This document shows, in pieces, positions 1 through 64,000 of a stretch of DNA of 64,000 nt. Source of the stretch: Albugo candida. Lineage: Eukaryota. A program made the translations under genes and the position numbers. The stretch is taken from the NCBI GenBank assembly GCA_040437565.1, contig JBDOQK010000003.1, forward strand, positions 1-64,000, given 5' to 3'. The notes beneath the pieces are model-generated. The model did not search any database. It was given only the letters and a program-made list of their open reading frames with translations, and had not been told where the DNA came from. How positions within the stretch are numbered: position 1 is the stretch's first letter; each line of letters begins with the position of its first letter.

Positions 1-516
1 AATTTGATTGGTGATGTTCCCGAGGAAACAAAAAACTCTACTATGGGCTTTTCAATGATGCTCGACGAGGACGATCTTGTGGACACATTGATCTTGTACT
101 AGAAAACAGAGAGAAATTACATCAAGCTTATCAAATCTTGAGAGTTTACAGAAGTAGTGAATTTGTTAAATGTGATTTATGAAATATGATTGTCTATGGG
201 AAATAAGGCTCGTAAAAGATTTTTGACTAGATTGAAAAAGATTCACAACTTCTTACTCGTTCCATTATTTCAATACCGCCAAAGTGTTAGATCTAGAGTA
301 AAATTGCAATAGAATGTGTGTCATGGACAAGTGTACTCATGTAGTTGACGTGAGTACTAATTTGATGTTGTTTTCGTTGGTAAAATGGAAAGTGAATACA
401 TTAGGGTCCTTGGTTGCTGCTACTATTCCAAGCCCTAACATTTACGCATTATCTTATAAGCTCCGCTGTATGAATCTTGATTGGTCAATGATTTTTTGAC
501 GACGGCTTTGAAAATG

Positions 517-1420
517 TTATGTATACTCAGCGATTCCATGTTGCACCTGAGTTGTGACGATAGGGGTACTTAGTAATTTCAAAGGATTTTGTTCATTGCG
601 ACCAATTTCAATTTCGAAAGGTGAGATACCACTTGATGCACTAACGAGAGTGGCATGAGCATATTCAATTGTCCCTAAATATTCGGACCAATCACGTCCA
701 TAATACGAAATCATACAGCGTATAGCGTCTTCCAAAATCAATTTTTGACGTTCTGTTTGTCCGTCGGCTTGTGCTTGATATGAGGTTGTCATCTGCAGAC
801 GGATTCTTATCCACTTAGCAAGAGACGACCAAAACTTCGAAACAAACTTGGAATCTCGATCGCTGATAATAATCGATGGTAGACCATGGTGACGAACGAC
901 ATAATCGAAGAAATAACAAGCTGTCATATGGGCATCATTGTTGCGATTTTGGACGTCCGATATTTTGACCGTTTGGACAATTTGTTGACACATGTCATGA
1001 TAGCATCAAATCCGTTGTATTTCGGTAAACCCGTGATGAAATCCATAGAGATGACTGACCAACATTCTTCTGGCATAGGGATCGGAATGATTTTTCCATT
1101 CTTGCGAGCGTTGCTGAGTTTCCAGCGAGTGCATGTTTCACAACTCCGTACGTGATCTTGAACGTCTTGATTTAATGTGAGCCAATGTTACCATTGAGCG
1201 ATGCGTAGAAATGTTCGTTGAGCACCAGGATGTGCGGCAATGTTGGCGTCAGGAAAGCATGCGATGATAGAAGTTCGAAGATAATTATCTTTTGTGTTTG
1301 GTACACACACGCAACATCATTTGTGACTTAAAGTAAAGCTAATCTTCGCGTTTGACATATAGTGAGTCCAGATGTTTGAGTTGCTCTGCATAATCTGGAC
1401 AAATACGATATCCATGGGCA
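517..1420 (-). pseudogene. Ty3/gypsy integrase (zinc-binding region + rve core), disrupted
   Basis: ORF 517-993 has HGLPSIIISDRDSKFVSKFW...QADGQTERQ, typical of gypsy integrase. Upstream frames give HPGAQRTF..CETCTR and PEECWSVISMDFITGLP. Confidence 0.9.
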
Positions 1421-1596
1421 AATTCATTGTAAACCGAATTTTTCTGACCAACTGAGCGACCTTCAATTTCGACATTCTAGTGTCACATTATCAGCCACAA
1501 GCGAAGGCTCGGTAGCGCTTATAAACGCCCTGTACTTAATTTCCATGTATATCGCCATTAGTAAGCTTCAAATCACCAACATTAAAGTCGCTCATA

Positions 1597-4553
1597 CAGT
1601 GCAAGACATTTATAACCAGCACGTCAAATCGGTAGACAAGAATTCTCTCTCTTCACAGAAAAGATTTAATGTTGAAAAAAGAATTCCATTGTACTAAAGA
1701 ACATACGCTACGCTATAAGATATTGCAAGCCAATTCTTCGTAACTCTATTTTTGGTGGACTAGTAGGGCATTGAAATTCGGCCAATTTCGGCAATTTTCA
1801 ATGGGACGAGCAATATTTGGCCACCCGAAAAACAATAACCTGTATTACTTAATATTATTGGTCTCGAACTCTTTTATCAAGTATGTATGACAAGGTATCA
1901 ATTGAGAAACAGTCTCCGAAAGTATGGTCTCATTAATGTAGTATTAAGCCGTGAGGCAGTTCATGTCCATCAGGATTGAATTTAGTACGCGTAGGTGAGA
2001 ACGGTACTTTTTGACGGCATATTCCGCAGCTTTACCACTTAAATCTTTGCGGTAAACATCCATATACCGCTGAGATTTTTGATAATAGTTCCTTATCTCG
2101 GTCAAACTGACCGATCCAATGCTTTTGGCACCTCGTCCTTTAGTCCACTCCATGAATAATTGCGGTGTTTCCGTGCGTACCGCTTGGCAGGGCCCCAAAA
2201 GTTCTCAATGAAGTTGAGTTCACAATGACATTTCGGATAAGAAATTATCATGTGGCCGACACGAACAATAAGCTCTTCTAACATGCATTTCTGGCAAAGA
2301 AAGTCCGATTGATTTGCCATTATTTTTTTGGCACAGCAGTCCAGTTCGGTTGGAGGACATTTCACGCGACAGTCAAGTGTAAGGCCTGCACGCCAAAGTC
2401 CTCGTTATTCAAGGACAAGTTTGATACCCTTTGCCTTGCCACGAAGCTTTTCAATTGCATGATCTTCTGGAAAACCAGTTCCTGGTAAATTCCATTTCCC
2501 CAAGTCGTTTGTCGCATCATATGTTGTTTGCCACCAGGGCCCAGGTTGATGCGGTTTGCACACAGCGCAGATGGGGATTGCTCGATCAAGTTCCTGGTTG
2601 TAGAGGTCTATTGGCTCCCACCATCCGCCGTGCTGAATTCTAGGGTGCATGATTACACATGCTTGTTCTGGCAGCGTCGGAAACTGCTCTTTTTTCTCTT
2701 GGTCCAAGGCGAGGCGTCCCGAAATTGGACAAAGGAAGTCACTGAAATGAATAGATCTCCCTTGGCCTTTCTTGCGCAATGGTTGTTCTCCATCAGGCAT
2801 CCAAAGGCGCTTCAACTCATCATTGGCAGCAAACGTACTTTCATCATGGGTCACCAGAAGAATTGGTTGAATGTTCGCTGCTGGCCATATTACATCATCT
2901 TGTTTTTTTTCTCGAAATTATCATCTTTTGCAGGAAAAACAGGCATGCGAGCATCAAGTTTATCTAATCTGGCCAGAAACTTTTGACGATACTCAATAAC
3001 ATCTTCTCTTTCATGATCATCAATGCAAATCTCCTTCGCAACTTTGCGGTAGGTTATGTCCAAGGACTGTAGCCAGCGCATCATCGTTCGTTCCGATATT
3101 TTGGGCAAGGAGTGTAGCCTAACTCGGGGAGAATTTCATTCGTTTGTTTTGTCAAGGTTGCAATTTCGACATTGAACTTATTTGAACGGAGGTATTGTTG
3201 CAGGATAATGATACAGTCCTCTTCCTGAAGAAAACTTGATCGCTTGGCGTGTTTCCCTTGCTTCGACTGAGGCAAAGACCCGTCTTTCAAAAAAGTTCTG
3301 GCGCATTTCCGTATTGATCGAGAAAAGTAAACCCCTCTTCCTGCTGCATCTGAGATAAAGGAACTTGCGGCTTTCTTCGTTTTTCTTATTTGGAGTAGTC
3401 TAAAGTACCCGAGTAGCGCTGCTACACGCGCATGTGCTGCATTGTTCTTCCCGTTTGGCTTTCGATTTTTTTTTCAGATTCTCAACTGCCAAACTGATAT
3501 CAGCTTTGGTCCACTCAGTACCCTCGTCTTCATCGGATCCATCATCCAAGTCTGAATCATTTTCGTTATCCACATCCACTTCAGCACCAGCTTCTGTAAA
3601 CATTGGTGTCAGTGTCCAGTATTCAGTCAACGACTTGGTGCCTCTCGCAGCATCCTTTATCACCGCCTTCTTGCGCCTTTGTGTGCGTGATGAATTTCCC
3701 AGATACCGCACTGGTCGGTTGCTCTCGTTGGTTAGCACTGGAACGGAAGCTCTCTCAATATTCCCAACAATCATGTCATCATCTTCCACTTCATTTTCGC
3801 TCCCCATCTGGTATTCATTTTTACTGCAGGCGCTGCTATTTTCAAATTCATGCAGGTCATGAACTTCAATTTTCTGCTTCTTGTTCTTTNNNNNNNNNNN
3901 NNNNNNNNNNNNNNNNNNNNNNNNNNNNNNNNNNNNNNNNNNNNNNNNNNNNNNNNNNNNNNNNNNNNNNNNNNNNNNNNNNNNNNNNNTTCTGTAAACA
4001 TTGGTGTCAGTGTCCAGTATTCAGTCAACGACTTGGTGCCTCTCGCAGCATCCTTTATCACCGCCTTCTTGCGCCTTTGTGTGCGTGATGAATTTCCCAG
4101 ATACCGCACTGGTCGGTTGCTCTCGTTGGTTAGCACTGGAACGGAAGCTCTCTCAATATTCCCAACAATCATGTCATCATCTTCCACTTCATTTTCGCTC
4201 CCCATCTGGTATTCATTTTTACTGCAGGCGCTGCTATTTTCAAATTCATGCAGGTCATGAACTTCAATTTTCTGCTTCTTGTTCTTTGCATCATGTATTG
4301 ATGTCATGTACAAGTGTTTCCTTTTTTTTAGACGTGGCATGGTTACTTTGGGAAGCTATAAATGCAAAAATAACGGAGGGCGTTATCAACTTCTGAAGTG
4401 ATATGGCGATTGATTAACCTACCTACATACACTACTTTTGATTGGCTAAAAACACCGGTTATTTGCACGTTAGAAGTATAGGCTGCATGAAATTAAAATT
4501 TTGAAATTTGGCCGCAAATAGAGGGGGGGGTCGGTTATAAGTGTCTTGCACTA
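1597..4553 (-). mobile_element. IS630/Tc1-like long-spacer DDE transposon, copy A (frameshifted transposase)
   Basis: TIRs CAGTGCAAGACATTTATAACC (1597-1617) and GGTTATAAGTGTCTTGCACTA (4533-4553), flanked by TA. Transposase pieces THDEST, RKKGQGRSIH, PKCHCELNFIENFWG, AEYAVKKYRSH. Confidence 0.85.
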
Positions 4554-6737
4554 TATAGTGCAAGACACTTATAAGTATACCCTTTTTTCTGCGGCCAAAT
4601 ATAATAAATTATAGAATACATATTTATAGATTTTTTTATGGGGACTTCCGGTAGGGACCAAAAACTCACCAGAAATAACCTTTATAGACATTTGTGGTGA
4701 GTTCATGAGATTATCATCGATGAAATAAATCTTAAAGTCCGGCAATGGCCCCAAATCAACCATGCCACGTCTTAGAAAGCAAAGGAATCACCTACGTGCA
4801 CCGTCGAAGGCAGTACGGATAAATAGGAGTCAAAAACTTGGAGTATATAAGGATTTTCATGAACGAAATGCCGAAACAATTTGCCTGAACAGCAATGATT
4901 CATCCCATACAGCCAGTGAATTTGACCGTGAATACGAAATAGAAAATGGCGTCAAAGATGCTGATATACTCATTAGCAATATAGAGAGAGCTGTTTTTCT
5001 AGTTCTGGCCAGCAGCAATCGCTAATGCGCTATGCTGGGAACTCGTTGCGTACACACAGATGCAAGAACGCGATGCTGAAGTAGGCTGAAGTAGGTTCAA
5101 AACCATTAAAGTAGTACTGGTAGCCGAAGGCAACTGTTGTGGACGTTGTTGGAGAGGACGAGATTGATTCGGAAATCGAAGCGGATGATGAAGCTGACAG
5201 CAATGACATTGGCGATGTACATACCGGTTTGTGATCAGAAGTGGCTCTCGTCATGGTAATTGAGAAGCTCATCAAGCTGGAACAGAAGGAAAAAAAATGG
5301 AAAACCATGCGGCGCGTGCCTCTGCAATACTTGCATACTTTTCTTTGATAAAATGCGGAAGAAGAAGGATGTCCTCCATCTCCCTTATCGCAGATGTAGC
5401 TGGAAAGGGGGGATGTTAAGCAAAACTAATGCGTCCTTGGGTTTCCACCTTCCTAAAGAATGGTTTTCTGCCTGAAACGAGGCAACGAAAGCATGCCAAA
5501 CGAAAAAGCTTCCTGCATGATGAAGATTGTATTCTGCCTTTGCAACAGTACCTAAGGTGGAACGCGATGCTTCAACTATACATATGAACATACGAACACT
5601 AAGACCCTTCTGAGATTGGTCTATAATCATTCAACAACAACATCTGACAGAACAATGATGCGCTGGCTGAATGCCTCGAATATCAAGTACCGTGAGGTTC
5701 AGAGGGTCCGTACCCAGCTCAGTCGGTTAAGCACTTAAGCGCAGGGACCCCCNNNNNNNNNNNNNNNNNNNNNNNNNNNNNNNNNNNNNNNNNNNNNNNN
5801 NNNNNNNNNNNNNNNNNNNNNNNNNNNNNNNNNNNNNNNNNNNNNNNNNNNNACGGATAAATAGGAGTCAAAAACTTGGAGTATATAAGGATTTTCATGA
5901 ACGAAATGCCGAAACAATTTGCCTGAACAGCAATGATTCATCCCATACAGCCAGTGAATTTGACCGTGAATACGAAATAGAAAATGGCGTCAAAGATGCT
6001 GATATACTCATTAGCAATATAGAGAGAGCTGTTTTTCTAGTTCTGGCCAGCAGCAATCGCTAATGCGCTATGCTGGGAACTCGTTGCGTACACACAGATG
6101 CAAGAACGCGATGCTGAAGTAGGCTGAAGTAGGTTCAAAACCATTAAAGTAGTACTGGTAGCCGAAGGCAACTGTTGTGGACGTTGTTGGAGAGGACGAG
6201 ATTGATTCGGAAATCGAAGCGGATGATGAAGCTGACAGCAATGACATTGGCGATGTACATACCGGTTTGTGATCAGAAGTGGCTCTCGTCATGGTAATTG
6301 AGAAGCTCATCAAGCTGGAACAGAAGGAAAAAAAATGGAAAACCATGCGGCGCGTGCCTCTGCAATACTTGCATACTTTTCTTTGATAAAATGCGGAAGA
6401 AGAAGGATGTCCTCCATCTCCCTTATCGCAGATGTAGCTGGAAAGGGGGGATGTTAAGCAAAACTAATGCGTCCTTGGGTTTCCACCTTCCTAAAGAATG
6501 GTTTTCTGCCTGAAACGAGGCAACGAAAGCATGCCAAACGAAAAAGCTTCCTGCATGATGAAGATTGTATTCTGCCTTTGCAACAGTACCTAAGGTGGAA
6601 CGCGATGCTTCAACTATACATATGAACATACGAACACTAAGACCCTTCTGAGATTGGTCTATAATCATTCAACAACAACATCTGACAGAACAATGATGCG
6701 CTGGCTGAATGCCTCGAATATCAAGTACCGTGAGGTT

Positions 6738-6981
6738 CAGAGGGTCCGTACCCAGCTCAGTCGGTTAAGCACTTAAGCGCAGGGACCCCCTACCGGGGGT
6801 CGTGACTTCGATACCCGGCAGTGTGGGCAGCGGTTTGAGCCCACCCAAGCAATAAGCTTGGAAAATATCTGCCTCCCTAGGTTTGAAGTCAGACATAAGT
6901 GAGATTCACACGGTCAGGGGCTCATGATAGGATAAGGAAGGTAGTTAGAACCAGATAAACAGTGTAATGAAATCCTTGACA
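6738..6981 (+). mobile_element. tRNA-derived SINE
   Basis: A-box-like CCAGCTCAGTCGGTTAAGC and B-box-like ACTTCGATACC. 15-bp TSD AAGTACCGTGAGGTT (6723-6737/6982-6996). Homologous copies occur elsewhere in the window. Confidence 0.85.
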
Positions 6982-7163
6982 AAGTACCGTGAGGTTGAAA
7001 ACGGCATTTTTGCTGATAGACATGAAAGCGAAGACGTCCTCAACTAACGTCATGAATTTATCCATAGGATTTAAAGCATTATTCAAAGATAATAATTCAA
7101 TTTTAAAATCAGGCTATTTATCCTGGATCTTTTCGGTTTGTTTAAAATAAAATAAAAAATAAA

Positions 7164-7602
7164 TGGGGTTATAAAAAATATACACCAAGATAAATGAAAA
7201 ATAAAATAAAAATACCACAAGATTGAATNNNNNNNNNNNNNNNNNNNNNNNNNNNNNNNNNNNNNNNNNNNNNNNNNNNNNNNNNNNNNNNNNNNNNNNN
7301 NNNNNNNNNNNNNNNNNNNNNNNNNNNNTTGTCAACAATCCTCATGGTGAACAATCCAGTGACCTATGGATACATAAACCGATCTGACACCACCGGACCA
7401 CCGCGAATGCTAAAACTCCCTCATATCGTTATGACGAATTTGTATGAATATCAACGCCAAAAATCCATATTTCTCTATGATCCCAGGCATGTGTATATTC
7501 GTACGTATAGTACACATCCTTGGTACATTTTTTTTATTATTCAATCTTGTGGTATTTTTATTTTATTTTTCGTTTATCTTGGTGTATATTTTTTATAACC
7601 CC
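7164..7602. repeat. AT-rich inverted repeat, probable MITE/TIR insertion (gap inside)
   Basis: ~7164-7228 is the near-perfect reverse complement of ~7539-7602. It lies in non-coding sequence that interrupts the copy B transposase. Confidence 0.55.
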
Positions 7603-9070
7603 AAAAATAAATAGAAAAAACAAAAAAAAAATTATTTAAATAGACAGACATTTAGCGCTAAGGTAAAAAAATGAAGGAGCTAGCACCTCGGATACCTATC
7701 ATCCCACCAAAAGGGGAAGACCGCGAAGGCAAAATAAATTGGCCATCAGCCAATGTTCCACCACTTCTTTTGGTTACCCATAACGAAAGCACGTTCTCCG
7801 CTAATGACGGTTTGAAACGCCTTTAGCTGCTGGATAGGGAACTTCCATTGCGGAAGAAAGGTCAAGGAGGAAGTATTCATGTGAGAGAATTCATGATGAT
7901 GAGGAACCCAATTTAAGGACCTCTAGCATTGGATGGAAAAAAACGAGAGCGGTTTCTTGCGCTACCAGAAGAAGCATGTGTGATTATGCACGCTGGTGTC
8001 CAGCACGATGGCTGTGGGAATATCAGGACCATTATGATCAAGTTCGCGATGGAGCCATACCTATATTTAAGGCTCAATTTCCAGGCATACAAGCCCTTTT
8101 TCCCTTTGATGACGCCACAAGCCGTGCTTCATTTACCAACAATGCTCTCCATGTAAACCAAATGAACCTTTGTCTAGGTGTAAAATGTATTCCCATGCGG
8201 TCGACAAACTGGGGTGATGGATTTCATCAGAAGATGACTTTCCAGAGGATTATGCTGACGAAAAACCTCATCGAAAATCAAAGAGCATAAGGACGCGGTA
8301 TTCAGCGGGTAGGACTCACGTTTGACTGCCATGGACAGTGTCCTCCGATGTTACAAAACCGCTGCGCAAGAAAAATTACCGCAAACCAGCCCGATTTTCT
8401 GCAGCAGAAGTGCATGTTGGAGGAACTGATTGTGCGTTCTGGCCACATATGATTATATTTTGCCCAAAGTTTTATTGCGAGCTTAATTTTATTGTTAACT
8501 TTTGGGGTGCTGCCAAACGATTCGCTCGCAAAAATTGCAATCATTCCTGGGTTGGATTGAAAGAGATGGTCCCAAAGGCATTGAAATCGGTAACTCTGGA
8601 TGAGATATGCCACCACTACCGAAAGGCACAACGACTCATGGACGTTTATCGCAAAGGATTAGGCGGTAAAGCCGCGGAACATGCGGTCAAGAAATACCGT
8701 TCGCACCGACCTGTGCCGAATTCCATCCTGATGGACATAAACTTTCCTGCAGCACGATATTGGATATGTATTACAGAAGCGAAACATTGCGCTCTCTCAT
8801 TGGCTACAGTATATATATCTATTAATAGAAAATATTTGAATGTGGTCACATTTCCATCTCTCCATACAAAATCATTAGAATTCGCCAAACTTCAACCCCT
8901 ACTGTCTCTACTAATATAAAGATACAAACAATCTGGCTCCATTGTAGGCAAGCCAAGTCAATGTGCTTTCCGTATATGGAGCGCATTTTGCTCTATTCTA
9001 ATTCTTATTGTATAAGTAGGAGCTCTTGTCGATGCAATTTATGGTCTGATCATAAGTTTCTTGCACTGTA

Positions 9071-11100
9071 GAATTTCGAACATATAAAAGCGTGAGGATG
9101 AACTTGCGCGATCTTGAACATCGCATTGTTGATTAGGCACAAGTGCCGTTGACAATACGGGACCTTGACGTGAAAAAGCATCGGCTATCACATTCAAATG
9201 ACCTTAAACGTGATGCAGTTTGAATATAAATTGCGAAAAGAATCTCAAATATCAAGCCAGCACAGGTGAAACTTTTGTATGATGAATAAACCATTTGCAT
9301 GCTGTGTTGTCTGTGTAGATGCCAAATGCACGAACATAACGATAATGACGCCACTTCTTCAATGCAAGATTGATTGCAAAACGTTCTTTTTCATGTTTCA
9401 GCCAATTAAGCTCATGAATTCCCAGATTCTTGGAAAAGAATGCAATGGGACATCGCCACCAGAATGAAGCTGAGAAATAACTCCACCAACACAATATCCA
9501 GAGGCGTCCGTTGTCACAATGAACCGTTTGGCATGATCTGGTAGTTTCAACACAGATGCGTCTTGTAAAGCGGACTTGAGTTGCTCAAACTCCTGAGTCT
9601 GTACATTCTTCCATTCCCAAACATGTTCTTTCTTGACTAGAGAGACAAGTAGTAACGAAGGGGTTGCGTAGTCACGAATGAAACGACGATAATAACCAGC
9701 CAAATCCAAGAAACGTAATAGTTATTTCTGTTTTGTCGGAGTCGTACACTTTGCAATATCTGCTCTCTTTCGAGTATACACTGTAAGTCCCTTGACCGAA
9801 ATTGTATGACCGGCCAAAATGACATTTGGACTGATGACAGAATAACTTCTCACGCCGAAGAACTTCAAACAGAATTCCAGGATAGTCAACGTGTTCGTCC
9901 AGATTAGTGGAGAACACACAAATGTCATCTAGATAGACAAAAATGAATTTGTATCTCGCAAAAAGTACTCGCATGATACGAGACCAAACACCAGGCATAC
10001 CAGTCAATCCCGTAGGAGCCACACACCACTGATGACATTCCGCATGTTTGCGATAGGCAGTATACTTGCGCCTTTTAAATGCGATCCACATTTGATGATA
10101 GTCTTGGGCCAGATCCAGAACTGAAACGATGACACAACCACACATCTGAAACATCTGATGAAAACATTCGTCGATGTTAGGAAGTGTAATCTTCGGAATA
10201 ATCGTCTGCGAATTGACGTAACGTTAATCAATGACCCATCGAAGAGGTAGATGCGCATTGTCAGAGCATACCCATTCGGATCGTCATATGTTTTTCCCAG
10301 TAATAGGGTCCTTTTTGGGTACACCAAATATATCTAAAACCCATGGAGAGTCTGAAATTCCGATCCAAACTTTCTTGAGCTTTTGCGCAACGAACATATC
10401 AAGTGCATCTTGTTCGACCTTGGATAGGCGAGACGGGGCACGGTTGCTATGTATAGCATCTGGTTTCATAATGAGATCAAAGTCAAACAAACGTGAAGGT
10501 GGATCTCCATCAGTAAGTGTCTCTGGAAAGACATCTTTAAACTCCTCCAAAAGCGTAGTAATCGATCAAATTACCCTTATCAACCTCCGTCATTAGAGCA
10601 CAGATCTTTACGCGATAGACTTCATCGTACTCCTGGTTTTTGAATTTGCGTTTGCAAGTACGCTGCAGCAATTTCCACATCAACTTCGCTACTTGTACCC
10701 ACACTCGTGTGTGTCGAAGAAAAGCGCTGATGCGGAATTGAATTGCATGAGAACGCCAAACAAGTTTGGTTGGAACTTCGTAAACCAGGATTTTGCCCAA
10801 GATTACATCATGACAGAGCCCAACGGTCATATCATGATTTGTAAATTGCGAAATTAAAATCGATCAAATATGATAGTTACAACCCCTTTTTGATGGGGAG
10901 AATCTTTGTGGAAGTTCTATCAAATCTTCTAACTTGAGAATCACCAGTGTGTCATTTTCTTCACCGAGCTGGGACGAACGACATTACAGGTTGCACCGAT
11001 ATCAAACATAATAGTGACAGGTTTTCCATCACAAGTTCCTTGTTTACGAAAAAGTTCATTCTCCGGATGCACCGGATCCATAGTCGACGTCAAAATCTCT
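9071..11100 (-). pseudogene. Ty3/gypsy pol (protease/RT/RNase H), disrupted
   Basis: LDLAQDYHQ, FVYLDDICVFS (RT YxDD), LAGYYRRFIRDYA, VTTDASGYCVGGV, IYTDN (RNase H); many frameshifts. Confidence 0.9.
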
Positions 11101-11489
11101 TCCATTTCGACAATTTCCACTTCGTTCCCGGAACTTGTAATAGAAGGTGACGCATACGTCGCTCTTGGAGATGTGGAAGCATTGAAGCTTACAGCTGATT
11201 GTTCATGTCAAGTACCGTGAGATTGCTTCTCTTTATTCTTGCGCTTGTAACATTGCTTGGTGACACGACCGGTTTTCTTACAGTAGCGACATTTCCTCTA
11301 CGAAGAATTTGATGGGTAAAAAACGTCAAAATAAAATGATAATAAAAAAAGGGGGGGGGAGGAGCGACGATGTTTTGCACATCCTGAGTCAATCTCCATT
11401 TTTTCTAGAATATTCTCCTGCGTGCGCGGTGATGCAGGTAGCTGATGATGACAATGCTGATTACAGTTTGTACGTAATCGGTCCTGCGA

Positions 11490-12044
11490 CTATACTGGTG
11501 CACGGTAATTCGTCCCGCGGACACGATGAGATCGATCATACTCCTTCATGGCTTGTGAAACTGTAGCACACCGGTGGTATTCTACTTCTTGACGTGTGGG
11601 ACTTACTAGTCTTTGTGTAAGGTAAGTAACCTTAACCAACTCGCTCATATCCGTGACTTGCATTATAGCTTCACAGAAACGAGAAATATAAACTTCAAAA
11701 TTCGGACTGCTCCTCTGTTTTAGTGCGTACAATTGATCACGCATGCGTTCTTGCAGATCAGGGGGTACAAATTTATCATCTACTTGAACGATGAGGTCCT
11801 GCATGTCTTTGATATATGGCTTGTTCAACTCGTACCAAGCTGCGGCATTCCCTTTGCAATTGGCGGTGATGATTGCCAAAATTCGAGCACTTTGACTGAC
11901 ATAGCGCCAGTCGCTGTTCTTTGCTTCGAAGTACTGAGCCAGTTGCTCAAAGTACAAATCGACCGATTCGCTCATTTTACCATAAAAGTGAGGTAAATTG
12001 ATCCCATCGACTTTTCTTTCACGCTTGGTTATAGCTTCAAGCAA
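11490..12044 (-). pseudogene. Ty3/gypsy gag
   Basis: 184-aa ORF with KGNAAAWY..FVPPDLQERMRDQLYALKQ (retrotransposon gag pattern), located between LTR/PBS and pol. Confidence 0.8.
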
Positions 12045-12213
12045 TTGCTGTTGTTTTTCGACGAATTTATTTCGATGAATGTTTTCGTGATGGCGTCAAG
12101 AGACCGCCCTTGGGGGCGCAATGACTTCATGGTAACCCCAAAAAAAAGTCTAACCAAAGACCGGAACAAACGACAAACACTCGGCGATTGTCTTTCCCAA
12201 TGAAGTGACGTTA

Positions 12214-12447
12214 GGGGTCCGCCCCAGCTCGGTCGGTTGAGCACGCGGACTCCCTGCCGGAGGTCGTTAGCTCGATCGCCGGCAGTGTGGGCAGCGGTTC
12301 GAGCTCACCCAAGAAAAAAGCTTAGAAAATATCTGCCTATGTAGGTATGAAGTCAGACCTAAGTGATGTTCACACGGTCAGGGTCTCATGATAGGATAAG
12401 AAAGGTAGTTGAAGAACCAGATAAACAGTGTCATGAAATCCTTGACG
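12214..12447 (+). mobile_element. tRNA-derived SINE (older copy) in the gypsy leader
   Basis: Full-length homology to 6738-6981. Degenerate TSD CCAATGAAGTGACGTTA/CCAATGTCGTGACGCTA. The empty site is visible in the sister gypsy leader near 63895-63915. Confidence 0.8.
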
Positions 12448-12537
12448 ACCAATGTCGTGACGCTAAACAGCGCGTAAGAAAACACCGTTCGGACGACCAA
12501 CGACATTTGGGTTATGGGACTAGCAAGTGCTACCAGC

Positions 12538-12711
12538 TGTAACGCCGGCAGGAGGAAGCAGAGGAAGATATTTGCTGGTGGAGCTTTATTTTTTTAAATG
12601 GAAAGTGCGATTTTAATTTCAAAAAATCCTGGTTCACCTATCTCATTGGCTTATTCAGCTCTCCAACTATATAGACCTATGTATGCATGTACAATGGAGG
12701 TTGTTAAAACA
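12538..12711 (-). repeat. 5' LTR of gypsy element
   Basis: TG...CA ends, followed on the minus strand by PBS-like TGGTAGCAC. Homologous to the LTR at 62239-63819. Confidence 0.8.
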
Positions 12712-13165
12712 TTGAATTTGTTTCTTCTAAAACTGATCTCAGCATAAAAGTCCAGCATATTGCGATAGTTGAGGTTCGTGAAAAGTAGCTAGTCGCATTA
12801 TTTTTAATTGAAGAGATTCCAAATTCCATACTAAATATTCTTCAGTACTTTCGAAATAGCTCAATAGACGCAGATGCTGGTCTTCTTGTCAATTTTTTAT
12901 CGTTGTGACTTGTCGATATGCGCATAATCATGAGCTCCAAAAAATTTTGAATGTGAAATATTTGCTTGATAACCATAGCATCCTTCAATCAAATCATGTT
13001 TTGTATTGAGTGCTGCACATGGTAGCCTGTTGTACCGTAGAGTTCAAAAAGTACACGTTTTTCTGTCAAAATTACACTAAAAAAATAAATTATAGAGCAA
13101 CACCAACCATCTTCTTTGACTAAAGAGTAAGAGTATCATATAATACCAAAAGGAATGGAAAGAAT

Positions 13166-14154
13166 ATGAAGACACGTGGTTTGAGGACTGAAGAGTAAGC
13201 TACCATAGTCGGATTGCACCAGGCAGGCTTGAAACAGCGGGAAATCACCGCCCAAACAGATTTAACCCAATCAACCATTTTACAGTACTGGTGTAAAAAA
13301 GGGTACGGTGGAGGGTCCCAAGTCAAGAAAAAGAACACAAAGCTCTCATAAAGAGACCACAGGTCAATCGGGCTCATTGTGATGCACAACCGGCTGGTGT
13401 CACTAGTAGATGTCGCGAACAATGCGAATAATCCGTAGTGCCCTCCATGAATTGGGCTTCAACACCCGCACTGCCGCCAAGAAGCCTTTTTGACGGATAA
13501 GCACAAGGTTACCAGATTAATGTCTGCTCCGACAAACAAAAATTGGACAGTAGAGGACTGGAAGAAGGTCGTTGGGGCCGATCAGTCTACCTTTGAAACT
13601 GGTAAGAATTCCCGCCGTGTTCTTGTGTGCCGTCGCGTGGATGAAATGCTCTCTCCCGAGTGTTTGGAGCCAACATTCAAGAGCGGACAGGACTCGGTGA
13701 TGATCTGGTTTGCTTTTACTTGCGAGAGAATTCTTCCGATCGTCATCGTGCCACCCCAACATCGTACTGCCACTAACGTTGCCGAGATAATCTATTACAC
13801 TGCTCTTGGACCATGATGGACGGCCAGGATGATAATAAAGACATACTTCTCATGGGAGATGGTGCTTCAGTCCACCTTATTAGTGCAGCAAAGACCTAGC
13901 GTAAGAATAGGTCGTTTGCAAAGATGAAATGGCCTGCACAAAGCCCTTATCTCAATCCCATCGAAAACCTGTGGAATAATCTCAAAGATGCTGTCCAGAA
14001 CCGTGACAGGACAAAAAATGTCGAAGAAATGGCTATTATACTTGGTGAGGAATACAGTAAAGTATTCCCCGAGATGCTTCGATGCCTAGTAGACTCAATG
14101 CCAAGGCGATTCGCTTCTGTTCTTGCTACCAAGGGTGGATCAAATCGCTGGTGA
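13166..14154 (+). pseudogene. Tc1/Tc3-type transposase, disrupted
   Basis: WTVEDWKKVVGADQSTF, SVMIWFAF, MGDGASVH, WPAQSPYLNPIENLW; stops and frameshifts. Confidence 0.85.
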
Positions 14155-14299
14155 AACCTCACCAAAACCACGCACATTTGACGAACCTGATTGCAATTCC
14201 TGCGTATAATACTGCAACAACGACATTTAATAGACTTCATTGGAAGCCTTGATCATTGTTTTAGAATTATAGTGGCTAGAAATTGATTCTTTGTCAAGG

Positions 14300-16035
14300 T
14301 TGAAAGGATGATTTACTTCTTATTTCCGAAATTGTTCGATTCTTCGAGATATTCTGTTGTTGCGGTGAATATGGAAGTGTAGCTGATGTACTATTTACGC
14401 TTTGTTGCATAGCTTTGCAAATTTGTGGTTGATATATTTGCCACCGTTATATATAGTCAAGGACTTGATCCTTTTTCCAACTTGCGCTTTGACTAGCGCC
14501 TTGAATTCAACAACTTATTGAGCAGTTCAGACTAGGTTTGGATGAAGTGAGCATGAATTAGATATAAAAGATCGTCGATGAGAATGATCATGTACTGTAC
14601 TTTGCACCACTTTGAGAATTTTCTGTATCGGCCCAACAACATCGCTATGCACCGATTCTAGAAGCGATTTTGTTTCACTTTTCCATATGCAGAAAATTGA
14701 ATGGTCTAATGAAGGGCTTCCCATACATAAAGCGTTCGCGAATTCCGGAATCTACAATATTCGATGCTGATGTTATATCCATAATAGAACTCCCACAAAA
14801 TTCTTCATATTCTTCATATTCTTGCTTGATAAATGACCGAATGCCAAACTGATTCATTCACAAATATATGTTCCTTGTTCCCTACTTCTCCACCACGATT
14901 TGCAACTTTAAGCAGAAAACGTTTTCCTTTCCGTTGTATTGGTACTACTTCACAAGAAGTATTGCAAAATGTTACTAAGAGCCCTTTTCGGCGAGAGAAG
15001 AGACGGAGAAGCTTCTGATCGACATCGAAAACGTACAAGACATTGTCAATTCTAATATTTTTGCTGTTTCTCAGATGCGCATAAACAATATCGACACCTA
15101 CTGCATCCACCTTGCTTCCATTGGCAGCTGAAGTCGTAATTCTTCTTTTCGATGCTTTCAAGCCCGAAAGTTATATTTTATTTGGACGCATGTGGCTTCT
15201 CCGTCTACTATCAAGGATCCATTTGTTCTGTGCCACTTAGAATGTCGTGAAGTCATGAGCTTCTTCACTCTTTTTCTTGGTTCCTTTTCAGCAATGTGCT
15301 TGATTCTACCCGTAATTTTAAAGCGGAAAACATTTCCCTGGACGTTTTCTGCTTGTTCGGAGACTTTTGTGCTTTATCTTTCCGTAGCAGATTGTTGTGA
15401 GCCGTCAGCGCCACTTCATCTGAATACTTCCGATTGATAGTCTCATATACGTTAAGAAGCTTCTCTTTTGCTTGAACAAATCCATTGCAGTTATGCTCTC
15501 TATGATCTTGACAATATAATCGAAATCGTAGGCCACAGTTCTGAGTAGAATTACACGTTTCTGATTCAAGTCGAAGACAGATCCGATTGCTTGCATTGAC
15601 ATACATGATTTATCAATTCTAAGAAACTAATCCGTCACATTCCCGCCTTCCTTCATCCTAAATCCATGTAGCTCGCGTTGCTTATTATTCTTGTTATGGA
15701 ACGAGCGCCTCAGGCAAAAGTTTCAATATCTCCCAATTGAGGAGTTGTACATGCTAACCTAACTCTGGAATGAAAATTTCGACTAATCACGGTTGAGATT
15801 ATCGCGAATACCTTCATATCGTTTATTTTCCAATTCGAAGCAGGAATATCCATTCATTACGGCTATGTAGTCGAGGAATTGAAGGATCAAAATCCAAGGC
15901 ACACGAAATTGAGATGAAGTGGAAACACCTACTGAAGTCACACATGAATATTATCAACTCGGCTCAAGACAATATCGAAAGTATTCTTGGAAATGGGACT
16001 CGAACACTGTACAACAGACTCGGGCCCATTAACAT
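14300..16035 (-). pseudogene. Ty1/copia gag-protease-integrase remnant
   Basis: VHSDVVGPI (integrase) and NIRIDNVLYV (protease/pre-integrase region), plus gag-like pieces. Degenerate PBS-like TAATGGGCCC near 16022-16031. Confidence 0.75.
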
Positions 16036-16099
16036 GTCATCAGCATATAATTGGACTTATGCCAGCAAATGCCTTTTTTGTCGGATCCCGGCAAACTAA

Positions 16100-16975
16100 A
16101 CAGTCATTTTTAAGGTAGAAGAACTCAGTTAGGTCAAATGTATGCTGGAAATACAAGTCGGTTATAATTCAACGAAACGTTTGATGAAAATATATTAGCC
16201 ATCCAGCATATATCAAATTTGTCGAGAAGTATAACCAGATTTACGCAAAGCGAGTCTACACACCTGATGTCCAAGGTTAACTATTGTAAAATTAAAGAAG
16301 ACTCAAAGATGAAGTTTCGTCCTTATCGGTCTTTAGTGGTATCATTACTCTACATTTCGAGTGGCAAAAGACTGAATATTGCCTTTTCAGAAGGTCAACT
16401 TAGTCAACACTCGGACCAACCCAGGGAAGAGCACTGGAAAGTACCGTTAAGAGTCTTGCGGTCCTTAAATTTAAAAAGTGACCATTCGGAACAATTAGAA
16501 AGTATGCGCGTATAGTGAAGTAGATTGGGCGAATAGACAAAAGGACAGAAGATTTGTAATTGAAATCATGCTAATGATAATTGGTGTCTCAGTGATTTCA
16601 AATGCAAGATTCGGCAAAGTGGAGTTTATAGTACGGCTGAAGACGAGTATATTTTGTTGCGCTTTCACTCCATATGCAAGAATTAATATGGATCAAGAAA
16701 TTGTTATCTGGGTTAAAGGCAAATATTGGTCAACATGTGACTATTTTTGAGGACAATTATAGCGCGCATGTTATAGCGAAAATAACGAATATCAAAGTCG
16801 TACTAAACATATTGATGTTCAATACCATTTTATTCGGCATTATCTGGAGAATGGAAAAGTACAGATTGAGTACATTGAATCGAAAAGTCAACTTGCCGAT
16901 TTCTTGACCAAGCCTATTTCAATGAAGCAATTTCAAGATTCCATTTATCTGGCGAAAATCAGGAATATTGGGTCG
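16100..16975 (+). pseudogene. Ty1/copia RT C-terminus + RNase H remnant
   Basis: PYRSLVVSLLYIS, QELIWIKKLL, IFEDN, KHIDVQYHFIRH, QLADFLTKP. Confidence 0.85.
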
Positions 16976-16983
16976 AGGGGGGG

Positions 16984-17185
16984 TCTTGAAGAACTTCACG
17001 AATCCATGCTCACTTCCTCCAGAGAATGTTCGGACCACAACACAAGACTACTTACGCGAAAAGTCAGTGATGGTAATGGTTATACAATTTGCGGTCGAGA
17101 AAGCTGCGGTATAGACTTAGACTAGCTAATAGCAAACTAAGGGCCTATCTACCTCGATACATACTTTCCAATTTTCCTCTCAACA
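16984..17185 (+). repeat. Probable copia 3' LTR
   Basis: Follows a polypurine tract GAGGGGGGG. Starts with degenerate TCTTGAAG and ends TCAACA. Confidence 0.55.
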
Positions 17186-20100
17186 TAACAGGGATGGATT
17201 CTACGAGTAGACTAGTTCATGACACACGTTCAATTGCAATTTCACTCGAGAAACTTACACTTCAACGGTGTTGATTTTATTGGAAGGCTACAATGTTTTT
17301 TATCATTGTCACTATAATAGCTAATACTTTCATGTATCACATTCGACACATTCACTGTAATAAGTAACTTCAAACGCGAAATCATGCTCCTGTAGTTCTA
17401 CCTATTTTATAAGCTGGATAAAACCTTTTTCGCATGCTCATCCTCGTTGGGCATCGTAGACAAGTGCCGCAAACGGAAAAACCTCCTCGTTGAGTATCGT
17501 AGTATAGGTGGCGTCCGACGGATAAATCTTTTCGTAATGCATGGTGATGTGAATGGGTGACTGTAATTTTCGGCATCAGTACAATTTGTTTTACTCGAAA
17601 CATACTTCCTACCAGATCTTAAAGAGCACTACAGTTAATTCATTTCATGCTCCGAAGGTCCCGATCATCTATAAAGCATCAAAGTTCGAAATCGCCATAA
17701 GTTTTCAGAAAAAGTCTTGGCGAGTGTTTTCTACTGTATTTTGCTTTGGTAGCATTCGACATATTCACCATAGCATGTCAATTCTGTACATGGGACACAT
17801 ATTCTCACGCTTTTATTCCAGAATATAAGTATAGAGTGAGGTAAAACATTAGTGTTAACTACTTAGACTTGTTTCAGGTGTAGGGGTTAAAGCCCCATGA
17901 GGTAGTGGGGAACGTTGAAATAGCTAGAGAGGAACTTCTCCTTGAACATCAAATCGCTCCCCAAGTCAAAGTAATCTTAATGGGAGGGCAAAATGGTGGC
18001 AATGTCAACGCCTGATTAATGTCAATGATGGATGAATGTCCGCAGAACTGCTTGACCAATGACGTATTCAATTTACTGATCATTATGATATTTCTTGGTG
18101 CTGTAATTATGAGCATACGCTTAAAAAAGATTAGCATGGCGCCCGGTTCAACTCCACTGCTGCTGGATATTCGATACGAAAATTTCCAAAAATTATAGCC
18201 TACGATTCAGGAGGAACCTTTCAGACAGCCTGTTGGGATCTTTTGTAAGGATAGTAGGGCTCTAGTGACTCGGATGCACCAAGAGCACGATTTTGCATTT
18301 TCCTTGTGTGGCATCACCTAAGTATAGGTCATTGGAATGGATGCAACTAGTAAGCGCTCATTGTAGTAAAATCACTTTGTCGGAGAATAAGTGTATCATC
18401 TTGTCTGTATTATAGTACGGAAAATTATTTTTTTCTCTGCTTTGTAATATTGAGATCTTCTTGTGGCATCTTGTCACGGTGTTTCTTAGACCTATTGCTG
18501 TATTCAGAAGTATGACGAGAAATGTTACCCGTTATTGCCTAAATCAGATAGAATCAATTCTATAGTTCTCATGTATTATGGTGAAGAAAATTTTTCACTA
18601 TATTCGAAGTAACCCCATCTTCTCTAAACTTGACGTGAATGGATGGTATGAGTGGCATAGATTTCTCATTGGTTCTCGTATTCATGTTCAGTATTCAGCG
18701 TCAAATGGTCTGAGTACGTCAAGTGGTAGCAATGAGTCATTCCGTAGTATCCGAGGATCTTAATCCATCAGGGTAGTAGACCTGGCAATCAATCTGTTTC
18801 TTGTTCTTCTCGTGCTTGATGTGTCTCCCGTTGTCAGTCATAACTTTTTCGTCTTACTCTGCGATAAGAGTCCGAACACACTTATGCTGTGCAGCTTTAG
18901 AGAGAGCCATGAGTTCTTTTTTGTGGAGCTCATTGCTTCTCTTCTTATCGCTCGTGCAGCGATTGCTCTTTTCGGTATGCTTGCTGATTAAGGAGAAATC
19001 ATTCTCTTCCATTGCCAAAACATTGTTTCCCGAAGGCTCGTAGAGTGATGAGAAGGTACTTGAAAGCTTCGATTTATCTTTACAGTCGCTGAAGATGAGT
19101 TTCTTTGGTATATATTTTCTGGTTCTGATTCATTGTGACCCGGGAAAAAGCAATTAGTGTGATCTACGCTGACTCACCCTTAGTGGTAAAGCTGTTTGGA
19201 TTGACTCTATTCTATCGAATGAGATAGTATGACTAATCAGTACATTTTTTATTGCAACCTTTTACCGAAACGAGCATACGTTCGGAGCCTGCCCACTGGT
19301 TCGAAAAAACTCTAATGTAGAACTACATTTATTGGTTTTTTAATCCCAGTACAACGTCCAAGAGTGGCAAAAATGTTCTAACCGGGTGATATAATCCGCT
19401 TAAAATCAAGAGTGGTTATCAAGTATGGAAATTTTTCATGACCAAGAGCTTATCACACGCACCTCATTCAGCCACATATTATTTCCTGGTAACTTACAAG
19501 CTATCAATGGTCAAGCTGATCTTTCAGAAGCGCTATCCATTTTCAAGCAAATATGAGTCCTCGTCAACACTTCATGATGATCATTTTATTACCGTCAGGG
19601 GGTGGAAGTTAACAGCTATAGACTTGGTCGTTCCCAATGCCCGGTCCTTAGAAGAGATCGATTATCATTATCGCCGCTGCTCTGAATCTCAACTATTCCG
19701 ACTCCATAGATGAAGTATGCACACGCATGAGCCAGGCGGGACCGCGTTTTGCTTTGAAAGATGAGGCATATCTTTCAGCTTCTAGCGGCTCATTACCTTA
19801 TAAAGCCTACAAATTTATATGTCTTTTCACTCTCAGTCTCAGTAGGCGTCCACGCTGCCCTGTGAGAAGCCTGTATGTGTTCATCAAGCTCTGATCACCC
19901 GAAAACATTACCGCGTCGAATAGCATCATCACAGAAGTGTCTGCATCGTGCTCATAGACATTCAATATGACGCATCTGAGAATGCCAAAGCCTTTATCGA
20001 GACATTCTTACTGTTAATGGGCGTTTCCGCGATGCGACATTATCCACTTACCATTTTGCGTTTTTCCTGAAGGTTGACCTTTCTCGTTCCCTTTATGATA

Positions 20101-21261
20101 TCAGATAAAGCCGCATATTACGGCATCACCAATTGCTTTGGTCAAATATACGTAGTGATGACGTCGAACTGCATTCCTGCCGAGTTAATAGACGAAGTCG
20201 ACTTTGGGGATGTAGGTGTCTAAATATCCATCGTTGCCTCTTATTGACTTCATTACGCATGCGACGTATCGACAGTTTATGTAAGCAAAATAGTCGGTGG
20301 AGTAATCGACGATGCAGCGATTGGAGAAGCGAGAATCGTTGATTAAAACCATCTTTCTCGACACAAAAGCGATAAAGTTTGGTGTGTTTGTGCTTGTTTC
20401 TCCTTTCTAATCATTTTGTGAGCTAATAAGTAGACAGAAAATTGAAAGTAGATCTTACATGTTCCTCAAAGGGGCTATGTCCTACGATTGGACTAGCTCG
20501 ATTTTTATAATTACCCATGTTATCTCAGATAATAAATATACGGGTATTGATATCCCGACAACTTTTTTTTAATTACGTCATGCCTAGTCAAATTATTACT
20601 CCCACATTTTTTTCTTGTTTGGAAAATGAATAGATAAATTTACATTTTTAACTAATCACATCTATATACACCGTAGATTATTGCTCCCACAACTTCAATC
20701 GAGAACTATTTGTGATCGGCTAATACAACTGACATTTTCCACTCAGCACATTCTACTCCGAATTTCTATACAGCTTTTACTTTTAGTTGAAAGTATTCGA
20801 AATGCACTTTTTGCAATTAAGGTAGAAGTAAAAGTATATATGTTTAGTATTAACCTTGTTTCAACACTAAAGCATGCATTTGCAATGGCATACACAGAAT
20901 TGGCTATGTCACGTTTCACATGACGTCCTTCTGGTCCCACATGGTGATCGTCTCTCCTCGTCCCATCTGCCATGTTGCCCGAAAACAGCCATTCAGGTAA
21001 GGTCGGACTTTACCTGTAATGGGTCTCGCAGTTGATATCCAAACCCGTGACGAACTGTCAGATAAGGGTATCCTGTAGCACTTTTTCCATCCAATATTCA
21101 CATCAAAGTTTACATTTTATAATTCTGTACGCTACCTACAAGTTTGAACATGCTTCTCTGACCAGTACCTTAGATCTACAACACATTTGAGGATCTTTTC
21201 AGAGCTGTAAAAGAGTTTGCATAGCTTTACAAGCTGTTCACTTCTCAATTTGCCGGCTACT

Positions 21262-21425
21262 AAGTAACCCGCTAATTTAGTAAAAACACCTCGAAAAAAC
21301 TACTTTTTTCAACTCTTTCCTCTCGAAAACAATGGTTCAAGTCGACATATCGACACAACCCAGGGTGCTAGCGTCCACTTGTAGTGACGTGGCAACCCTC
21401 ATGAGTCACCCTGTTTTGGGTGATT
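21262..21425 (+). repeat. 5' end of the repeat family that also flanks the tRNA-Leu gene
   Basis: Closely matches 38837-39000 (CAACTCTTTCCTCTCGAAAACAATGGTTCAAGTCGACATATCGACAC...GGCAACCCTCATGAGTC); runs into a gap. Confidence 0.75.
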
Positions 21426-22354
21426 NNNNNNNNNNNNNNNNNNNNNNNNNNNNNNNNNNNNNNNNNNNNNNNNNNNNNNNNNNNNNNNNNNNNNNNNNNN
21501 NNNNNNNNNNNNNNNNNNNNNNNNNAACGCAAGGATCATTTGGTGGATTTTTCAGAAACCGAAAATCATTACTGCGGGTACGGCACAGACAAGTCAAAAT
21601 GCAAGTGCAACTCAGATCCTAGTCCTAGTTGGCTGGTTATGCTCACCGTAGTGTGGCGCACACCAATTTGCAAACCACGGTACTTTTGGACCATTTTCAC
21701 AACTTTACATCTTTTTCAACTTTACAGCATTTACAAGCTGGACACAGTCTCGTATAAAGGTTGCTGAGGCTACTACGATACGAGATTATCAACGAGAAGG
21801 CATATTATCATCTCCCACAGGTATTTCACGAAAGGTTTTTATATGTATATATGTTATTTGAGATAGCCTAGGCAACTAAAGCAGTCAGTTAGTCTAATTC
21901 TAGTAATATAGACACCTTCAAATCAAGCTGTTCAAATGCAGACTGATGAAAATTACTCAGGTCGACGCAATTTGGCAGTCCCGCTTCACCTGTGACCAAT
22001 GCAACTTTTGGCTGAGTCATATCGAGAACAACCTTTAGTAAAACCTACTGTTTTTCCTTCGCAGAATTTTTTATCATCCCTTCAAATGTCGCCGTTGGTG
22101 CATATTAATTGCTGTGTCGTTATGGCGCATTTTATAGCTCACTGAAGTGACGATGAATCGTCTATTAATAACGAGTATTTAGCTCAGTTGAAGGTGTCTA
22201 TATAACTAGAATTCGACTTCAATTACTTCAAAAAAAAGAATTACATTTTTTTAAAAAACGTTGTGGGAGTAATAATTCAAGGATATAAGTGTGGACATAC
22301 CCTATTTCTCGTTGCAACGAGCACACCCCTAAAAATAAAAATTACAAACATACT

Positions 22355-25280
22355 CCCTACTTTCGTATCGCCATGTCCGCTCTGTCAAGTCCACTTCTAG
22401 CTAATGGCAGTAACACCATAACAAAAGCTGAACTTGATTCAAGCAAAGTATGGGTAGCCTAGTAGGCACGCATTTCAGAGAAGAAAAAATTCCAGCCACG
22501 ATTGCCTTTTATTAATTTGCGCTCTTTGCTGATTCTAACTAAGTTTTCTGTAAAGCCTGGAGTTTACACAGCATATTGGCTCGAAACACATGAGCTGGTG
22601 GTGCACCTCCAGCAATATCCAGAAACATCCCTGCCTTGCGTAGCTTCACAAACGTAGTAGCATGTAAAAATGTCAAAGAAATTACCATCCACTTGCTTAG
22701 TGCCCTTCGTTTAGGTGTGTAGGTACGCAAAAATGATATCATTGTCTGGTCATTTAGCCACTTGTTCTAGCCAATAAATGGTTGTATAGCTTCTCGTAGG
22801 TCTCAATTCTCCTCAACAACATTGTCTCTTTTGGTATGAAAGAACACAGCAAGAAATTATTAACATAATATGAAATTATTATCCTTAATTCAGTTACCGG
22901 CTTTGACAACTAAACTACTTCGATTGAAATGACTGACCTCTGCAGCCAAGTCCCTGTTCTTTTCCTCAACAATTTTGTCATCTGGATTGTTAATGTATTC
23001 TGGAATAACAGCTGAGAGAGTAAGTATACGAATCAAACGATACCATTTCAAACTCATGCCTTACATGCCTGTCGCAATTATTCAAAGTTCTTTTATTTTG
23101 CCCCCGCGTGCCACAAGCTACGCATTTGATTTTCTTTTATTCAGGTTGATGGTAAATAAAGGATGAAGGATCACGCTTGTTAGACTTTATAGATTGCTTT
23201 TTTGCAGTTCACCCACGCGTTTTGACGGAAAGTGGTCGAAGAATGTTCTGCTCAGCCAAAATATCTCTAACCGCTGAGTGAAAACGATCTTGTTCATGGT
23301 GAGCAGATATATTATACACCTCTTGGAGCTCGGAGTGTGTGTCCTCCCAACTATTGATATCTCTTTGCACAGAATTCTGCGGACTCCCTTTCACCCAGAT
23401 CCAAAATTATTGCAGGTCATCTATGGTCAGAGAATCGTTGGTCTGTAGTCTTTCTTGCAGATTATGTTGGCAAAGCAAGCAAAATGGGCAGGTTCTGCTT
23501 AAAGGGCAAACTTTGGGGAGTGTTTTCCAAGCTTTTTGTAATGCTTTTACTGCTTCTAACTGGGTGAAAATCTAGAAAAATGGATACAAGGTACAGATGT
23601 GAGACTTGATCATTTTATGAACTATTGCAAAACAAAAGTATCGTACCTTTTAGATGGCGAAGCTGGACACCACATACCCAAGAAGCTGAAGAAGGTATCC
23701 TGGTATTTGTGGATTTTTAGCTGGTCTGCTGCATCACCAGCTTGGATTGAACCAAGCTGGTGTTAATAGCAATGTTAAGTTGGCCTTCGACTTGTTGAAG
23801 TTCACCTATCGACGTGTGGACATATTTTTTGAGGAACGTGTGCGCACCCTCAGCTCGAGAGGAGGTGGTCTGTCCGAGATAAAAAAAATATTCCGAGTCC
23901 ATGCGTTCATGAAATTTATTTCCATGTTAGCCAAGTTTTGCGCAGATGCGTGATGCACTTTGCATGGGATTCCTCATGTTGGGTTTTAATAGTATTACAC
24001 GGACCCTTGTACTAGTTGACTGTAGAAAAGTGAACAATACTGTTCCAATTGGCAATGATTCATTCCAAGCTTCCGCGTATGGGATCCTCTTGCGCGGTTT
24101 GCCAAGACATTCTTATCGATATTCCATCCCAAACAGAGTGAGGAACCCCAGGAGATACAATTTCCACGGCATTGATCAATGCCGCTTCTTTGACAGTTAC
24201 TACGCAGAAAGGCAGTTTTCCTAATGGCAACGTAGTATTTTTGAATTTATTAAGCGCCCATATGTAGTCACCAACCTTTCCTACTGGAACAAAGACCATG
24301 GCAGCGGAATAGGATTGGTTCAGTGGGGTCATCTCAACAATATGGAGAAGTGGCATACCATACCGGTTCGTTTTATATGTGCAGTCAATCACAAACGCAA
24401 GATGGTATTTTTCAACCAGATATTTTGATGTAACGTGACTGACATAGAGATGGCTGATATGACCTGCTTGGTCTGATTTAGAGCTGCGGTGCGATTTCTT
24501 TCAGAACAGAGCTTATTCATCAAGGCGTTTAAAGATGTGCGGCCTGCAAGGTACTGCTTTCGAATAGAAGGTTTTTGGTTGCTGATGTTCTTTGTTATGA
24601 CCGCAACTTAGGGGCCCTCAGCTATGTGTTGCAGATGCAGCGATGAAACTTTTCTGGTACCTGGATGGCCACTGAGGTCGACAGACTTCTCATGGTGGTG
24701 CTCCGAGCGCACGTCATCAAGCAACGAAACTCCTACTTTTAGCCAACCAGCCCAGCGAAAGGGGAAACCATGTTGTCGGCTGAGATATCTTACGGCGGGT
24801 ATCTTCTGATGATCTCCAATTATTTCTGTAAACACCACCCAGGTCGCATCCGTAATAAACAGCAGTGGCTTTTGAACGGGCTACGGTTATAACGAACCCA
24901 TTGGATAGTGCATGTCTTTTCACTGCCTCGTCAAGAGCGATTCGATAATTATAGGATGTGTTTTTTATCAAATCTAGAGGTGCAGTATTTTCAAGCAAAT
25001 ATAGGAACTGGATGCGTGAAGAGCAGCAAGAGCGAGAGCGGTGGACTGGGGAGTTGGCTGGGGCGTGGATTGGGTAGTGAATTGGGGAGGGGAGGTGCGA
25101 GCAGCTAAAAAGATAGCACCAAGAATGGTGGACGGAGTGGATGGGAGACTGGAGGTGTAACAGGAGGATTACATCAGTAGAAACAAAGGTTTGGACGTAG
25201 GAAAAGCAGGAGAGAACGTGTGAATGAAGTGGTGGGGGCAGTAGAAGCAGTGTCAAAACATCCCGAAAGTAGACCCCTCA
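22355..25280 (-). mobile_element. Mutator/MULE (FAR1-like) transposon, decayed
   Basis: HALSNGFVITVARSK..YYGCDLGG (FAR1-type DBD), IDCTYKTNRYGMPLLHIV, TTSSRAEGAHTFLKKY. Ends approximate. Confidence 0.85.
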
Positions 25281-26825
25281 ATTTACTTAATTGTTTATAC
25301 TATTCTAGTGCAGTGAACGGGGAACAGGTGGAGTAGGGGGACGTGGAAAGGAATCTTGAAGCTGAGTAATCTACGGTACTGCATTCAAAATGAATCTTCA
25401 AATTGTCCATATTAAGAATGAATTGACCCTTGTTTCAGTATACCTTGGTGAGGCATCAAGTTCTGAGTTTCTTTTTGATAAAATGAGGTATCTGCCTGCG
25501 ACCATCTCCCAATTTTCATGATAGCAAAAAAGAAGAAGTCAAAATTTGACGGAAAATGGGTGGGCATGTAGGATAAGATCTATTGAAGACTGCATGACGT
25601 TTGATGTTCAAACGAGCCAAAAGATGGGCTACTTTCGTAAGACACATTTGCTTTGCGCAAAAACCGCGAGAAAAAGTAAATTTTACAGTATAACGTGTGC
25701 AAAAGATTTTTGAGTAGAGCGACGAGTGCCATTGCTCGAAATTCACTTCATTTCTATGACCTCTGCTCCTTACGACCAACTGATTTGCACATGAGATGCT
25801 GAATACGCTTGATTAGAGAACATAAAAGTCTAGTGTTGAAGTCCATAGTTGAGGCGTGGGGGGGCAGCATACAAATGCAGGCGTATCTTTTTGATCCATT
25901 ATCGATCCTGTGTGCTATTGTACTCGTGAGAAGTGGTTAGATTTGTTGAGGAATCTCTTATCGCCATATCGGGATATCAAAGCAACCTCTACTAACGAAG
26001 AAGTGCTCTTGTATGGTATTGATACCGCTGTGTTTCAATATGCTATATCTTCTGTTTTTCTTGTCGATCTGTGTGGTTCGTTTGCGTTATCAGCTTTTAT
26101 GATTCATTAAATAACGCTCGCAACGCCAAGCTGCCCATGATGATACCCGATTTAAATTTCGTAATTGAAGCATATAATATCCAATGGGTGAGTCATTTAT
26201 ATTTCCTCATGCTTTAAAATATCGCTTCTGCCGAACCTTTTTCTTTATTGCTACTTATTCCGCTCTCCTTTGACTCAAGCTTGATCGATTAATGCAGCGT
26301 CGACATGCAACTTCTGAGACTTTCATTCAGCCGATATATAATCATAGACTGCACTTTACATCGCTTTTATCAAGGAAAACCTATCGAGCATACAGTGTGT
26401 ATTCTATGTAGAAACCTCTGTGTTCTTGCAATGCGCAGCATTCGGCAAGTCATTTTAAATTACTTGCTTCGATAGGTGTGCGTTTAGGATACTTCATATG
26501 TTTACCAATCCGATTTTACGAATTACTCAACGACACTTATTCCAAGTTTTATGTTTACGATGAGGCAAAGTAATGTAGCTCTGTATTTTAAATAATTGTC
26601 ATTCTTGACCTCCACGTTGACGCCATCCTCCAACAAAATGGTCGACCTGTTTATCAGATTAGACAAGCATCATTTTTAGGCATCCTTACTAGTCTATGTT
26701 GACGGGGGAACTCAGTAAGATATGCCCATGAAACTAGTCGTTTTTGGTGCTGTCGTAGGAAGATTCGACGAGTCTTTTCCCACACTACGAATATATACAT
26801 TCTTGTTAAAGACTACCGTGAATAT

Positions 26826-28887
26826 TGTAGCGGATTCAACTTGCATAGACAGTAGTCTTCGAACTATCTTGAAGGAGCGATCAGTCAATGAGAGGATTTA
26901 TACATTCATTCTTAACATTGTTTTTAATCTCAATATAACTTTCCATTTTTCAGCACTGAGAAGTAGTTGTGCTTTCGTTATAGGTTATGAGCCCAAACAC
27001 ATCAGCTCCAAATGACATCCTCACGGATGACAACTATTTCATGTGGGAATTTAATGCACGCATGACCCTCGCGCACAAAGACCTGTTGAATCACGTTATG
27101 ATCAGGCCAGAGCCTGCAGTGCTGCAGGTCCCTAATGAAAAGTCGCCGACATGAAGGCTTTGGCTGTGCTGGTGAAGCTGCTCTCTCCAACCAATCAGTG
27201 TATGGTTCGGGAATGTGAGTCGGCAATTGAGTCTTGGGAGGTTCTTAAGACGTTCTTTGCGAAGAAAAAACTTCACAACCGGGTGCAACTTCGAAAGCAA
27301 TTACATGAGTTTGTGATGCAGACTGGTGCCGGTCTTACGGATTATCTACTTAAGTTTGATGAACTGTTTCTAAAGCTCAGGGCGGCCGGTGACAACATGG
27401 ATGATGAGGAATAGCTGGTTTTACTTTTGGGAAGTTTATCATCCGAATATGATGATATGGTACGCATTATTGAGGCACACAGCAACGTGACACTGCAGGA
27501 CGCAAAAGAGATGCTCCGCCGGGAATATGACACTCTTCAGAGGCGCGACAAGAAGGAAACCGCTTTCAANNNNNNNNNNNNNNNNNNNNNNNNNNNNNNN
27601 NNNNNNNNNNNNNNNNNNNNNNNNNNNNNNNNNNNNNNNNNNNNNNNNNNNNNNNNNNNNNNNNNNNNNGATTCGAACAATGTCGAGCAGACACATGTAT
27701 TTTTGCTCGATGCAATCATGCAAACATCAAGTCACTCACATACATAGTCTTGTATGTGGACGACCTCCTAGTTGGAAGCAAGTCAGATGCTGAGGCAGAC
27801 ACGATATATACAAGGAATTAACAATTAATTTTACTGTTAAGTCAATTGGAGCTGCGCGATTTATTTTGGGCGTGGAAGTGAATTATTCACGAGAAAAAGG
27901 GGAGTTGGTGTTAAAACAGTCCCAATTTCTTGTGAAGTTGGTCTCGAAGTTTGAGCAAAGTGTGGCTATGCAGTTCGCAATCCTATCTGTACAGGCCAGG
28001 ACTTGACTCCTGATGAGTCACACCCAATGCTTAAAGGCAGCACTGCGTACCGCAAATTGGTCGGTTCGCTGCTGTATATTGCGAACGCAACGCGACCAGA
28101 TATTAGCAATGCGATGTCAGTATTGTCGCAGTACTTGGACCAGCCACGACAGATGCACTGGCATGCGGCTTTACGCGTTTTACACTATCTTATGGGAACA
28201 CAATCGCACGGAATCACGTACAAGAAATCGGACGACAACAAGATTATGCTTCGGACATGCTGTGACGTGAATTAGGGAAATGACAAGAATACTCGTCGAT
28301 CTACATCTGGTGTATTGATTTTGCTCGGTTGCGCGGTTGTCGTATACAAAAGCAAGCGCCAAACTTCGGTAGCTTTGTCATTTGCTGAAGCAGAATATAT
28401 GGCACTGGCGCTTGCTGCACAGGAAATTATTTGGATTCGTTACTTGCTCAAAGAGATGGGTGTCACGTGCAATACCGCGACTACAGTGCACATGGACAAT
28501 AAGTCGGCGATAAGTATTGCGACGAATCAAGGCTATACACCAAGAGCCAAACACATTGACCTCAGGATGCATTTTTTTCGGGACCACGTTGAACAAGGCG
28601 AGATCCAGCTCAAGCATATCCCGTCAGCTGTGCAGCTTGCTGATTACTTGACGAACCCACTTGGTGCACCGCAATTACCGCAACTACGCAATGAAAGTGG
28701 AATTCTCGAGAGTGCAAGTTGAAGGGGAGTGTAGCGGATTGCAACTTGCATAGACAGTGGCCTTCGAACTATCTGGAAGGAGCGATCAGTTATGAGGGGA
28801 CTTGTACATTTACTCTCAACATTGTTTTTACCTCTTAATATAGCTTTCCATTTTTCAGCACTGAGAAGTAGTTGTGCTTTCGTTATA
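26826..28887 (+). mobile_element. Ty1/copia LTR element (internal gap)
   Basis: LTRs 26826-26982 and 28730-28887; 5-bp TSD AATAT; PBS GGTTATGAGCCC; PPT GAAGGGGAG. Gag RVQLRKQLHEF, RT YRKLVGSLLYIANATRPDI, RNase H AEAEYMAL..DNKSAI..KHID..LADYLT. Confidence 0.93.
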
Positions 28888-31800
28888 AATATCATGATCT
28901 ACTTTTGATATATTGAACATTCAACACAAGTCAAGCATCCTACAGGTGTCTGTATATTCCCAGTGCAGAGTGGATATAATGAATTCGCTATTGTTCCAGG
29001 GTATCATAATATATAACAGGTCTTGCTTCTACTTAGCCAGCTGTGCCAGTTTAACAATTGAGGATTCTAAATTTTATACACCGCCACTTTGCGATAAGTT
29101 CAATGCTATATGCAATTAGGCTACTAAATCTCACACAATCGCTTCACCATAAGAGTATTTCTGATAGTTGTTATTTTGTGGGGCTCAATTGAGATCTTCA
29201 TGACCCTATTTGTAATGCATCGTCCACTAAAAGAGCAACGAGAAAGCACTAAAAACGAATTTATGTTACAGTATTTTGGATTGAAAAACGCGCTTTTCTC
29301 AAGGAGGCCCTGCATGACAATATGGCTTATGGCACGAGATCACAGCCACAGAGGTGAGAAAGTTCATCCCTCTTTTGTATTTTTCCGTCACAAGTGAATT
29401 AGCTAAATGGTTGCGACATACTTTTGATCAGGAACAATATCGCATCGGTCCGACGTACCAAAATAAACGTAAAGCTCCAAAGTTTCCATCAAATATGCCT
29501 ACCTATCGTGGCCTCTATCGAGCACTAAAATGCCATGATCCAGAATCGTCATATCGTCGACCGCTTCAGCGAGGTTCTCTAGTGATTGTTAGCGCTTGTG
29601 GATACGTGCAAAGAAAAGAATATATACTGTCCTTATAACTTTGATGTGCTTTCCGTTGTACTGCAGGCCAATTCGTCGCTTGAATACCATAATGTTTCCG
29701 ACACATACATCCTAGTAGACGAATGATGATTAAAACTTTTCAAAAGTTACCTTGGAAAATACTTAGCGATTGTATTTATGAGGGGGGTGTTTTGCATGAC
29801 AAAACAGCCAAAGTCTATTCTAATGCAAACACATCCAATCGTTAATTCTTGTAGTACATCGTCTTGTCTCAGGAAGTGTATTATAAGGAAAAGAAACAGG
29901 GTAAGATTTGACAAGCGATTATGATAGTCACGGTAGACGACAAAGCACGCAACGATAAATATGAAACGATCTACATAAAGTGGCTCATCAAATATACCAT
30001 TCTGGATGAGAAAAGGAAAACGCGTATAGGATGAATCATGGCAAATTATATAACTGAGTTTAGAAAGAGCTATGGTTCTTCGCGTGCGTGAGTCTGGATC
30101 CGTCTTGCGTTTCTTCATGACTGTAATTTGAGTAGAAATGCACCTTGTTGGGGCTCGGTAACTCTCAGCTTTTCCTGGATGTGTTTTTATGAGTGGCCAT
30201 TGCAAGGCGTCCCATGGACACTCCGCATCTGCAGCGAAGCAAAACAAATTTTGCAAAGAAATGTAGTCGAGGACCATACAGAGAGACATATGAGGTTCGA
30301 AAAATGCTTGAGTTACGTATCGGCAGAGTTTAAATGCCTGCTAGTCCAATTAACGCGAGACATGTCCGTTATCTCAGCAAGAATCTATATCCTTGACAAC
30401 ACGAGGGATGACTGTGAAACATGACGCGAGAACAATGTATTATGGGAATAGATGATGTGCAAGAAAAACCAACACGGAACGTTTGTTCTAATCTGTCAAT
30501 TATTACGCAATCGAAAATGACGAGAATCTGTTAAGACGACCGAGTTGTCTACAACAATACCCGTTCTGACTTGCTCAATATAGCAACATTCTCCACATCT
30601 TAAGAAGAAGCAGAAGAGGTAATGAAGAAACGTAAGTGATCCAAAGCCACACAACAAAATGCCTATGTATGTCATCTAAAGAACGTATCTCCATCATTAT
30701 GCAAGCACTTTTGGTGAATTAATCCGCAAAATCTGTATGAAAAAAGCTGGCAGTATTCGCGGTGTCTCGAGGACAAATTCATGCGAAGTAACTTGGCGAA
30801 AAAAAAGGGACGCAAGCAACGAAAAAAAGTATGATATCGTTGTAAATTTGTGTTGGAAGTTGTAAGTCACCCATTCATTACGTGTTACCGACCCTGTGCG
30901 CCCAGGTAAATTTGCTGCATTTATATTTTACCTGCTTCATGACCGTTTCGGGACGGCGCAAGAAGCTATACGACAGACGTTGCCCACAAATCTGTCACAT
31001 TATTTACGAAATGAGGTGTTCACGTCTTGAAAGAAGCAGATGAGATGAATAATCAAATAACGTGAGGAAATGCGAGTAAACAAGATGTTAAGGCATGACT
31101 TTTATGTGCTTGCGACGCTTTGTATACACTTTCATTCGTGCAAAGAAGAATTTGAGATGACCTAAGGCGGATACCGATCGATAATCCTTCAACACATGAG
31201 GTTCCTAAATTGACATATTGCTGAAGTGTCCCACTTACTAGTTTATGAAGATATAGCTCGGCAACTCAACTAAGGACTCGAATGAATCCTTTTCAATATT
31301 GTTACTAGTAATAAAACGATTCTCGTTTACACCAGCCGTGATGTTCAAATACCCTACCACGCGAGTAAATCTTCTCTCCGTGGTATGCTTCTGCAAATAG
31401 TGTAAGAAATCTATGAGCTTACCGTAACCATCTAGATGATATCAACGCAACGTAACTTGACTGCGTTCGCCCACACCTTTTTGTCATTTTAGATCGCAAT
31501 TTTTCAATTAGCTCATACAGATGCTAATTGTTAGTTGGCAGGTGATACTATTCCTACTATCGACCTCCTAGTCAAAACAATCGCTTCTTTTCTCAAACAA
31601 ATGTAAAATTGCGGCGTTGCTAGGAACAAATTTGCCTTATTTTAGGTACGTTTTAAGGGTCTCGGTCTAATTTAGCTACGTCATACAATAGGCTCTCCCT
31701 GGTGCGTCATTAAACAAATCTTATTCGCCACACGTCACAGCACAACTCTTCATAACGGATATCTTCCGTTACGTGATGGTTACACTGTATCATTCTAGAA

Positions 31801-32504
31801 ATGTCGAGCGCATCCCCGTAAAGCCCCTTAGCGTACAATTTCACTACCAGCATTCAGCATTTGGAATAATATAATATCTGTGGATCTCCGCGGTGATTCT
31901 TCTCGGCCTAATGGATTGATTTTAGTATAAGTGGATACTCATCGAGCCAATTGAGCCTTGTCACATGAAGATACGGTGCACCGGTAAATGAAACTGACAT
32001 TAGTGATAAGTGACTTAGTAGCTGCATCTGTAATCATGCTTGCTATTGCATCAACATGATTGGAAGGGTTCTGTCTGAGCAAAAACTTACTGTATGCATA
32101 TGGCACTGAGGAGAATAATGTGCATAATCAATCCCATACTCCGTTTCAGATCATTATAGCTACTCTCGGGCAATTTGCTGCATATTGACAGATAATAAGA
32201 TTGGATGTACGACGCATATACAATCAGAACGATCGCTTGAGCTCTCCTCAAGAAATCGTATATGACTTGATATAATACTTTGTTTATCTGCACGCAAAAG
32301 CACGTGAAAAAATCGCTGTGAATGAAGCCAGAACACAGAATTTCCGTGAAGTCTGACGCGCTGATATATTGCGTCTGTGTTGGTACGCATGGTGGCAAAG
32401 CGTCATCCGAGGAGCTGAATTACCGTACGGTGCAATTTGAAACAGATCGTGCGATTTGTCAGAATGACGACTTCTGATTGGTGGACTTTTTATAAATCCC
32501 CATA

Positions 32505-34031
32505 ATGCTCCACCTCGCTCGTCTCACATTTATCAGGCTAATTCTGTGTCTACCGATCTTCAAAGCAACAAAGTTGTCGCTCCAAGTACGTGGTTTTGAG
32601 CCAGATCTTTTGATACAATTCGAACAAGGAGAAGTGGTCATACTATATTCGACTAATCGATAAGTGAAGCTACTAATTTTTTGATATTATAGTTCGTTTG
32701 CGATCAGGGGGTACGCAGATTAGAGCACACACGTGTCAACGATGATTACTGTGACTGCGAAGATGGAAGTGATGAACCAGGAACGTCTGCTTGTTCGCAT
32801 ACCGCGGCAACGTTCTATTGTGGGAACGCAGGATATATTCCCCAGCTTATTTCGACCTCGCTGGTTAACGATAACGTGTGCGGTACGTCCTGACCTAGTA
32901 GCCTATTCATATCTACTGTATTTTTCACGTTGTCAAAAAATTGACACCCAAGATTGCTGCGACGGATCCGATGAAGCGTTGCTCAAATGTTCGAATGAGT
33001 GCGGTCGCTATATGGAAGAGTTTCAAACGATGAAAAGTAAAGCTTACGGAATATATGACGCAGGTGCAAAGGCGAGAAATGAGATTGTGAATCAAGGAGT
33101 CTCAAAAAGAAATGCTGATGAGAAAGAAAAAGAGACTCTGGAGGATCAACGAGCTTCTTTTTTAGTCCTTGTGGATCAGCTTAATAATCGTAAGCTACTT
33201 GAAGAAGAACTACAAGAAAAAGAGCGAGCTGAAAAGGTTGAAGGCAGTCAGCAAGACGTCATCGCCAAGCTTGGATTGCTAGAACTTGACGCAGAGAAGC
33301 TTGCTGTATTGTTGGTTGAGTTACTCACTTTGAAAATTAGCAACGAGGCGAATCATGAGCAGCTCATTTTAGAAAAGATACGAGACCAGAGAAACTTACT
33401 GGGGCTAACAGATATTCCTCTGCAACAAAAATTAGGAAAACATGAAGATACGGAAACGTCTCCCAAGTCAGAGAATCCTGGGAGGACTGGGACGGACTCG
33501 GAGGAGGTCGTGGATAGTCCGTTCGAGAAGCTTCTAAATCAAATAAAGTCTTCACACGCATTTGTAAGGGAAGAAACAAAATTAGCGCAAGAGAAACATC
33601 AGGCCGCACTCGATGAGCTGAAGCAATTGGAGGAAAGAATTTACATTCTCGAGCAGTCACTTAATGCGAACTATGGACCCCAAAGCGTTTTGTACTCTCT
33701 GCGTGACTACTGTATAGAAGCATCTCCGAGCCATTACAATTACAAGATTTGCTTGTTTGGTCAAGCCTATCAGAACTCTGTATCATTAGGTGTAATGGAC
33801 TCCGTCAATGTCGAAGACGACACATTGATGCAATTAAGTTTCACAAATGGCGAGCATTGCTGGAACGGCCCACAAAGATCTATAGTCGTCACTTTAGAGT
33901 GCAATCCTACTATGGAATTACTTGAAGTAGAAGAGCCGTCGGTGTGTGTGTACAAAGCAAAGCTAAAGTCGTCCATCGCGTGTGATGCATATCATCTTCA
34001 GCGCCTTAAACGACACTTTCAGGAGATATAG
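32505..34031 (+). CDS. Glucosidase II beta subunit (PRKCSH/Gtb1-like), 3 exons: 32505-~32636, 32693-32882, 32953-34031
   Basis: Hydrophobic N-terminus; exon 2 VNDDYCDCEDGSDEPGTSAC..FYCGNAGY..VNDNVC|DCCDGSDE; coiled coil; C-terminal MRH domain (YNYKICLFG..FTNGEHCWNGPQRS..EEPSVCVY). GT-AG introns restore the frame. Confidence 0.93.
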
Positions 34032-34175
34032 AATTACACGTGTCTTCCGATGAAAATGTTGTGAGTGTTTTTCTTTCTCGACAGAGCAGTTCTGTTTAAA
34101 AGCGCTAATTATCTTCGCGGGGTCTATCTATTATAGCTAAAGACTTTCGTAAGAATAATATGCTATTACTTAGAG

Positions 34176-35141
34176 GGGAATCCTTATTCAGCACTCACCT
34201 TTTCTATAATCAGCACTCAGCCTCCATAAATTAATAGATTGATGCCCTCTGATTAGTTAAAATAAGTATGACAGATTAAAAAAAATTAAATTACGGGAAT
34301 CGTAATTTAGCCCCCGCCCTCCATAAATTAATGGCAATTGTAGCCTCTGATTGGTCTGAATAGATGCAACGGAATAAATAAAAAATATATAAATCACAGT
34401 ATTGTCTCCTTCAACTTCAATTTACCTTTAGGGTTGACGGCATCTACAATGGGCTATGCTTGAGGCCATGCTTTTCGTCATCAAGTAGTACCACTGTATG
34501 ATTTTGATCAGCATTGGTGGTTGGTACAGCCGATGCCAGTTCATAACGAGGGTGTGACCATGCCAATTGGATTGAAACAGGATTAAAGAGGATAAAATGA
34601 CGAGTATGAGAATGCTCCCAATCATTGTAAGCGTATTCTGCTAGGCTATGTCTTGGCAGTCACAGATACAGAAACTTGCGATCCTGTGCAAGTTCGCACG
34701 CGTGGTAGGCCATCGAGCTCAACGCAGCAACTTCCTTCGAAGGTTGAGTATGTTAGCGCTGCTTTGGATGCTCCTGTGCATCGCCGAAGACGGCGAAAAT
34801 GCCAGAATACAGGTCAAAATGCCAGAACCTGCCGTCAAGAAGCAACAGCAGCATCAGCAACACTTAGATTTGGATACAGACTTGAATTAAGTAGTACAGA
34901 ATTTGCAGAAACCGATGTTTTTTTTTATTTTATTGTTTTCATTTCGTTGCATTTATTCAGACCAATCAGAGGCCACGGTTTTCAATAATTTATGAAGGGT
35001 GGGGGCTGATTAACGATTCCCGTAATTTATTTTTATCTATTCTCTTATATTTGTTTAAACCAACCGGAGGCCACAATTGCCATCAATTTATGGAGGCTGA
35101 GTGCTGATTACAGGAAAGGTGAGTGCTGAAAAACGCTTCCC
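34176..35141. mobile_element. Non-autonomous MULE derivative
   Basis: Long imperfect TIRs (GGGAATCCTTATTCAGCACTCACCTTT.. / ..AAAGGTGAGTGCTGAAAAACGCTTCCC); 9-bp TSD TACTTAGAG. Internal C-terminal remnant VRTRGRP..RKCQNTGQNARTC. Confidence 0.88.
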
Positions 35142-37169
35142 TACTTAGAGATGCCAGATGTTTCAGCTTTTATCGGTATGGGCAAGTGAGTGATTAAGTT
35201 GTACGGATACTATTAAACTTTCAGATCTCATCAAAAGCCAGACAAACTCACTCTACTTGACCAGATTATCAGAAATATATCCCCCTTACTAAATTGGTGC
35301 TCAAGAAAGAATCATAATTCGACCGACTGCATCAAGAACATTGACAACGATAAGTCGTTCAGTCTTGTCTGAAGTAGACCAAAATGTTTACCTGTACAAC
35401 GATACTAGCAAGGTGCACAAGTGTAACAATGTTTCCGAGATAGCTCGCAACTCAATCAATTGTACCAATGTCTTTTAATGAAGACACAACATCTCGATCC
35501 AATATCACTGAACTTGAATATATTGAAATAGCGCCCAGCTATGACTACAATCATCGTGTCTTGATCAGCAATACTTTCTTATATATATTGAGAATAAGTT
35601 CTTTATATTTTAGAAGTGTCCCGTTCTTTTCTATTCTCCGTCTAAAAGGTATAACTATGTTCTTTGAGAAAACTCCCATGACTCGATCTCATGTGTATTA
35701 CGCTTTTCTTGATTGTATGGTTTATGTATGTGTTTAGATTATACAAGCTTGAGCAAAGGCAGACGCACTCATTTTAGGATATTATACAGCTTTAGGATAT
35801 CCGCTGCTGCAGTTTCTAACACTCCTTGTTATCTTAAGTACTGCTTGAATTTCTCAAAAGCATTTCCTGCAATTTTCTGTGGTAGTATAAAGGTCGTCTT
35901 CGTGCGCTGATAGTTTGCTAATGCTGGCTGCAATGAAACGTAAAGTAACGAATTCGTACCTCTCCTTGTCCAACAATTTCACTAAACGATGGGAAAGAAA
36001 AAAAGTGATGGAAGTTGTGAACGTGGTAGATGAAGTATCATTTCAACACCCTTGGGATATTGCGTATGTTTCTCGGAAAAAATATAAGGCACCCAGCTAC
36101 AAAAGAAATCAGGGGACAACCACAATGCATTTTGGAGGGTTTTGTGCCTCTCTTGATTGACCACAAACCTTGCAATGTCTTACATGCAGCTACTGGAGGA
36201 ATTACTTTATTAACTTGAAAAGCAAATTTACGGGAGCCGCTGCGCTCAGCTCAAAAGCTCGACTGTGTGCTAAAAAAGCTTCAATACTTCAACTTTGGAT
36301 CAATAGAAAAGTGTTTGGCTCGTCAGACTCAAGGGAAAGTGAACTTAACTCAATTGGTCTCTAAGCTATACAGAGAGCCCATACTTAGCTAAGTCTCTGC
36401 CTTTGGCACTTGAATTGGAAAAGAATAATATGATATTGAACGCATCTAGCTTGTTCGAACCACAAGCATTCTATCCTTCAATCAACCCGAGCAGTGAAGC
36501 AAGTCAGCACTAGAATGACGATTACATTCAAGAAGCGGATCATTCGGCGAGATCTCGGCGATGTGTGAAAGAAGCGCTACTTACTAATGTTCTTCGCTGC
36601 ATAAAGCTTGGGGAAGCTATGCGCTTTTCTACGCCGGCTCGAATATAATAACTATGATTATGATTAGCGTGTCCGGTACTCTTCTTGACCGCTCTAAGTG
36701 ATAATACGCACGAAGGATAGTGAAGAAGATTGCAAAATTGAGATGATGGACTTTCGTTCGCGGGCATATACTAATCTGAGCTTGATTATCACATTTGGCC
36801 AACAAGCCGAACAAGAGGGACGTCGTGGTACTTTGGACGCGATTCCTTGTATCGTGTGTGTAAGACAAAAGAAAATCTGTGATCCATCTCGCCTACCTAC
36901 TTTTTCGACGTTCTTACCGCTAGGACACGAACATAGAAAGCATGGAACGCGGTGGCACTCACAATTTATAACTGCATGGATAACACTCTAACGTATACTT
37001 GACAATAGGATCTATAAGATCGTAACAGATGTAGCAAAGGTGACATACTTTGCGCAGTAAATTTTTTCGATGCTGGTACTTTCGAACATCCATAACGAGT
37101 TCGCATACTTCGATTAGACTAACTGACTTCTTTAGCTGCCTAGGCTATCTTAAATAACAAATATACATG

Positions 37170-38137
37170 CAGTGCACACCACCTACAACCTGTAATTTTT
37201 TAGGCCTTAGTAAATTCACTACTCTTCACGCATAAATCATCGCATAACAAAAACAGAGATTTTCTATGATAGATACAGTCTAGAGCTTCAAAACAAAGGC
37301 TTGGTTTTCAAATTGGATGATTTTTGAATAATTTATAAGGCTCTAAAAGTTGCCTTGTTTCTCTAGATGTAAGTAGTATTTCCTATCAAAGCGTAAACTT
37401 AGGCCGCCATCAGTGGGCAAATTAGGGTTTAGGGTTTAGGGGTTTGAGTACAAGTGTAATTTATTATCTTTATATTATACTTACAGCTTCATACAGTAGC
37501 TACTCAAGCATTGCTGTCTGTGTATACTGAGTCTGGAAATCTTCGATGTGATCGGTACTTTTTCATAGCATATTCCGCGGCTTTTTCGGTTAGATCTTTC
37601 CGGTACACATCAATAAAAAGGAAGCACTTTCTAGCATGGTGACGGATTGTTGCAAGCGAAACTGAGGAAAGTGCTTTCGGAACTATCGCGACCAATCCTT
37701 CCCATGTTTAATCGCAATTTTTCCTTGCGTATCGTTTTGCTTCCCCCGAAAAGTTTTCTACAAAATTAGATTCGCAATGAAATTTGGGGTAAAATATGAT
37801 GATATGGCCCACCGCGGTGACTGTCTCTTCCAAAAAACATTTTTGAGCTTTACAGTCTGGCTGGTTCTTAATAACACTGCAGCCGCAGCACCCACCTGTG
37901 TCACCACATTTACCCCGGCACTCCAGGCGAAGGTTTGTCGTCCAGAGATTGCGTTCCTACAGCACGATATTTATGCCCTTTGGTTTTCCGGCGAGAGGAT
38001 GATCTGCGGGGAAAACCATGGATTGCGATGTCCCATCTCCAAACATTCCATTCCGCATCACCAGTTGCTTTCCTTCCGGTCCAAGATTTATCCGTTGAGA
38101 TACGAGAGCATCTTCAGCAAATGCTGCGTGGCTAGTC
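37170..38137 (-). mobile_element. 3' part of the long-spacer DDE family transposon
   Basis: TIR CAGTGCACACCACCTACAACC at 37170; KFHCESNFVENF and AAEYAMKKYRSHRR; truncated by a gap. Confidence 0.8.
37422..37445 (+). repeat. Short telomere-like (TTTAGGG)n run
   Basis: TTAGGGTTTAGGGTTTAGGGGTTT read directly. Confidence 0.5.
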
Positions 38138-38237
38138 NNNNNNNNNNNNNNNNNNNNNNNNNNNNNNNNNNNNNNNNNNNNNNNNNNNNNNNNNNNNNNN
38201 NNNNNNNNNNNNNNNNNNNNNNNNNNNNNNNNNNNNN

Positions 38238-38290
38238 ATAAGGAAGGTAGTTAAAGAACCAGATAAACAGTGTAATGAAATCCTTGACAA
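38238..38290 (+). mobile_element. SINE 3' end (gap-truncated)
   Basis: ATAAGGAAGGTAGTTAAAGAACCAGATAAACAGTGTAATGAAATCCTTGACAA matches the family 3' end. Confidence 0.7.
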
Positions 38291-38716
38291 AGTAGACTCT
38301 CGAATACTGAATTCCCATAATTCTTCATTAGGAAGACAGGATTCTCCCATCTTTTGTACGCACTAACGCTTGACCTGTCTCCAGAATCATGGAGTAGGTG
38401 GCCTTGGAGATCTCGAAAGACTTCGCTGCTACCGTTATTACACCCTACCGTCAGTCACAATAGAAGTGGGCGTACTTTCCACGTTATCACCAATCATGCA
38501 ATCATGCAATCATGCAATCATACAATCACCCAAAACTGCGCGACATATGAGGGTTGCGGCGTCAGCACAAGTGAGCGGTAACACCATGTGTTGTCTCGAA
38601 CCATTGCTTTCGAAAGGAAAGAGTAAGAATATTTTTATTTTTCGAGTTGTTTTCTACCAAATTGACGGATTACGTAGTGGCCAACTGAAAAAGTCCCTTC
38701 TGTCCTTAAGAAGTAC

Positions 38717-38723
38717 TGGCCAA

Positions 38724-38756
<33 letters not shown>

Positions 38757-38796
38757 TGCCTTAAACTGGCGCCTTAGACCGCTCGGCCAATTGACC
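38717..38796 (-). tRNA. tRNA-Leu(AAG)
   Basis: Minus strand GGTCAATTGGCCGAGCGGTCTAAGGCGCCAGTTTAAGGCACTGGTCCGAAAGGGCGTGGGTTCAAATCCCACATTGGCCA: acceptor stem, anticodon loop TT-AAG-GC, long variable arm, TTC loop. T5 terminator ~25 nt downstream. Confidence 0.95.
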
Positions 38797-38836
38797 ATAT
38801 GTTGTTGATAGTCCCACGTGTATATTAGTGACCTGT

Positions 38837-41470
38837 TACGTAACCCACCAATTTAGTACAAAACAACTCGAAAATTAACTTTTTTCAACTCTTTCCTCTC
38901 GAAAACAATGGTTCAAGTCGACATATCGACACAGCCAAGGGTGTTAGCGTCCATTTATAGTGACGTGGCAACCCTCATGAGTCGCGCAATTTTGCGTGAT
39001 TGCATGATTGCATGATTGGTGATAACGTGGAAAGTACGCCCACTTCTATTGTGACTGACGGTAGGGTGTAATAACGGTAGCAGCGAAGTCTTTCGAGATC
39101 TCCAAGGCCACCTACTCCATGATTCTGGAGACAGGTCAAGCGTTAGTGCGTACAAAAGATGGGAGAATCCTGTCTTCCTAATGAAGAATTATGGGAATTC
39201 AGTATTCGAGAGTCTACTTTGTCAAGGATTTCATTACACTGTTTATCTGGTTCTTTAACTACCTTCCTTATNNNNNNNNNNNNNNNNNNNNNNNNNNNNN
39301 NNNNNNNNNNNNNNNNNNNNNNNNNNNNNNNNNNNNNNNNNNNNNNNNNNNNNNNNNNNNNNNNNNNNNNNAACTAACGACCTCCGGCAGGGGGTCCGTG
39401 CGCTCAAGTGCTTAACCGACTGAGCTGGGTAAGAACCCTGTATTCGAGAGTCTACTGGAGAGCAGAGCCATTGCTCAAGTATCAAAGATGCCTGGTCGCA
39501 ATCTTTGGGCGATGGTTTCCATCGAGGGTGCTTGTCAACAGCTTGGGTGCCAGTCAGTGACCAGCCTCGAGGCTCAGTACTTTTTCCGGGAATTTGATTT
39601 TCTCTTCCAAATGCTTCTCTGACATATTTGGAGTCGGTGTGGAGGAAGAACAGATCCCCATTTTACGTTTCCTTCACGATCTTGGATGCTCACTAGTATT
39701 TGCTACTTCCGAGAAGCGGTTCCGTGTAAGGGAGAAGTCATGAAGACGCCGAGAGTGTACTTAAGTACTCCTACTTGCCGTCGACAGCTGTTGAGCAAAT
39801 TGCACACGGGAAGTTGCTGTATCCGGTGAGAGGAACAATGCTCTTGTCCCTTCGAAACGACCACGTTTTAGTCAACGTGGTCATTATTGCTTGGATTGGG
39901 AGCAACACCAGGTATGGGAGTGCGGGTACAACAACCAATTACAAAACGAAATTCAAACTCAAACTCCCCTCACTACTATCACACCAGCAGGGTTACCAGA
40001 CTTATTGCAGACCACTGCTCCCATCCTACACTTGGAAATGCCAATATCCTCAAATGCACGGGTAAAGAGGGATGTAGATGTCGACATGAAGTTGGCATGG
40101 ACAAGAGAAAAACATAATCGGATCGATCCGTTCCGCCAAATGGTTTCCAATGCACCACCTCATTCGCTACCTACGTTGGCGACTAGTAATTACTTTGCTG
40201 AGCTCCCAACTATGAAGGTGGAACTTGAAGAAGGACAAGCGGTTGCCAATTCTGAGCATGGTAACCGAATCCAATTATTCCCGTGAATTCACGGATGGGA
40301 AGAGAGGTGGCCACAAAATCATCTGGGCAGCATTAGACCATCCGATCACAAAAAAAGAGGTGCCTCTCTCCGCATGGATTCGAACGATTTAGGGTTGGAC
40401 TAAATCGCACATTTACTTATGATCAATAGCGTTTTTGCAGCGTACAACTTCGGGAAAGATCTTACTTTTACGACGCGCTGGGGTCGCCAAGTAGGTTCCG
40501 GGGAATTTCCTTCGAAGAGAGCTGTATTGTTCGAGAAAGTATTATCGTGGTGGAAATCAGTGCCGGACATTGTACGCCGATAGCATCGTCTTCCTCCTTT
40601 AACGCTTGGAACCAATGGGCCAGAAANNNNNNNNNNNNNNNNNNNNNNNNNNNNNNNNNNNNNNNNNNNNNNNNNNNNNNNNNNNNNNNNNNNNNNNNNN
40701 NNNNNNNNNNNNNNNNNNNNNNNNNNGTTTCCAATGCACCACCTCATTCGCTACCTACGTTGGCGACTAGTAATTACTTTGCTGAGCTCCCAACTATGAA
40801 GGTGGAACTTGAAGAAGGACAAGCGGTTGCCAATTCTGAGCATGGTAACCGAATCCAATTATTCCCGTGAATTCACGGATGGGAAGAGAGGTGGCCACAA
40901 AATCATCTGGGCAGCATTAGACCATCCGATCACAAAAAAAGAGGTGCCTCTCTCCGCATGGATTCGAACGATTTAGGGTTGGACTAAATCGCACATTTAC
41001 TTATGATCAATAGCGTTTTTGCAGCGTACAACTTCGGGAAAGATCTTACTTTTACGACGCGCTGGGGTCGCCAAGTAGGTTCCGGGGAATTTCCTTCGAA
41101 GAGAGCTGTATTGTTCGAGAAAGTATTATCGTGGTGGAAATCAGTGCCGGACATTGTACGCCGATAGCATCGTCTTCCTCCTTTAACGCTTGGAACCAAT
41201 GGGCCAGAAACTCTTTCTGTTACTCATTCAACGCCAGATGGTTCTGAAACTGATGTTCCAGATATTCATGTGTCCTCTGCGCTATCTCTTCACTGTGTCT
41301 CTCCCGTTACTCTGCAGTATCCGACCCGATGGACCTCTGCAACGAGCTTTCCGGTATAACCCGCCTTGTCTGGGTCTGCACAATATTTTGAGTGACGTGC
41401 TCTTTTCCATTTGGCAGAGGGCCTTGTCGACTGTCGTCAGCACTCACGACGACAATCTTATTTGGTAGCA
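38837..41470 (+). mobile_element. Putative non-LTR retroelement 5' region with decayed ORF1-like coding
   Basis: The 5' end is repeated at 21262 and, inverted, at 38520-38675. It is followed by broken coding-like frames. No RT motif seen, so the class is inferred only. Confidence 0.4.
39219..39439 (-). mobile_element. tRNA-derived SINE (gap inside)
   Basis: Both family ends are present; 17-bp TSD GTATTCGAGAGTCTACT (39202-39218/39440-39456). Confidence 0.85.
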
Positions 41471-41759
41471 CGATGCTTCTGTCTGATGAAATTTTTGTTT
41501 TAAGTCCGCATTTCGAAACGCAGCCTCGCTGCTCTTTCTAGCACGGCCCCCGTGTAGCGAGTGTATTACTCAGTGGGTGAAAGTCTGGCCTATCTAGCAA
41601 GGCCCAAGGAGCAAATGGATTGCTCAAGGGGAATGTCCTAGGGTGTCTTTTTCGTGTCTGTAAATCCCAACACATTCCTCATTGATTGACAGAAAAGCCG
41701 AAAACGTTTTAAGACAAAAATAAACACACACACACACAATTATAAGAACTACATAAAAT

Positions 41760-43560
41760 TCTACTGCTATGTATCTACCTACCATGGTTTTCTCCATGCT
41801 GGACAGGTCCTAACATTGTACCCAATTTGACCAAATCTTTCACACCTTCTGTGCCTAGTGTTCACCATTTTATGCAATAAGGGCTCTCTTCTGGTTGATG
41901 ACTGAGATATATTTGGGCACTAGGTGGTCTGCCTCTTGCTCGCTGCATATGAGGGTCATTTGAATCTCGCACCTGTTTTGAAGGAACTTCTATAAAAATA
42001 TTGTCTGTTGAATTTTGCTTGTGTGGACCTAACCTTGAATAAACCTCAGCAATATTGTTGGTTGCAGGGATGAAATTAAAGGGTACGTGTATAAACTTGA
42101 GCCTTTGCAATAAAATGCCATTCGGTAAAAGGGAACGGGGGTTAATGTGCCATTGTGAATGAAATCATTCATGGACATTGTACCGTTAGCTGCTATTTTT
42201 CTCAAAGTTGGTGGGAACGACAATCCAATAGTCTTTGTGAATTGACCCAGACATGGTGGACTAATAAGTTCATATCCAGTGCACATCAGATTGTGCACTT
42301 TCAGCAAATCTTGAATTCTTATCAATTACTTGATCATAAAATCTCTCATCTAAGTCCAGCCATTTTCGGATCTTTTCATCACCTATCTATACCTGAGATT
42401 CCATTCCTTGGGGCTTAACATACTGGGTGATCTTGCTATGGACTTGCTGCAAACTCGTTGCTGGGATGTGCAATCGCAGCCTTAATGCTAAATGATTCCC
42501 TTTTACCCTGGAATTGTTTATGTTTCTCAGGTGGAGGAAACGCCAACTTCAGATTGCAACCCCTGAAAGGCTGCCGCTTTTTCTGCACATAGCTGATGAT
42601 TGCTGGATTATGTTCGTATTATGCTCAAGTTCTGCACAATTTTCCTCGAAATTTCCAGTGCTGGTGCTTCTGATTATTCCATTCCAATCTCATATAAGCT
42701 CGGTTAATAGATATACAGAAACCATTGTTTGCAGTGGTAGAGCGCATTTTTGTTGACGTGCCAAACATAGAGAATACTTGCTGCATCTGGAGTACCTGTC
42801 ATAAGTGCAAACTAACCATTGTGAAAGGTAGAATCCAGTGCAACAAGCAGTGATTTCATTTTCCAAGTTCCCGAATGTAATCTGCTTCCTTTTCGAAGCA
42901 GGATGATCAAGAGGTATTCGTGATGTCACACCCACTACATTCAACAGAGCCATATGAATAATGGTTGTTTATAGATGCAATCCACAAAGAGACATAAGGA
43001 TATTTCGGTTCAAACTGATGGATCTCGGATAAGATAAAACTTTCGCTATTGCTTGGGTGTCATCACATCAATAGTCAAACTATTAGTCACAATTTCGGAT
43101 GTCATCCAGTAAAGCAGCCATTTCTATGCATCCACGGAGTTCTTCGTTTCGCATAGACTTGCTTTCGTTGTAAATACTAAGGAGTTTTGTCAGATTACTT
43201 CGATTTTGCTGGATGGCAGATAATGCCGTTGCCGGTCTCGGGCTTGTTGCTACGACTTGTCGTACATTTCCCTCGTCTTAGCTGGCAATCTTCAGGCAGT
43301 TGCAAAGGAAGAAATTTTCTCGGCAGGAGGATGGTTTTTTAGTAGTGTTGTCAGCTATAATAATCCACTGACCACCAGAAGCTTCGGTTATCCTTGCATA
43401 GGTGTCAAAGGGACAGTTGCAAAGACGTGTTTAGGCCTTCGGTCATTTGTTGTCCTTCTGTCCTGGTTTACACCACCTCTCTCACATTCAACCAGATCCT
43501 ACAGCCAGTTGAGCACTTTTTGGTAACAGAATAATTGTACAAATGAGCGGGGATTGAACT
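41760..43560 (-). pseudogene. MULE transposase remnant
   Basis: MALLNVVGVTS, QQKCALPL, CLGQFTKTIGL, RARGRPPSA; heavily disrupted. Partly re-assembled at 44335-45737. Confidence 0.7.
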
Positions 43561-45797
43561 ACCTGGATGAGCTCTTTTTATGACGAATACTGGCGTTCAG
43601 GAGTAGGTAGAATGTTGAGAATAGGAGTAGAGAAATACAAGAATAGTGAATCGAGAACAGGAGGAGAGAAAATACAGGAGAGGAGAATACAAGCAGAGGT
43701 TACAAGATTCGATATATGAAACGACGGGGGTTAATGGAGAAAAATGTTTGGAACAAGGGACGAGACTTCACACTCCATTAGCTCCTTTATTCAATCAAAA
43801 CGTGATTGTATTGGCCGATCAGAGTGAAGGTGCGTCGATTTAGGGTTGCTACCACGGAGAAGATGAAGAGATAGATCAGTATCGCATTCATAGCTCAAAA
43901 AGAAGCTACTGAGCAGACGCAGACCTTACCGCAATAATTCAAGAAAGAATCGTGTGCCGAAGTAGCAAACTCAGGTGTACTCGACAAGTGTGTAAGGCGC
44001 CGCTGTAGTGGAAATAGAATGAAGCACTTTTATTTTTGGCAAAAATAGGCCACACAAATATCATTTCATAGCGATATATTAAGGTACAAATGGATATCAA
44101 GTTTGGGGAGACACCAGGGCGTGTCTATCACAAAAACTGAAAACCTTGAATTCAATCACAGGTACCGCAATGAGAACTACTTGCCAATGTCGCATAACCA
44201 CAAACAAATGAGTCTATCTTAGATTGATTATACANNNNNNNNNNNNNNNNNNNNNNNNNNNNNNNNNNNNNNNNNNNNNNNNNNNNNNNNNNNNNNNNNN
44301 NNNNNNNNNNNNNNNNNNNNNNNNNNNNNNNNNNAATCCAGTGCAACAAGCAGTGATTTCATTTTCCAAGTTCCCGAATGTAATCTGCTTCCTTTTCGAA
44401 GCAGGATGATCAAGAGGTATTCGTGATGTCACACCCACTACATTCAACAGAGCCATATGAATAATGGTTGTTTATAGATGCAATCCACAAAGAGACATAA
44501 GGATATTTCGGTTCAAACTGATGGATCTCGGATAAGATAAAACTTTCGCTATTGCTTGGGTGTCATCACATCAATAGTCAAACTATTAGTCACAATTTCG
44601 GATGTCATCCAGTAAAGCAGCCATTTCTATGCATCCACGGAGTTCTTCGTTTCGCATAGACTTGCTTTCGTTGTAAATACTAAGGAGTTTTGTCAGATTA
44701 CTTCGATTTTGCTGGATGGCAGATAATGCCGTTGCCGGTCTCGGGCTTGTTGCTACGACTTGTCGTACATTTCCCTCGTCTTAGCTGGCAATCTTCAGGC
44801 AGTTGCAAAGGAAGAAATTTTCTCGGCAGGAGGATGGTTTTTTAGTAGTGTTGTCAGCTATAATAATCCACTGACCACCAGAAGCTTCGGTTATCCTTGC
44901 ATAGGTGTCAAAGGGACAGTTGCAAAGACGTGTTTAGGCCTTCGGTCATTTGTTGTCCTTCTGTCCTGGTTTACACCACCTCTCTCACATTCAACCAGAT
45001 CCTACAGCCAGTTGAGCACTTTTTGGTAACAGAATAATTGTACAAATGAGCGGGGATTGAACTACCTGGATGAGCTCTTTTTATGACGAATACTGGCGTT
45101 CAGGAGTAGGTAGAATGTTGAGAATAGGAGTAGAGAAATACAAGAATAGTGAATCGAGAACAGGAGGAGAGAAAATACAGGAGAGGAGAATACAAGCAGA
45201 GGTTACAAGATTCGATATATGAAACGACGGGGGTTAATGGAGAAAAATGTTTGGAACAAGGGACGAGACTTCACACTCCATTAGCTCCTTTATTCAATCA
45301 AAACGTGATTGTATTGGCCGATCAGAGTGAAGGTGCGTCGATTTAGGGTTGCTACCACGGAGAAGATGAAGAGATAGATCAGTATCGCATTCATAGCTCA
45401 AAAAGAAGCTACTGAGCAGACGCAGACCTTACCGCAATAATTCAAGAAAGAATCGTGTGCCGAAGTAGCAAACTCAGGTGTACTCGACAAGTGTGTAAGG
45501 CGCCGCTGTAGTGGAAATAGAATGAAGCACTTTTATTTTTGGCAAAAATAGGCCACACAAATATCATTTCATAGCGATATATTAAGGTACAAATGGATAT
45601 CAAGTTTGGGGAGACACCAGGGCGTGTCTATCACAAAAACTGAAAACCTTGAATTCAATCACAGGTACCGCAATGAGAACTACTTGCCAATGTCGCATAA
45701 CCACAAACAAATGAGTCTATCTTAGATTGATTATACACTTGGTAGAGCAAACATTTTTTTAAAGGGTGTCTGGGTTCCCCGACTTATATTTACAAAA

Positions 45798-46184
45798 TTA
45801 CCTAAGAAGCGTTTTCGATTTTGATTGTGGAGGTTGACTGGAGCATGGCGTGTCTAAAACGGCTGAACTGACGCACGAGAGCTCTTCTAGTTCAAGTTTA
45901 GTTATTTTTTTCGTTCTTTTGAGCTGATTTGTTCCAACCGTCTCTTTTGACAGACCTATTGAAAATAGAAAATTTAACTTTGAGCTACATAGTGATGGAG
46001 GCTATGCTACATTACCCTGTTTCGTTTTGTCGTCAACTTGCACCTGATTTGGGTTAGTTTCACTCGAACGAGCTGGAACGTCAGGTGGACTTTCATTATC
46101 AGGAACTGATTGTTTACCGGTCACTTGGTGCTGCCCAGCCGAGCAGAGCAAAACGGATGCGATAAGTGCCAATTTTTTAGACAT
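45798..46184 (-). CDS. Small putatively secreted protein (~108 aa, 2 exons: 46184-46016, 45955-45798)
   Basis: MSKKLALIASVLLCSAG signal-peptide-like start. A 60-nt GTAATG...TTTCAATAG intron restores an open frame ending ...KSKTLLR*. Confidence 0.55.
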
Positions 46185-49100
46185 GATTCGAACAATTCTG
46201 GGCGATGATCAATGGGGTCTGAGCAGTCGAGTGAATCGGATAATGCAAGCACTGATGCTGCCAAGTTTTCTTTCCCGGGGGAAACAGAAAGTAGTACACT
46301 TGAGGTCGTTCCATATTTAGACGATTTCTATCAAGCACAATAAAACCTGTATAATATTATCGTATCAGGGCAAGTCGAACGCTACAACTTTGAACTTGTT
46401 GGAACCTAGAGTCAACGGAACCCCGCATTCCTTGCTGATATCAGGTATATCAATCAACTCACCAGTACTTACTAAACAGAAGAGACAATTGCAACCTTAG
46501 AGCATGAAGGACACAGCAAAAGAGAGCTATCTACACAAGAATGCCAAATCTCTACTTTTTAGCGGAACCAATTCTTAATTGCCTCCTTTTCTAATAAACT
46601 ATAGCAAATGTTCGTTGACTCTCCTAGAATATTCAATATAGGCTTCCCTCTCCCCCGCTTCCAGGTAAAGGCCAACACACCTTCCTCTGTTTTGTGATAA
46701 ATTACAACGATTTTTGATCATTCAACTGATACACTCCCACATGCGCCAAAGTTTTCTGATATATTTCAACGATTTGGCCCTGAGTTTTCTGATATAGTCC
46801 AGCTTATTTTTTATAACCTATCTGCTAGGATCCAGTCAAGAGTAAAGTGGAGTGCCTGAATAAGCAGTCAAATTATCACATGCATTTAGATAGTGTATAA
46901 TACATACTTTTTGTTATAGAATACAGATTTAAGAAAACGGTATTATNNNNNNNNNNNNNNNNNNNNNNNNNNNNNNNNNNNNNNNNNNNNNNNNNNNNNN
47001 NNNNNNNNNNNNNNNNNNNNNNNNNNNNNNNNNNNNNNNNNNNNNNTATAGAATACAGATTTAAGAAAACGGTATTATTGAGAAGTATAATACATACTTG
47101 CGTTAAATGTATCTTATCGGCAACAATTTCAAGATGTTCGTCGAACTAACTTGGGTGTGGCACTTCAACTGAGTCTAATAGCTTGATCCTCCTTGCTGCT
47201 GTTGCCTTAAACGCATCATCGAACATTATTTACGAAGAATAGACGCACAAAGCAAACCATACTTGGACATTTGCTCGACATTGGTGAACACCCGGTCCTT
47301 TTATCCGCAACTTAGCTTTTTGAAAGTACGCAACGAGGGCATTCAAGATCAAGATCGAAACCAGCTGCCAAATTCAAATAATGCGCATGATTTTCGCTGG
47401 TACACTGTTATAGCCATGCCCTAGACAAATATATCCAACAGTCAATTTCGGAATATTATCGAGCCTATAACGTGGCTATATCGTACAAACGTCAATAACT
47501 CGATTCTCAAAAGTTGATTTCATTCACGTGTAGACATAGGATTTCGATTTTGAATTTCTTAGATGCTAGTAGAGCGATCAAAGCGAACGCTCATAGCTAT
47601 TTACGAAGTCACCCACATGTCAAATAGAGGATGAACCATTGTTTATACATCATGCACGCCTCGTGTTCACAGCAATTTGACGAGATGAGCCAGCAATCTG
47701 AACACTTGCACTCAGCCGAATCGGTGCAGCATTACAAGCAAATATGCAAAAACGAGTGAAATAACGCTTTGTTTTTTCCATTTTGTATTGTTTATATGAT
47801 GGAAGCCCGAAAACGTACCAGAGTTTCTCAGTGTCATTCTTCATTCGATCTTTTTACTAACCCTACCAATAAAGACATCACGCTCTCGTCGAAGTGTGGG
47901 AATCAGAATACTATTCTATTGAATGGATGAGCCGCTACCTTTTCCAGGCCCCTTTTCTGGTGTACTATTATAACAATAAAATTATTATATATAAAATACT
48001 CACGTGCTTTTTTATTTACATGGGGCGCGGGATATTTATTTATGTTGGAATGCACATCCTAAACCCACGTAATAAAAGCACCGATTTGTCAGTCGTATCT
48101 GACTCATACTTTGTGCCGTCACTGCGGATCTCATCTGGAATGCACCGGGAAAACATGATTACAAAATCAAGTTTTCTAGTTTTGGCTGTCGATACCAGAA
48201 TGCAAGAAATAAGATGCTCGCTTGGTGAACCATCGGTGATCATTAATAATGATGACATTTGGCAATACCAAACTGGTAATCATACGCCTGGTAAGAGAAG
48301 AAGTTATATGCGTCGATCCAACGTCTCCATCTGCCCTCTACGTGAACTGTTTATATTTTTGAGAAGCGTTGCATTGACAGATAAATGGCCAGTGTGGCGA
48401 AGGAGGCTATGCAACTCAGCGACTGATGCTAGTCAGGACCGGAGATACGAGTGAAATTTTTCCAGCGAAGAACATCAACATTGCTGCTTAAACAATTGAG
48501 TGAAGGATTGACTTCATGCACATGTCGACAAGGATAAGCGATCTATTTCTGCTATGTTAAATCAAATAATGTGTGTGCTCAGAACTGGGCAGCAGGGATA
48601 AAACAGGCTGAGAAGTAATGTTGAGGAATGTTCAGGAAGCTTCTATGCGCAAGCCTTATATGTCAATTGGACAAGAACCATTGATCGCTACAGAGGATCA
48701 TTATGATCAAATTTTGTGCAAAAGGATGGGGTCGTAGGTAACGTGCTCTATTCGATTTTCTTCGTCAAATTTCGCGTAGCAGGTTAGAGACATTATAGTA
48801 CGCCCGGCGCAGAATCAACGTAATGGTTAGAAGGAATATCATCCTCTTTTCCTTTCATATACATGGTAATAGTTTGGGAATAGAGGACAGTGAAGATGTC
48901 AAAGCTGAGTTCACTTCCTCTATTATAGCCGTCATATGAATTGTGAATGGAGCTAGACAACTTTGAATGATCGAGAGTAGTGACGAAAACGGCTTGAGGT
49001 CCAGTAGAACTGAAGGCTGTGAATTGACCTAACAGTCTATGTATAGAAGTACGCGCCTCCAATACGATCGAGGTGAAGATAGAGGTAAATCAAAAGCGTG

Positions 49101-50218
49101 ATGCATAATAGGAAATCCTGGTTATACTTGAATAAAAATTGAGCGGACCTCTGGTATTATTCAGTCGTTGTAGAACCTGTCCTAGCGAAACGTTTCGAAA
49201 CGAAAATAGGAGTCATTACCTAAATATTCACTTACTTCAAGTTATTCTTTTGTGTGAGAAAAAGCAGCTAAGAACTGATGGCGATTGGGTGAATGTGTCA
49301 CGGATAACAATTCATTGTATTTAAGTAATGTTATTCAAGTCTGGAAGCTTGATTGGTTTCCTATTATCATTATATGTAGGAACCCGGTATAGCCACACAC
49401 CCTTTTTGGTATAGCCGCACCCCTAACTTAATTGAGAACACCGGTATCATTACATCCTCTAAATATCTTGATAAATGAGAACCGTTATCGGCACACTCGC
49501 TATTATCAAATTCGCTATATGCACCTATTTACATTGCTATAAGTATGCTAAAGTAAATTCCCTATCCTCACTATGCCACTTACTTCACCCCCGGAACACA
49601 TCTATGAGACCTATGAGTATGTGTGGCAAGAAGGCTGTTCCACAAAGCAAGCTCGCATAAACCGCGACAAATACGGAGATACTAGGAAGGTGTGGCTTGC
49701 TTGCGTCCACGGTGGTCGTTAGAAAAACAAAGGCACGAGGATCCGCCAAACATCAAAGCGGCTTCTAATGTGCCCATGGCTAGTCACCACTCAACGCCAA
49801 CTGAGTCAAGATCCTGTTCAAAGATTGGCGAGTGAGTGTNNNNNNNNNNNNNNNNNNNNNNNNNNNNNNNNNNNNNNNNNNNNNNNNNNNNNNNNNNNNN
49901 NNNNNNNNNNNNNNNNNNNNNNNNNNNNNNNNNNNNNNNGATGCATAATAGGAAATCCTGGTTATACTTGAATAAAAATTGAGCGGACCTCTGGTATTAT
50001 TCAGTCGTTGTAGAACCTGTCCTAGCGAAACGTTTCGAAACGAAAATAGGAGTCATTACCTAAATATTCACTTACTTCAAGTTATTCTTTTGTGTGAGAA
50101 AAAGCAGCTAAGAACTGATGGCGATTGGGTGAATGTGTCACGGATAACAATTCATTGTATTTAAGTAATGTTATTCAAGTCTGGAAGCTTGATTGGTTTC
50201 CTATTATCATTATATGTA

Positions 50219-52711
50219 GGAACCCGGTATAGCCACACACCCTTTTTGGTATAGCCGCACCCCTAACTTAATTGAGAACACCGGTATCATTACATCCTCT
50301 AAATATCTTGATAAATGAGAACCGTTATCGGCACACTCGCTATTATCAAATTCGCTATATGCACCTATTTACATTGCTATAAGTATGCTAAAGTAAATTC
50401 CCTATCCTCACTATGCCACTTACTTCACCCCCGGAACACATCTATGAGACCTATGAGTATGTGTGGCAAGAAGGCTGTTCCACAAAGCAAGCTCGCATAA
50501 ACCGCGACAAATACGGAGATACTAGGAAGGTGTGGCTTGCTTGCGTCCACGGTGGTCGTTAGAAAAACAAAGGCACGAGGATCCGCCAAACATCAAAGCG
50601 GCTTCTAATGTGCCCATGGCTAGTCACCACTCAACGCCAACTGAGTCAAGATCCTGTTCAAAGATTGGCGAGTGAGTGTGGTCGTTGCAACACTCACTCG
50701 CCATTCTTTGAAGTAGTTTGATCCTGCTTTTCTTGCCACCAGGTAAGACATTTACAATCTTCGAAAACGTTAACGAACGGAGTTTCTCCTTGGTCACACT
50801 TTGTCAAGGATTTCATTACACTGTTTATCTGGTTCTTTACTACCTTCCTCATCCTACCATGAGCCCCTGACCGTGTGATTATCACTTAAGTCTGACTGCG
50901 AATCTAGGGAGGCAGATATTTTCCAAGCTTATTGCTTCAGTGAGCTCAAACCGCTGCCCACACTGCTGGGGATCGAACTAACGACCTCCGGCAGGGGGTC
51001 CGTGCGCTCAAGTGCTTAACCGACTGAGCTGGGGCGGACCCCTCTCCTTGGTCACACTAGAGGAAAGTGCCATTAGCATGAGCTTGATCGGGACCCCTCA
51101 TCGGGTCAATTAACTCGCCTCTTGATTGCACTTCAGCCTTGCATCTCGACAGACGATGATTTTCTTCGAATAAAGTTCTTATAGCAGATTCGACATACAA
51201 AACCAACAGGCGAGTAAAATGCTTTCCAATAAATCATTCCCCAACATCGACTAAGAGCAGAAAAAACTCCAGGTTTCAAATGCCATTGCTCCATGCCATG
51301 GGTGTGACATGCACAAACCAGTAATATTCCCTTTGTTATGTTTTCTTGCGACACGAATCAGAAGATGATTACATTTGGGCACTTCGGCAAATGAGGATAG
51401 CTTTTCAAGATAGAATCACTGGTCCGATTTTCATTACCGGAAGCGAAAAATCTGCTTTGCATATGGCATACACTAAATATGTCCTGGCAAACGCTAAGAA
51501 GCACTTTGCAAAAGACGAAGACTAGAACGAATTTTTCAAAAAGTGGTACGGATTGTACTGCTCATCCACTGAACGGGAGTTCGAAGAGAATTGGGTGCTC
51601 CTCAAAGATGCTATTAATGAGACTGGCTATGCGTATTTACATTCCACATATATTCCGCACAAGGAAAAATTCATCCTTGCTTGGGCCAAAAATTTAACCA
51701 TTTTGGCATGTAGCTACATCTCGTGTTGAAGGTGGACATGCAACCTTGAAGAAATGGATTGCAGTTTCAACAGGGGATTTGGATTTGGCAACAGTTTATG
51801 ACAAATTGGTTCTCGTAGCTCAACAGCACCAATGAATAAGTCGAAAAGCTGCATACGATCGTTCACACATTATCGTCCGCCTTAGTGGGAGCGTCTGGAC
51901 ACTGTGAATAGAAAGATTCCACATTATGCATTGAATGAAGTATGTAACATTAGTGTATGCATACAGTTGTGCACAGTACTGACAAGATATGCAATGACCA
52001 TATTTTGCTTTCTGCAGGACTTCAAGCAGTAACAAAAGGCACTATCGATGGAGAACAATGAAAAGTGCACTAGAACATTCACGAGCACTAAAGGATTGCC
52101 GTGCTCTCACGCCATCAAAGAGCTGCAAAAGTTGGGGTCAATATTGCATGAAGCTCATTTTCATCAGCACTGGTGGCTTCAAAGGCCTGTGCATCCTAAA
52201 CTGCATCATTCAATGTCTTGTCAGGAAAAAACAAGCTTTTAGGACATTATGAAAAAGTTGCAAGAGCGTCATTAGGACTTGCCGCCACACAGGCAGCGCC
52301 TTTTTGAGAAGGATCTCGATTGCCTTGCATCTGTTACAAGACAAGGGGTAAATGATCCTGCCACAGTGGCCTCACGAGGACGTCCCAAAGGGTCAACGAG
52401 TAACAAACGAGATCTGTCCATTTGAGTACGTTGAGAGGGAGGAGCAGAATGCGGGACTCGCAACCAAGAAGGTCACAACAGGCGCACATGTGCACAGCCC
52501 AAAATTAACAAAACATATCTGTAATAATTTAGAGGTGTGGCGATACGGTTTTCTAATTTAATTTTGATTTTAATTTAGGGGATTTAGCGAGTGTTCCGAT
52601 ACCGGTTCTCATTTATCTAGAATATCTAGAGGGTGTAACGGTGCCGGTGTTCTCAATTAAGTTAGGGGGTGCGGCTATACCAAAAAGGGTGTGTGGCTAT
52701 ACCGGGCTCCC
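50219..52711 (+). mobile_element. MULE transposon with ~120-bp TIRs, decayed transposase
   Basis: TIRs GGAACCCGGTATAGCCACACACCC../..GGGTGTGTGGCTATACCGGGCTCCC; TSD TATATGTA. Motifs HFGHVATSRVEGGHATLKKWI, GLPCSH, HFHQHWWL. Confidence 0.9.
50801..51042 (-). mobile_element. tRNA-derived SINE inserted in MULE
   Basis: Full-length family member; 16-bp TSD TCTCCTTGGTCACACT (50785-50800/51043-51058). Confidence 0.88.
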
Positions 52712-54315
52712 TATATGTATCATCCTCCGGTAAATGGTGATAAATGGTACCGGGATTACACTCAAACTCGATTTCATTCTCTAATTGTATAATTGCACTG
52801 TCTTTGAGCTCAACAACACCTTTGGCTTCCTCCATTGCGGCTTCCAAACTTTATTCCGCTTACCCACTCAGCTTGTTTCCTCTACTTTGAACACCGTTTA
52901 GAGTCGACAGCTACTTGGATGTTTCATTGCGTAAATTGGACGGTGGTAGAGAAAAGCTAAGGAGGAATGAGGCGCCTATTTATAGCGCGCGGTGTCACAG
53001 ATGTCGGGTTCTAGAACTTTTGCTAAGACGCAGAAAAGGGACTGTTATAACGTGCTCCCCCAAATACTAGAATGGCATTATGAGGGAAGGATTCTAGTGT
53101 TGCTTACTTAAGCTAGACACGCTCAACGCACGACCAAGAAACCACTGAACGATCGCGGAATGTATATTACCAACTCTGTCGATACTATTTTCTGTGCTTC
53201 GGTAATCACGTTCCTTTACAGCCGATCCCGTCTTCTTCCCCTCTAATAATTCTAGTCCGAGAATAATCATGAAAGATCGGTAAAAGATTCTAAGTATCCG
53301 CACGAGCAGTTGATATAGGACGGCAGGAGCAAACGGAATCATATGAACAGACGAGTCATACTTGAATTGTCAAACGTAACCTTCATCACTTCCCTTCAAT
53401 GCCACATGCCGCTCCGCCGACACAATGCTATTATTTTACGTCAGATCTTTCGAACGCTTTTTCTACCTTATTTGTTCTAGACTTCTCTGTTGGTTTCCGT
53501 TATCTCTTCCGTATACAAATCTTGAATCATTCTGGTAAATAAGCCTGTGTGAGCGACCATACCATTTCTTTAATTTGCATGCTTGATTCCGATTGCAATT
53601 TTTCTTAATCTCTCGTATGGATCTAGCTGTACCGACATACTACCCATCCTCTACATCTGTAAAGAGTTGGCCAATTAATTGTGAGCATTATCAATGTATC
53701 GTCCTTCGGAATATCAATATAAGCTTTGCCTTGGCGTGATCGATATCTCTTGAGTAAGTTTTCAATCGTAAGCCTAGAGAAATTTCGATCTGTCTGTTTC
53801 TAAATAGTCGCACACTGACCTTCGAGACGAATATCATGAGGTTTCTTTATTGTTGCATGAATCAGCAACGATTGTGGAAGAATGTATGAGTTGTACTATG
53901 ACGTACTACTTCAATTTCTTATGATAACTTTGAAGGAAGATGTATGTTGTTCTTCATATCAAATGATATTTGATAATCAATCAGCCCCGCTGATTTTCAA
54001 TTCTCGTTCCATACAATTGATATGTCTGAGTAGTAAAGAAGCCTTCGTCACGAGGGCGTCACTTTAGTGACTCAATCTTATTATCCAAAATCAATGAGTC
54101 AAACATATGTCGTGCAAATTTAGCATGAGGTAGTCCGCAGCAATGCTTACATGTCTTAGAATGTTTTGACCGATTTTAATTTATCTTCTTGATACTCGAA
54201 TTTTGAAACCACTCACGTCTGGATCATGCAGCAAGTCATCGAGCAGTTTTAACCCGACAGACCGCTCTCCATTCCCGGCGTCCCCCTCCTAGTTGTCTTC
54301 TCCAATATAAAGCAT

Positions 54316-55060
54316 ACCTACGAGGACGTGATAGTAGTCAGCAAGCGGATCAACGACGACGGCTTATTCTCCACCTGGTCGATCGTCTACCATCCTGTCT
54401 CCAAGGGCAACGAGACGATGAAGCCGGGCTCGAAGATCATGACGTCGCAGACCTGGTTTCGTCCGCACTGTGACGCGACGGTGCGACGAGATGGTGTGTC
54501 GAAAAAGCTGTCCCACTACGTGGCTGCCCAGATGTAGTCAACTGCACTTTAGCTGGGTGGCAATCTTGCGACCTGGCAAGGTTAGAAGTTCACGTTGACG
54601 AAGATTGCGGACGATTCAGAAATGCCGCTGTTCACCTGCTCACGGACGGGCAATTCGCCGCTTCTTCCTTGATCCACAACAGAGGGACCGTTGAGCAGCT
54701 GTACGAGGATGATCCGGCATGGACTGCGTAGGCAACGTCGAGTTCGACCCCAGGATCGTGTAGCCCTACCGTGTGTACGACCCCTTAGACGTGAGCTCGT
54801 TGCCGACCTCGCGTTACAGATACTACGTCTTTGATCCGGGCAGTCAGCTGTACACCTCGCTGGCAGACTACGGTATCTGCCAGTTCTGGCAGCTGTCACA
54901 TGTTGCCCGCGACAAGCAGAACTACGTTAGCGAGGTGCCGAGGAGGCTTTCAATGCGGCGAGCAAGCTGAAGGTTGCAGGCGTCAGGCTTGGGGAGATGG
55001 AGACGCTGTCCATGCTGTCGGGCGGCCTCGTGACCTGGATTTTGCTCACCAGCAGCAAGG
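54316..55060 (+). pseudogene. Divergent DNA-dependent RNA polymerase second-largest (beta/RPB2-like) subunit, C-terminal fragment
   Basis: Colinear motifs TYEDVIVVS (54316), LGGNLATWQG*KFTL..EMPLF (54553-54635), FWQLSHVARDK (~54883) and GVRLGEME (54979-55002). They parallel RPB2 NQEDS / GDKFASRHGQKGT..DMPF / YQRLKHMVDDK / GGLRFGEME. Contains stops and frameshifts. Confidence 0.85.
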
Positions 55061-55901
55061 CAATCAATGTATAGCGTAGACTTCTCCAACGGCTTCCAAG
55101 AAAAAGTAAGAATTTGATCGTCGCTCTGACCCATATCCAGAATTTTGTCGATGACATCAGCTGAGAAACCCAAGCTGTTGGCCAACGGCTGCAGGAGTTG
55201 TAGTTCATAACCATAATTGTGATGTCTTTCTGGTGAAGATTTGGATTTGATAGAAAGTACTTTTCGTATGGCTTTTTTCAACCAACCTACCCAAAGAATT
55301 CTGTCAAATTACGGTGCGGATTGAGAGCGCCAGTGCATGTATTGTACGACATGCAAATAGCCGATTGATAAAGTATCAGCACAAAACGAAGCTTCGATGC
55401 GTCCTTTTACAGCTGTGATCAGACAACGTCGCGATTCACAGAAGCTTGATATGTCAGAAAACACAACTGGGGACCTTTTCCATCGATCGGTACTGTATTT
55501 TGCCACACTATTGAAGAACTGTGAACGTATTCTCCAGAAGATCCATATCCATTCTTCGTGGGAAGCCTTTTCTGCGTCTTACGAGTTCACTGGTACGGAC
55601 AGGTAAAAAATCGAGAAGCGGAGATGTCGCATATAGATCAATATTGCAAACGCGTTACTGCTCAATATTGCTCAGCTTCTATGTCGATACACTTCGAGCA
55701 CCAAGAACGCGTTTGAATGAAGAAATGCTCTCGGCGAGAAATAATGTACTTTATATACTTTAAAAGAACCTTCGTTTCATTGATAACCTACCTTACAGTA
55801 TACATCTGCTAATATCCCACACATACCACATAATCGAGTTTCGAGTAAATTAAGTGGGATAGCTTCATTCGAACTAGGTGACTAGCTTCACCGCTCACAG
55901 T

Positions 55902-56154
55902 TGATTGGAGGATTGAATTATTTAACGGAAAGAGCAGGTTATTTGCTCAACCATTAAAATTTCCAGTTTCGTCTGATCGCAAAATGAACGGGTATGAATA
56001 TCGATCCGTGTTAGAGAGAATCGAGGTTAATGGGCGACTAACTTGGCCGCATACAGGTGATTGGAGGATTGAATGTTATTATAACGGAAATAGCAGGTTA
56101 TTTGCTCAACCATTGAAATTTCCAGTTTCGTCTGATCGCAAAAGGAATGGGTAT
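55902..56154 (+). repeat. Imperfect ~95-bp direct duplication
   Basis: TGATTGGAGGATTGAAT...GCAGGTTATTTGCTCAACCATT.AAATTTCCAGTTTCGTCTGATCGCAAAA occurs at ~55902 and ~56058. Confidence 0.8.
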
Positions 56155-57221
56155 ATATCGATTTGTGTTTCATTTTATATTTCGTTTTCTAATTCAAGTG
56201 AAGGAGCTCCGACAAGGAAAAATTGGATGGGAGCTCATCTGTGTGGTATGCTGCGATTATGCATCTGGTCGTGTTATTTCGGTTTGATCGTCTGTTTGTT
56301 GAGTGTCTGTCTCCACCCGCCTATTTGTTATTTACTGCACCAGTGGTAACAGAGAAGACGCACCAAGACTGCCGGGATACATTAGACGTACATTAGACGT
56401 ATAATGTACTGCTTCCATTGTGAGCCCTTCGAAGATTCAGGTAATATATCCTGATATCTTTTATACTATCCGAGATGTGCATATATATCCCTTTCGAATG
56501 GGCAAGCATGCATTATATTTTATCGAGAGAAGAATACTCGCTCGGACCTCGTGTAAGGTCTCTTGATTTCTAGTTCACTTGAATAAAGACAAACTGTTTC
56601 GATCCTTCTCTGAAACGTTTTACGTTGTTTTCTGAATACACTAATAATATAAGCTATCCGGTGTATAGACGTTTACGAAGGAGCATAATGAATTTCTGAT
56701 CTGACAGTCATCTAATATAGTGCTTATATAACATATCACAGTGATATAGAATTGAATTCTACTTGGCTGGCATTCCCAGCGTAGTCAAACCACCTGTCTA
56801 CGTGCACATCGGCTCATCTCGCATCATGTGCACCGACAAATCGAGGGAAGGCTTAATGTTCTGAGCATCTAAGCCTCCCTGTCCGACTCAATAGCGACCC
56901 GCACAACACCAGCATACCAGCCAGGCCTACCTCAACGCCTGCATACGCTTCCATGGCGAAGGCTCCATCAAGTATTTCGGCAATCCCGAAGGGATACGCC
57001 CCGCCTTTGAGAAGTGCACGAAGTCCAAGCCGTACCGATGCAGACCTCATCCATTGCGCTCGACTTCCTAGGCATCCTCCAATGCATAAGCGTGCTCGCT
57101 CGTTTAAAAAACGCCTGCAAAAGCGGTGCAGATGGTTTGCGTAGTTGCCGGTCATGGTGGATGCGACGGGACATGCGAAGTGGCAGTCTTCCAGGTACGC
57201 TGGGTAGCGCGGACGGGAGAG

Positions 57222-58803
57222 TCAGTGGTCCAGTGAGTCGATGTCGTCGCAGGCAGTGGCGTGCAGGACAGGCGAGTACGTCTTCGAGAGGAAGTTGACG
57301 TTCACTGAGTCAGCAATTGCAGCATCTGGGTCGCCATACGTGGCGCAGAACAGAGCATGGGCCAGCTTGGCTTCTTTCGTCTCGAGAGCACTGATGCGCG
57401 ACAGATGCCAACCAAGCTTCACGGATAGTAGCATCGCGAGAACCTGTCGGCGGGGTCCCTCAGCTGTGCAACGTCGGAGCTATTAAGCGCATAGACTGCT
57501 GTACCGCGTGTCCGATCGCCCAACTCAGCGTCTAGCCTGCCACTCACGTCTCTGGTGACGAAGAACGACTGCTTCTCCGTGAGCAGCAAAAAGAGCAAGC
57601 TGGACTTCTCCGAGCCGGGACCATGCTTATCCTTGTCCATGAGCTCCTGCTGAATCGCACCCCAGACGTGAAAGGACAGCTTCATCCCAGGAAAGCCGTG
57701 CTCCCTAACCGAGTACTAAGGGCCTTGAACTCTTAGGCGAAGTCTGTCCGGCCTAGGCACCCACTGAGTCACGATACCCTGCTGAAAAGTCACCGTCTGG
57801 AGCAGGAAGTGCTTGAGCTGACGACCCACCGTGAAACCCTCAGAGATGCGTATGTGACTCTCGGTCAAGTCGTGAACGCTGTCATTGCACCTCTGTACGA
57901 ACGTCCCCATCCTTGCTGCCCTGTTGCAAAGGTGCGAGGAGAACGTGTACCATTGCGTACGCTTGCAATAGAGAAGGTCGTGAACGAGTTTTATCTTCAC
58001 GCAGCTTGCGTCTTGATCTACACTCAGAGGAGGCAGCGTCATGAAGTCAAGCACCTAGCGTCAAGGGTGGAACGGTCGAAGTCTGATGCGTCTAGCGCAT
58101 GTGCCACCTTGTCGCGACTGAACTTCGACAGCGTGTTGAGACAAAAGTTTGCCCCACCCTCCTCTTCGCAGCGCTTAACCATCATGATAGACACATGCAC
58201 CTCATCACCGTTGAAGTCCAGGTTCAGTGACGCGCAGTCATCCCGGCGCACTCCGAAAGAGGGTTCGCTCCAGAAGCGCAGACGTACACACCTGACAGAT
58301 TCGTATGAGAGAACAGGGCAGCGCGAGAGGATTGCGTAGTCATCCTTCTTCAACTTGCGCCAGCTGTAGTAAGGTGACCCGTACTCGCCTTACTCCAAGC
58401 GCATGGGAACCATCATTCTCTCTGCCCAGCGACACGGCAACCACACTTCGAAGTACGGATCGGTCCAGGCGCACATGGCGACACCCTAGCAGTGTTCAAC
58501 GACTTAAACCCATGCAGCCGTACTTCAGGAGTCCACGCTTCCCCTAGATGCAGTTGCGCAGACTGACCACGTACTGAGACATTGATGTGTCGTGATCGGC
58601 TAGTTGAAGATTCATCTTGTCGCGTTCTCTCAGTTCATACGGACTCGATGGGTCGGAGAGACAGGGTATCAGGAGAAGCGCGTCCCGTCATCACTGCCAA
58701 GGTGCCCCATACTGCGCTCGTGGAACGGACAGTCTTCGACGAGACCGACGCAGTTTGACTTACTCGCTGTCCACTTGACGTAGCGCAGGTTGTTGACGTT
58801 CAT
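57222..58803 (-). pseudogene. Divergent, compact DNA-dependent RNA polymerase largest (beta'/RPB1-like) subunit
   Basis: Colinear SLRNCI*GKRGLLKYGCMG (cf. LKGKEGRIRGNLMG), EVWLPCRWAERMMVP and KKDDYAILSRCPVLSYES (cf. DGDxVLFNRQPSLH). CASLNLDFNGDEVHV at 58224-58201 matches CxPYNADFDGDEMN. The 3' limit is approximate. Confidence 0.88.
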
Positions 58804-61800
58804 GGCGAAGCGAAACAGACGCAACCTTTGTGCAGCCGTTAACCCTTACACCTCTTCTCAGATCACGCCTTGCATCAAACACAGCAATATTAACGCCGTC
58901 GTCTATCCCCCTCATCTCGACCAGTCGATTGCTGGAACGCGGCAAAGTGTATGCGGCCGTAACACGTTAGCGCACTCAGTCTGGCATGATGCTCGTCGTA
59001 ATCGTCCTCGCTCTCCAAGCTGTAGCTGCGTCAGCGGCAACCACCTACATAGAGTACGAGGATGGCAACTGCGACCCGTTCCTCGGAGGTGGGTACTTCT
59101 GCAGCGCCTGCTCTACGAGGCAATTCCTGACTGATAACTGAAACGGTATCTGATACAAAAGGTACAGCGTCGTACACCAGGACAACGGCGAGAAGGAGAT
59201 GACCCTCACCCACCATTGCGGTGTAGCAGTAGTCCTGAGGACAGTGCGCACTATAAAGGCTGCAAGATCGTAGCGTCCGCACCGTTTCCTCATAACTCGC
59301 GACACGACTCAACAGCGATGCAGCGACTCCGTCTCCCTCTCTAGCCCAAGACTGACGCAAAACATTAACCAAACGCACGACGACGTTGTACCTCTGCCGG
59401 CGTTTACATCTAGCCCGCTCACAACTACACAAAATTCAGCCGCCAGGAGTTAACCTCTAATGCGGAGTGAGCATTCGTGCGAGATTCCTGTGGTGAGGAA
59501 AATATTTCGGGATTAGAGCATTACGTGCAGAGATCCGTTAGGCGGAAGTGGGTGCGGTAGAAGGCATAAAGCGCAGAGCTTTCGGTTAGGTGAAGCTGGG
59601 TGCGGGATGATAGCCAATGTTTTGCCGCTAGCCGAGGAGCAAAGAGAGGTGGAAGTGCGGCGAGTAGCTGCAGACCAGCCGTGGGATCGACGTAGGCAGT
59701 GCTCGGCCTTGAGCTAGACAGCTGAAATACACTGTAGAGCATAGGCAGGACACCGCGCTTCGCGCTTAATTTCTTTTTGCTACACGTCTTCCGACTAGTA
59801 CATCTCGTGTTCTCCGTTGCTGAAAAGCTGTCCTTGTCATCGCACCCACCGTAGCAGTCGACAAGACGCACGCATGAACCTTACTACGACGTATCCCGCC
59901 TACCTGAAAGACGAGAGGCGGAGGTCGAGCCCACGAATTTTTGAACACGCATGCCTCTGCCCACTACCTGCACCACGCGAGGCGGAAGCGGAGATCCTAC
60001 CTCCTTCAACCACGAGCCTCGCAACACGCAACCCGTGAGGCGGGAGCAGAAGCATTCAACTTAAATCGTGTAGTAGCTGTACTAAGCCTGGAGCATCACA
60101 CCTTTATTTCTACCCCCAAAGCAACACATTAGTAGCGCACTGGCACGGACTTTGTTCCTACAAAACACTTAAGGATTTGATAGCAATATTTTTACTCTCC
60201 AAATTACGATTAAAAACATATGTTATACGAAATATAGAAAGAAACCATATAATGAATGGATATAATTATGTGAAGATGTGGTGTTGTTTCACGAATATAT
60301 ATCCAACGCATTTTGCAGCGTCTGTAATAGTTCAGACGATTCATGTGTCACCACCCTAGCTTCCTTTATGGTCAAGATTCCTAGAACACTGGCTTATCGA
60401 GTCTGGTAGAATGCTTCCGATATTTTGTCGGAAAATGAGACTAACTTAACTCACGGTCGATAAGCATACACATAACCCTTTGAAACGTAACGATGGGTAC
60501 ACTTTTTCAGACAGAGTGCTGGCGCGTCGATTGTATCACTTGTAAATTTAGTACTCACCATTTGCATCATGTATTACCGAGTTAGCTAATCCTGTTCGCT
60601 TCCCCTAGATTCCTCTTCTCACTCAGAAAAATGGTTTCTTTCTTTATCTTCCGAATGACTCGAACATTATCACCAATTTTGTCATCACCGTTTTCGTTCT
60701 TCTTCTCGTACGTCTGACGAGTTCTTTTCTTATGACTGGTGAGAAGCAGCCTTAGTTAAGAGCTAAGTCAATGCTTGCATTTGGGACGAGTTTGATCAAA
60801 GTGAGAAACCAAGCGTAAATCTGAATATGTCTTGACTTTGTCGTTCCCAATTAAGAATCTCTACTGATTAAGCACTCTTGGAAACATGTTACCATTATGC
60901 CTCGGAATGGTTACCCTACGAGCCGTGGACCCGTTTGTAGCAGAATGGGTTCAAGAAGGTGCCATCAAGCTGGTCTAATGAGCTACCATGGATGTATAGT
61001 ATGAATAATCGCAATCACTGCCTAATTTGAAATCAAACCAAGCACCGTAGTTGACGACGTGGAAAGATCCAACTCATCTTAGATCGTGTTTCGTGGATGA
61101 CCATGTACCGCACTTACATAGTGAGATTGACAGGCTTCACATGTTGTAAGGACAGGCTCGAATTTCCGCGAATACGATCGGGGGATGGATCCTTATGTCT
61201 CACAATCTACTCCTGGGTACATATGAGCTTCTGAGTTTTCGAAGACTACGTCAACATTTGTACGTGGTTCTGTGCATGTCTGTGTCTTTTCGTTTTCGTG
61301 AGTTTTTACTGAGAGCGTGCTAAGTGGACAAAATCGGCACGTATGATTTCTTTAAGATGCTCCATAGTCGCGTTTAGTGAGCTATGAGTAAAGTTACAGC
61401 TTACAAATTGCCGCTCTAAGATAGTTAACGAATAGAAGAAGAGGTAGTTCATCCCCACAAGCGTTGCCGTGAGTACTAAAATATCAAATTGACAACCATA
61501 AATAAGTTGAGGTGTCATAGGGCCTTCATATCAAGGGTGCCAGCATCTTCGAGGTACGTAGGTGCTTTGCTACGTTAATTTCCTTCCTAACAGAATCCGC
61601 AAGGTGAGGAGCATTCAAAAGTCGATTGCTTACCTTTTAGTAGAGTGGTTTCATTGTAACTTTTACTGATAGCCTATATTTATATACCCTCAACCTTTAG
61701 CACTTGAAAGGATATCCTTGCTCCAAAAAATCTTGGGCTACTGGGTGAGATTACTAGTTGGTGTCTCATGGATCAACAATCAGCTGTATTTTTCGTTTCA

Positions 61801-62238
61801 AATGAATGTGATGCCGGATATCAACTATCTCTTCTCATCCTTCGGTTTTAATTCGGCATTTGAACTCATTTTCAATCCGAGACCGTGGAATAGGACGCGT
61901 TGTTCATCAGCCAAAAGAAGAAATTTCAATAATTTTACAATATGTTGCACCGCTATGATATGATACACAGCGCTCAAACAGCTGTCATCAATGTAATAGT
62001 ACCAATGATCAGCTTGTGAAGTACATCGCTGATGTATGCACGAGGTCATCGCGAAACCTGCCTAAAATTGTCATCTTTCTCTGTGGTTTTGATACTATAT
62101 AACTTCTTCGCTCTTGACGATTACGCATAAGTATTGGATTCGCTTTATGCAAACCTATCTTCGCTTTCAAGCGCGTCTTGGCGTTCTCAAGATCAATTGA
62201 ATTTCGCATTTTCTCGCTCCAAGAAGCCTTATGCTAAA

Positions 62239-63819
62239 TGTAACAACCTCCATTGTACATGCATGCATAGTTTTATATATAGTGCACGACACCTACAACC
62301 GACATTCCCATATTTTTGCGGCCAAATTTCCAAAAATCTATTTCATGCAGAGTATACTTCTAACTTGGTAAAAACCTGTTTTGTGAACCAATCACGTGAC
62401 AAATACCTGCTTTGTGAACCAATCGGAATCCGAAATTAATATGTAACGCGAAACTATAGGGTGGACACCTATCTAGATATATATGTAGANNNNNNNNNNN
62501 NNNNNNNNNNNNNNNNNNNNNNNNNNNNNNNNNNNNNNNNNNNNNNNNNNNNNNNNNNNNNNNNNNNNNNNNNNNNNNNNNNNNNNNNNGTGATGCACTT
62601 GTTGCAAAGAGAATGAACCTTGGCCCTGGTGGAAAACAACCAAAAATGAGGAATGATTTAAATAAATCATCCCCGGAGTTACTGTAAACAATTAATTAAT
62701 ATGTGCTTTCTCAAGGCCAACGACTTATGGAGACAATGTGCCTTAGCATGGTTTATTCAGACGATTATGAGAATGAGGAACTACGTGGTAAACCAAAGGG
62801 AATCAAGGCTGTTTTAAGCGAACGTGGTCTTTGGCAACCTGGCTTATGTTTGGTTTGCTGAAGTGATGTCAGATGCTCCGATATTCTTTCTTGCTGCGCT
62901 CGCACTATCATGTCCCGACAGCCAGGTTTTGTGGCCCAGCGTGGATTACTTGAGGAGGTGATTACAGCAGCTGGGCATAAAGTTATATCTTACCCCAAAT
63001 TTCATTGCGAGTTGAACTACGTTGAGAACTTTTGGGGCGCCGCAAAGCAGTACACACGGAAGCACTGCAATTACTCCTGGGCTGGCTTGCAAGAAACTGT
63101 CCCCTCTGCCATGTCCTCAATCAGCTTTACAACAATTCGCCGATTTGCATGCAAGACACAGCGGTACATGGATGTCTACCGTAAGATTCTCAGTGGAAAA
63201 GCTGCCGAATATGCAGTGAAGAAGTACCGTTCACACCGTCGCATTCCAGCCTCTGTTCTTATGAACGTTAATGCACTTCTAAACTAGATTAGAGATATAC
63301 ACATAACCAACAAAGAAAATATGTAAGTCTATATCAGATTTCTAACACACTATCTATTTTCAAATGGTCCTTTCTAATTAGCTAAAACAATTATCTATTT
63401 TTAGGTGGTCCTTTCTAATTGGTTAAAAAAGTATCTATTTTTAGATGTCCGGCCAAATTTCCAAAGCTCCATACATAACCACGAAAATTTGCCGAACTTC
63501 AAAGGCTTCTAACTTCATCAAAAATAAATTTTGCAAAAATCCGACTCTATTGCCAGATAGCCACGGCAATGTACTTTTAAGGTATAGAGAGATATTTTTG
63601 TTCAAGTGTGTAATTGAGTGTCCCAAAAACATTTTGCGCACCGGGTGGAGGTGCTGGTTATAGGTGTCGTGCACTGTAGTTGGAGAACTGGACTAGCCAA
63701 TCAGATAGCTGAACCAGGATTCTTTAATTAAAAATCTTACTTTCCATTTTTTAGCAAATAGAGCTCCACCAGCAAATATCTTCCTTTGCTTCCACCCCCT
63801 TCCTCCTGCCGGCGTTACA
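62239..63819 (+). repeat. Gypsy 5' LTR (same family as 12538-12711) split by a DDE insertion; leader continues to the window end
   Basis: TGTAACAACCTCCATTGTACATGC... (62239) and ...CCGGCGTTACA (63819) rejoin into a homologue of the 12538-12711 LTR. PBS-like TGGGGCAC follows. Confidence 0.85.
62280..63676 (+). mobile_element. Long-spacer DDE family transposon (internal gap)
   Basis: TIRs TAGTGCACGACACCTACAACC / GGTTATAGGTGTCGTGCACTG+TA. ORF 62910-63287 YPKFHCELNYVENFWGAAK..KKYRSHRR. Confidence 0.88.
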
Positions 63820-64000
63820 ACTGGGGCACTTGTTGGTCGTATAACTCAAAGGTCGTTGGGTGGTCGTACGGAAGGAGTTGATCTTACGCACCGTTTAGCG
63901 TCACGACATTGGGAAAACCGCTTGCCATGAGTTTGTTGTTTGTTCCGGTCTGTTTGGTTGGACTTTTTTTTTGTCTTTTTGGTTATGATGACGTCATTGA

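Follow-up and report, generated by a model that had tools for sequence, protein, structure and literature searches.

The window analysed here, a stretch of 64,000 nucleotides from Albugo candida (contig JBDOQK010000003.1, positions 1 to 64,000), contains a locus of foreign composition in which the remains of two RNA polymerase (RNAP) genes converge (Table 1). Two patches of 54-56% G+C (54223-55080 and 56800-60040) lie with abrupt edges inside DNA of about 40% G+C. In 400-bp windows the G+C ranged from 0.535 to 0.575 over 54200-55199 on the left and from 0.515 to 0.583 over 56800-60199, against 0.374-0.441 in the host background before position 54001 (27 two-kb windows), and 60-bp steps located the borders at 54200-54260, 55040-55100, 56740-56800 and 60040-60160. 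An earlier note on this DNA had described two GC-rich patches and both are confirmed by windowed G+C, although the left start it gave (54306) lies about 80 bp inside the true border.

Table 1. Segments and motifs of the locus, with positions in the window and the evidence for each.
Feature	Position	Strand	Evidence
Left GC-rich patch (55.8% G+C) with beta-like (second-largest RNAP subunit) pseudogene fragment	54223-55080	+	tblastn, frameshift-aware alignment, G+C
Beta active-site motif remnant	54556-54591	+	translation: GGNLATWQG*KF
AT-rich spacer between the patches (40.3% G+C)	55081-56799		G+C, repeats, gene order of L006/L007
GC-rich (54.2%) remnant downstream of beta'	56800-57122		G+C
Beta'-like (largest RNAP subunit) pseudogene	57123-58915	-	Pfam PF00623, phmmer, tblastn, frameshift-aware alignment
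Beta' metal-binding motif	58201-58224	-	translation: NLDFNGDE
GC-rich (54.9%) patch upstream of beta'	58916-60040		G+C

The beta' pseudogene was recognised by a match of one of the ten ORF pieces tested (58039-58389, minus strand) to RNA_pol_Rpb1_2 (PF00623; 29.2 bits, cutoff 25.3). A frameshift-tolerant alignment follows it from 58915 down to 57123 along residues 1-599 of P0003, an intact protein of 604 amino acids, with 73% identity over 593 codons, and is interrupted by five in-frame stops (58546, 58498, 58392, 57718 and 57224) and seven frameshifts. The middle one of the three catalytic aspartates has become asparagine (NLDFNGDE), although all 32 family members aligned (32 of 32) keep the three residues (D234, D236 and D238) unchanged. 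Since the DxDGD loop is broken, the fossil beta' is a member of the family by descent and not a working enzyme, and the gene is, as read from its sequence, essentially full-length but dead. The Pfam match, the stops and the frameshifts agree with the beta'-like pseudogene proposed earlier on the minus strand, but it takes up no more of the right patch than 57123-58915.

The beta fragment (54226-55032) aligns, frameshifts allowed, with residues 446-721 of the intact 814-aa P0101 at 73% identity over 267 codons, and carries five stops and three frameshifts. P0101 has a further 445 residues on the N-terminal side and 93 on the C-terminal side that are missing here, and with both ends absent roughly one third of a gene is left, so that the presence of both large subunits, as pseudogenes, holds with this reservation for beta. 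Taken alone, none of the three beta pieces of the window matched a Pfam RNAP family; P0101 itself carries PF00562 (precomputed assignment). Where the intact relatives read GDKLATWHGQKF or GDKLATSHGQKL, the active-site remnant reads GGNLATWQG*KF, and the motifs do follow the canonical order that had been claimed for them, from the GDK..GQK remnant through PLF, SSIHNRGT and HVARDK to GEME. The alignments to P0101 and P0003 likewise bear out the convergence of beta (plus strand) and beta' (minus strand).

The GC-rich remnant downstream of beta' matched no Pfam family. On its plus strand, 56895-57071 gave a weak hhalign match (22 columns, E = 0.22), at the expected place, to a pair of orphan proteins from two soil contigs, L006 and L007, which carry more distant relatives of both genes; in these contigs a convergent orphan gene overlaps the end of beta', and the remnant may represent its 3' end. 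For the patch upstream of beta', neither Pfam, run on the ORFs of both strands, nor the L006/L007 proteins gave a match, and a 134-aa ORF within it (59031-59435, minus strand) has no relatives but one 115-aa protein, 99% identical and sourceless like the window's own proteins. This patch is presumably further element sequence. About 1.45 kb of the fossil's GC-rich DNA matches nothing in Pfam, the relatives or the L006/L007 proteins, a point that counts against the explanation preferred below. The AT-rich spacer, in which no match to element proteins was found either, includes a tandem duplication of about 157 bp (55877-56154) and takes the place of four genes and of the beta 3' end in the soil relatives.

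The locus is integrated in the host scaffold, as the earlier note had it. All four GC/AT borders are crossed by contigs in four of four independent public runs from different studies, none of them flagged as a possible source (X7 records, for example, span 52850-57884 and 57866-62267), and depth is level over 52873-62090 and equal to that of the single-copy flanks. The locus was found in 20 of the 24 listed runs, which come from 14 studies. One could suspect a contaminant, or a chimeric join in a gappy scaffold, given that the window holds twelve 100-N gaps and that intact relatives occur as separate small contigs; however, none of the gaps lies between 49940 and 62489, and in four other runs every border lies within single contigs that differ at 0-11 positions over 3-5 kb, which leaves practically no room for an assembly artefact. 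Foreign sequence joined to host DNA and disabling mutations (10 stops and 10 frameshifts), the two marks of a fossil insertion, are both found here.

These 20 lesions (12 in beta' and eight in beta), to which the lost catalytic aspartate has to be added, also bear on whether the locus could have been domesticated and still yield a useful product. It is conserved among runs, and a 145-aa ORF over the beta' catalytic core (P0002; 92% identical, six members) has been called as a protein in other assemblies. Yet P0002 likewise carries the Asp-to-Asn change and is a fragment of a 600-aa fold, which together with the lesions in both genes makes domestication highly improbable; the locus would have no function now.

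Intact homologues, which the earlier note had proposed to look for, do exist as P0003 and P0101, and the clusters of both list contigs of 17442-17456 bp. A phmmer search of the whole library matched 61 proteins at E<=1e-3, 27 of which are 547-622 aa long, and within the family beta' measures about 600 aa and beta about 815-850 aa; the description of an unusually compact, divergent RNAP was therefore apt. Seven of the eight relatives tested pass the PF00623 cutoff, at 30-45 bits, and show no other RNAP domain family. In a tree of 41 rows the window beta' groups with P0003, the A. candida fragment P0005 and P0043 (SH-aLRT 100), and then with Bremia (100). A related beta, CCA27707.1, is known from Albugo laibachii Nc14 on a contig of 17624 bp, decayed fragments of the family are recorded for A. 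candida, and other members come from Bremia, chytrids, a rust and Rhizopus, giving a range of oomycetes and at least three fungal phyla. The literature searched gave no description of this compact beta/beta' family, in keeping with the poorly described lineage suggested at the outset.

The fold was modelled on the intact relative P0003 and not on the fossil (pLDDT 82.6, pTM 0.81). Residues 27-600 of the model align along the whole Pol I-IV and vaccinia Rpo147 chains (Z 15-16). The fold extends from the N-terminal clamp to the C-terminal cleft as it does in cellular Pol I-V and archaeal Rpo1 (380-530 aligned residues, Z 15-16), which also have the DxDGD catalytic loop, but the cellular subunits are 2-3 times longer and the sequence similarity is limited: the family profile matches the largest subunits of cellular and bacterial polymerases over a catalytic core of 80-170 residues only, at 40-68 bits. 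The best PDB matches of the profile are eukaryotic largest subunits, those of plant Pol V (67.8 bits) and Pol II (50.6 bits), which might suggest a copy of host Pol I/II/III subunit genes that has since decayed. These matches, however, span just about 80 residues, whereas beta' of the window shares 73% identity, over 593 codons, with a 604-aa member of a separate family, the G+C of the locus exceeds that of the host by 15 points with sharp borders, and in the soil relatives a DNA polymerase and a D5-like helicase adjoin the RNAP genes. A host duplicate is contradicted by the 73% identity to compact-family proteins and by the foreign G+C, and we give it next to no credence; the locus is not simply a decayed RPB1/RPB2, as had been stated, since its nearest relatives are the intact 604- and 814-aa compact proteins.

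The gene neighbourhood of the family was read from the soil contigs L006 and L007, which measure 20-24 kb and of which about 14 kb each, at one end, were examined (14.5 of 23.7 kb in L006). They are colinear, with an L007 counterpart for nine of ten L006 ORFs, and share the order beta' (+), four orphan genes, beta (-), family B DNA polymerase (PolB, -) and a Walker-A protein; beta' and beta converge as they do in the window. The L006 beta matches PF00562 at 43.4 bits (cutoff 23.4) and PF04560 at 18.3 bits, under the cutoff of 32.1. Its PolB matches PF00136 at 133 bits, with archaeal PolB (PolB1) and Pol delta as PDB matches, and no protein-primed PolB Pfam family at E<=0.1. The Walker-A protein, which matches phrog_1156 'DNA primase' at 8.6e-5 and Atlas D5_N/DUF5906 clusters at 0.95, would be a D5-like SF3 helicase. 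About half a dozen further L006/L007 proteins have no recognisable family (six orphan ORFs in L006), and the structure model of one orphan was unusable (pLDDT 33). Among the neighbours that the earlier note had listed for inspection, PolB does adjoin the RNAP genes, but capsid, packaging ATPase, integrase and terminal repeats, like a capping enzyme, were not found in the roughly 14 kb of each contig; hence the terms 'self-contained' and 'virus or plasmid', applied to the parent element, stand on thin ground. The beta' of the soil relatives is only 30-32% identical to that of the closest relative, whose 17.4-kb contigs would, by analogy, have the same gene content. In the window itself, of PolB, D5-type helicase, beta and beta', only the two RNAP genes survive.

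PolB, the D5-like helicase and both large RNAP subunits, all of them in L006/L007, are hallmark genes of Nucleocytoviricota, and the locus could accordingly be taken for a fragment of an endogenised giant virus, like those reported from genomes of fungi and oomycetes. Among viruses, the beta' model finds its best fold matches in RPB1 homologues of a poxvirus, an Aureococcus virus and a pithovirus (E ~1e-9 to 1e-10), and fungal fossils with PolB, D5, RPB1 and RPB2 have been described (PMC7017919); the giant-virus fossils ('fundsalphavirus', Mycodnaviridae and those of oomycetes) share with our family the PolB, D5-type helicase and beta/beta' core, and with our locus the stops and frameshifts inside host genomes. 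However, the fold provides no special tie to giant viruses, since the match to cellular polymerases is just as good. The listed viral largest subunits are mostly 830-1430 aa long and align in part, whereas the compact proteins of about 600 aa comprise the whole fold. Genomes of Nucleocytoviricota measure roughly 100 kb to over 2.5 Mb as against contigs of 17-28 kb here, and the longest listed family contigs, short fragments and host scaffolds aside, range from about 14 to 38 kb with recurring lengths, although the recurrence could also be explained by integrated copies flanked by repeats. In the published fungal fossils RPB1 is annotated as N- and C-terminal parts, and RPB5, an SNF2 helicase and a methyltransferase occur near PolB (PMC7017919); none of these three was seen in about 14 kb of the soil relatives; by Pfam, 14 kb of L006 contain no capsid, A32, VLTF3, RPB5, SNF2 helicase or methyltransferase. 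The 14 host species of these fungal fossils include none of the compact-family hosts named here (PMC7017919). A giant-virus origin is, on balance, improbable.

A still less probable source is a yeast-type cytoplasmic killer/helper plasmid (virus-like element, pGKL2 type), whose PolB is protein-primed and of which the locus would be an integrated piece. These, too, are dsDNA replicons of small size (13-36 kb) that encode a PolB and a strongly reduced RNAP of the multisubunit type (PMC6211774; PMC13348850), and their integration in nuclear genomes has been reported (PMC11848437). They are now known also from Mucoromycota and Zoopagomycota, and one compact-family member is recorded from Rhizopus. 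Their RNAP, however, is a beta-beta' fusion with a small subunit of 15.5 kDa and lacks most of the clamp (PMC6211774), whereas here, in the window as in L006/L007, beta and beta' are encoded by two genes of opposite orientation, and the compact beta' covers the fold from end to end. The L006 PolB, with its PF00136, archaeal and Pol delta matches, may point away from the protein-primed type; the plasmids have a capping enzyme and a DEAD/H helicase where L006/L007 have the D5-like helicase, and their A+T content of more than 75% (PMC4431711) differs from the 46-56% G+C found here.

We also compared the family with the RNAP subunits of baculoviruses and nudiviruses, which have arthropod hosts and large genomes. 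LEF-8 and LEF-9, comparable in size to the subunits of the compact family, are likewise separate and much shortened, one being beta-like and the other beta'-like. LEF-9 structures match the beta' model at 5e-6 to 3e-5, more weakly than the giant-virus subunits, and no Pfam LEF-8/LEF-9 match appeared at E<=1 for eight beta' relatives or at E<=0.1 for the L006 beta.

Our data make it very probable that a small self-contained dsDNA element gave rise to the locus, a chromosomal copy that is now dead, truncated and internally deleted; contigs of about 17.5 kb carry the closest intact relatives. The decayed beta and beta', with the PolB and D5-like helicase of the relatives, support the fossil of a virus or selfish element with its own transcription machinery that the earlier note had envisaged. 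An element of the soil-relative type, with its own family B DNA polymerase, D5-like SF3 helicase and miniature two-subunit RNAP, would have left a piece in the genome of its host, most likely a white-rust oomycete (Albugo); this piece would have retained the convergent beta'/beta arrangement, lost the genes in between and everything beyond beta residue 445, and then decayed neutrally. The parent element would replicate and transcribe itself, its transcription probably taking place outside the nuclear system, as in poxviruses and yeast killer plasmids, and live copies of a close relative would persist in Albugo.

Among eukaryotic DNA elements that transcribe themselves, two extremes are known, the large nucleocytoplasmic viruses and the yeast-type killer plasmids with their fused, clamp-less polymerase. 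The fossil points to a third arrangement: contigs of about 17-28 kb on which a PolB and a D5-type helicase accompany separate miniature beta and beta' subunits that retain the whole fold. It could be the footprint of an undescribed family of autonomous dsDNA replicons of roughly 17-28 kb in oomycetes and fungi (chytrids, rusts, Mucoromycota), with perhaps the smallest complete two-subunit RNAP of cellular type, a PolB of the RNA-primed type and a D5-like helicase, a near relative being intact, possibly as an episome, in Albugo; on this wider proposal our confidence is evenly balanced. If true, a 'giant-virus informational core' would reside in a genome one tenth or less the size of known members'. 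An autonomous family would also provide a natural minimal multisubunit RNAP for structural and mechanistic study, a new data point on the origin or shrinkage of the replication-transcription core of large DNA viruses, and a first candidate for a dsDNA virus or plasmid in white-rust and downy-mildew oomycetes. As a neutral relic, the locus itself serves mainly as dated evidence of the element's long association with the host lineage.

The minus strand of the GC-rich island carries the remains of a compact RNA polymerase largest subunit. Only one of ten ORF pieces exceeded its curated Pfam cutoff, with RNA_pol_Rpb1_2 scoring 29.2 bits (cutoff 25.3) on window:58039-58389:-. A phmmer search of 1.84 billion representatives with a 148-residue piece of this beta' pseudogene, its one in-frame stop read as X, returned 61 proteins at E<=1e-3 (33 at E<=1e-10), and in 27 of the 61 the protein is 547-622 aa long and matched at about residues 120-290. 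The best full-length match, the intact 604-aa protein P0003, aligns from 58915 down to 57123 over residues 1-599 (593 codons, 73% identity), and this alignment places in-frame stops at 58546, 58498, 58392, 57718 and 57224, together with seven frameshifts. The metal-binding loop at 58201-58224 reads NLDFNGDE, and since the three aspartates of the loop are invariant among 32 aligned family members, the middle one has been lost in the fossil. The sole listed match resembling an ordinary long subunit is P0038 (1327 aa), a canonical-type largest subunit in which the segment with the NADFDGDEMN loop occurs three times in tandem and a later segment twice; these repeats look like an assembly or gene-model artefact.

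The three plus-strand beta pieces, taken alone, matched no Pfam RNA polymerase family. A 94-aa piece nevertheless matches two 814-aa proteins, P0101 (75% identical) and P0102 (65%), both with a precomputed PF00562 assignment. The window covers residues 446-721 of P0101 (54226-55032, 267 codons, 73% identity, five stops and three frameshifts), with the active-site motif surviving as GGNLATWQG*KF, and by tblastn neither the first 445 nor the last 93 residues of the protein occur anywhere in the window. The earlier note had described an endogenised island with both large subunits; beta' and beta are indeed both present, but only a third of the beta gene remains. Judged from its sequence, the locus itself is most likely an inactive relic: its genes bear 20 disabling lesions, and the catalytic loop is broken.

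The composition of the region agrees with the two GC-richer patches in AT-rich host DNA that had been noticed beforehand. In 400-bp windows the G+C content is 0.535-0.575 at 54200-55199 and 0.515-0.583 at 56800-60199, against 0.374-0.441 in the 27 windows of 2 kb that precede 54001 and 40.0% and 40.6% in the unique flanks of the island. Scanning in 60-bp steps located four GC/AT transitions, at 54200-54260, 55040-55100, 56740-56800 and 60040-60160. The AT-rich spacer between the patches contains an approximate 157-bp tandem duplication (55877-56154), the units of which are 83-95% alike and have about twofold depth in one run.

Coordinates of the island segments, of public-run contigs placed across the island and of six octamer copies in two soil-metagenome contigs
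Feature	Coordinates	Strand	G+C
Left patch (beta fragment)	window:54223-55080		55.8%
AT-rich spacer	window:55081-56799		40.3%
GC-rich remnant past beta' 3' end	window:56800-57122		54.2%
beta' pseudogene	window:57123-58915	-	55.6%
GC-rich patch upstream of beta'	window:58916-60040		54.9%
X7 contigs	window:52850-57884; 57866-62267		
X6 contigs	window:52870-55853; 56319-60193		
X10 contigs	window:52850-55962; 55933-57884; 58017-62267		
X11 contigs	window:53331-55323; 56003-57913; 58120-60719		
AAACATTT in L006	L006:2656-2663; 6242-6249		
AAACATTT in L007	L007:1769-1776	-	
AAACATTT in L007	L007:1876-1883; 5479-5486; 6126-6133		

The stretch 53500-61000 was queried against public sequencing runs and is present in 20 of the 24 listed, from 14 studies; four runs carry a flag as possible sources, and none of the 24 is recorded as RNA. 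The borders were then examined by placing on 49940-62489 the contigs of runs X6, X7, X10 and X11, which come from four other studies. Each of the four GC/AT borders is spanned by a single contig in all four runs, and depth is flat along 52873-62090 (56-59 in most X7 bins), with the repeats on either side reaching hundreds to thousands. The island is thus single-copy and fixed in the genome of the organism, and not a chimera; these contigs show its integration into the host scaffold, whose junctions the earlier note had wanted confirmed with long reads. In all four runs contig depth exceeds that of the single-copy stretch by factors of tens to hundreds at 50778-51196 and 62091-62489 (for example about 18,100 versus 58 in X7), which places the island within a 9.2-kb unique block between high-copy repeats.

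As a whole, the window is a eukaryotic scaffold rich in transposons and interrupted by twelve 100-N gaps, all of which lie outside 49940-62489. A 435-aa open frame at 32724-34031 (+) resembles the glucosidase II beta subunit and falls in Atlas clusters with PRKCSH families (0.90-0.93); it is an ordinary host gene, by which the host is confirmed as eukaryotic. By eye, the ORFs at 8326-8919 (+) and 62862-63287 (+) share the transposase-like stretches FxCELNxxxNFWGAAK and KKYRSHR, and putative integrase-, reverse-transcriptase- and copia-like ORFs were seen at 517-1005, 9672-10223 and 28276-28722. Identical 131-aa ORFs (-) at 5030-5425 and 6068-6463 flank the gap 5753-5852, and the gap 3890-3989 is likewise surrounded by a similar duplication; both appear to be either duplicates introduced by scaffolding or recent tandem repeats.

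In regards to the relatives of the fossil, a quick IQ-TREE analysis of 41 rows, with the window row read through and X set at each break, grouped the window with P0003, the A. candida fragment P0005 and the unnamed fragment P0043 (SH-aLRT 100). This group next joins Bremia and one unnamed fragment (100), and then a Batrachochytrium/Globomyces group (91). The end branch of the fossil is 0.24, compared with 0.042 for the intact P0003. The host of the fossil is most likely an Albugo. Named records in the family clusters include a beta of Albugo laibachii Nc14 (CCA27707.1, on a 17,624-bp contig), a decayed 145-aa piece from Albugo candida (CCI47943.1), a 547-aa protein on a 5.3-Mb scaffold of Bremia lactucae, the chytrids Boothiomyces, Globomyces and Clydaea, the rust Melampsora americana and Rhizopus arrhizus. 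Several strains of Batrachochytrium dendrobatidis contribute 22 members of the P0026 cluster; these lie on Mb-scale scaffolds and comprise 613-aa proteins as well as shorter forms (125-584 aa), and the fungus may hold intact integrated copies. Contig sizes were taken from exact-sequence look-ups as the longest contig per protein. Contigs of 17442, 17444, 17448 and 17456 bp are listed for the P0003 cluster (14 members) as well as for the P0101 cluster (15 members); going by these matching sizes, the nearest intact beta' and beta apparently sit together on one unit of about 17.45 kb, recovered in many assemblies. Contigs in the other family clusters measure 17573-17575 bp, 18.9-19.4 kb, 19.6-20.9 kb, 23.9 kb, 28.0 kb and up to 35.9 kb.

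In IMG/VR a 116-aa piece found no match and the family alignment only five weak partial ones (25-36% over 140 residues or fewer). Scanned against JGI metagenomes, the same alignment gave 71 loci, of which only L006, L007 and L008 belong to the family, the rest being ordinary RNA polymerase genes. Full-length matches were confined to two soil contigs, L006 (23,672 bp) and L007 (20,328 bp); L008, a 5.5-kb contig, has a 602-aa ORF. L009 was considered as a member given its compact 638 aa, and was rejected for its canonical Rpb1 domains (105 bits) and its hydrolase and glycosyltransferase neighbours.

L006 and L007 are colinear and tightly packed, with an L007 counterpart for nine of ten L006 ORFs. 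L006 runs in the order small ORFs (-), beta' (599 aa, +), a 366-aa orphan (-), three further orphans (249, 173 and 480 aa, +), beta (829 aa, -; PF00562 43.4 bits, PF04560 18.3 bits), a family B DNA polymerase (750 aa, -; PF00136 133 bits) and a Walker-A protein (motif GGGGEGKS, at least 460 aa, +). The convergence of beta (+) and beta' (-) that was first read from the window holds, and it recurs in both soil contigs. The nearest solved structures to the DNA polymerase are Sulfolobus PolB1 and Pol delta, and the Walker-A protein matches phrog_1156, 'DNA primase', at 8.6e-5, its language-model features clustering with D5_N, DUF5906, Pox_D5 or PPV_E1_C at 0.95. By analogy with poxviruses and killer plasmids, the two-subunit polymerase would transcribe the parent element without the host nuclear machinery, and the DNA polymerase and D5-like helicase would replicate it. 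The orphan genes had no match in Pfam, PHROGs or PDB profile searches, and the portions examined, about 14 kb of each contig, yielded no recognisable gene for capsid, packaging, capping or integration functions. By eye, the 366-aa orphan (AlphaFold model pLDDT 33) had seemed to resemble a TATA-box-binding-protein strand pair and two small ORFs to carry PD-(D/E)xK-like motifs; no tool supported either reading. In tandem-repeat scans the two contigs showed a single duplication, of 49 bp, close to one contig end.

Set against this gene order, the window retains beta' with 323 bp of sequence past its 3' end, together with the middle part of beta, and the 1.7-kb AT-rich spacer occupies the expected place of four orphans and the end of beta. 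When all 21 ORFs of L006 and L007 were compared with the 64-kb window by tblastn, there was no match outside 54265-55122 and 57539-58836, although weak remnants could be missed, since the queries share only about 30% identity with the fossil. Seven protein-pair profiles and three single proteins from the two contigs gave no positive score against the six frames of 53800-60400. The stretch 56895-57071 (+), where a similarity was first spotted by eye, is aligned by hhalign at the expected place with the orphan downstream of beta', but with E = 0.22. Two protein searches with the ORF 59031-59435 (-) retrieved no relative except one 99%-identical 115-aa protein listed without sources, and nine plus-strand ORFs of the unnamed patches had no Pfam match. 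In total, about 1.45 kb of the island is without a named match in the Pfam, protein and L006/L007 profile searches.

Seven of the eight relatives examined score above the PF00623 cutoff and match no other RNA polymerase domain model at E<=1. The AlphaFold2 model of P0003, built from the 32-row alignment, has a mean pLDDT of 82.6 and a pTM of 0.81. In Foldseek it matches the largest subunits of Pol IV, II, III, I and V, archaea and vaccinia at E of about 1e-8 to 1e-9, and among viral models those of poxviruses, an Aureococcus virus and a pithovirus at about 1e-9 to 1e-10 and LEF-9 at 5e-6 to 3e-5. VIA-align places model residues 27-600 along entire chains (for instance vaccinia 2-1251 and Pol II 14-1470), so that the beta' of about 600 aa is a miniature of the whole subunit and more than its N-terminal half. 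With 380-530 residues aligned and Z of 15.0-16.1, all families are tied, and the modelled fold alone does not say from which lineage the subunit originated.

Among known systems, the yeast-type virus-like elements, known also from Mucoromycota and Zoopagomycota (PMC13348850), are described as having a polymerase made of a beta-beta' fusion and a small subunit, without most of the clamp (PMC6211774); the present element differs from them in architecture, polymerase type and base composition. The 'fundsalphaviruses' are NCLDV-like virus fossils in 14 fungal species, with PolB alongside D5, SNF2 helicase, methyltransferase, RPB2, RPB5 and RPB1, and in the available text of that report none of the 14 species is among the hosts named for our family (PMC7017919). 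The available text of the Mycodnaviridae paper leaves the named hosts of the element unmentioned, except for Batrachochytrium once in the references, and never names RNA polymerase (PMC13533422). Searches of the openly available full-text literature found no account of the family or of any dsDNA element of Albugo.

Finally, the octamer AAACATTT occurs three times in L006 (0.48 expected) and four times in L007 (0.23 expected), where four copies were reached in none of 200 shuffles, and it is absent from the fossil. Six of the seven copies lie 23-46 nt upstream of a same-strand ORF start, a hint that the octamer may serve the polymerase of the element as a promoter or start-site signal. Given the usual length in the family and a copy of the octamer 46 nt upstream, the beta' ORF of L007 (1781-3736, 651 aa) probably has its true start at ATG 1922.

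Follow-up and report, generated by a model that had tools for sequence, protein, structure and literature searches.

The 64,000-nt window of Albugo candida DNA analysed in this study (contig JBDOQK010000003.1, positions 1–64,000) very probably holds a piece of a small foreign DNA element that entered the nuclear genome and decayed there, and with it a dead copy of the element's gene for a β′-like subunit of RNA polymerase. As judged from sequence comparisons and a predicted structure, the intact protein of approximately 600 aa would be the large, catalytic subunit of a DNA-dependent RNA polymerase of minimal type, with two subunits and two barrels. Such reduced forms of the cellular enzyme reveal which of its parts are indispensable, and known examples are LEF-8/LEF-9, the killer-plasmid polymerase, YonO and the enzymes of jumbo phages. 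The family identified here would add a two-gene enzyme of ~1,430 residues, a compact target for structural and mechanistic work, while for the genome of A. candida the locus is an inert fossil.

The pseudogene and its surroundings in the window

The β′-like pseudogene occupies positions 57108–58915 of the minus strand (~604 codons), as delimited by tblastn searches with P0001–P0004, by stop-to-stop segments and by a match to PF00623. It is colinear with P0001, an intact protein of 604 aa, whose residues 1–599 correspond to positions 58915 to 57123 (tblastn). The original prediction had set the subunit at ~500 codons, from an ATG at 58803 to position 57222, which proved too short at both ends. 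The ATG, which opens the minus-strand reading MNVNN...CPFHERSMGHL, is internal, because residues 1–37 lie upstream of it in a different frame, and the stop codon (57222–57224) is premature relative to P0001. In total, the reading frame changes five times (near 58804, 58680, 58495, 58050 and 57431) and is interrupted by four in-frame stops (58544–58546, 58390–58392, 57716–57718 and 57222–57224).

Every sequence string quoted in that prediction was recovered from the minus strand: MRLE*GEYGSPYYSW, a run of 15 positions that includes one stop, separates VWLPCRWAERMMVP from the subsequent RKLKKDDYAILSRCP, and both ESHIRISEGFTVGRQLKHFL and GAIQQELMDKDKHG lie downstream of the catalytic loop, NLDFNGDEVHV. 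The core of the loop (NLDFNGDE, 58201–58224, minus strand) aligns to NADFDGDE of RPA1 and Rpo1N. Its codon 58210–58212 encodes Asn in place of the Asp that comes second in the Mg-binding triad of intact relatives; D[FY]DGDE was found in all 38 full-length relatives. The window piece 58042–58389 exceeds the Pfam cut-off for RNA_pol_Rpb1_2 (PF00623; 29.2 versus 25.3 bits, E 1.3e-6).

The breaks in the pseudogene are not errors of this assembly, since the contigs of an independent run (X9), which carries no flag as a possible source, show the same: they cover positions 57050–58950 at a depth of 56–58, with 1–2 differing letters and no gaps. Two other runs (X11 and X16) hold a second, more divergent copy with additional indels. 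The window copy is dead, and no working protein can be produced from it. It is hardly conceivable that the gene is functional and is read with the help of introns, by programmed frameshifting or under a different genetic code. Its long colinear similarity to P0001 is the sole point in favour of such a reading, against which stand the four in-frame stops, the altered catalytic Asp, the truncated partner gene, the existence of the second, more divergent copy with its additional indels, and the genes of the relatives, which are open under the standard code. The frame changes are not introns, because no sequence has been added in comparison with the intact homologue.

The partner gene is represented by a frameshifted, 5′-truncated β-like remnant at positions 54265–55122 of the plus strand, detected by tblastn with ORFs of the metagenome relatives L007 and L008 (E 1e-17 and 9e-11). 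It corresponds to residues ~457–763 of relatives of 829–852 aa and is convergent with the β′ pseudogene, an arrangement also present in intact loci. The only PDB matches of the piece 54253–54534 were to bacterial β at ...YEDAIILS..., and these were weak (E 0.29).

The β′ pseudogene and ~1.2 kb upstream of it form a GC-rich block (56800–60100; 53–58% GC versus ~40% in the window), which ends with a sharp fall to 36% at ~60.1 kb; the ORF pieces at 58.9–60.1 kb gave no Pfam match and no assignable gene. The two element fragments are separated by an AT-richer spacer (55123–56799; 37–45% GC), containing two direct-repeat families with a spacing of 156–159 nt (55877–56154). A search for inverted repeats flanking the insertion found none, and tblastn with the ORFs adjacent to the polymerase genes in L007 and L008 revealed no other gene of the element in the window, of which the element accounts for only ~4.2 kb. 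For the ORF at 32724–34028, a match of 100% identity to an A. candida protein (NCBI) covers 83% of the length, and fragments of retrotransposons and MULEs surround this ORF. The window therefore looks like nuclear DNA of A. candida type.

Size and fold of the protein family

The family search yielded 187 matches at E<=1e-3, including 79 at E<=1e-10. Among the latter, 38 proteins are 547–664 aa long (median 602), three are 783–831 aa, none exceeds 831 aa, and 38 are shorter than 520 aa (intact or truncated). In matches longer than 831 aa the similarity to the family is restricted to the catalytic loop, which in the family reads N/H-x-D-F/Y-D-G-D-E. Among the 150 relatives listed there is no fused β-β′ form, the longest family-type match being 831 aa. 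Judged by these sequences, the compactness of ~600 aa is native to the family, and the view of a stripped-down β′, far below cellular size, thus held for the intact relatives; homologues of more than 1,000 aa, which would have spoken for compaction after insertion, were not among the 79. All 24 sequences of alignment A1 matched PF00623. Even when hits up to E 10 were admitted, no other Pfam family matched any of them at E below ~0.06, and Rpb1_1, _3, _4 and _5 gave no match at all, even at E<=10.

These data leave almost no room for the idea that the locus is a deletion-riddled fragment of RPB1, from a giant virus (Nucleocytoviricota) or from the host, whose compactness arose after insertion. 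The top structural and profile neighbours are indeed eukaryotic-type and giant-virus RPB1, and insertions of giant viruses are known in oomycetes (PMC8204020). However, the window copy runs colinearly with intact proteins of 604 aa and shows no large gap, the 38 full-length relatives of 547–664 aa reside on contigs of 13–27 kb, and not one member matches the Pfam domains Rpb1_1, _3, _4 or _5. We found no published description of the family or of its carrier elements in the literature searched.

The fold was examined in an AF2 model of P0001, the closest intact homologue of the window copy (pLDDT 81.9, pTM 0.80). In a Foldseek search against the PDB the best 50 matches were all large subunits of RNA polymerase (E 1e-8 to 1.6e-7). 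VIA comparisons gave Z 16.5–19.2 with 400–540 residues aligned, and RPB1 residues 10..1440 were matched by residues 25..600 of the model, i.e. from end to end (Z 16–19). The individual values were Z 19.2, rmsd 5.5 and 522 aligned residues for 8xme_A (model 25..599, chain 9..1259), and Z 16.8, rmsd 5.7 and 511 aligned residues for 2nvx_A (model 27..600, chain 10..1440). Representatives of the 40%-identity clusters of canonical large subunits gave Z 13.3–17.0 with the model. Model residues ~140–264 match double-psi β-barrel (DPBB) domains (Z 8–10.6), the fold whose absence would have spoken against the original prediction. By sequence methods, reliable alignment of the family to canonical subunits is confined to residues 116–262. 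By its PF00623 matches and the model, the family belongs to the β′/RPB1 superfamily of largest subunits, with a double-psi barrel and a colinear overall fold. For the 480-aa ORF, the model of the ESM Atlas itself had a pTM of 0.18, and a search of the Atlas with this ORF was uninformative.

At the N-terminal end, the zinc-site-like motif CPFHERSMGH (C-x2-H-x2-C-x2-H; 58702–58731, minus strand) is well conserved: alignment A1 shows no variation at C68, G70 or H71 and at least 90% conservation at C62 and H65, and the pattern C..[HC]..C.GH is present in 29 of the 38 full-length relatives. We take this motif to be the putative counterpart of the zinc site in the N-terminal clamp core of RPB1. The dock had been regarded as apparently deleted. 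Profile-profile comparison (hhalign of A1 and of a 59-sequence family alignment against the canonical alignment A2) revealed a gap of 38–41 columns exactly between ...MMVPMRLE and EGEY..RKVREGD, canonical subunits being ~40 residues longer here. The dock is thus shorter by ~40 residues, and what is left of it is the remnant MRLE*GEYGSPYYSW (58360–58404, minus strand); one of these 15 positions is a stop in the window copy.

Probable bridge helix and trigger loop

The probable bridge helix, RMGTFVQRCNDSVHDLTESHIRISEGFTVGRQLKHFLLQ, lies at 57803–57922 of the minus strand and corresponds to a 40-residue helix of the P0001 model (333–372). The probable trigger-loop helices, GFPGMKLSFHVWGAIQQELMDKDKHG..., lie at 57578–57697 of the same strand (model helices 410–432 and 437–447). 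The by-eye assignment of these two elements in the original prediction is moderately supported, by the boundaries of split subunits and by weak profile matches, and is not proven. In archaeal A′ the bridge helix lies close to the C-terminal end; this subunit aligned only to model residues 30..408 (2pmz_A, Z 16.0), and the cyanobacterial chain 8syi_Z, which we take to be β′ (RpoC2), aligned to residues 337..604 (Z 7.3). These boundaries put the bridge helix at ESHIR..GRQLK, and GAIQQ.LMDK.KHG therefore remains as the probable trigger-loop helix. The canonical bridge-helix profile fitted best to family residues 321–384 (hhalign, E 0.019), and hmmsearch gave weak stretches of similarity to the start of the bridge helix in P0133 and P0152. 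Positions 380–424 of the family HMM aligned weakly to GEPMGLTSAQVLCRTTVQAILDTFK, the trigger-loop stretch of P0149, a canonical-type sequence used for this comparison (E 0.075, the set searched comprising just 10 sequences). The weakest of the bridge-helix and trigger-loop profile matches had E about 1. A search of PDB sequences with the bridge-helix/trigger-loop profile A3 returned no RNA polymerases, the top matches being ferritin and FliE (E 0.23–5), and regular expressions for the canonical bridge-helix and trigger-loop motifs matched only three sequences among the retrieved loci.

In alignment A1, G408, P410, Q424, D428, A430 and K431 are invariant, the last of these presumably standing at the position of the canonical trigger-loop His. 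The trigger-loop stretch begins where the alignment of archaeal A′ ends.

The map could also be reversed, with the helix 410–447 (GAIQQALMDKAKHG...) as the bridge helix and ESHIR..GRQLK as part of the funnel. The universal bridge-helix motif is D-T-A-x-K-T-A, and bridge helices are preceded by GF..S...GL..E; on a by-eye reading of A1, L-D-x-A-K within 410–447 resembles the former and GFPG..L before it the latter. We nevertheless consider this map unlikely. It is at odds with archaeal A′, which bears the bridge helix and stops at model residue 408, with the start of the cyanobacterial large chain at residue 337, with the preference of the bridge-helix profile for residues 321–384, and with the alignment of residues 408–432 to the trigger-loop stretch of P0149. 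It is further disfavoured because the ~155 residues beyond 447 are too few for a trigger loop, cleft and clamp core.

With the helix at 333–372 read as the bridge helix and residues 408–447 as the trigger-loop helices, the large subunit would supply an N-terminal zinc knuckle (clamp core), a GKRG or switch-2-like segment, the double-psi β-barrel with its DxDGD Mg-binding loop, the bridge helix, a very short trigger-loop hairpin (with Lys for His) and a C-terminal cleft/clamp-core segment, all apparently retained from the cellular enzyme. The clamp head, the lid and rudder region, the dock, most of the pore/funnel, the foot and the jaw appear to be absent or vestigial, as estimated from aligned ranges and lengths.

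Carrier elements and relation to known polymerases

The gene content of the carrier elements was derived from 13.6–14.5 kb of each of two metagenome contigs, L007 and L008 (20.3 and 23.7 kb). Besides the β′ gene (599 and 656 aa, called from alternative starts), each locus contains, 3.6–3.8 kb away from it, a gene for a β-like protein of 829 or 852 aa (Rpb2_6, E 3e-11 and 2e-13), and a gene for a DNA polymerase of the PolB type (741 or 750 aa; PF00136, E about 1e-38), which adjoins a primase-like ORF with weak similarity to phrog_1156 (E 6e-7 and 9e-5). The other six or seven ORFs per locus had no match apart from AAA hints when compared with PHROGs and, up to E 5, with Pfam. No match to a capping enzyme or a helicase, which mark the yeast virus-like elements along with a protein-primed PolB and terminal inverted repeats, was found within the 13.6–14.5 kb. 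No common upstream 6–7-mer was detected in L007 or L008, where start codons are uncertain, and there is therefore no sign of an element like the ATNTGA of killer plasmids.

Relatives were identified on contigs of 13–27 kb, the elements having a GC content of 46–50%. The longest contig measured 17,442–17,456 bp in seven of the 14 members of the P0001 cluster, and sizes of 17.57, 18.9–19.4 and 26.6 kb recurred in other clusters; contigs of 17.6–17.9 kb belong to the cluster with the Albugo laibachii protein. Named proteins tie the contigs to Albugo, Bremia, Rhizopus, Melampsora and Lobulomyces, i.e. to oomycetes and fungi. Of 14 metagenome loci, L007, L008 and partly L009 represent the family; the remaining ones, with ORFs of 850–1,370 aa, were set aside. 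No relative was found in IMG/VR with P0001 as the query, and alignment A1 retrieved only six distant loci (L001–L006), with larger polymerase ORFs.

The gene neighbourhood suggests that the 830–850 aa β-like protein of the same element would be the partner of the β′-like subunit, and that the two would together transcribe the genes of the element without host polymerases, possibly as part of an episomal life. We tentatively propose, as a reading somewhat short of an even chance, that the family marks an unrecognised lineage of self-replicating and self-transcribing dsDNA elements of 17–27 kb (viruses or cytoplasmic plasmids) in oomycetes and in early-diverging and rust fungi. Such elements would encode PolB, a primase-like protein and the smallest two-subunit RNA polymerase of the multisubunit type in which zinc site, bridge helix and trigger loop are all retained, might be kin to the stock from which the killer-plasmid or LEF-8/LEF-9 polymerases derive, and would have left the A. 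candida locus as a fossil of entry into the nucleus. According to PMC10640383, no double-stranded DNA virus of fungi is known to date. The known cytoplasmic elements of fungi have a fused polymerase. Contigs of 17–27 kb of this kind would broaden the range of known eukaryotic DNA elements and help to trace how plasmid and viral polymerases arose.

A narrower alternative is that the family is merely a divergent branch of one known minimal polymerase, either LEF-9/LEF-8 of baculoviruses and nudiviruses or K2ORF6p/K2ORF7p of the cytoplasmic virus-like elements (VLEs, killer plasmids) of yeast, for which we see little probability. LEF-9 has ~500 aa and LEF-8 ~870 aa, sizes which the family subunits resemble, and in the family as in LEF-9/LEF-8 compact β′ and β homologues are encoded by separate genes of a eukaryotic DNA element. 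The LEF-9 cluster (PF05094) was the second-nearest language-model neighbour and the nearest named one (score 0.91, a lead only), and a Foldseek search of BFVD retrieved LEF-9 of a nudivirus (E 7e-5) and a nucleopolyhedrovirus (E 3e-4). However, these two matches rank 39 and 44 (TMq 0.19–0.25), trailing RPB1 of giant viruses and poxviruses (E ~1e-8) by four orders of magnitude, and none of the 24 members of A1 matched PF05094 at E<=10, assuming that the scanned Pfam copy includes it. Furthermore, the catalytic loop of LEF-9 is NTDCDGD, in contrast to N/H-x-D-F/Y-D-G-D-E of the family, and LEF-9 belongs to large genomes of insect viruses, whereas the family occurs on 17–27 kb contigs of oomycetes and fungi.

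The VLE polymerases are likewise fungal and small, and the pGKL2-type proteins K2ORF6p/K2ORF7p share with the family a reduced architecture in a small fungal DNA element. According to PMC6211774, the lid and rudder, the rim helices and the greater part of the clamp are missing from them, and VLE-like contigs are recorded in Mucoromycota, Zoopagomycota and a chytrid (PMC13348850). However, β and a portion of β′ are fused in the VLE enzyme, which is completed by a small second subunit (PMC6211774), whereas the family has separate genes for proteins of ~600 and 830–850 aa and keeps the N-terminal zinc motif and the GKRG segment. A VLE origin is also opposed by the family PolB, a PF00136 match situated beside a primase-like ORF; VLE DNA polymerases are reported to have their relatives in adenoviruses, virophages and polintons (PMC13348850). 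The GC content of the elements was likewise counted against descent from either LEF-9 or the VLEs.

The family has its closest similarities among canonical largest subunits, the top profile matches being plant Pol V (E 7e-16), archaeal Rpo1N and RPB1. Nevertheless, RPB1, NRPD1, archaeal Rpo1 and poxvirus Rpo147 are two to three times larger than the family proteins, in which only ~55 residues separate the zinc motif from GKRG and ~35 the bridge helix from the trigger loop. The structural search also retrieved other non-canonical two-barrel enzymes of mobile elements, namely the non-virion polymerases of the jumbo phages AR9 and phiKZ, with a split β′, and the single-chain enzymes gp96 of P23-45, crAss-like gp62 and QDE-1. 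Compared with the Z 13–17 of canonical subunits, their matches were weaker and partial: Z 11.9 for AR9 (model 33..266), 11.2 for phiKZ, 8.7–9.6 for gp96, 8.6 for QDE-1 and 8.2 for gp62.

A decayed gene for a compact beta' subunit

All of the sequence strings on which the original prediction was built were found on the minus strand at 57.2-58.8 kb. The piece 58042-58389, containing RKLKKDDYAILSRCP...NLDFNGDEVHV, matched RNA_pol_Rpb1_2 (29.2 bits, against a Pfam cut-off of 25.3; E 1.3e-6) and aligned with RPA1 and archaeal Rpo1N at their NADFDGDE loop; in the catalytic triad of the window copy, Asn replaces the second Asp. Comparison by tblastn with P0001, the closest intact homologue (604 aa), revealed that residues 1-599 of this protein are colinear with 58915 to 57123 (frames -1, -2, -1, -2, -1, -3), and that no large block is absent from the window gene. 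Therefore, the gene spans ~58915-57108 (~604 codons) instead of the ~500 codons initially proposed: the supposed start codon (ATG 58803) is internal to the gene and the supposed end (57222) is a premature stop.

Five frame changes (near 58804, 58680, 58495, 58050 and 57431) and four in-frame stops (58544-58546, 58390-58392, 57716-57718 and 57222-57224) interrupt the gene. The region 56800-60100 was present, wholly or partly, in 20 listed sequencing runs from 15 studies, and contigs from 4 of 24 listed runs were compared with the gene. In run X9, which was not flagged as a possible source, contigs at a depth of 56-58 covered the gene without gaps and differed from it in 1-2 letters. The reading-frame breaks are real; the locus is dead and its gene copy an inert fossil. 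Two runs (X11 and X16) contained a near-identical copy plus a second, more divergent pseudogene copy (57050-58950), with differences at many sites and extra indels of 1-2 nt (one 540-nt piece from X11 had 101 other letters), which may represent a paralogue of the fossil or a haplotype that has diverged from it. The motif NLDFNGDE and the truncated end of the window copy were also observed in P0018, a 145-aa ORF from elsewhere (cluster of 6).

Family size and predicted fold

Word-indexed searches identified 12 relatives of 531-651 aa, including NCBI hypothetical proteins of Lobulomyces angularis, Bremia lactucae, Melampsora americana and Rhizopus delemar. An exhaustive HMMER search detected 187 proteins at E<=1e-3, of which 79 passed a threshold of E<=1e-10 and 36 one of E<=1e-30. 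Among the 79, 38 have 547-664 aa (median of these 38, 602), another 38, counted whether truncated or not, are shorter than 520 aa, and three reach 783-831 aa. Since none is longer, homologues of >1000 aa, which would have pointed to deletion after insertion, are lacking at E<=1e-10, and the compactness is native. Proteins of >900 aa appeared only lower in the HMMER list, aligned at the catalytic loop alone. The motif D[FY]DGDE is present in all 38 full-length relatives, and C..[HC]..C.GH in 29 of them.

Two unusual architectures were observed: P0055 (807 aa) is a family-type homologue with a fused N-terminal NADAR domain (PF08719, E 5.8e-40), and P0112 (1327 aa), a canonical-type large subunit, carries the catalytic Rpb1_2 stretch three times in tandem (residues ~642-719, 725-808 and 815-897), reflecting either an artefact of assembly or an unusual triplication within the protein.

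The AlphaFold2 model of P0001, built on a 24-sequence alignment, had a mean pLDDT of 81.9 and a pTM of 0.80. In a Foldseek search of the PDB, all of the best 50 rows were largest subunits of RNA polymerases (E 1e-8 to 1.6e-7); in the viral library, the leading rows were RPB1 homologues of giant viruses and poxviruses (E from 4.6e-9), with LEF-9 first appearing at rank 39 (E 7e-5) and again at rank 44 (E 3e-4). VIA-align superposed model residues 25..599 on 9..1259 of Pol IV NRPD1 (Z 19.2, rmsd 5.5, 522 aligned) and 27..600 on 10..1440 of yeast RPB1 (2nvx_A; Z 16.8, rmsd 5.7, 511 aligned). Thus, as modelled, the 604 residues are colinear with the entire core of a subunit that exceeds 1,400 residues. 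The anticipated double-psi beta-barrel was predicted at residues ~140-264, which match unrelated domains of this fold with Z 8-10.6.

Retained and missing parts of the subunit

Profile-profile alignment to canonical large subunits, reliable for residues 116-262 only (probability 99.6-99.8%), revealed a 38-41-column gap that follows ...MMVPMRLE and precedes EGEY...RKVREGD, exactly where a reduced dock had been proposed. Together with the family size and the fold, this gap supports the view of a stripped-down beta' much smaller than its cellular counterparts. The loss is less pronounced relative to bacterial beta', in which ~164 residues correspond to 146 profile positions. The Zn-like motif (C62, H65, C68, H71) lies only ~55 residues from the GKRG segment; in RPB1, ~250 residues at that place form the clamp head, lid and rudder.

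LMDKAKHG, at first suspected to be the bridge helix, is an unlikely candidate, as several observations favour residues 333-372, the longest helix of the model, and lend moderate support to the original by-eye assignments of bridge helix and trigger loop. Archaeal subunit A', in which the bridge helix lies near the C-terminus, aligns with model residues 30..408 (2pmz_A; Z 16.0, rmsd 4.9, 297 aligned), and 8syi_Z, a cyanobacterial chain of ~1,220 residues which we take to be RpoC2, aligns with 337 to 604 (Z 7.3). The canonical bridge-helix profile aligned best at family residues 321-384 (E 0.019), and weak hmmsearch stretches (E ~1) agree with this placement. The trigger loop may correspond to residues 408-432, which align to GEPMGLTSAQVLCRTTVQAILDTFK of the canonical-type P0149 (weakly, E 0.075 among only 10 sequences), placing the invariant K431 at the canonical trigger-loop His position.

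Our working map of P0001 comprises a putative Zn knuckle (62-71), the GKRG/switch-2-like segment (~116-140), the barrel with D234, D236 and D238 (140-264), a putative vestigial pore and funnel (265-332), the putative bridge helix (333-372), a putative short hairpin linker lacking a foot (373-407), putative trigger helices (408-447) and a putative cleft/clamp-core segment lacking a jaw (450-604). A profile of the bridge-helix/trigger-loop region alone found no polymerase among PDB sequences, which counts against this map.

Carrier elements, related systems and the nuclear surroundings

Two soil metagenome contigs with family members measured 20.3 and 23.7 kb; the loci L007 and L008 cover 13.6 and 14.5 kb of them, with ORFs densely packed under the standard code. 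Both carry the beta' gene and, convergent with it, a beta-like gene (829 or 852 aa; Rpb2_6, E 3e-11 and 2e-13), with four unmatched ORFs between the two, as well as a family B DNA polymerase (741 or 750 aa; PF00136, E ~1e-38) and a primase-like ORF with a weak match (phrog_1156, E 6e-7 and 9e-5); six or seven ORFs per locus (121-480 aa) had no Pfam or PHROGs match. Only ~4.2 kb of the element survives in the window, where a frameshifted beta-like remnant (54265-55122, matching residues ~457-763) is convergent with the beta' gene in the same arrangement.

The longest contig was 17,442-17,456 bp for 7 of the 14 members of the P0001 cluster, and 17,624 and 17,851 bp in the next cluster, which includes a 536-aa protein of Albugo laibachii Nc14; further clusters recur at ~17.57 kb (with a Rhizopus arrhizus protein), 18.9-19.4 kb and 26.6 kb. 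Such recurrence of the same assembled lengths suggests that the carriers are discrete replicons, and they may constitute a new group of elements.

Beyond the directly observed homology, fold, family size, neighbourhood and pseudogene state, we infer that the intact protein would bind Mg as the catalytic subunit of a minimal DNA-dependent RNA polymerase with two subunits and two barrels, pairing with the beta-like protein. The pair would transcribe the element without host polymerases, while PolB and the primase-like protein would replicate it. The family would thereby work similarly to LEF-8/LEF-9 and the killer-plasmid polymerase. It differs from LEF-9 in that, by profile comparison, none of 24 members matches PF05094, and from the killer-plasmid enzyme, whose subunits are fused, in having separate genes and no relative >831 aa. 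Killer-plasmid DNA polymerases are reported to have relatives in adenoviruses, virophages and polintons (PMC13348850), whereas the PolB found here is of the PF00136 type. In the killer-plasmid RNA polymerase, the lid and rudder, the rim helices and most of the clamp are reported to be missing (PMC6211774); judged from this published description, its reduction is similar but not identical. Full-text literature searches and passages of PMC2919709, PMC6211774 and PMC13348850 yielded no description of this ~600-aa beta' family. Judged from profile matches, gene organisation and published descriptions, the family is a new form among the minimal polymerases of mobile DNA elements.

The window, which includes 12 gaps of 100 N, is rich in transposons, with Ty3-like, copia-like and MULE fragments at 520-1005, 9255-10223, 11493-12095, 14817-15170, 24063-24500 and 27139-27411 (integrase core, Ty3-type RT and RNase H, retrotransposon gag, Pol beta-barrel, MULE transposase and copia-type gag). 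An intact plus-strand ORF of 435 codons (32724-34028) encodes the beta subunit of glucosidase II (PF13015, E 3.9e-29). Across 83% of its length, this ORF is 100% identical to a protein listed by NCBI under Albugo candida; identity to the Albugo laibachii orthologue is 62%. Because of these fragments and this ORF, the window looks like nuclear DNA of Albugo candida or a very close relative. A plus-strand open stretch of 141 codons (62862-63284), containing …KFHCELNYVENFWGAAKQY…, had no Pfam match at E<=0.01; we take it to resemble the C-terminal part of a DDE-type transposase.

Against a background of ~40% GC, two GC-rich blocks (54.25-55.1 kb, 56-58% GC; 56.8-60.1 kb, 53-58% GC) are separated by an AT-richer 1.7-kb spacer with short direct repeats, and both junctions lie within a single gap-free stretch (49940-62489). 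The spacer repeats form two families at 55877-56154 (42 and 73 nt, 83-95% identity, spacing 156-159 nt), which may have arisen by tandem duplication on a small scale or by insertion of a repeat.
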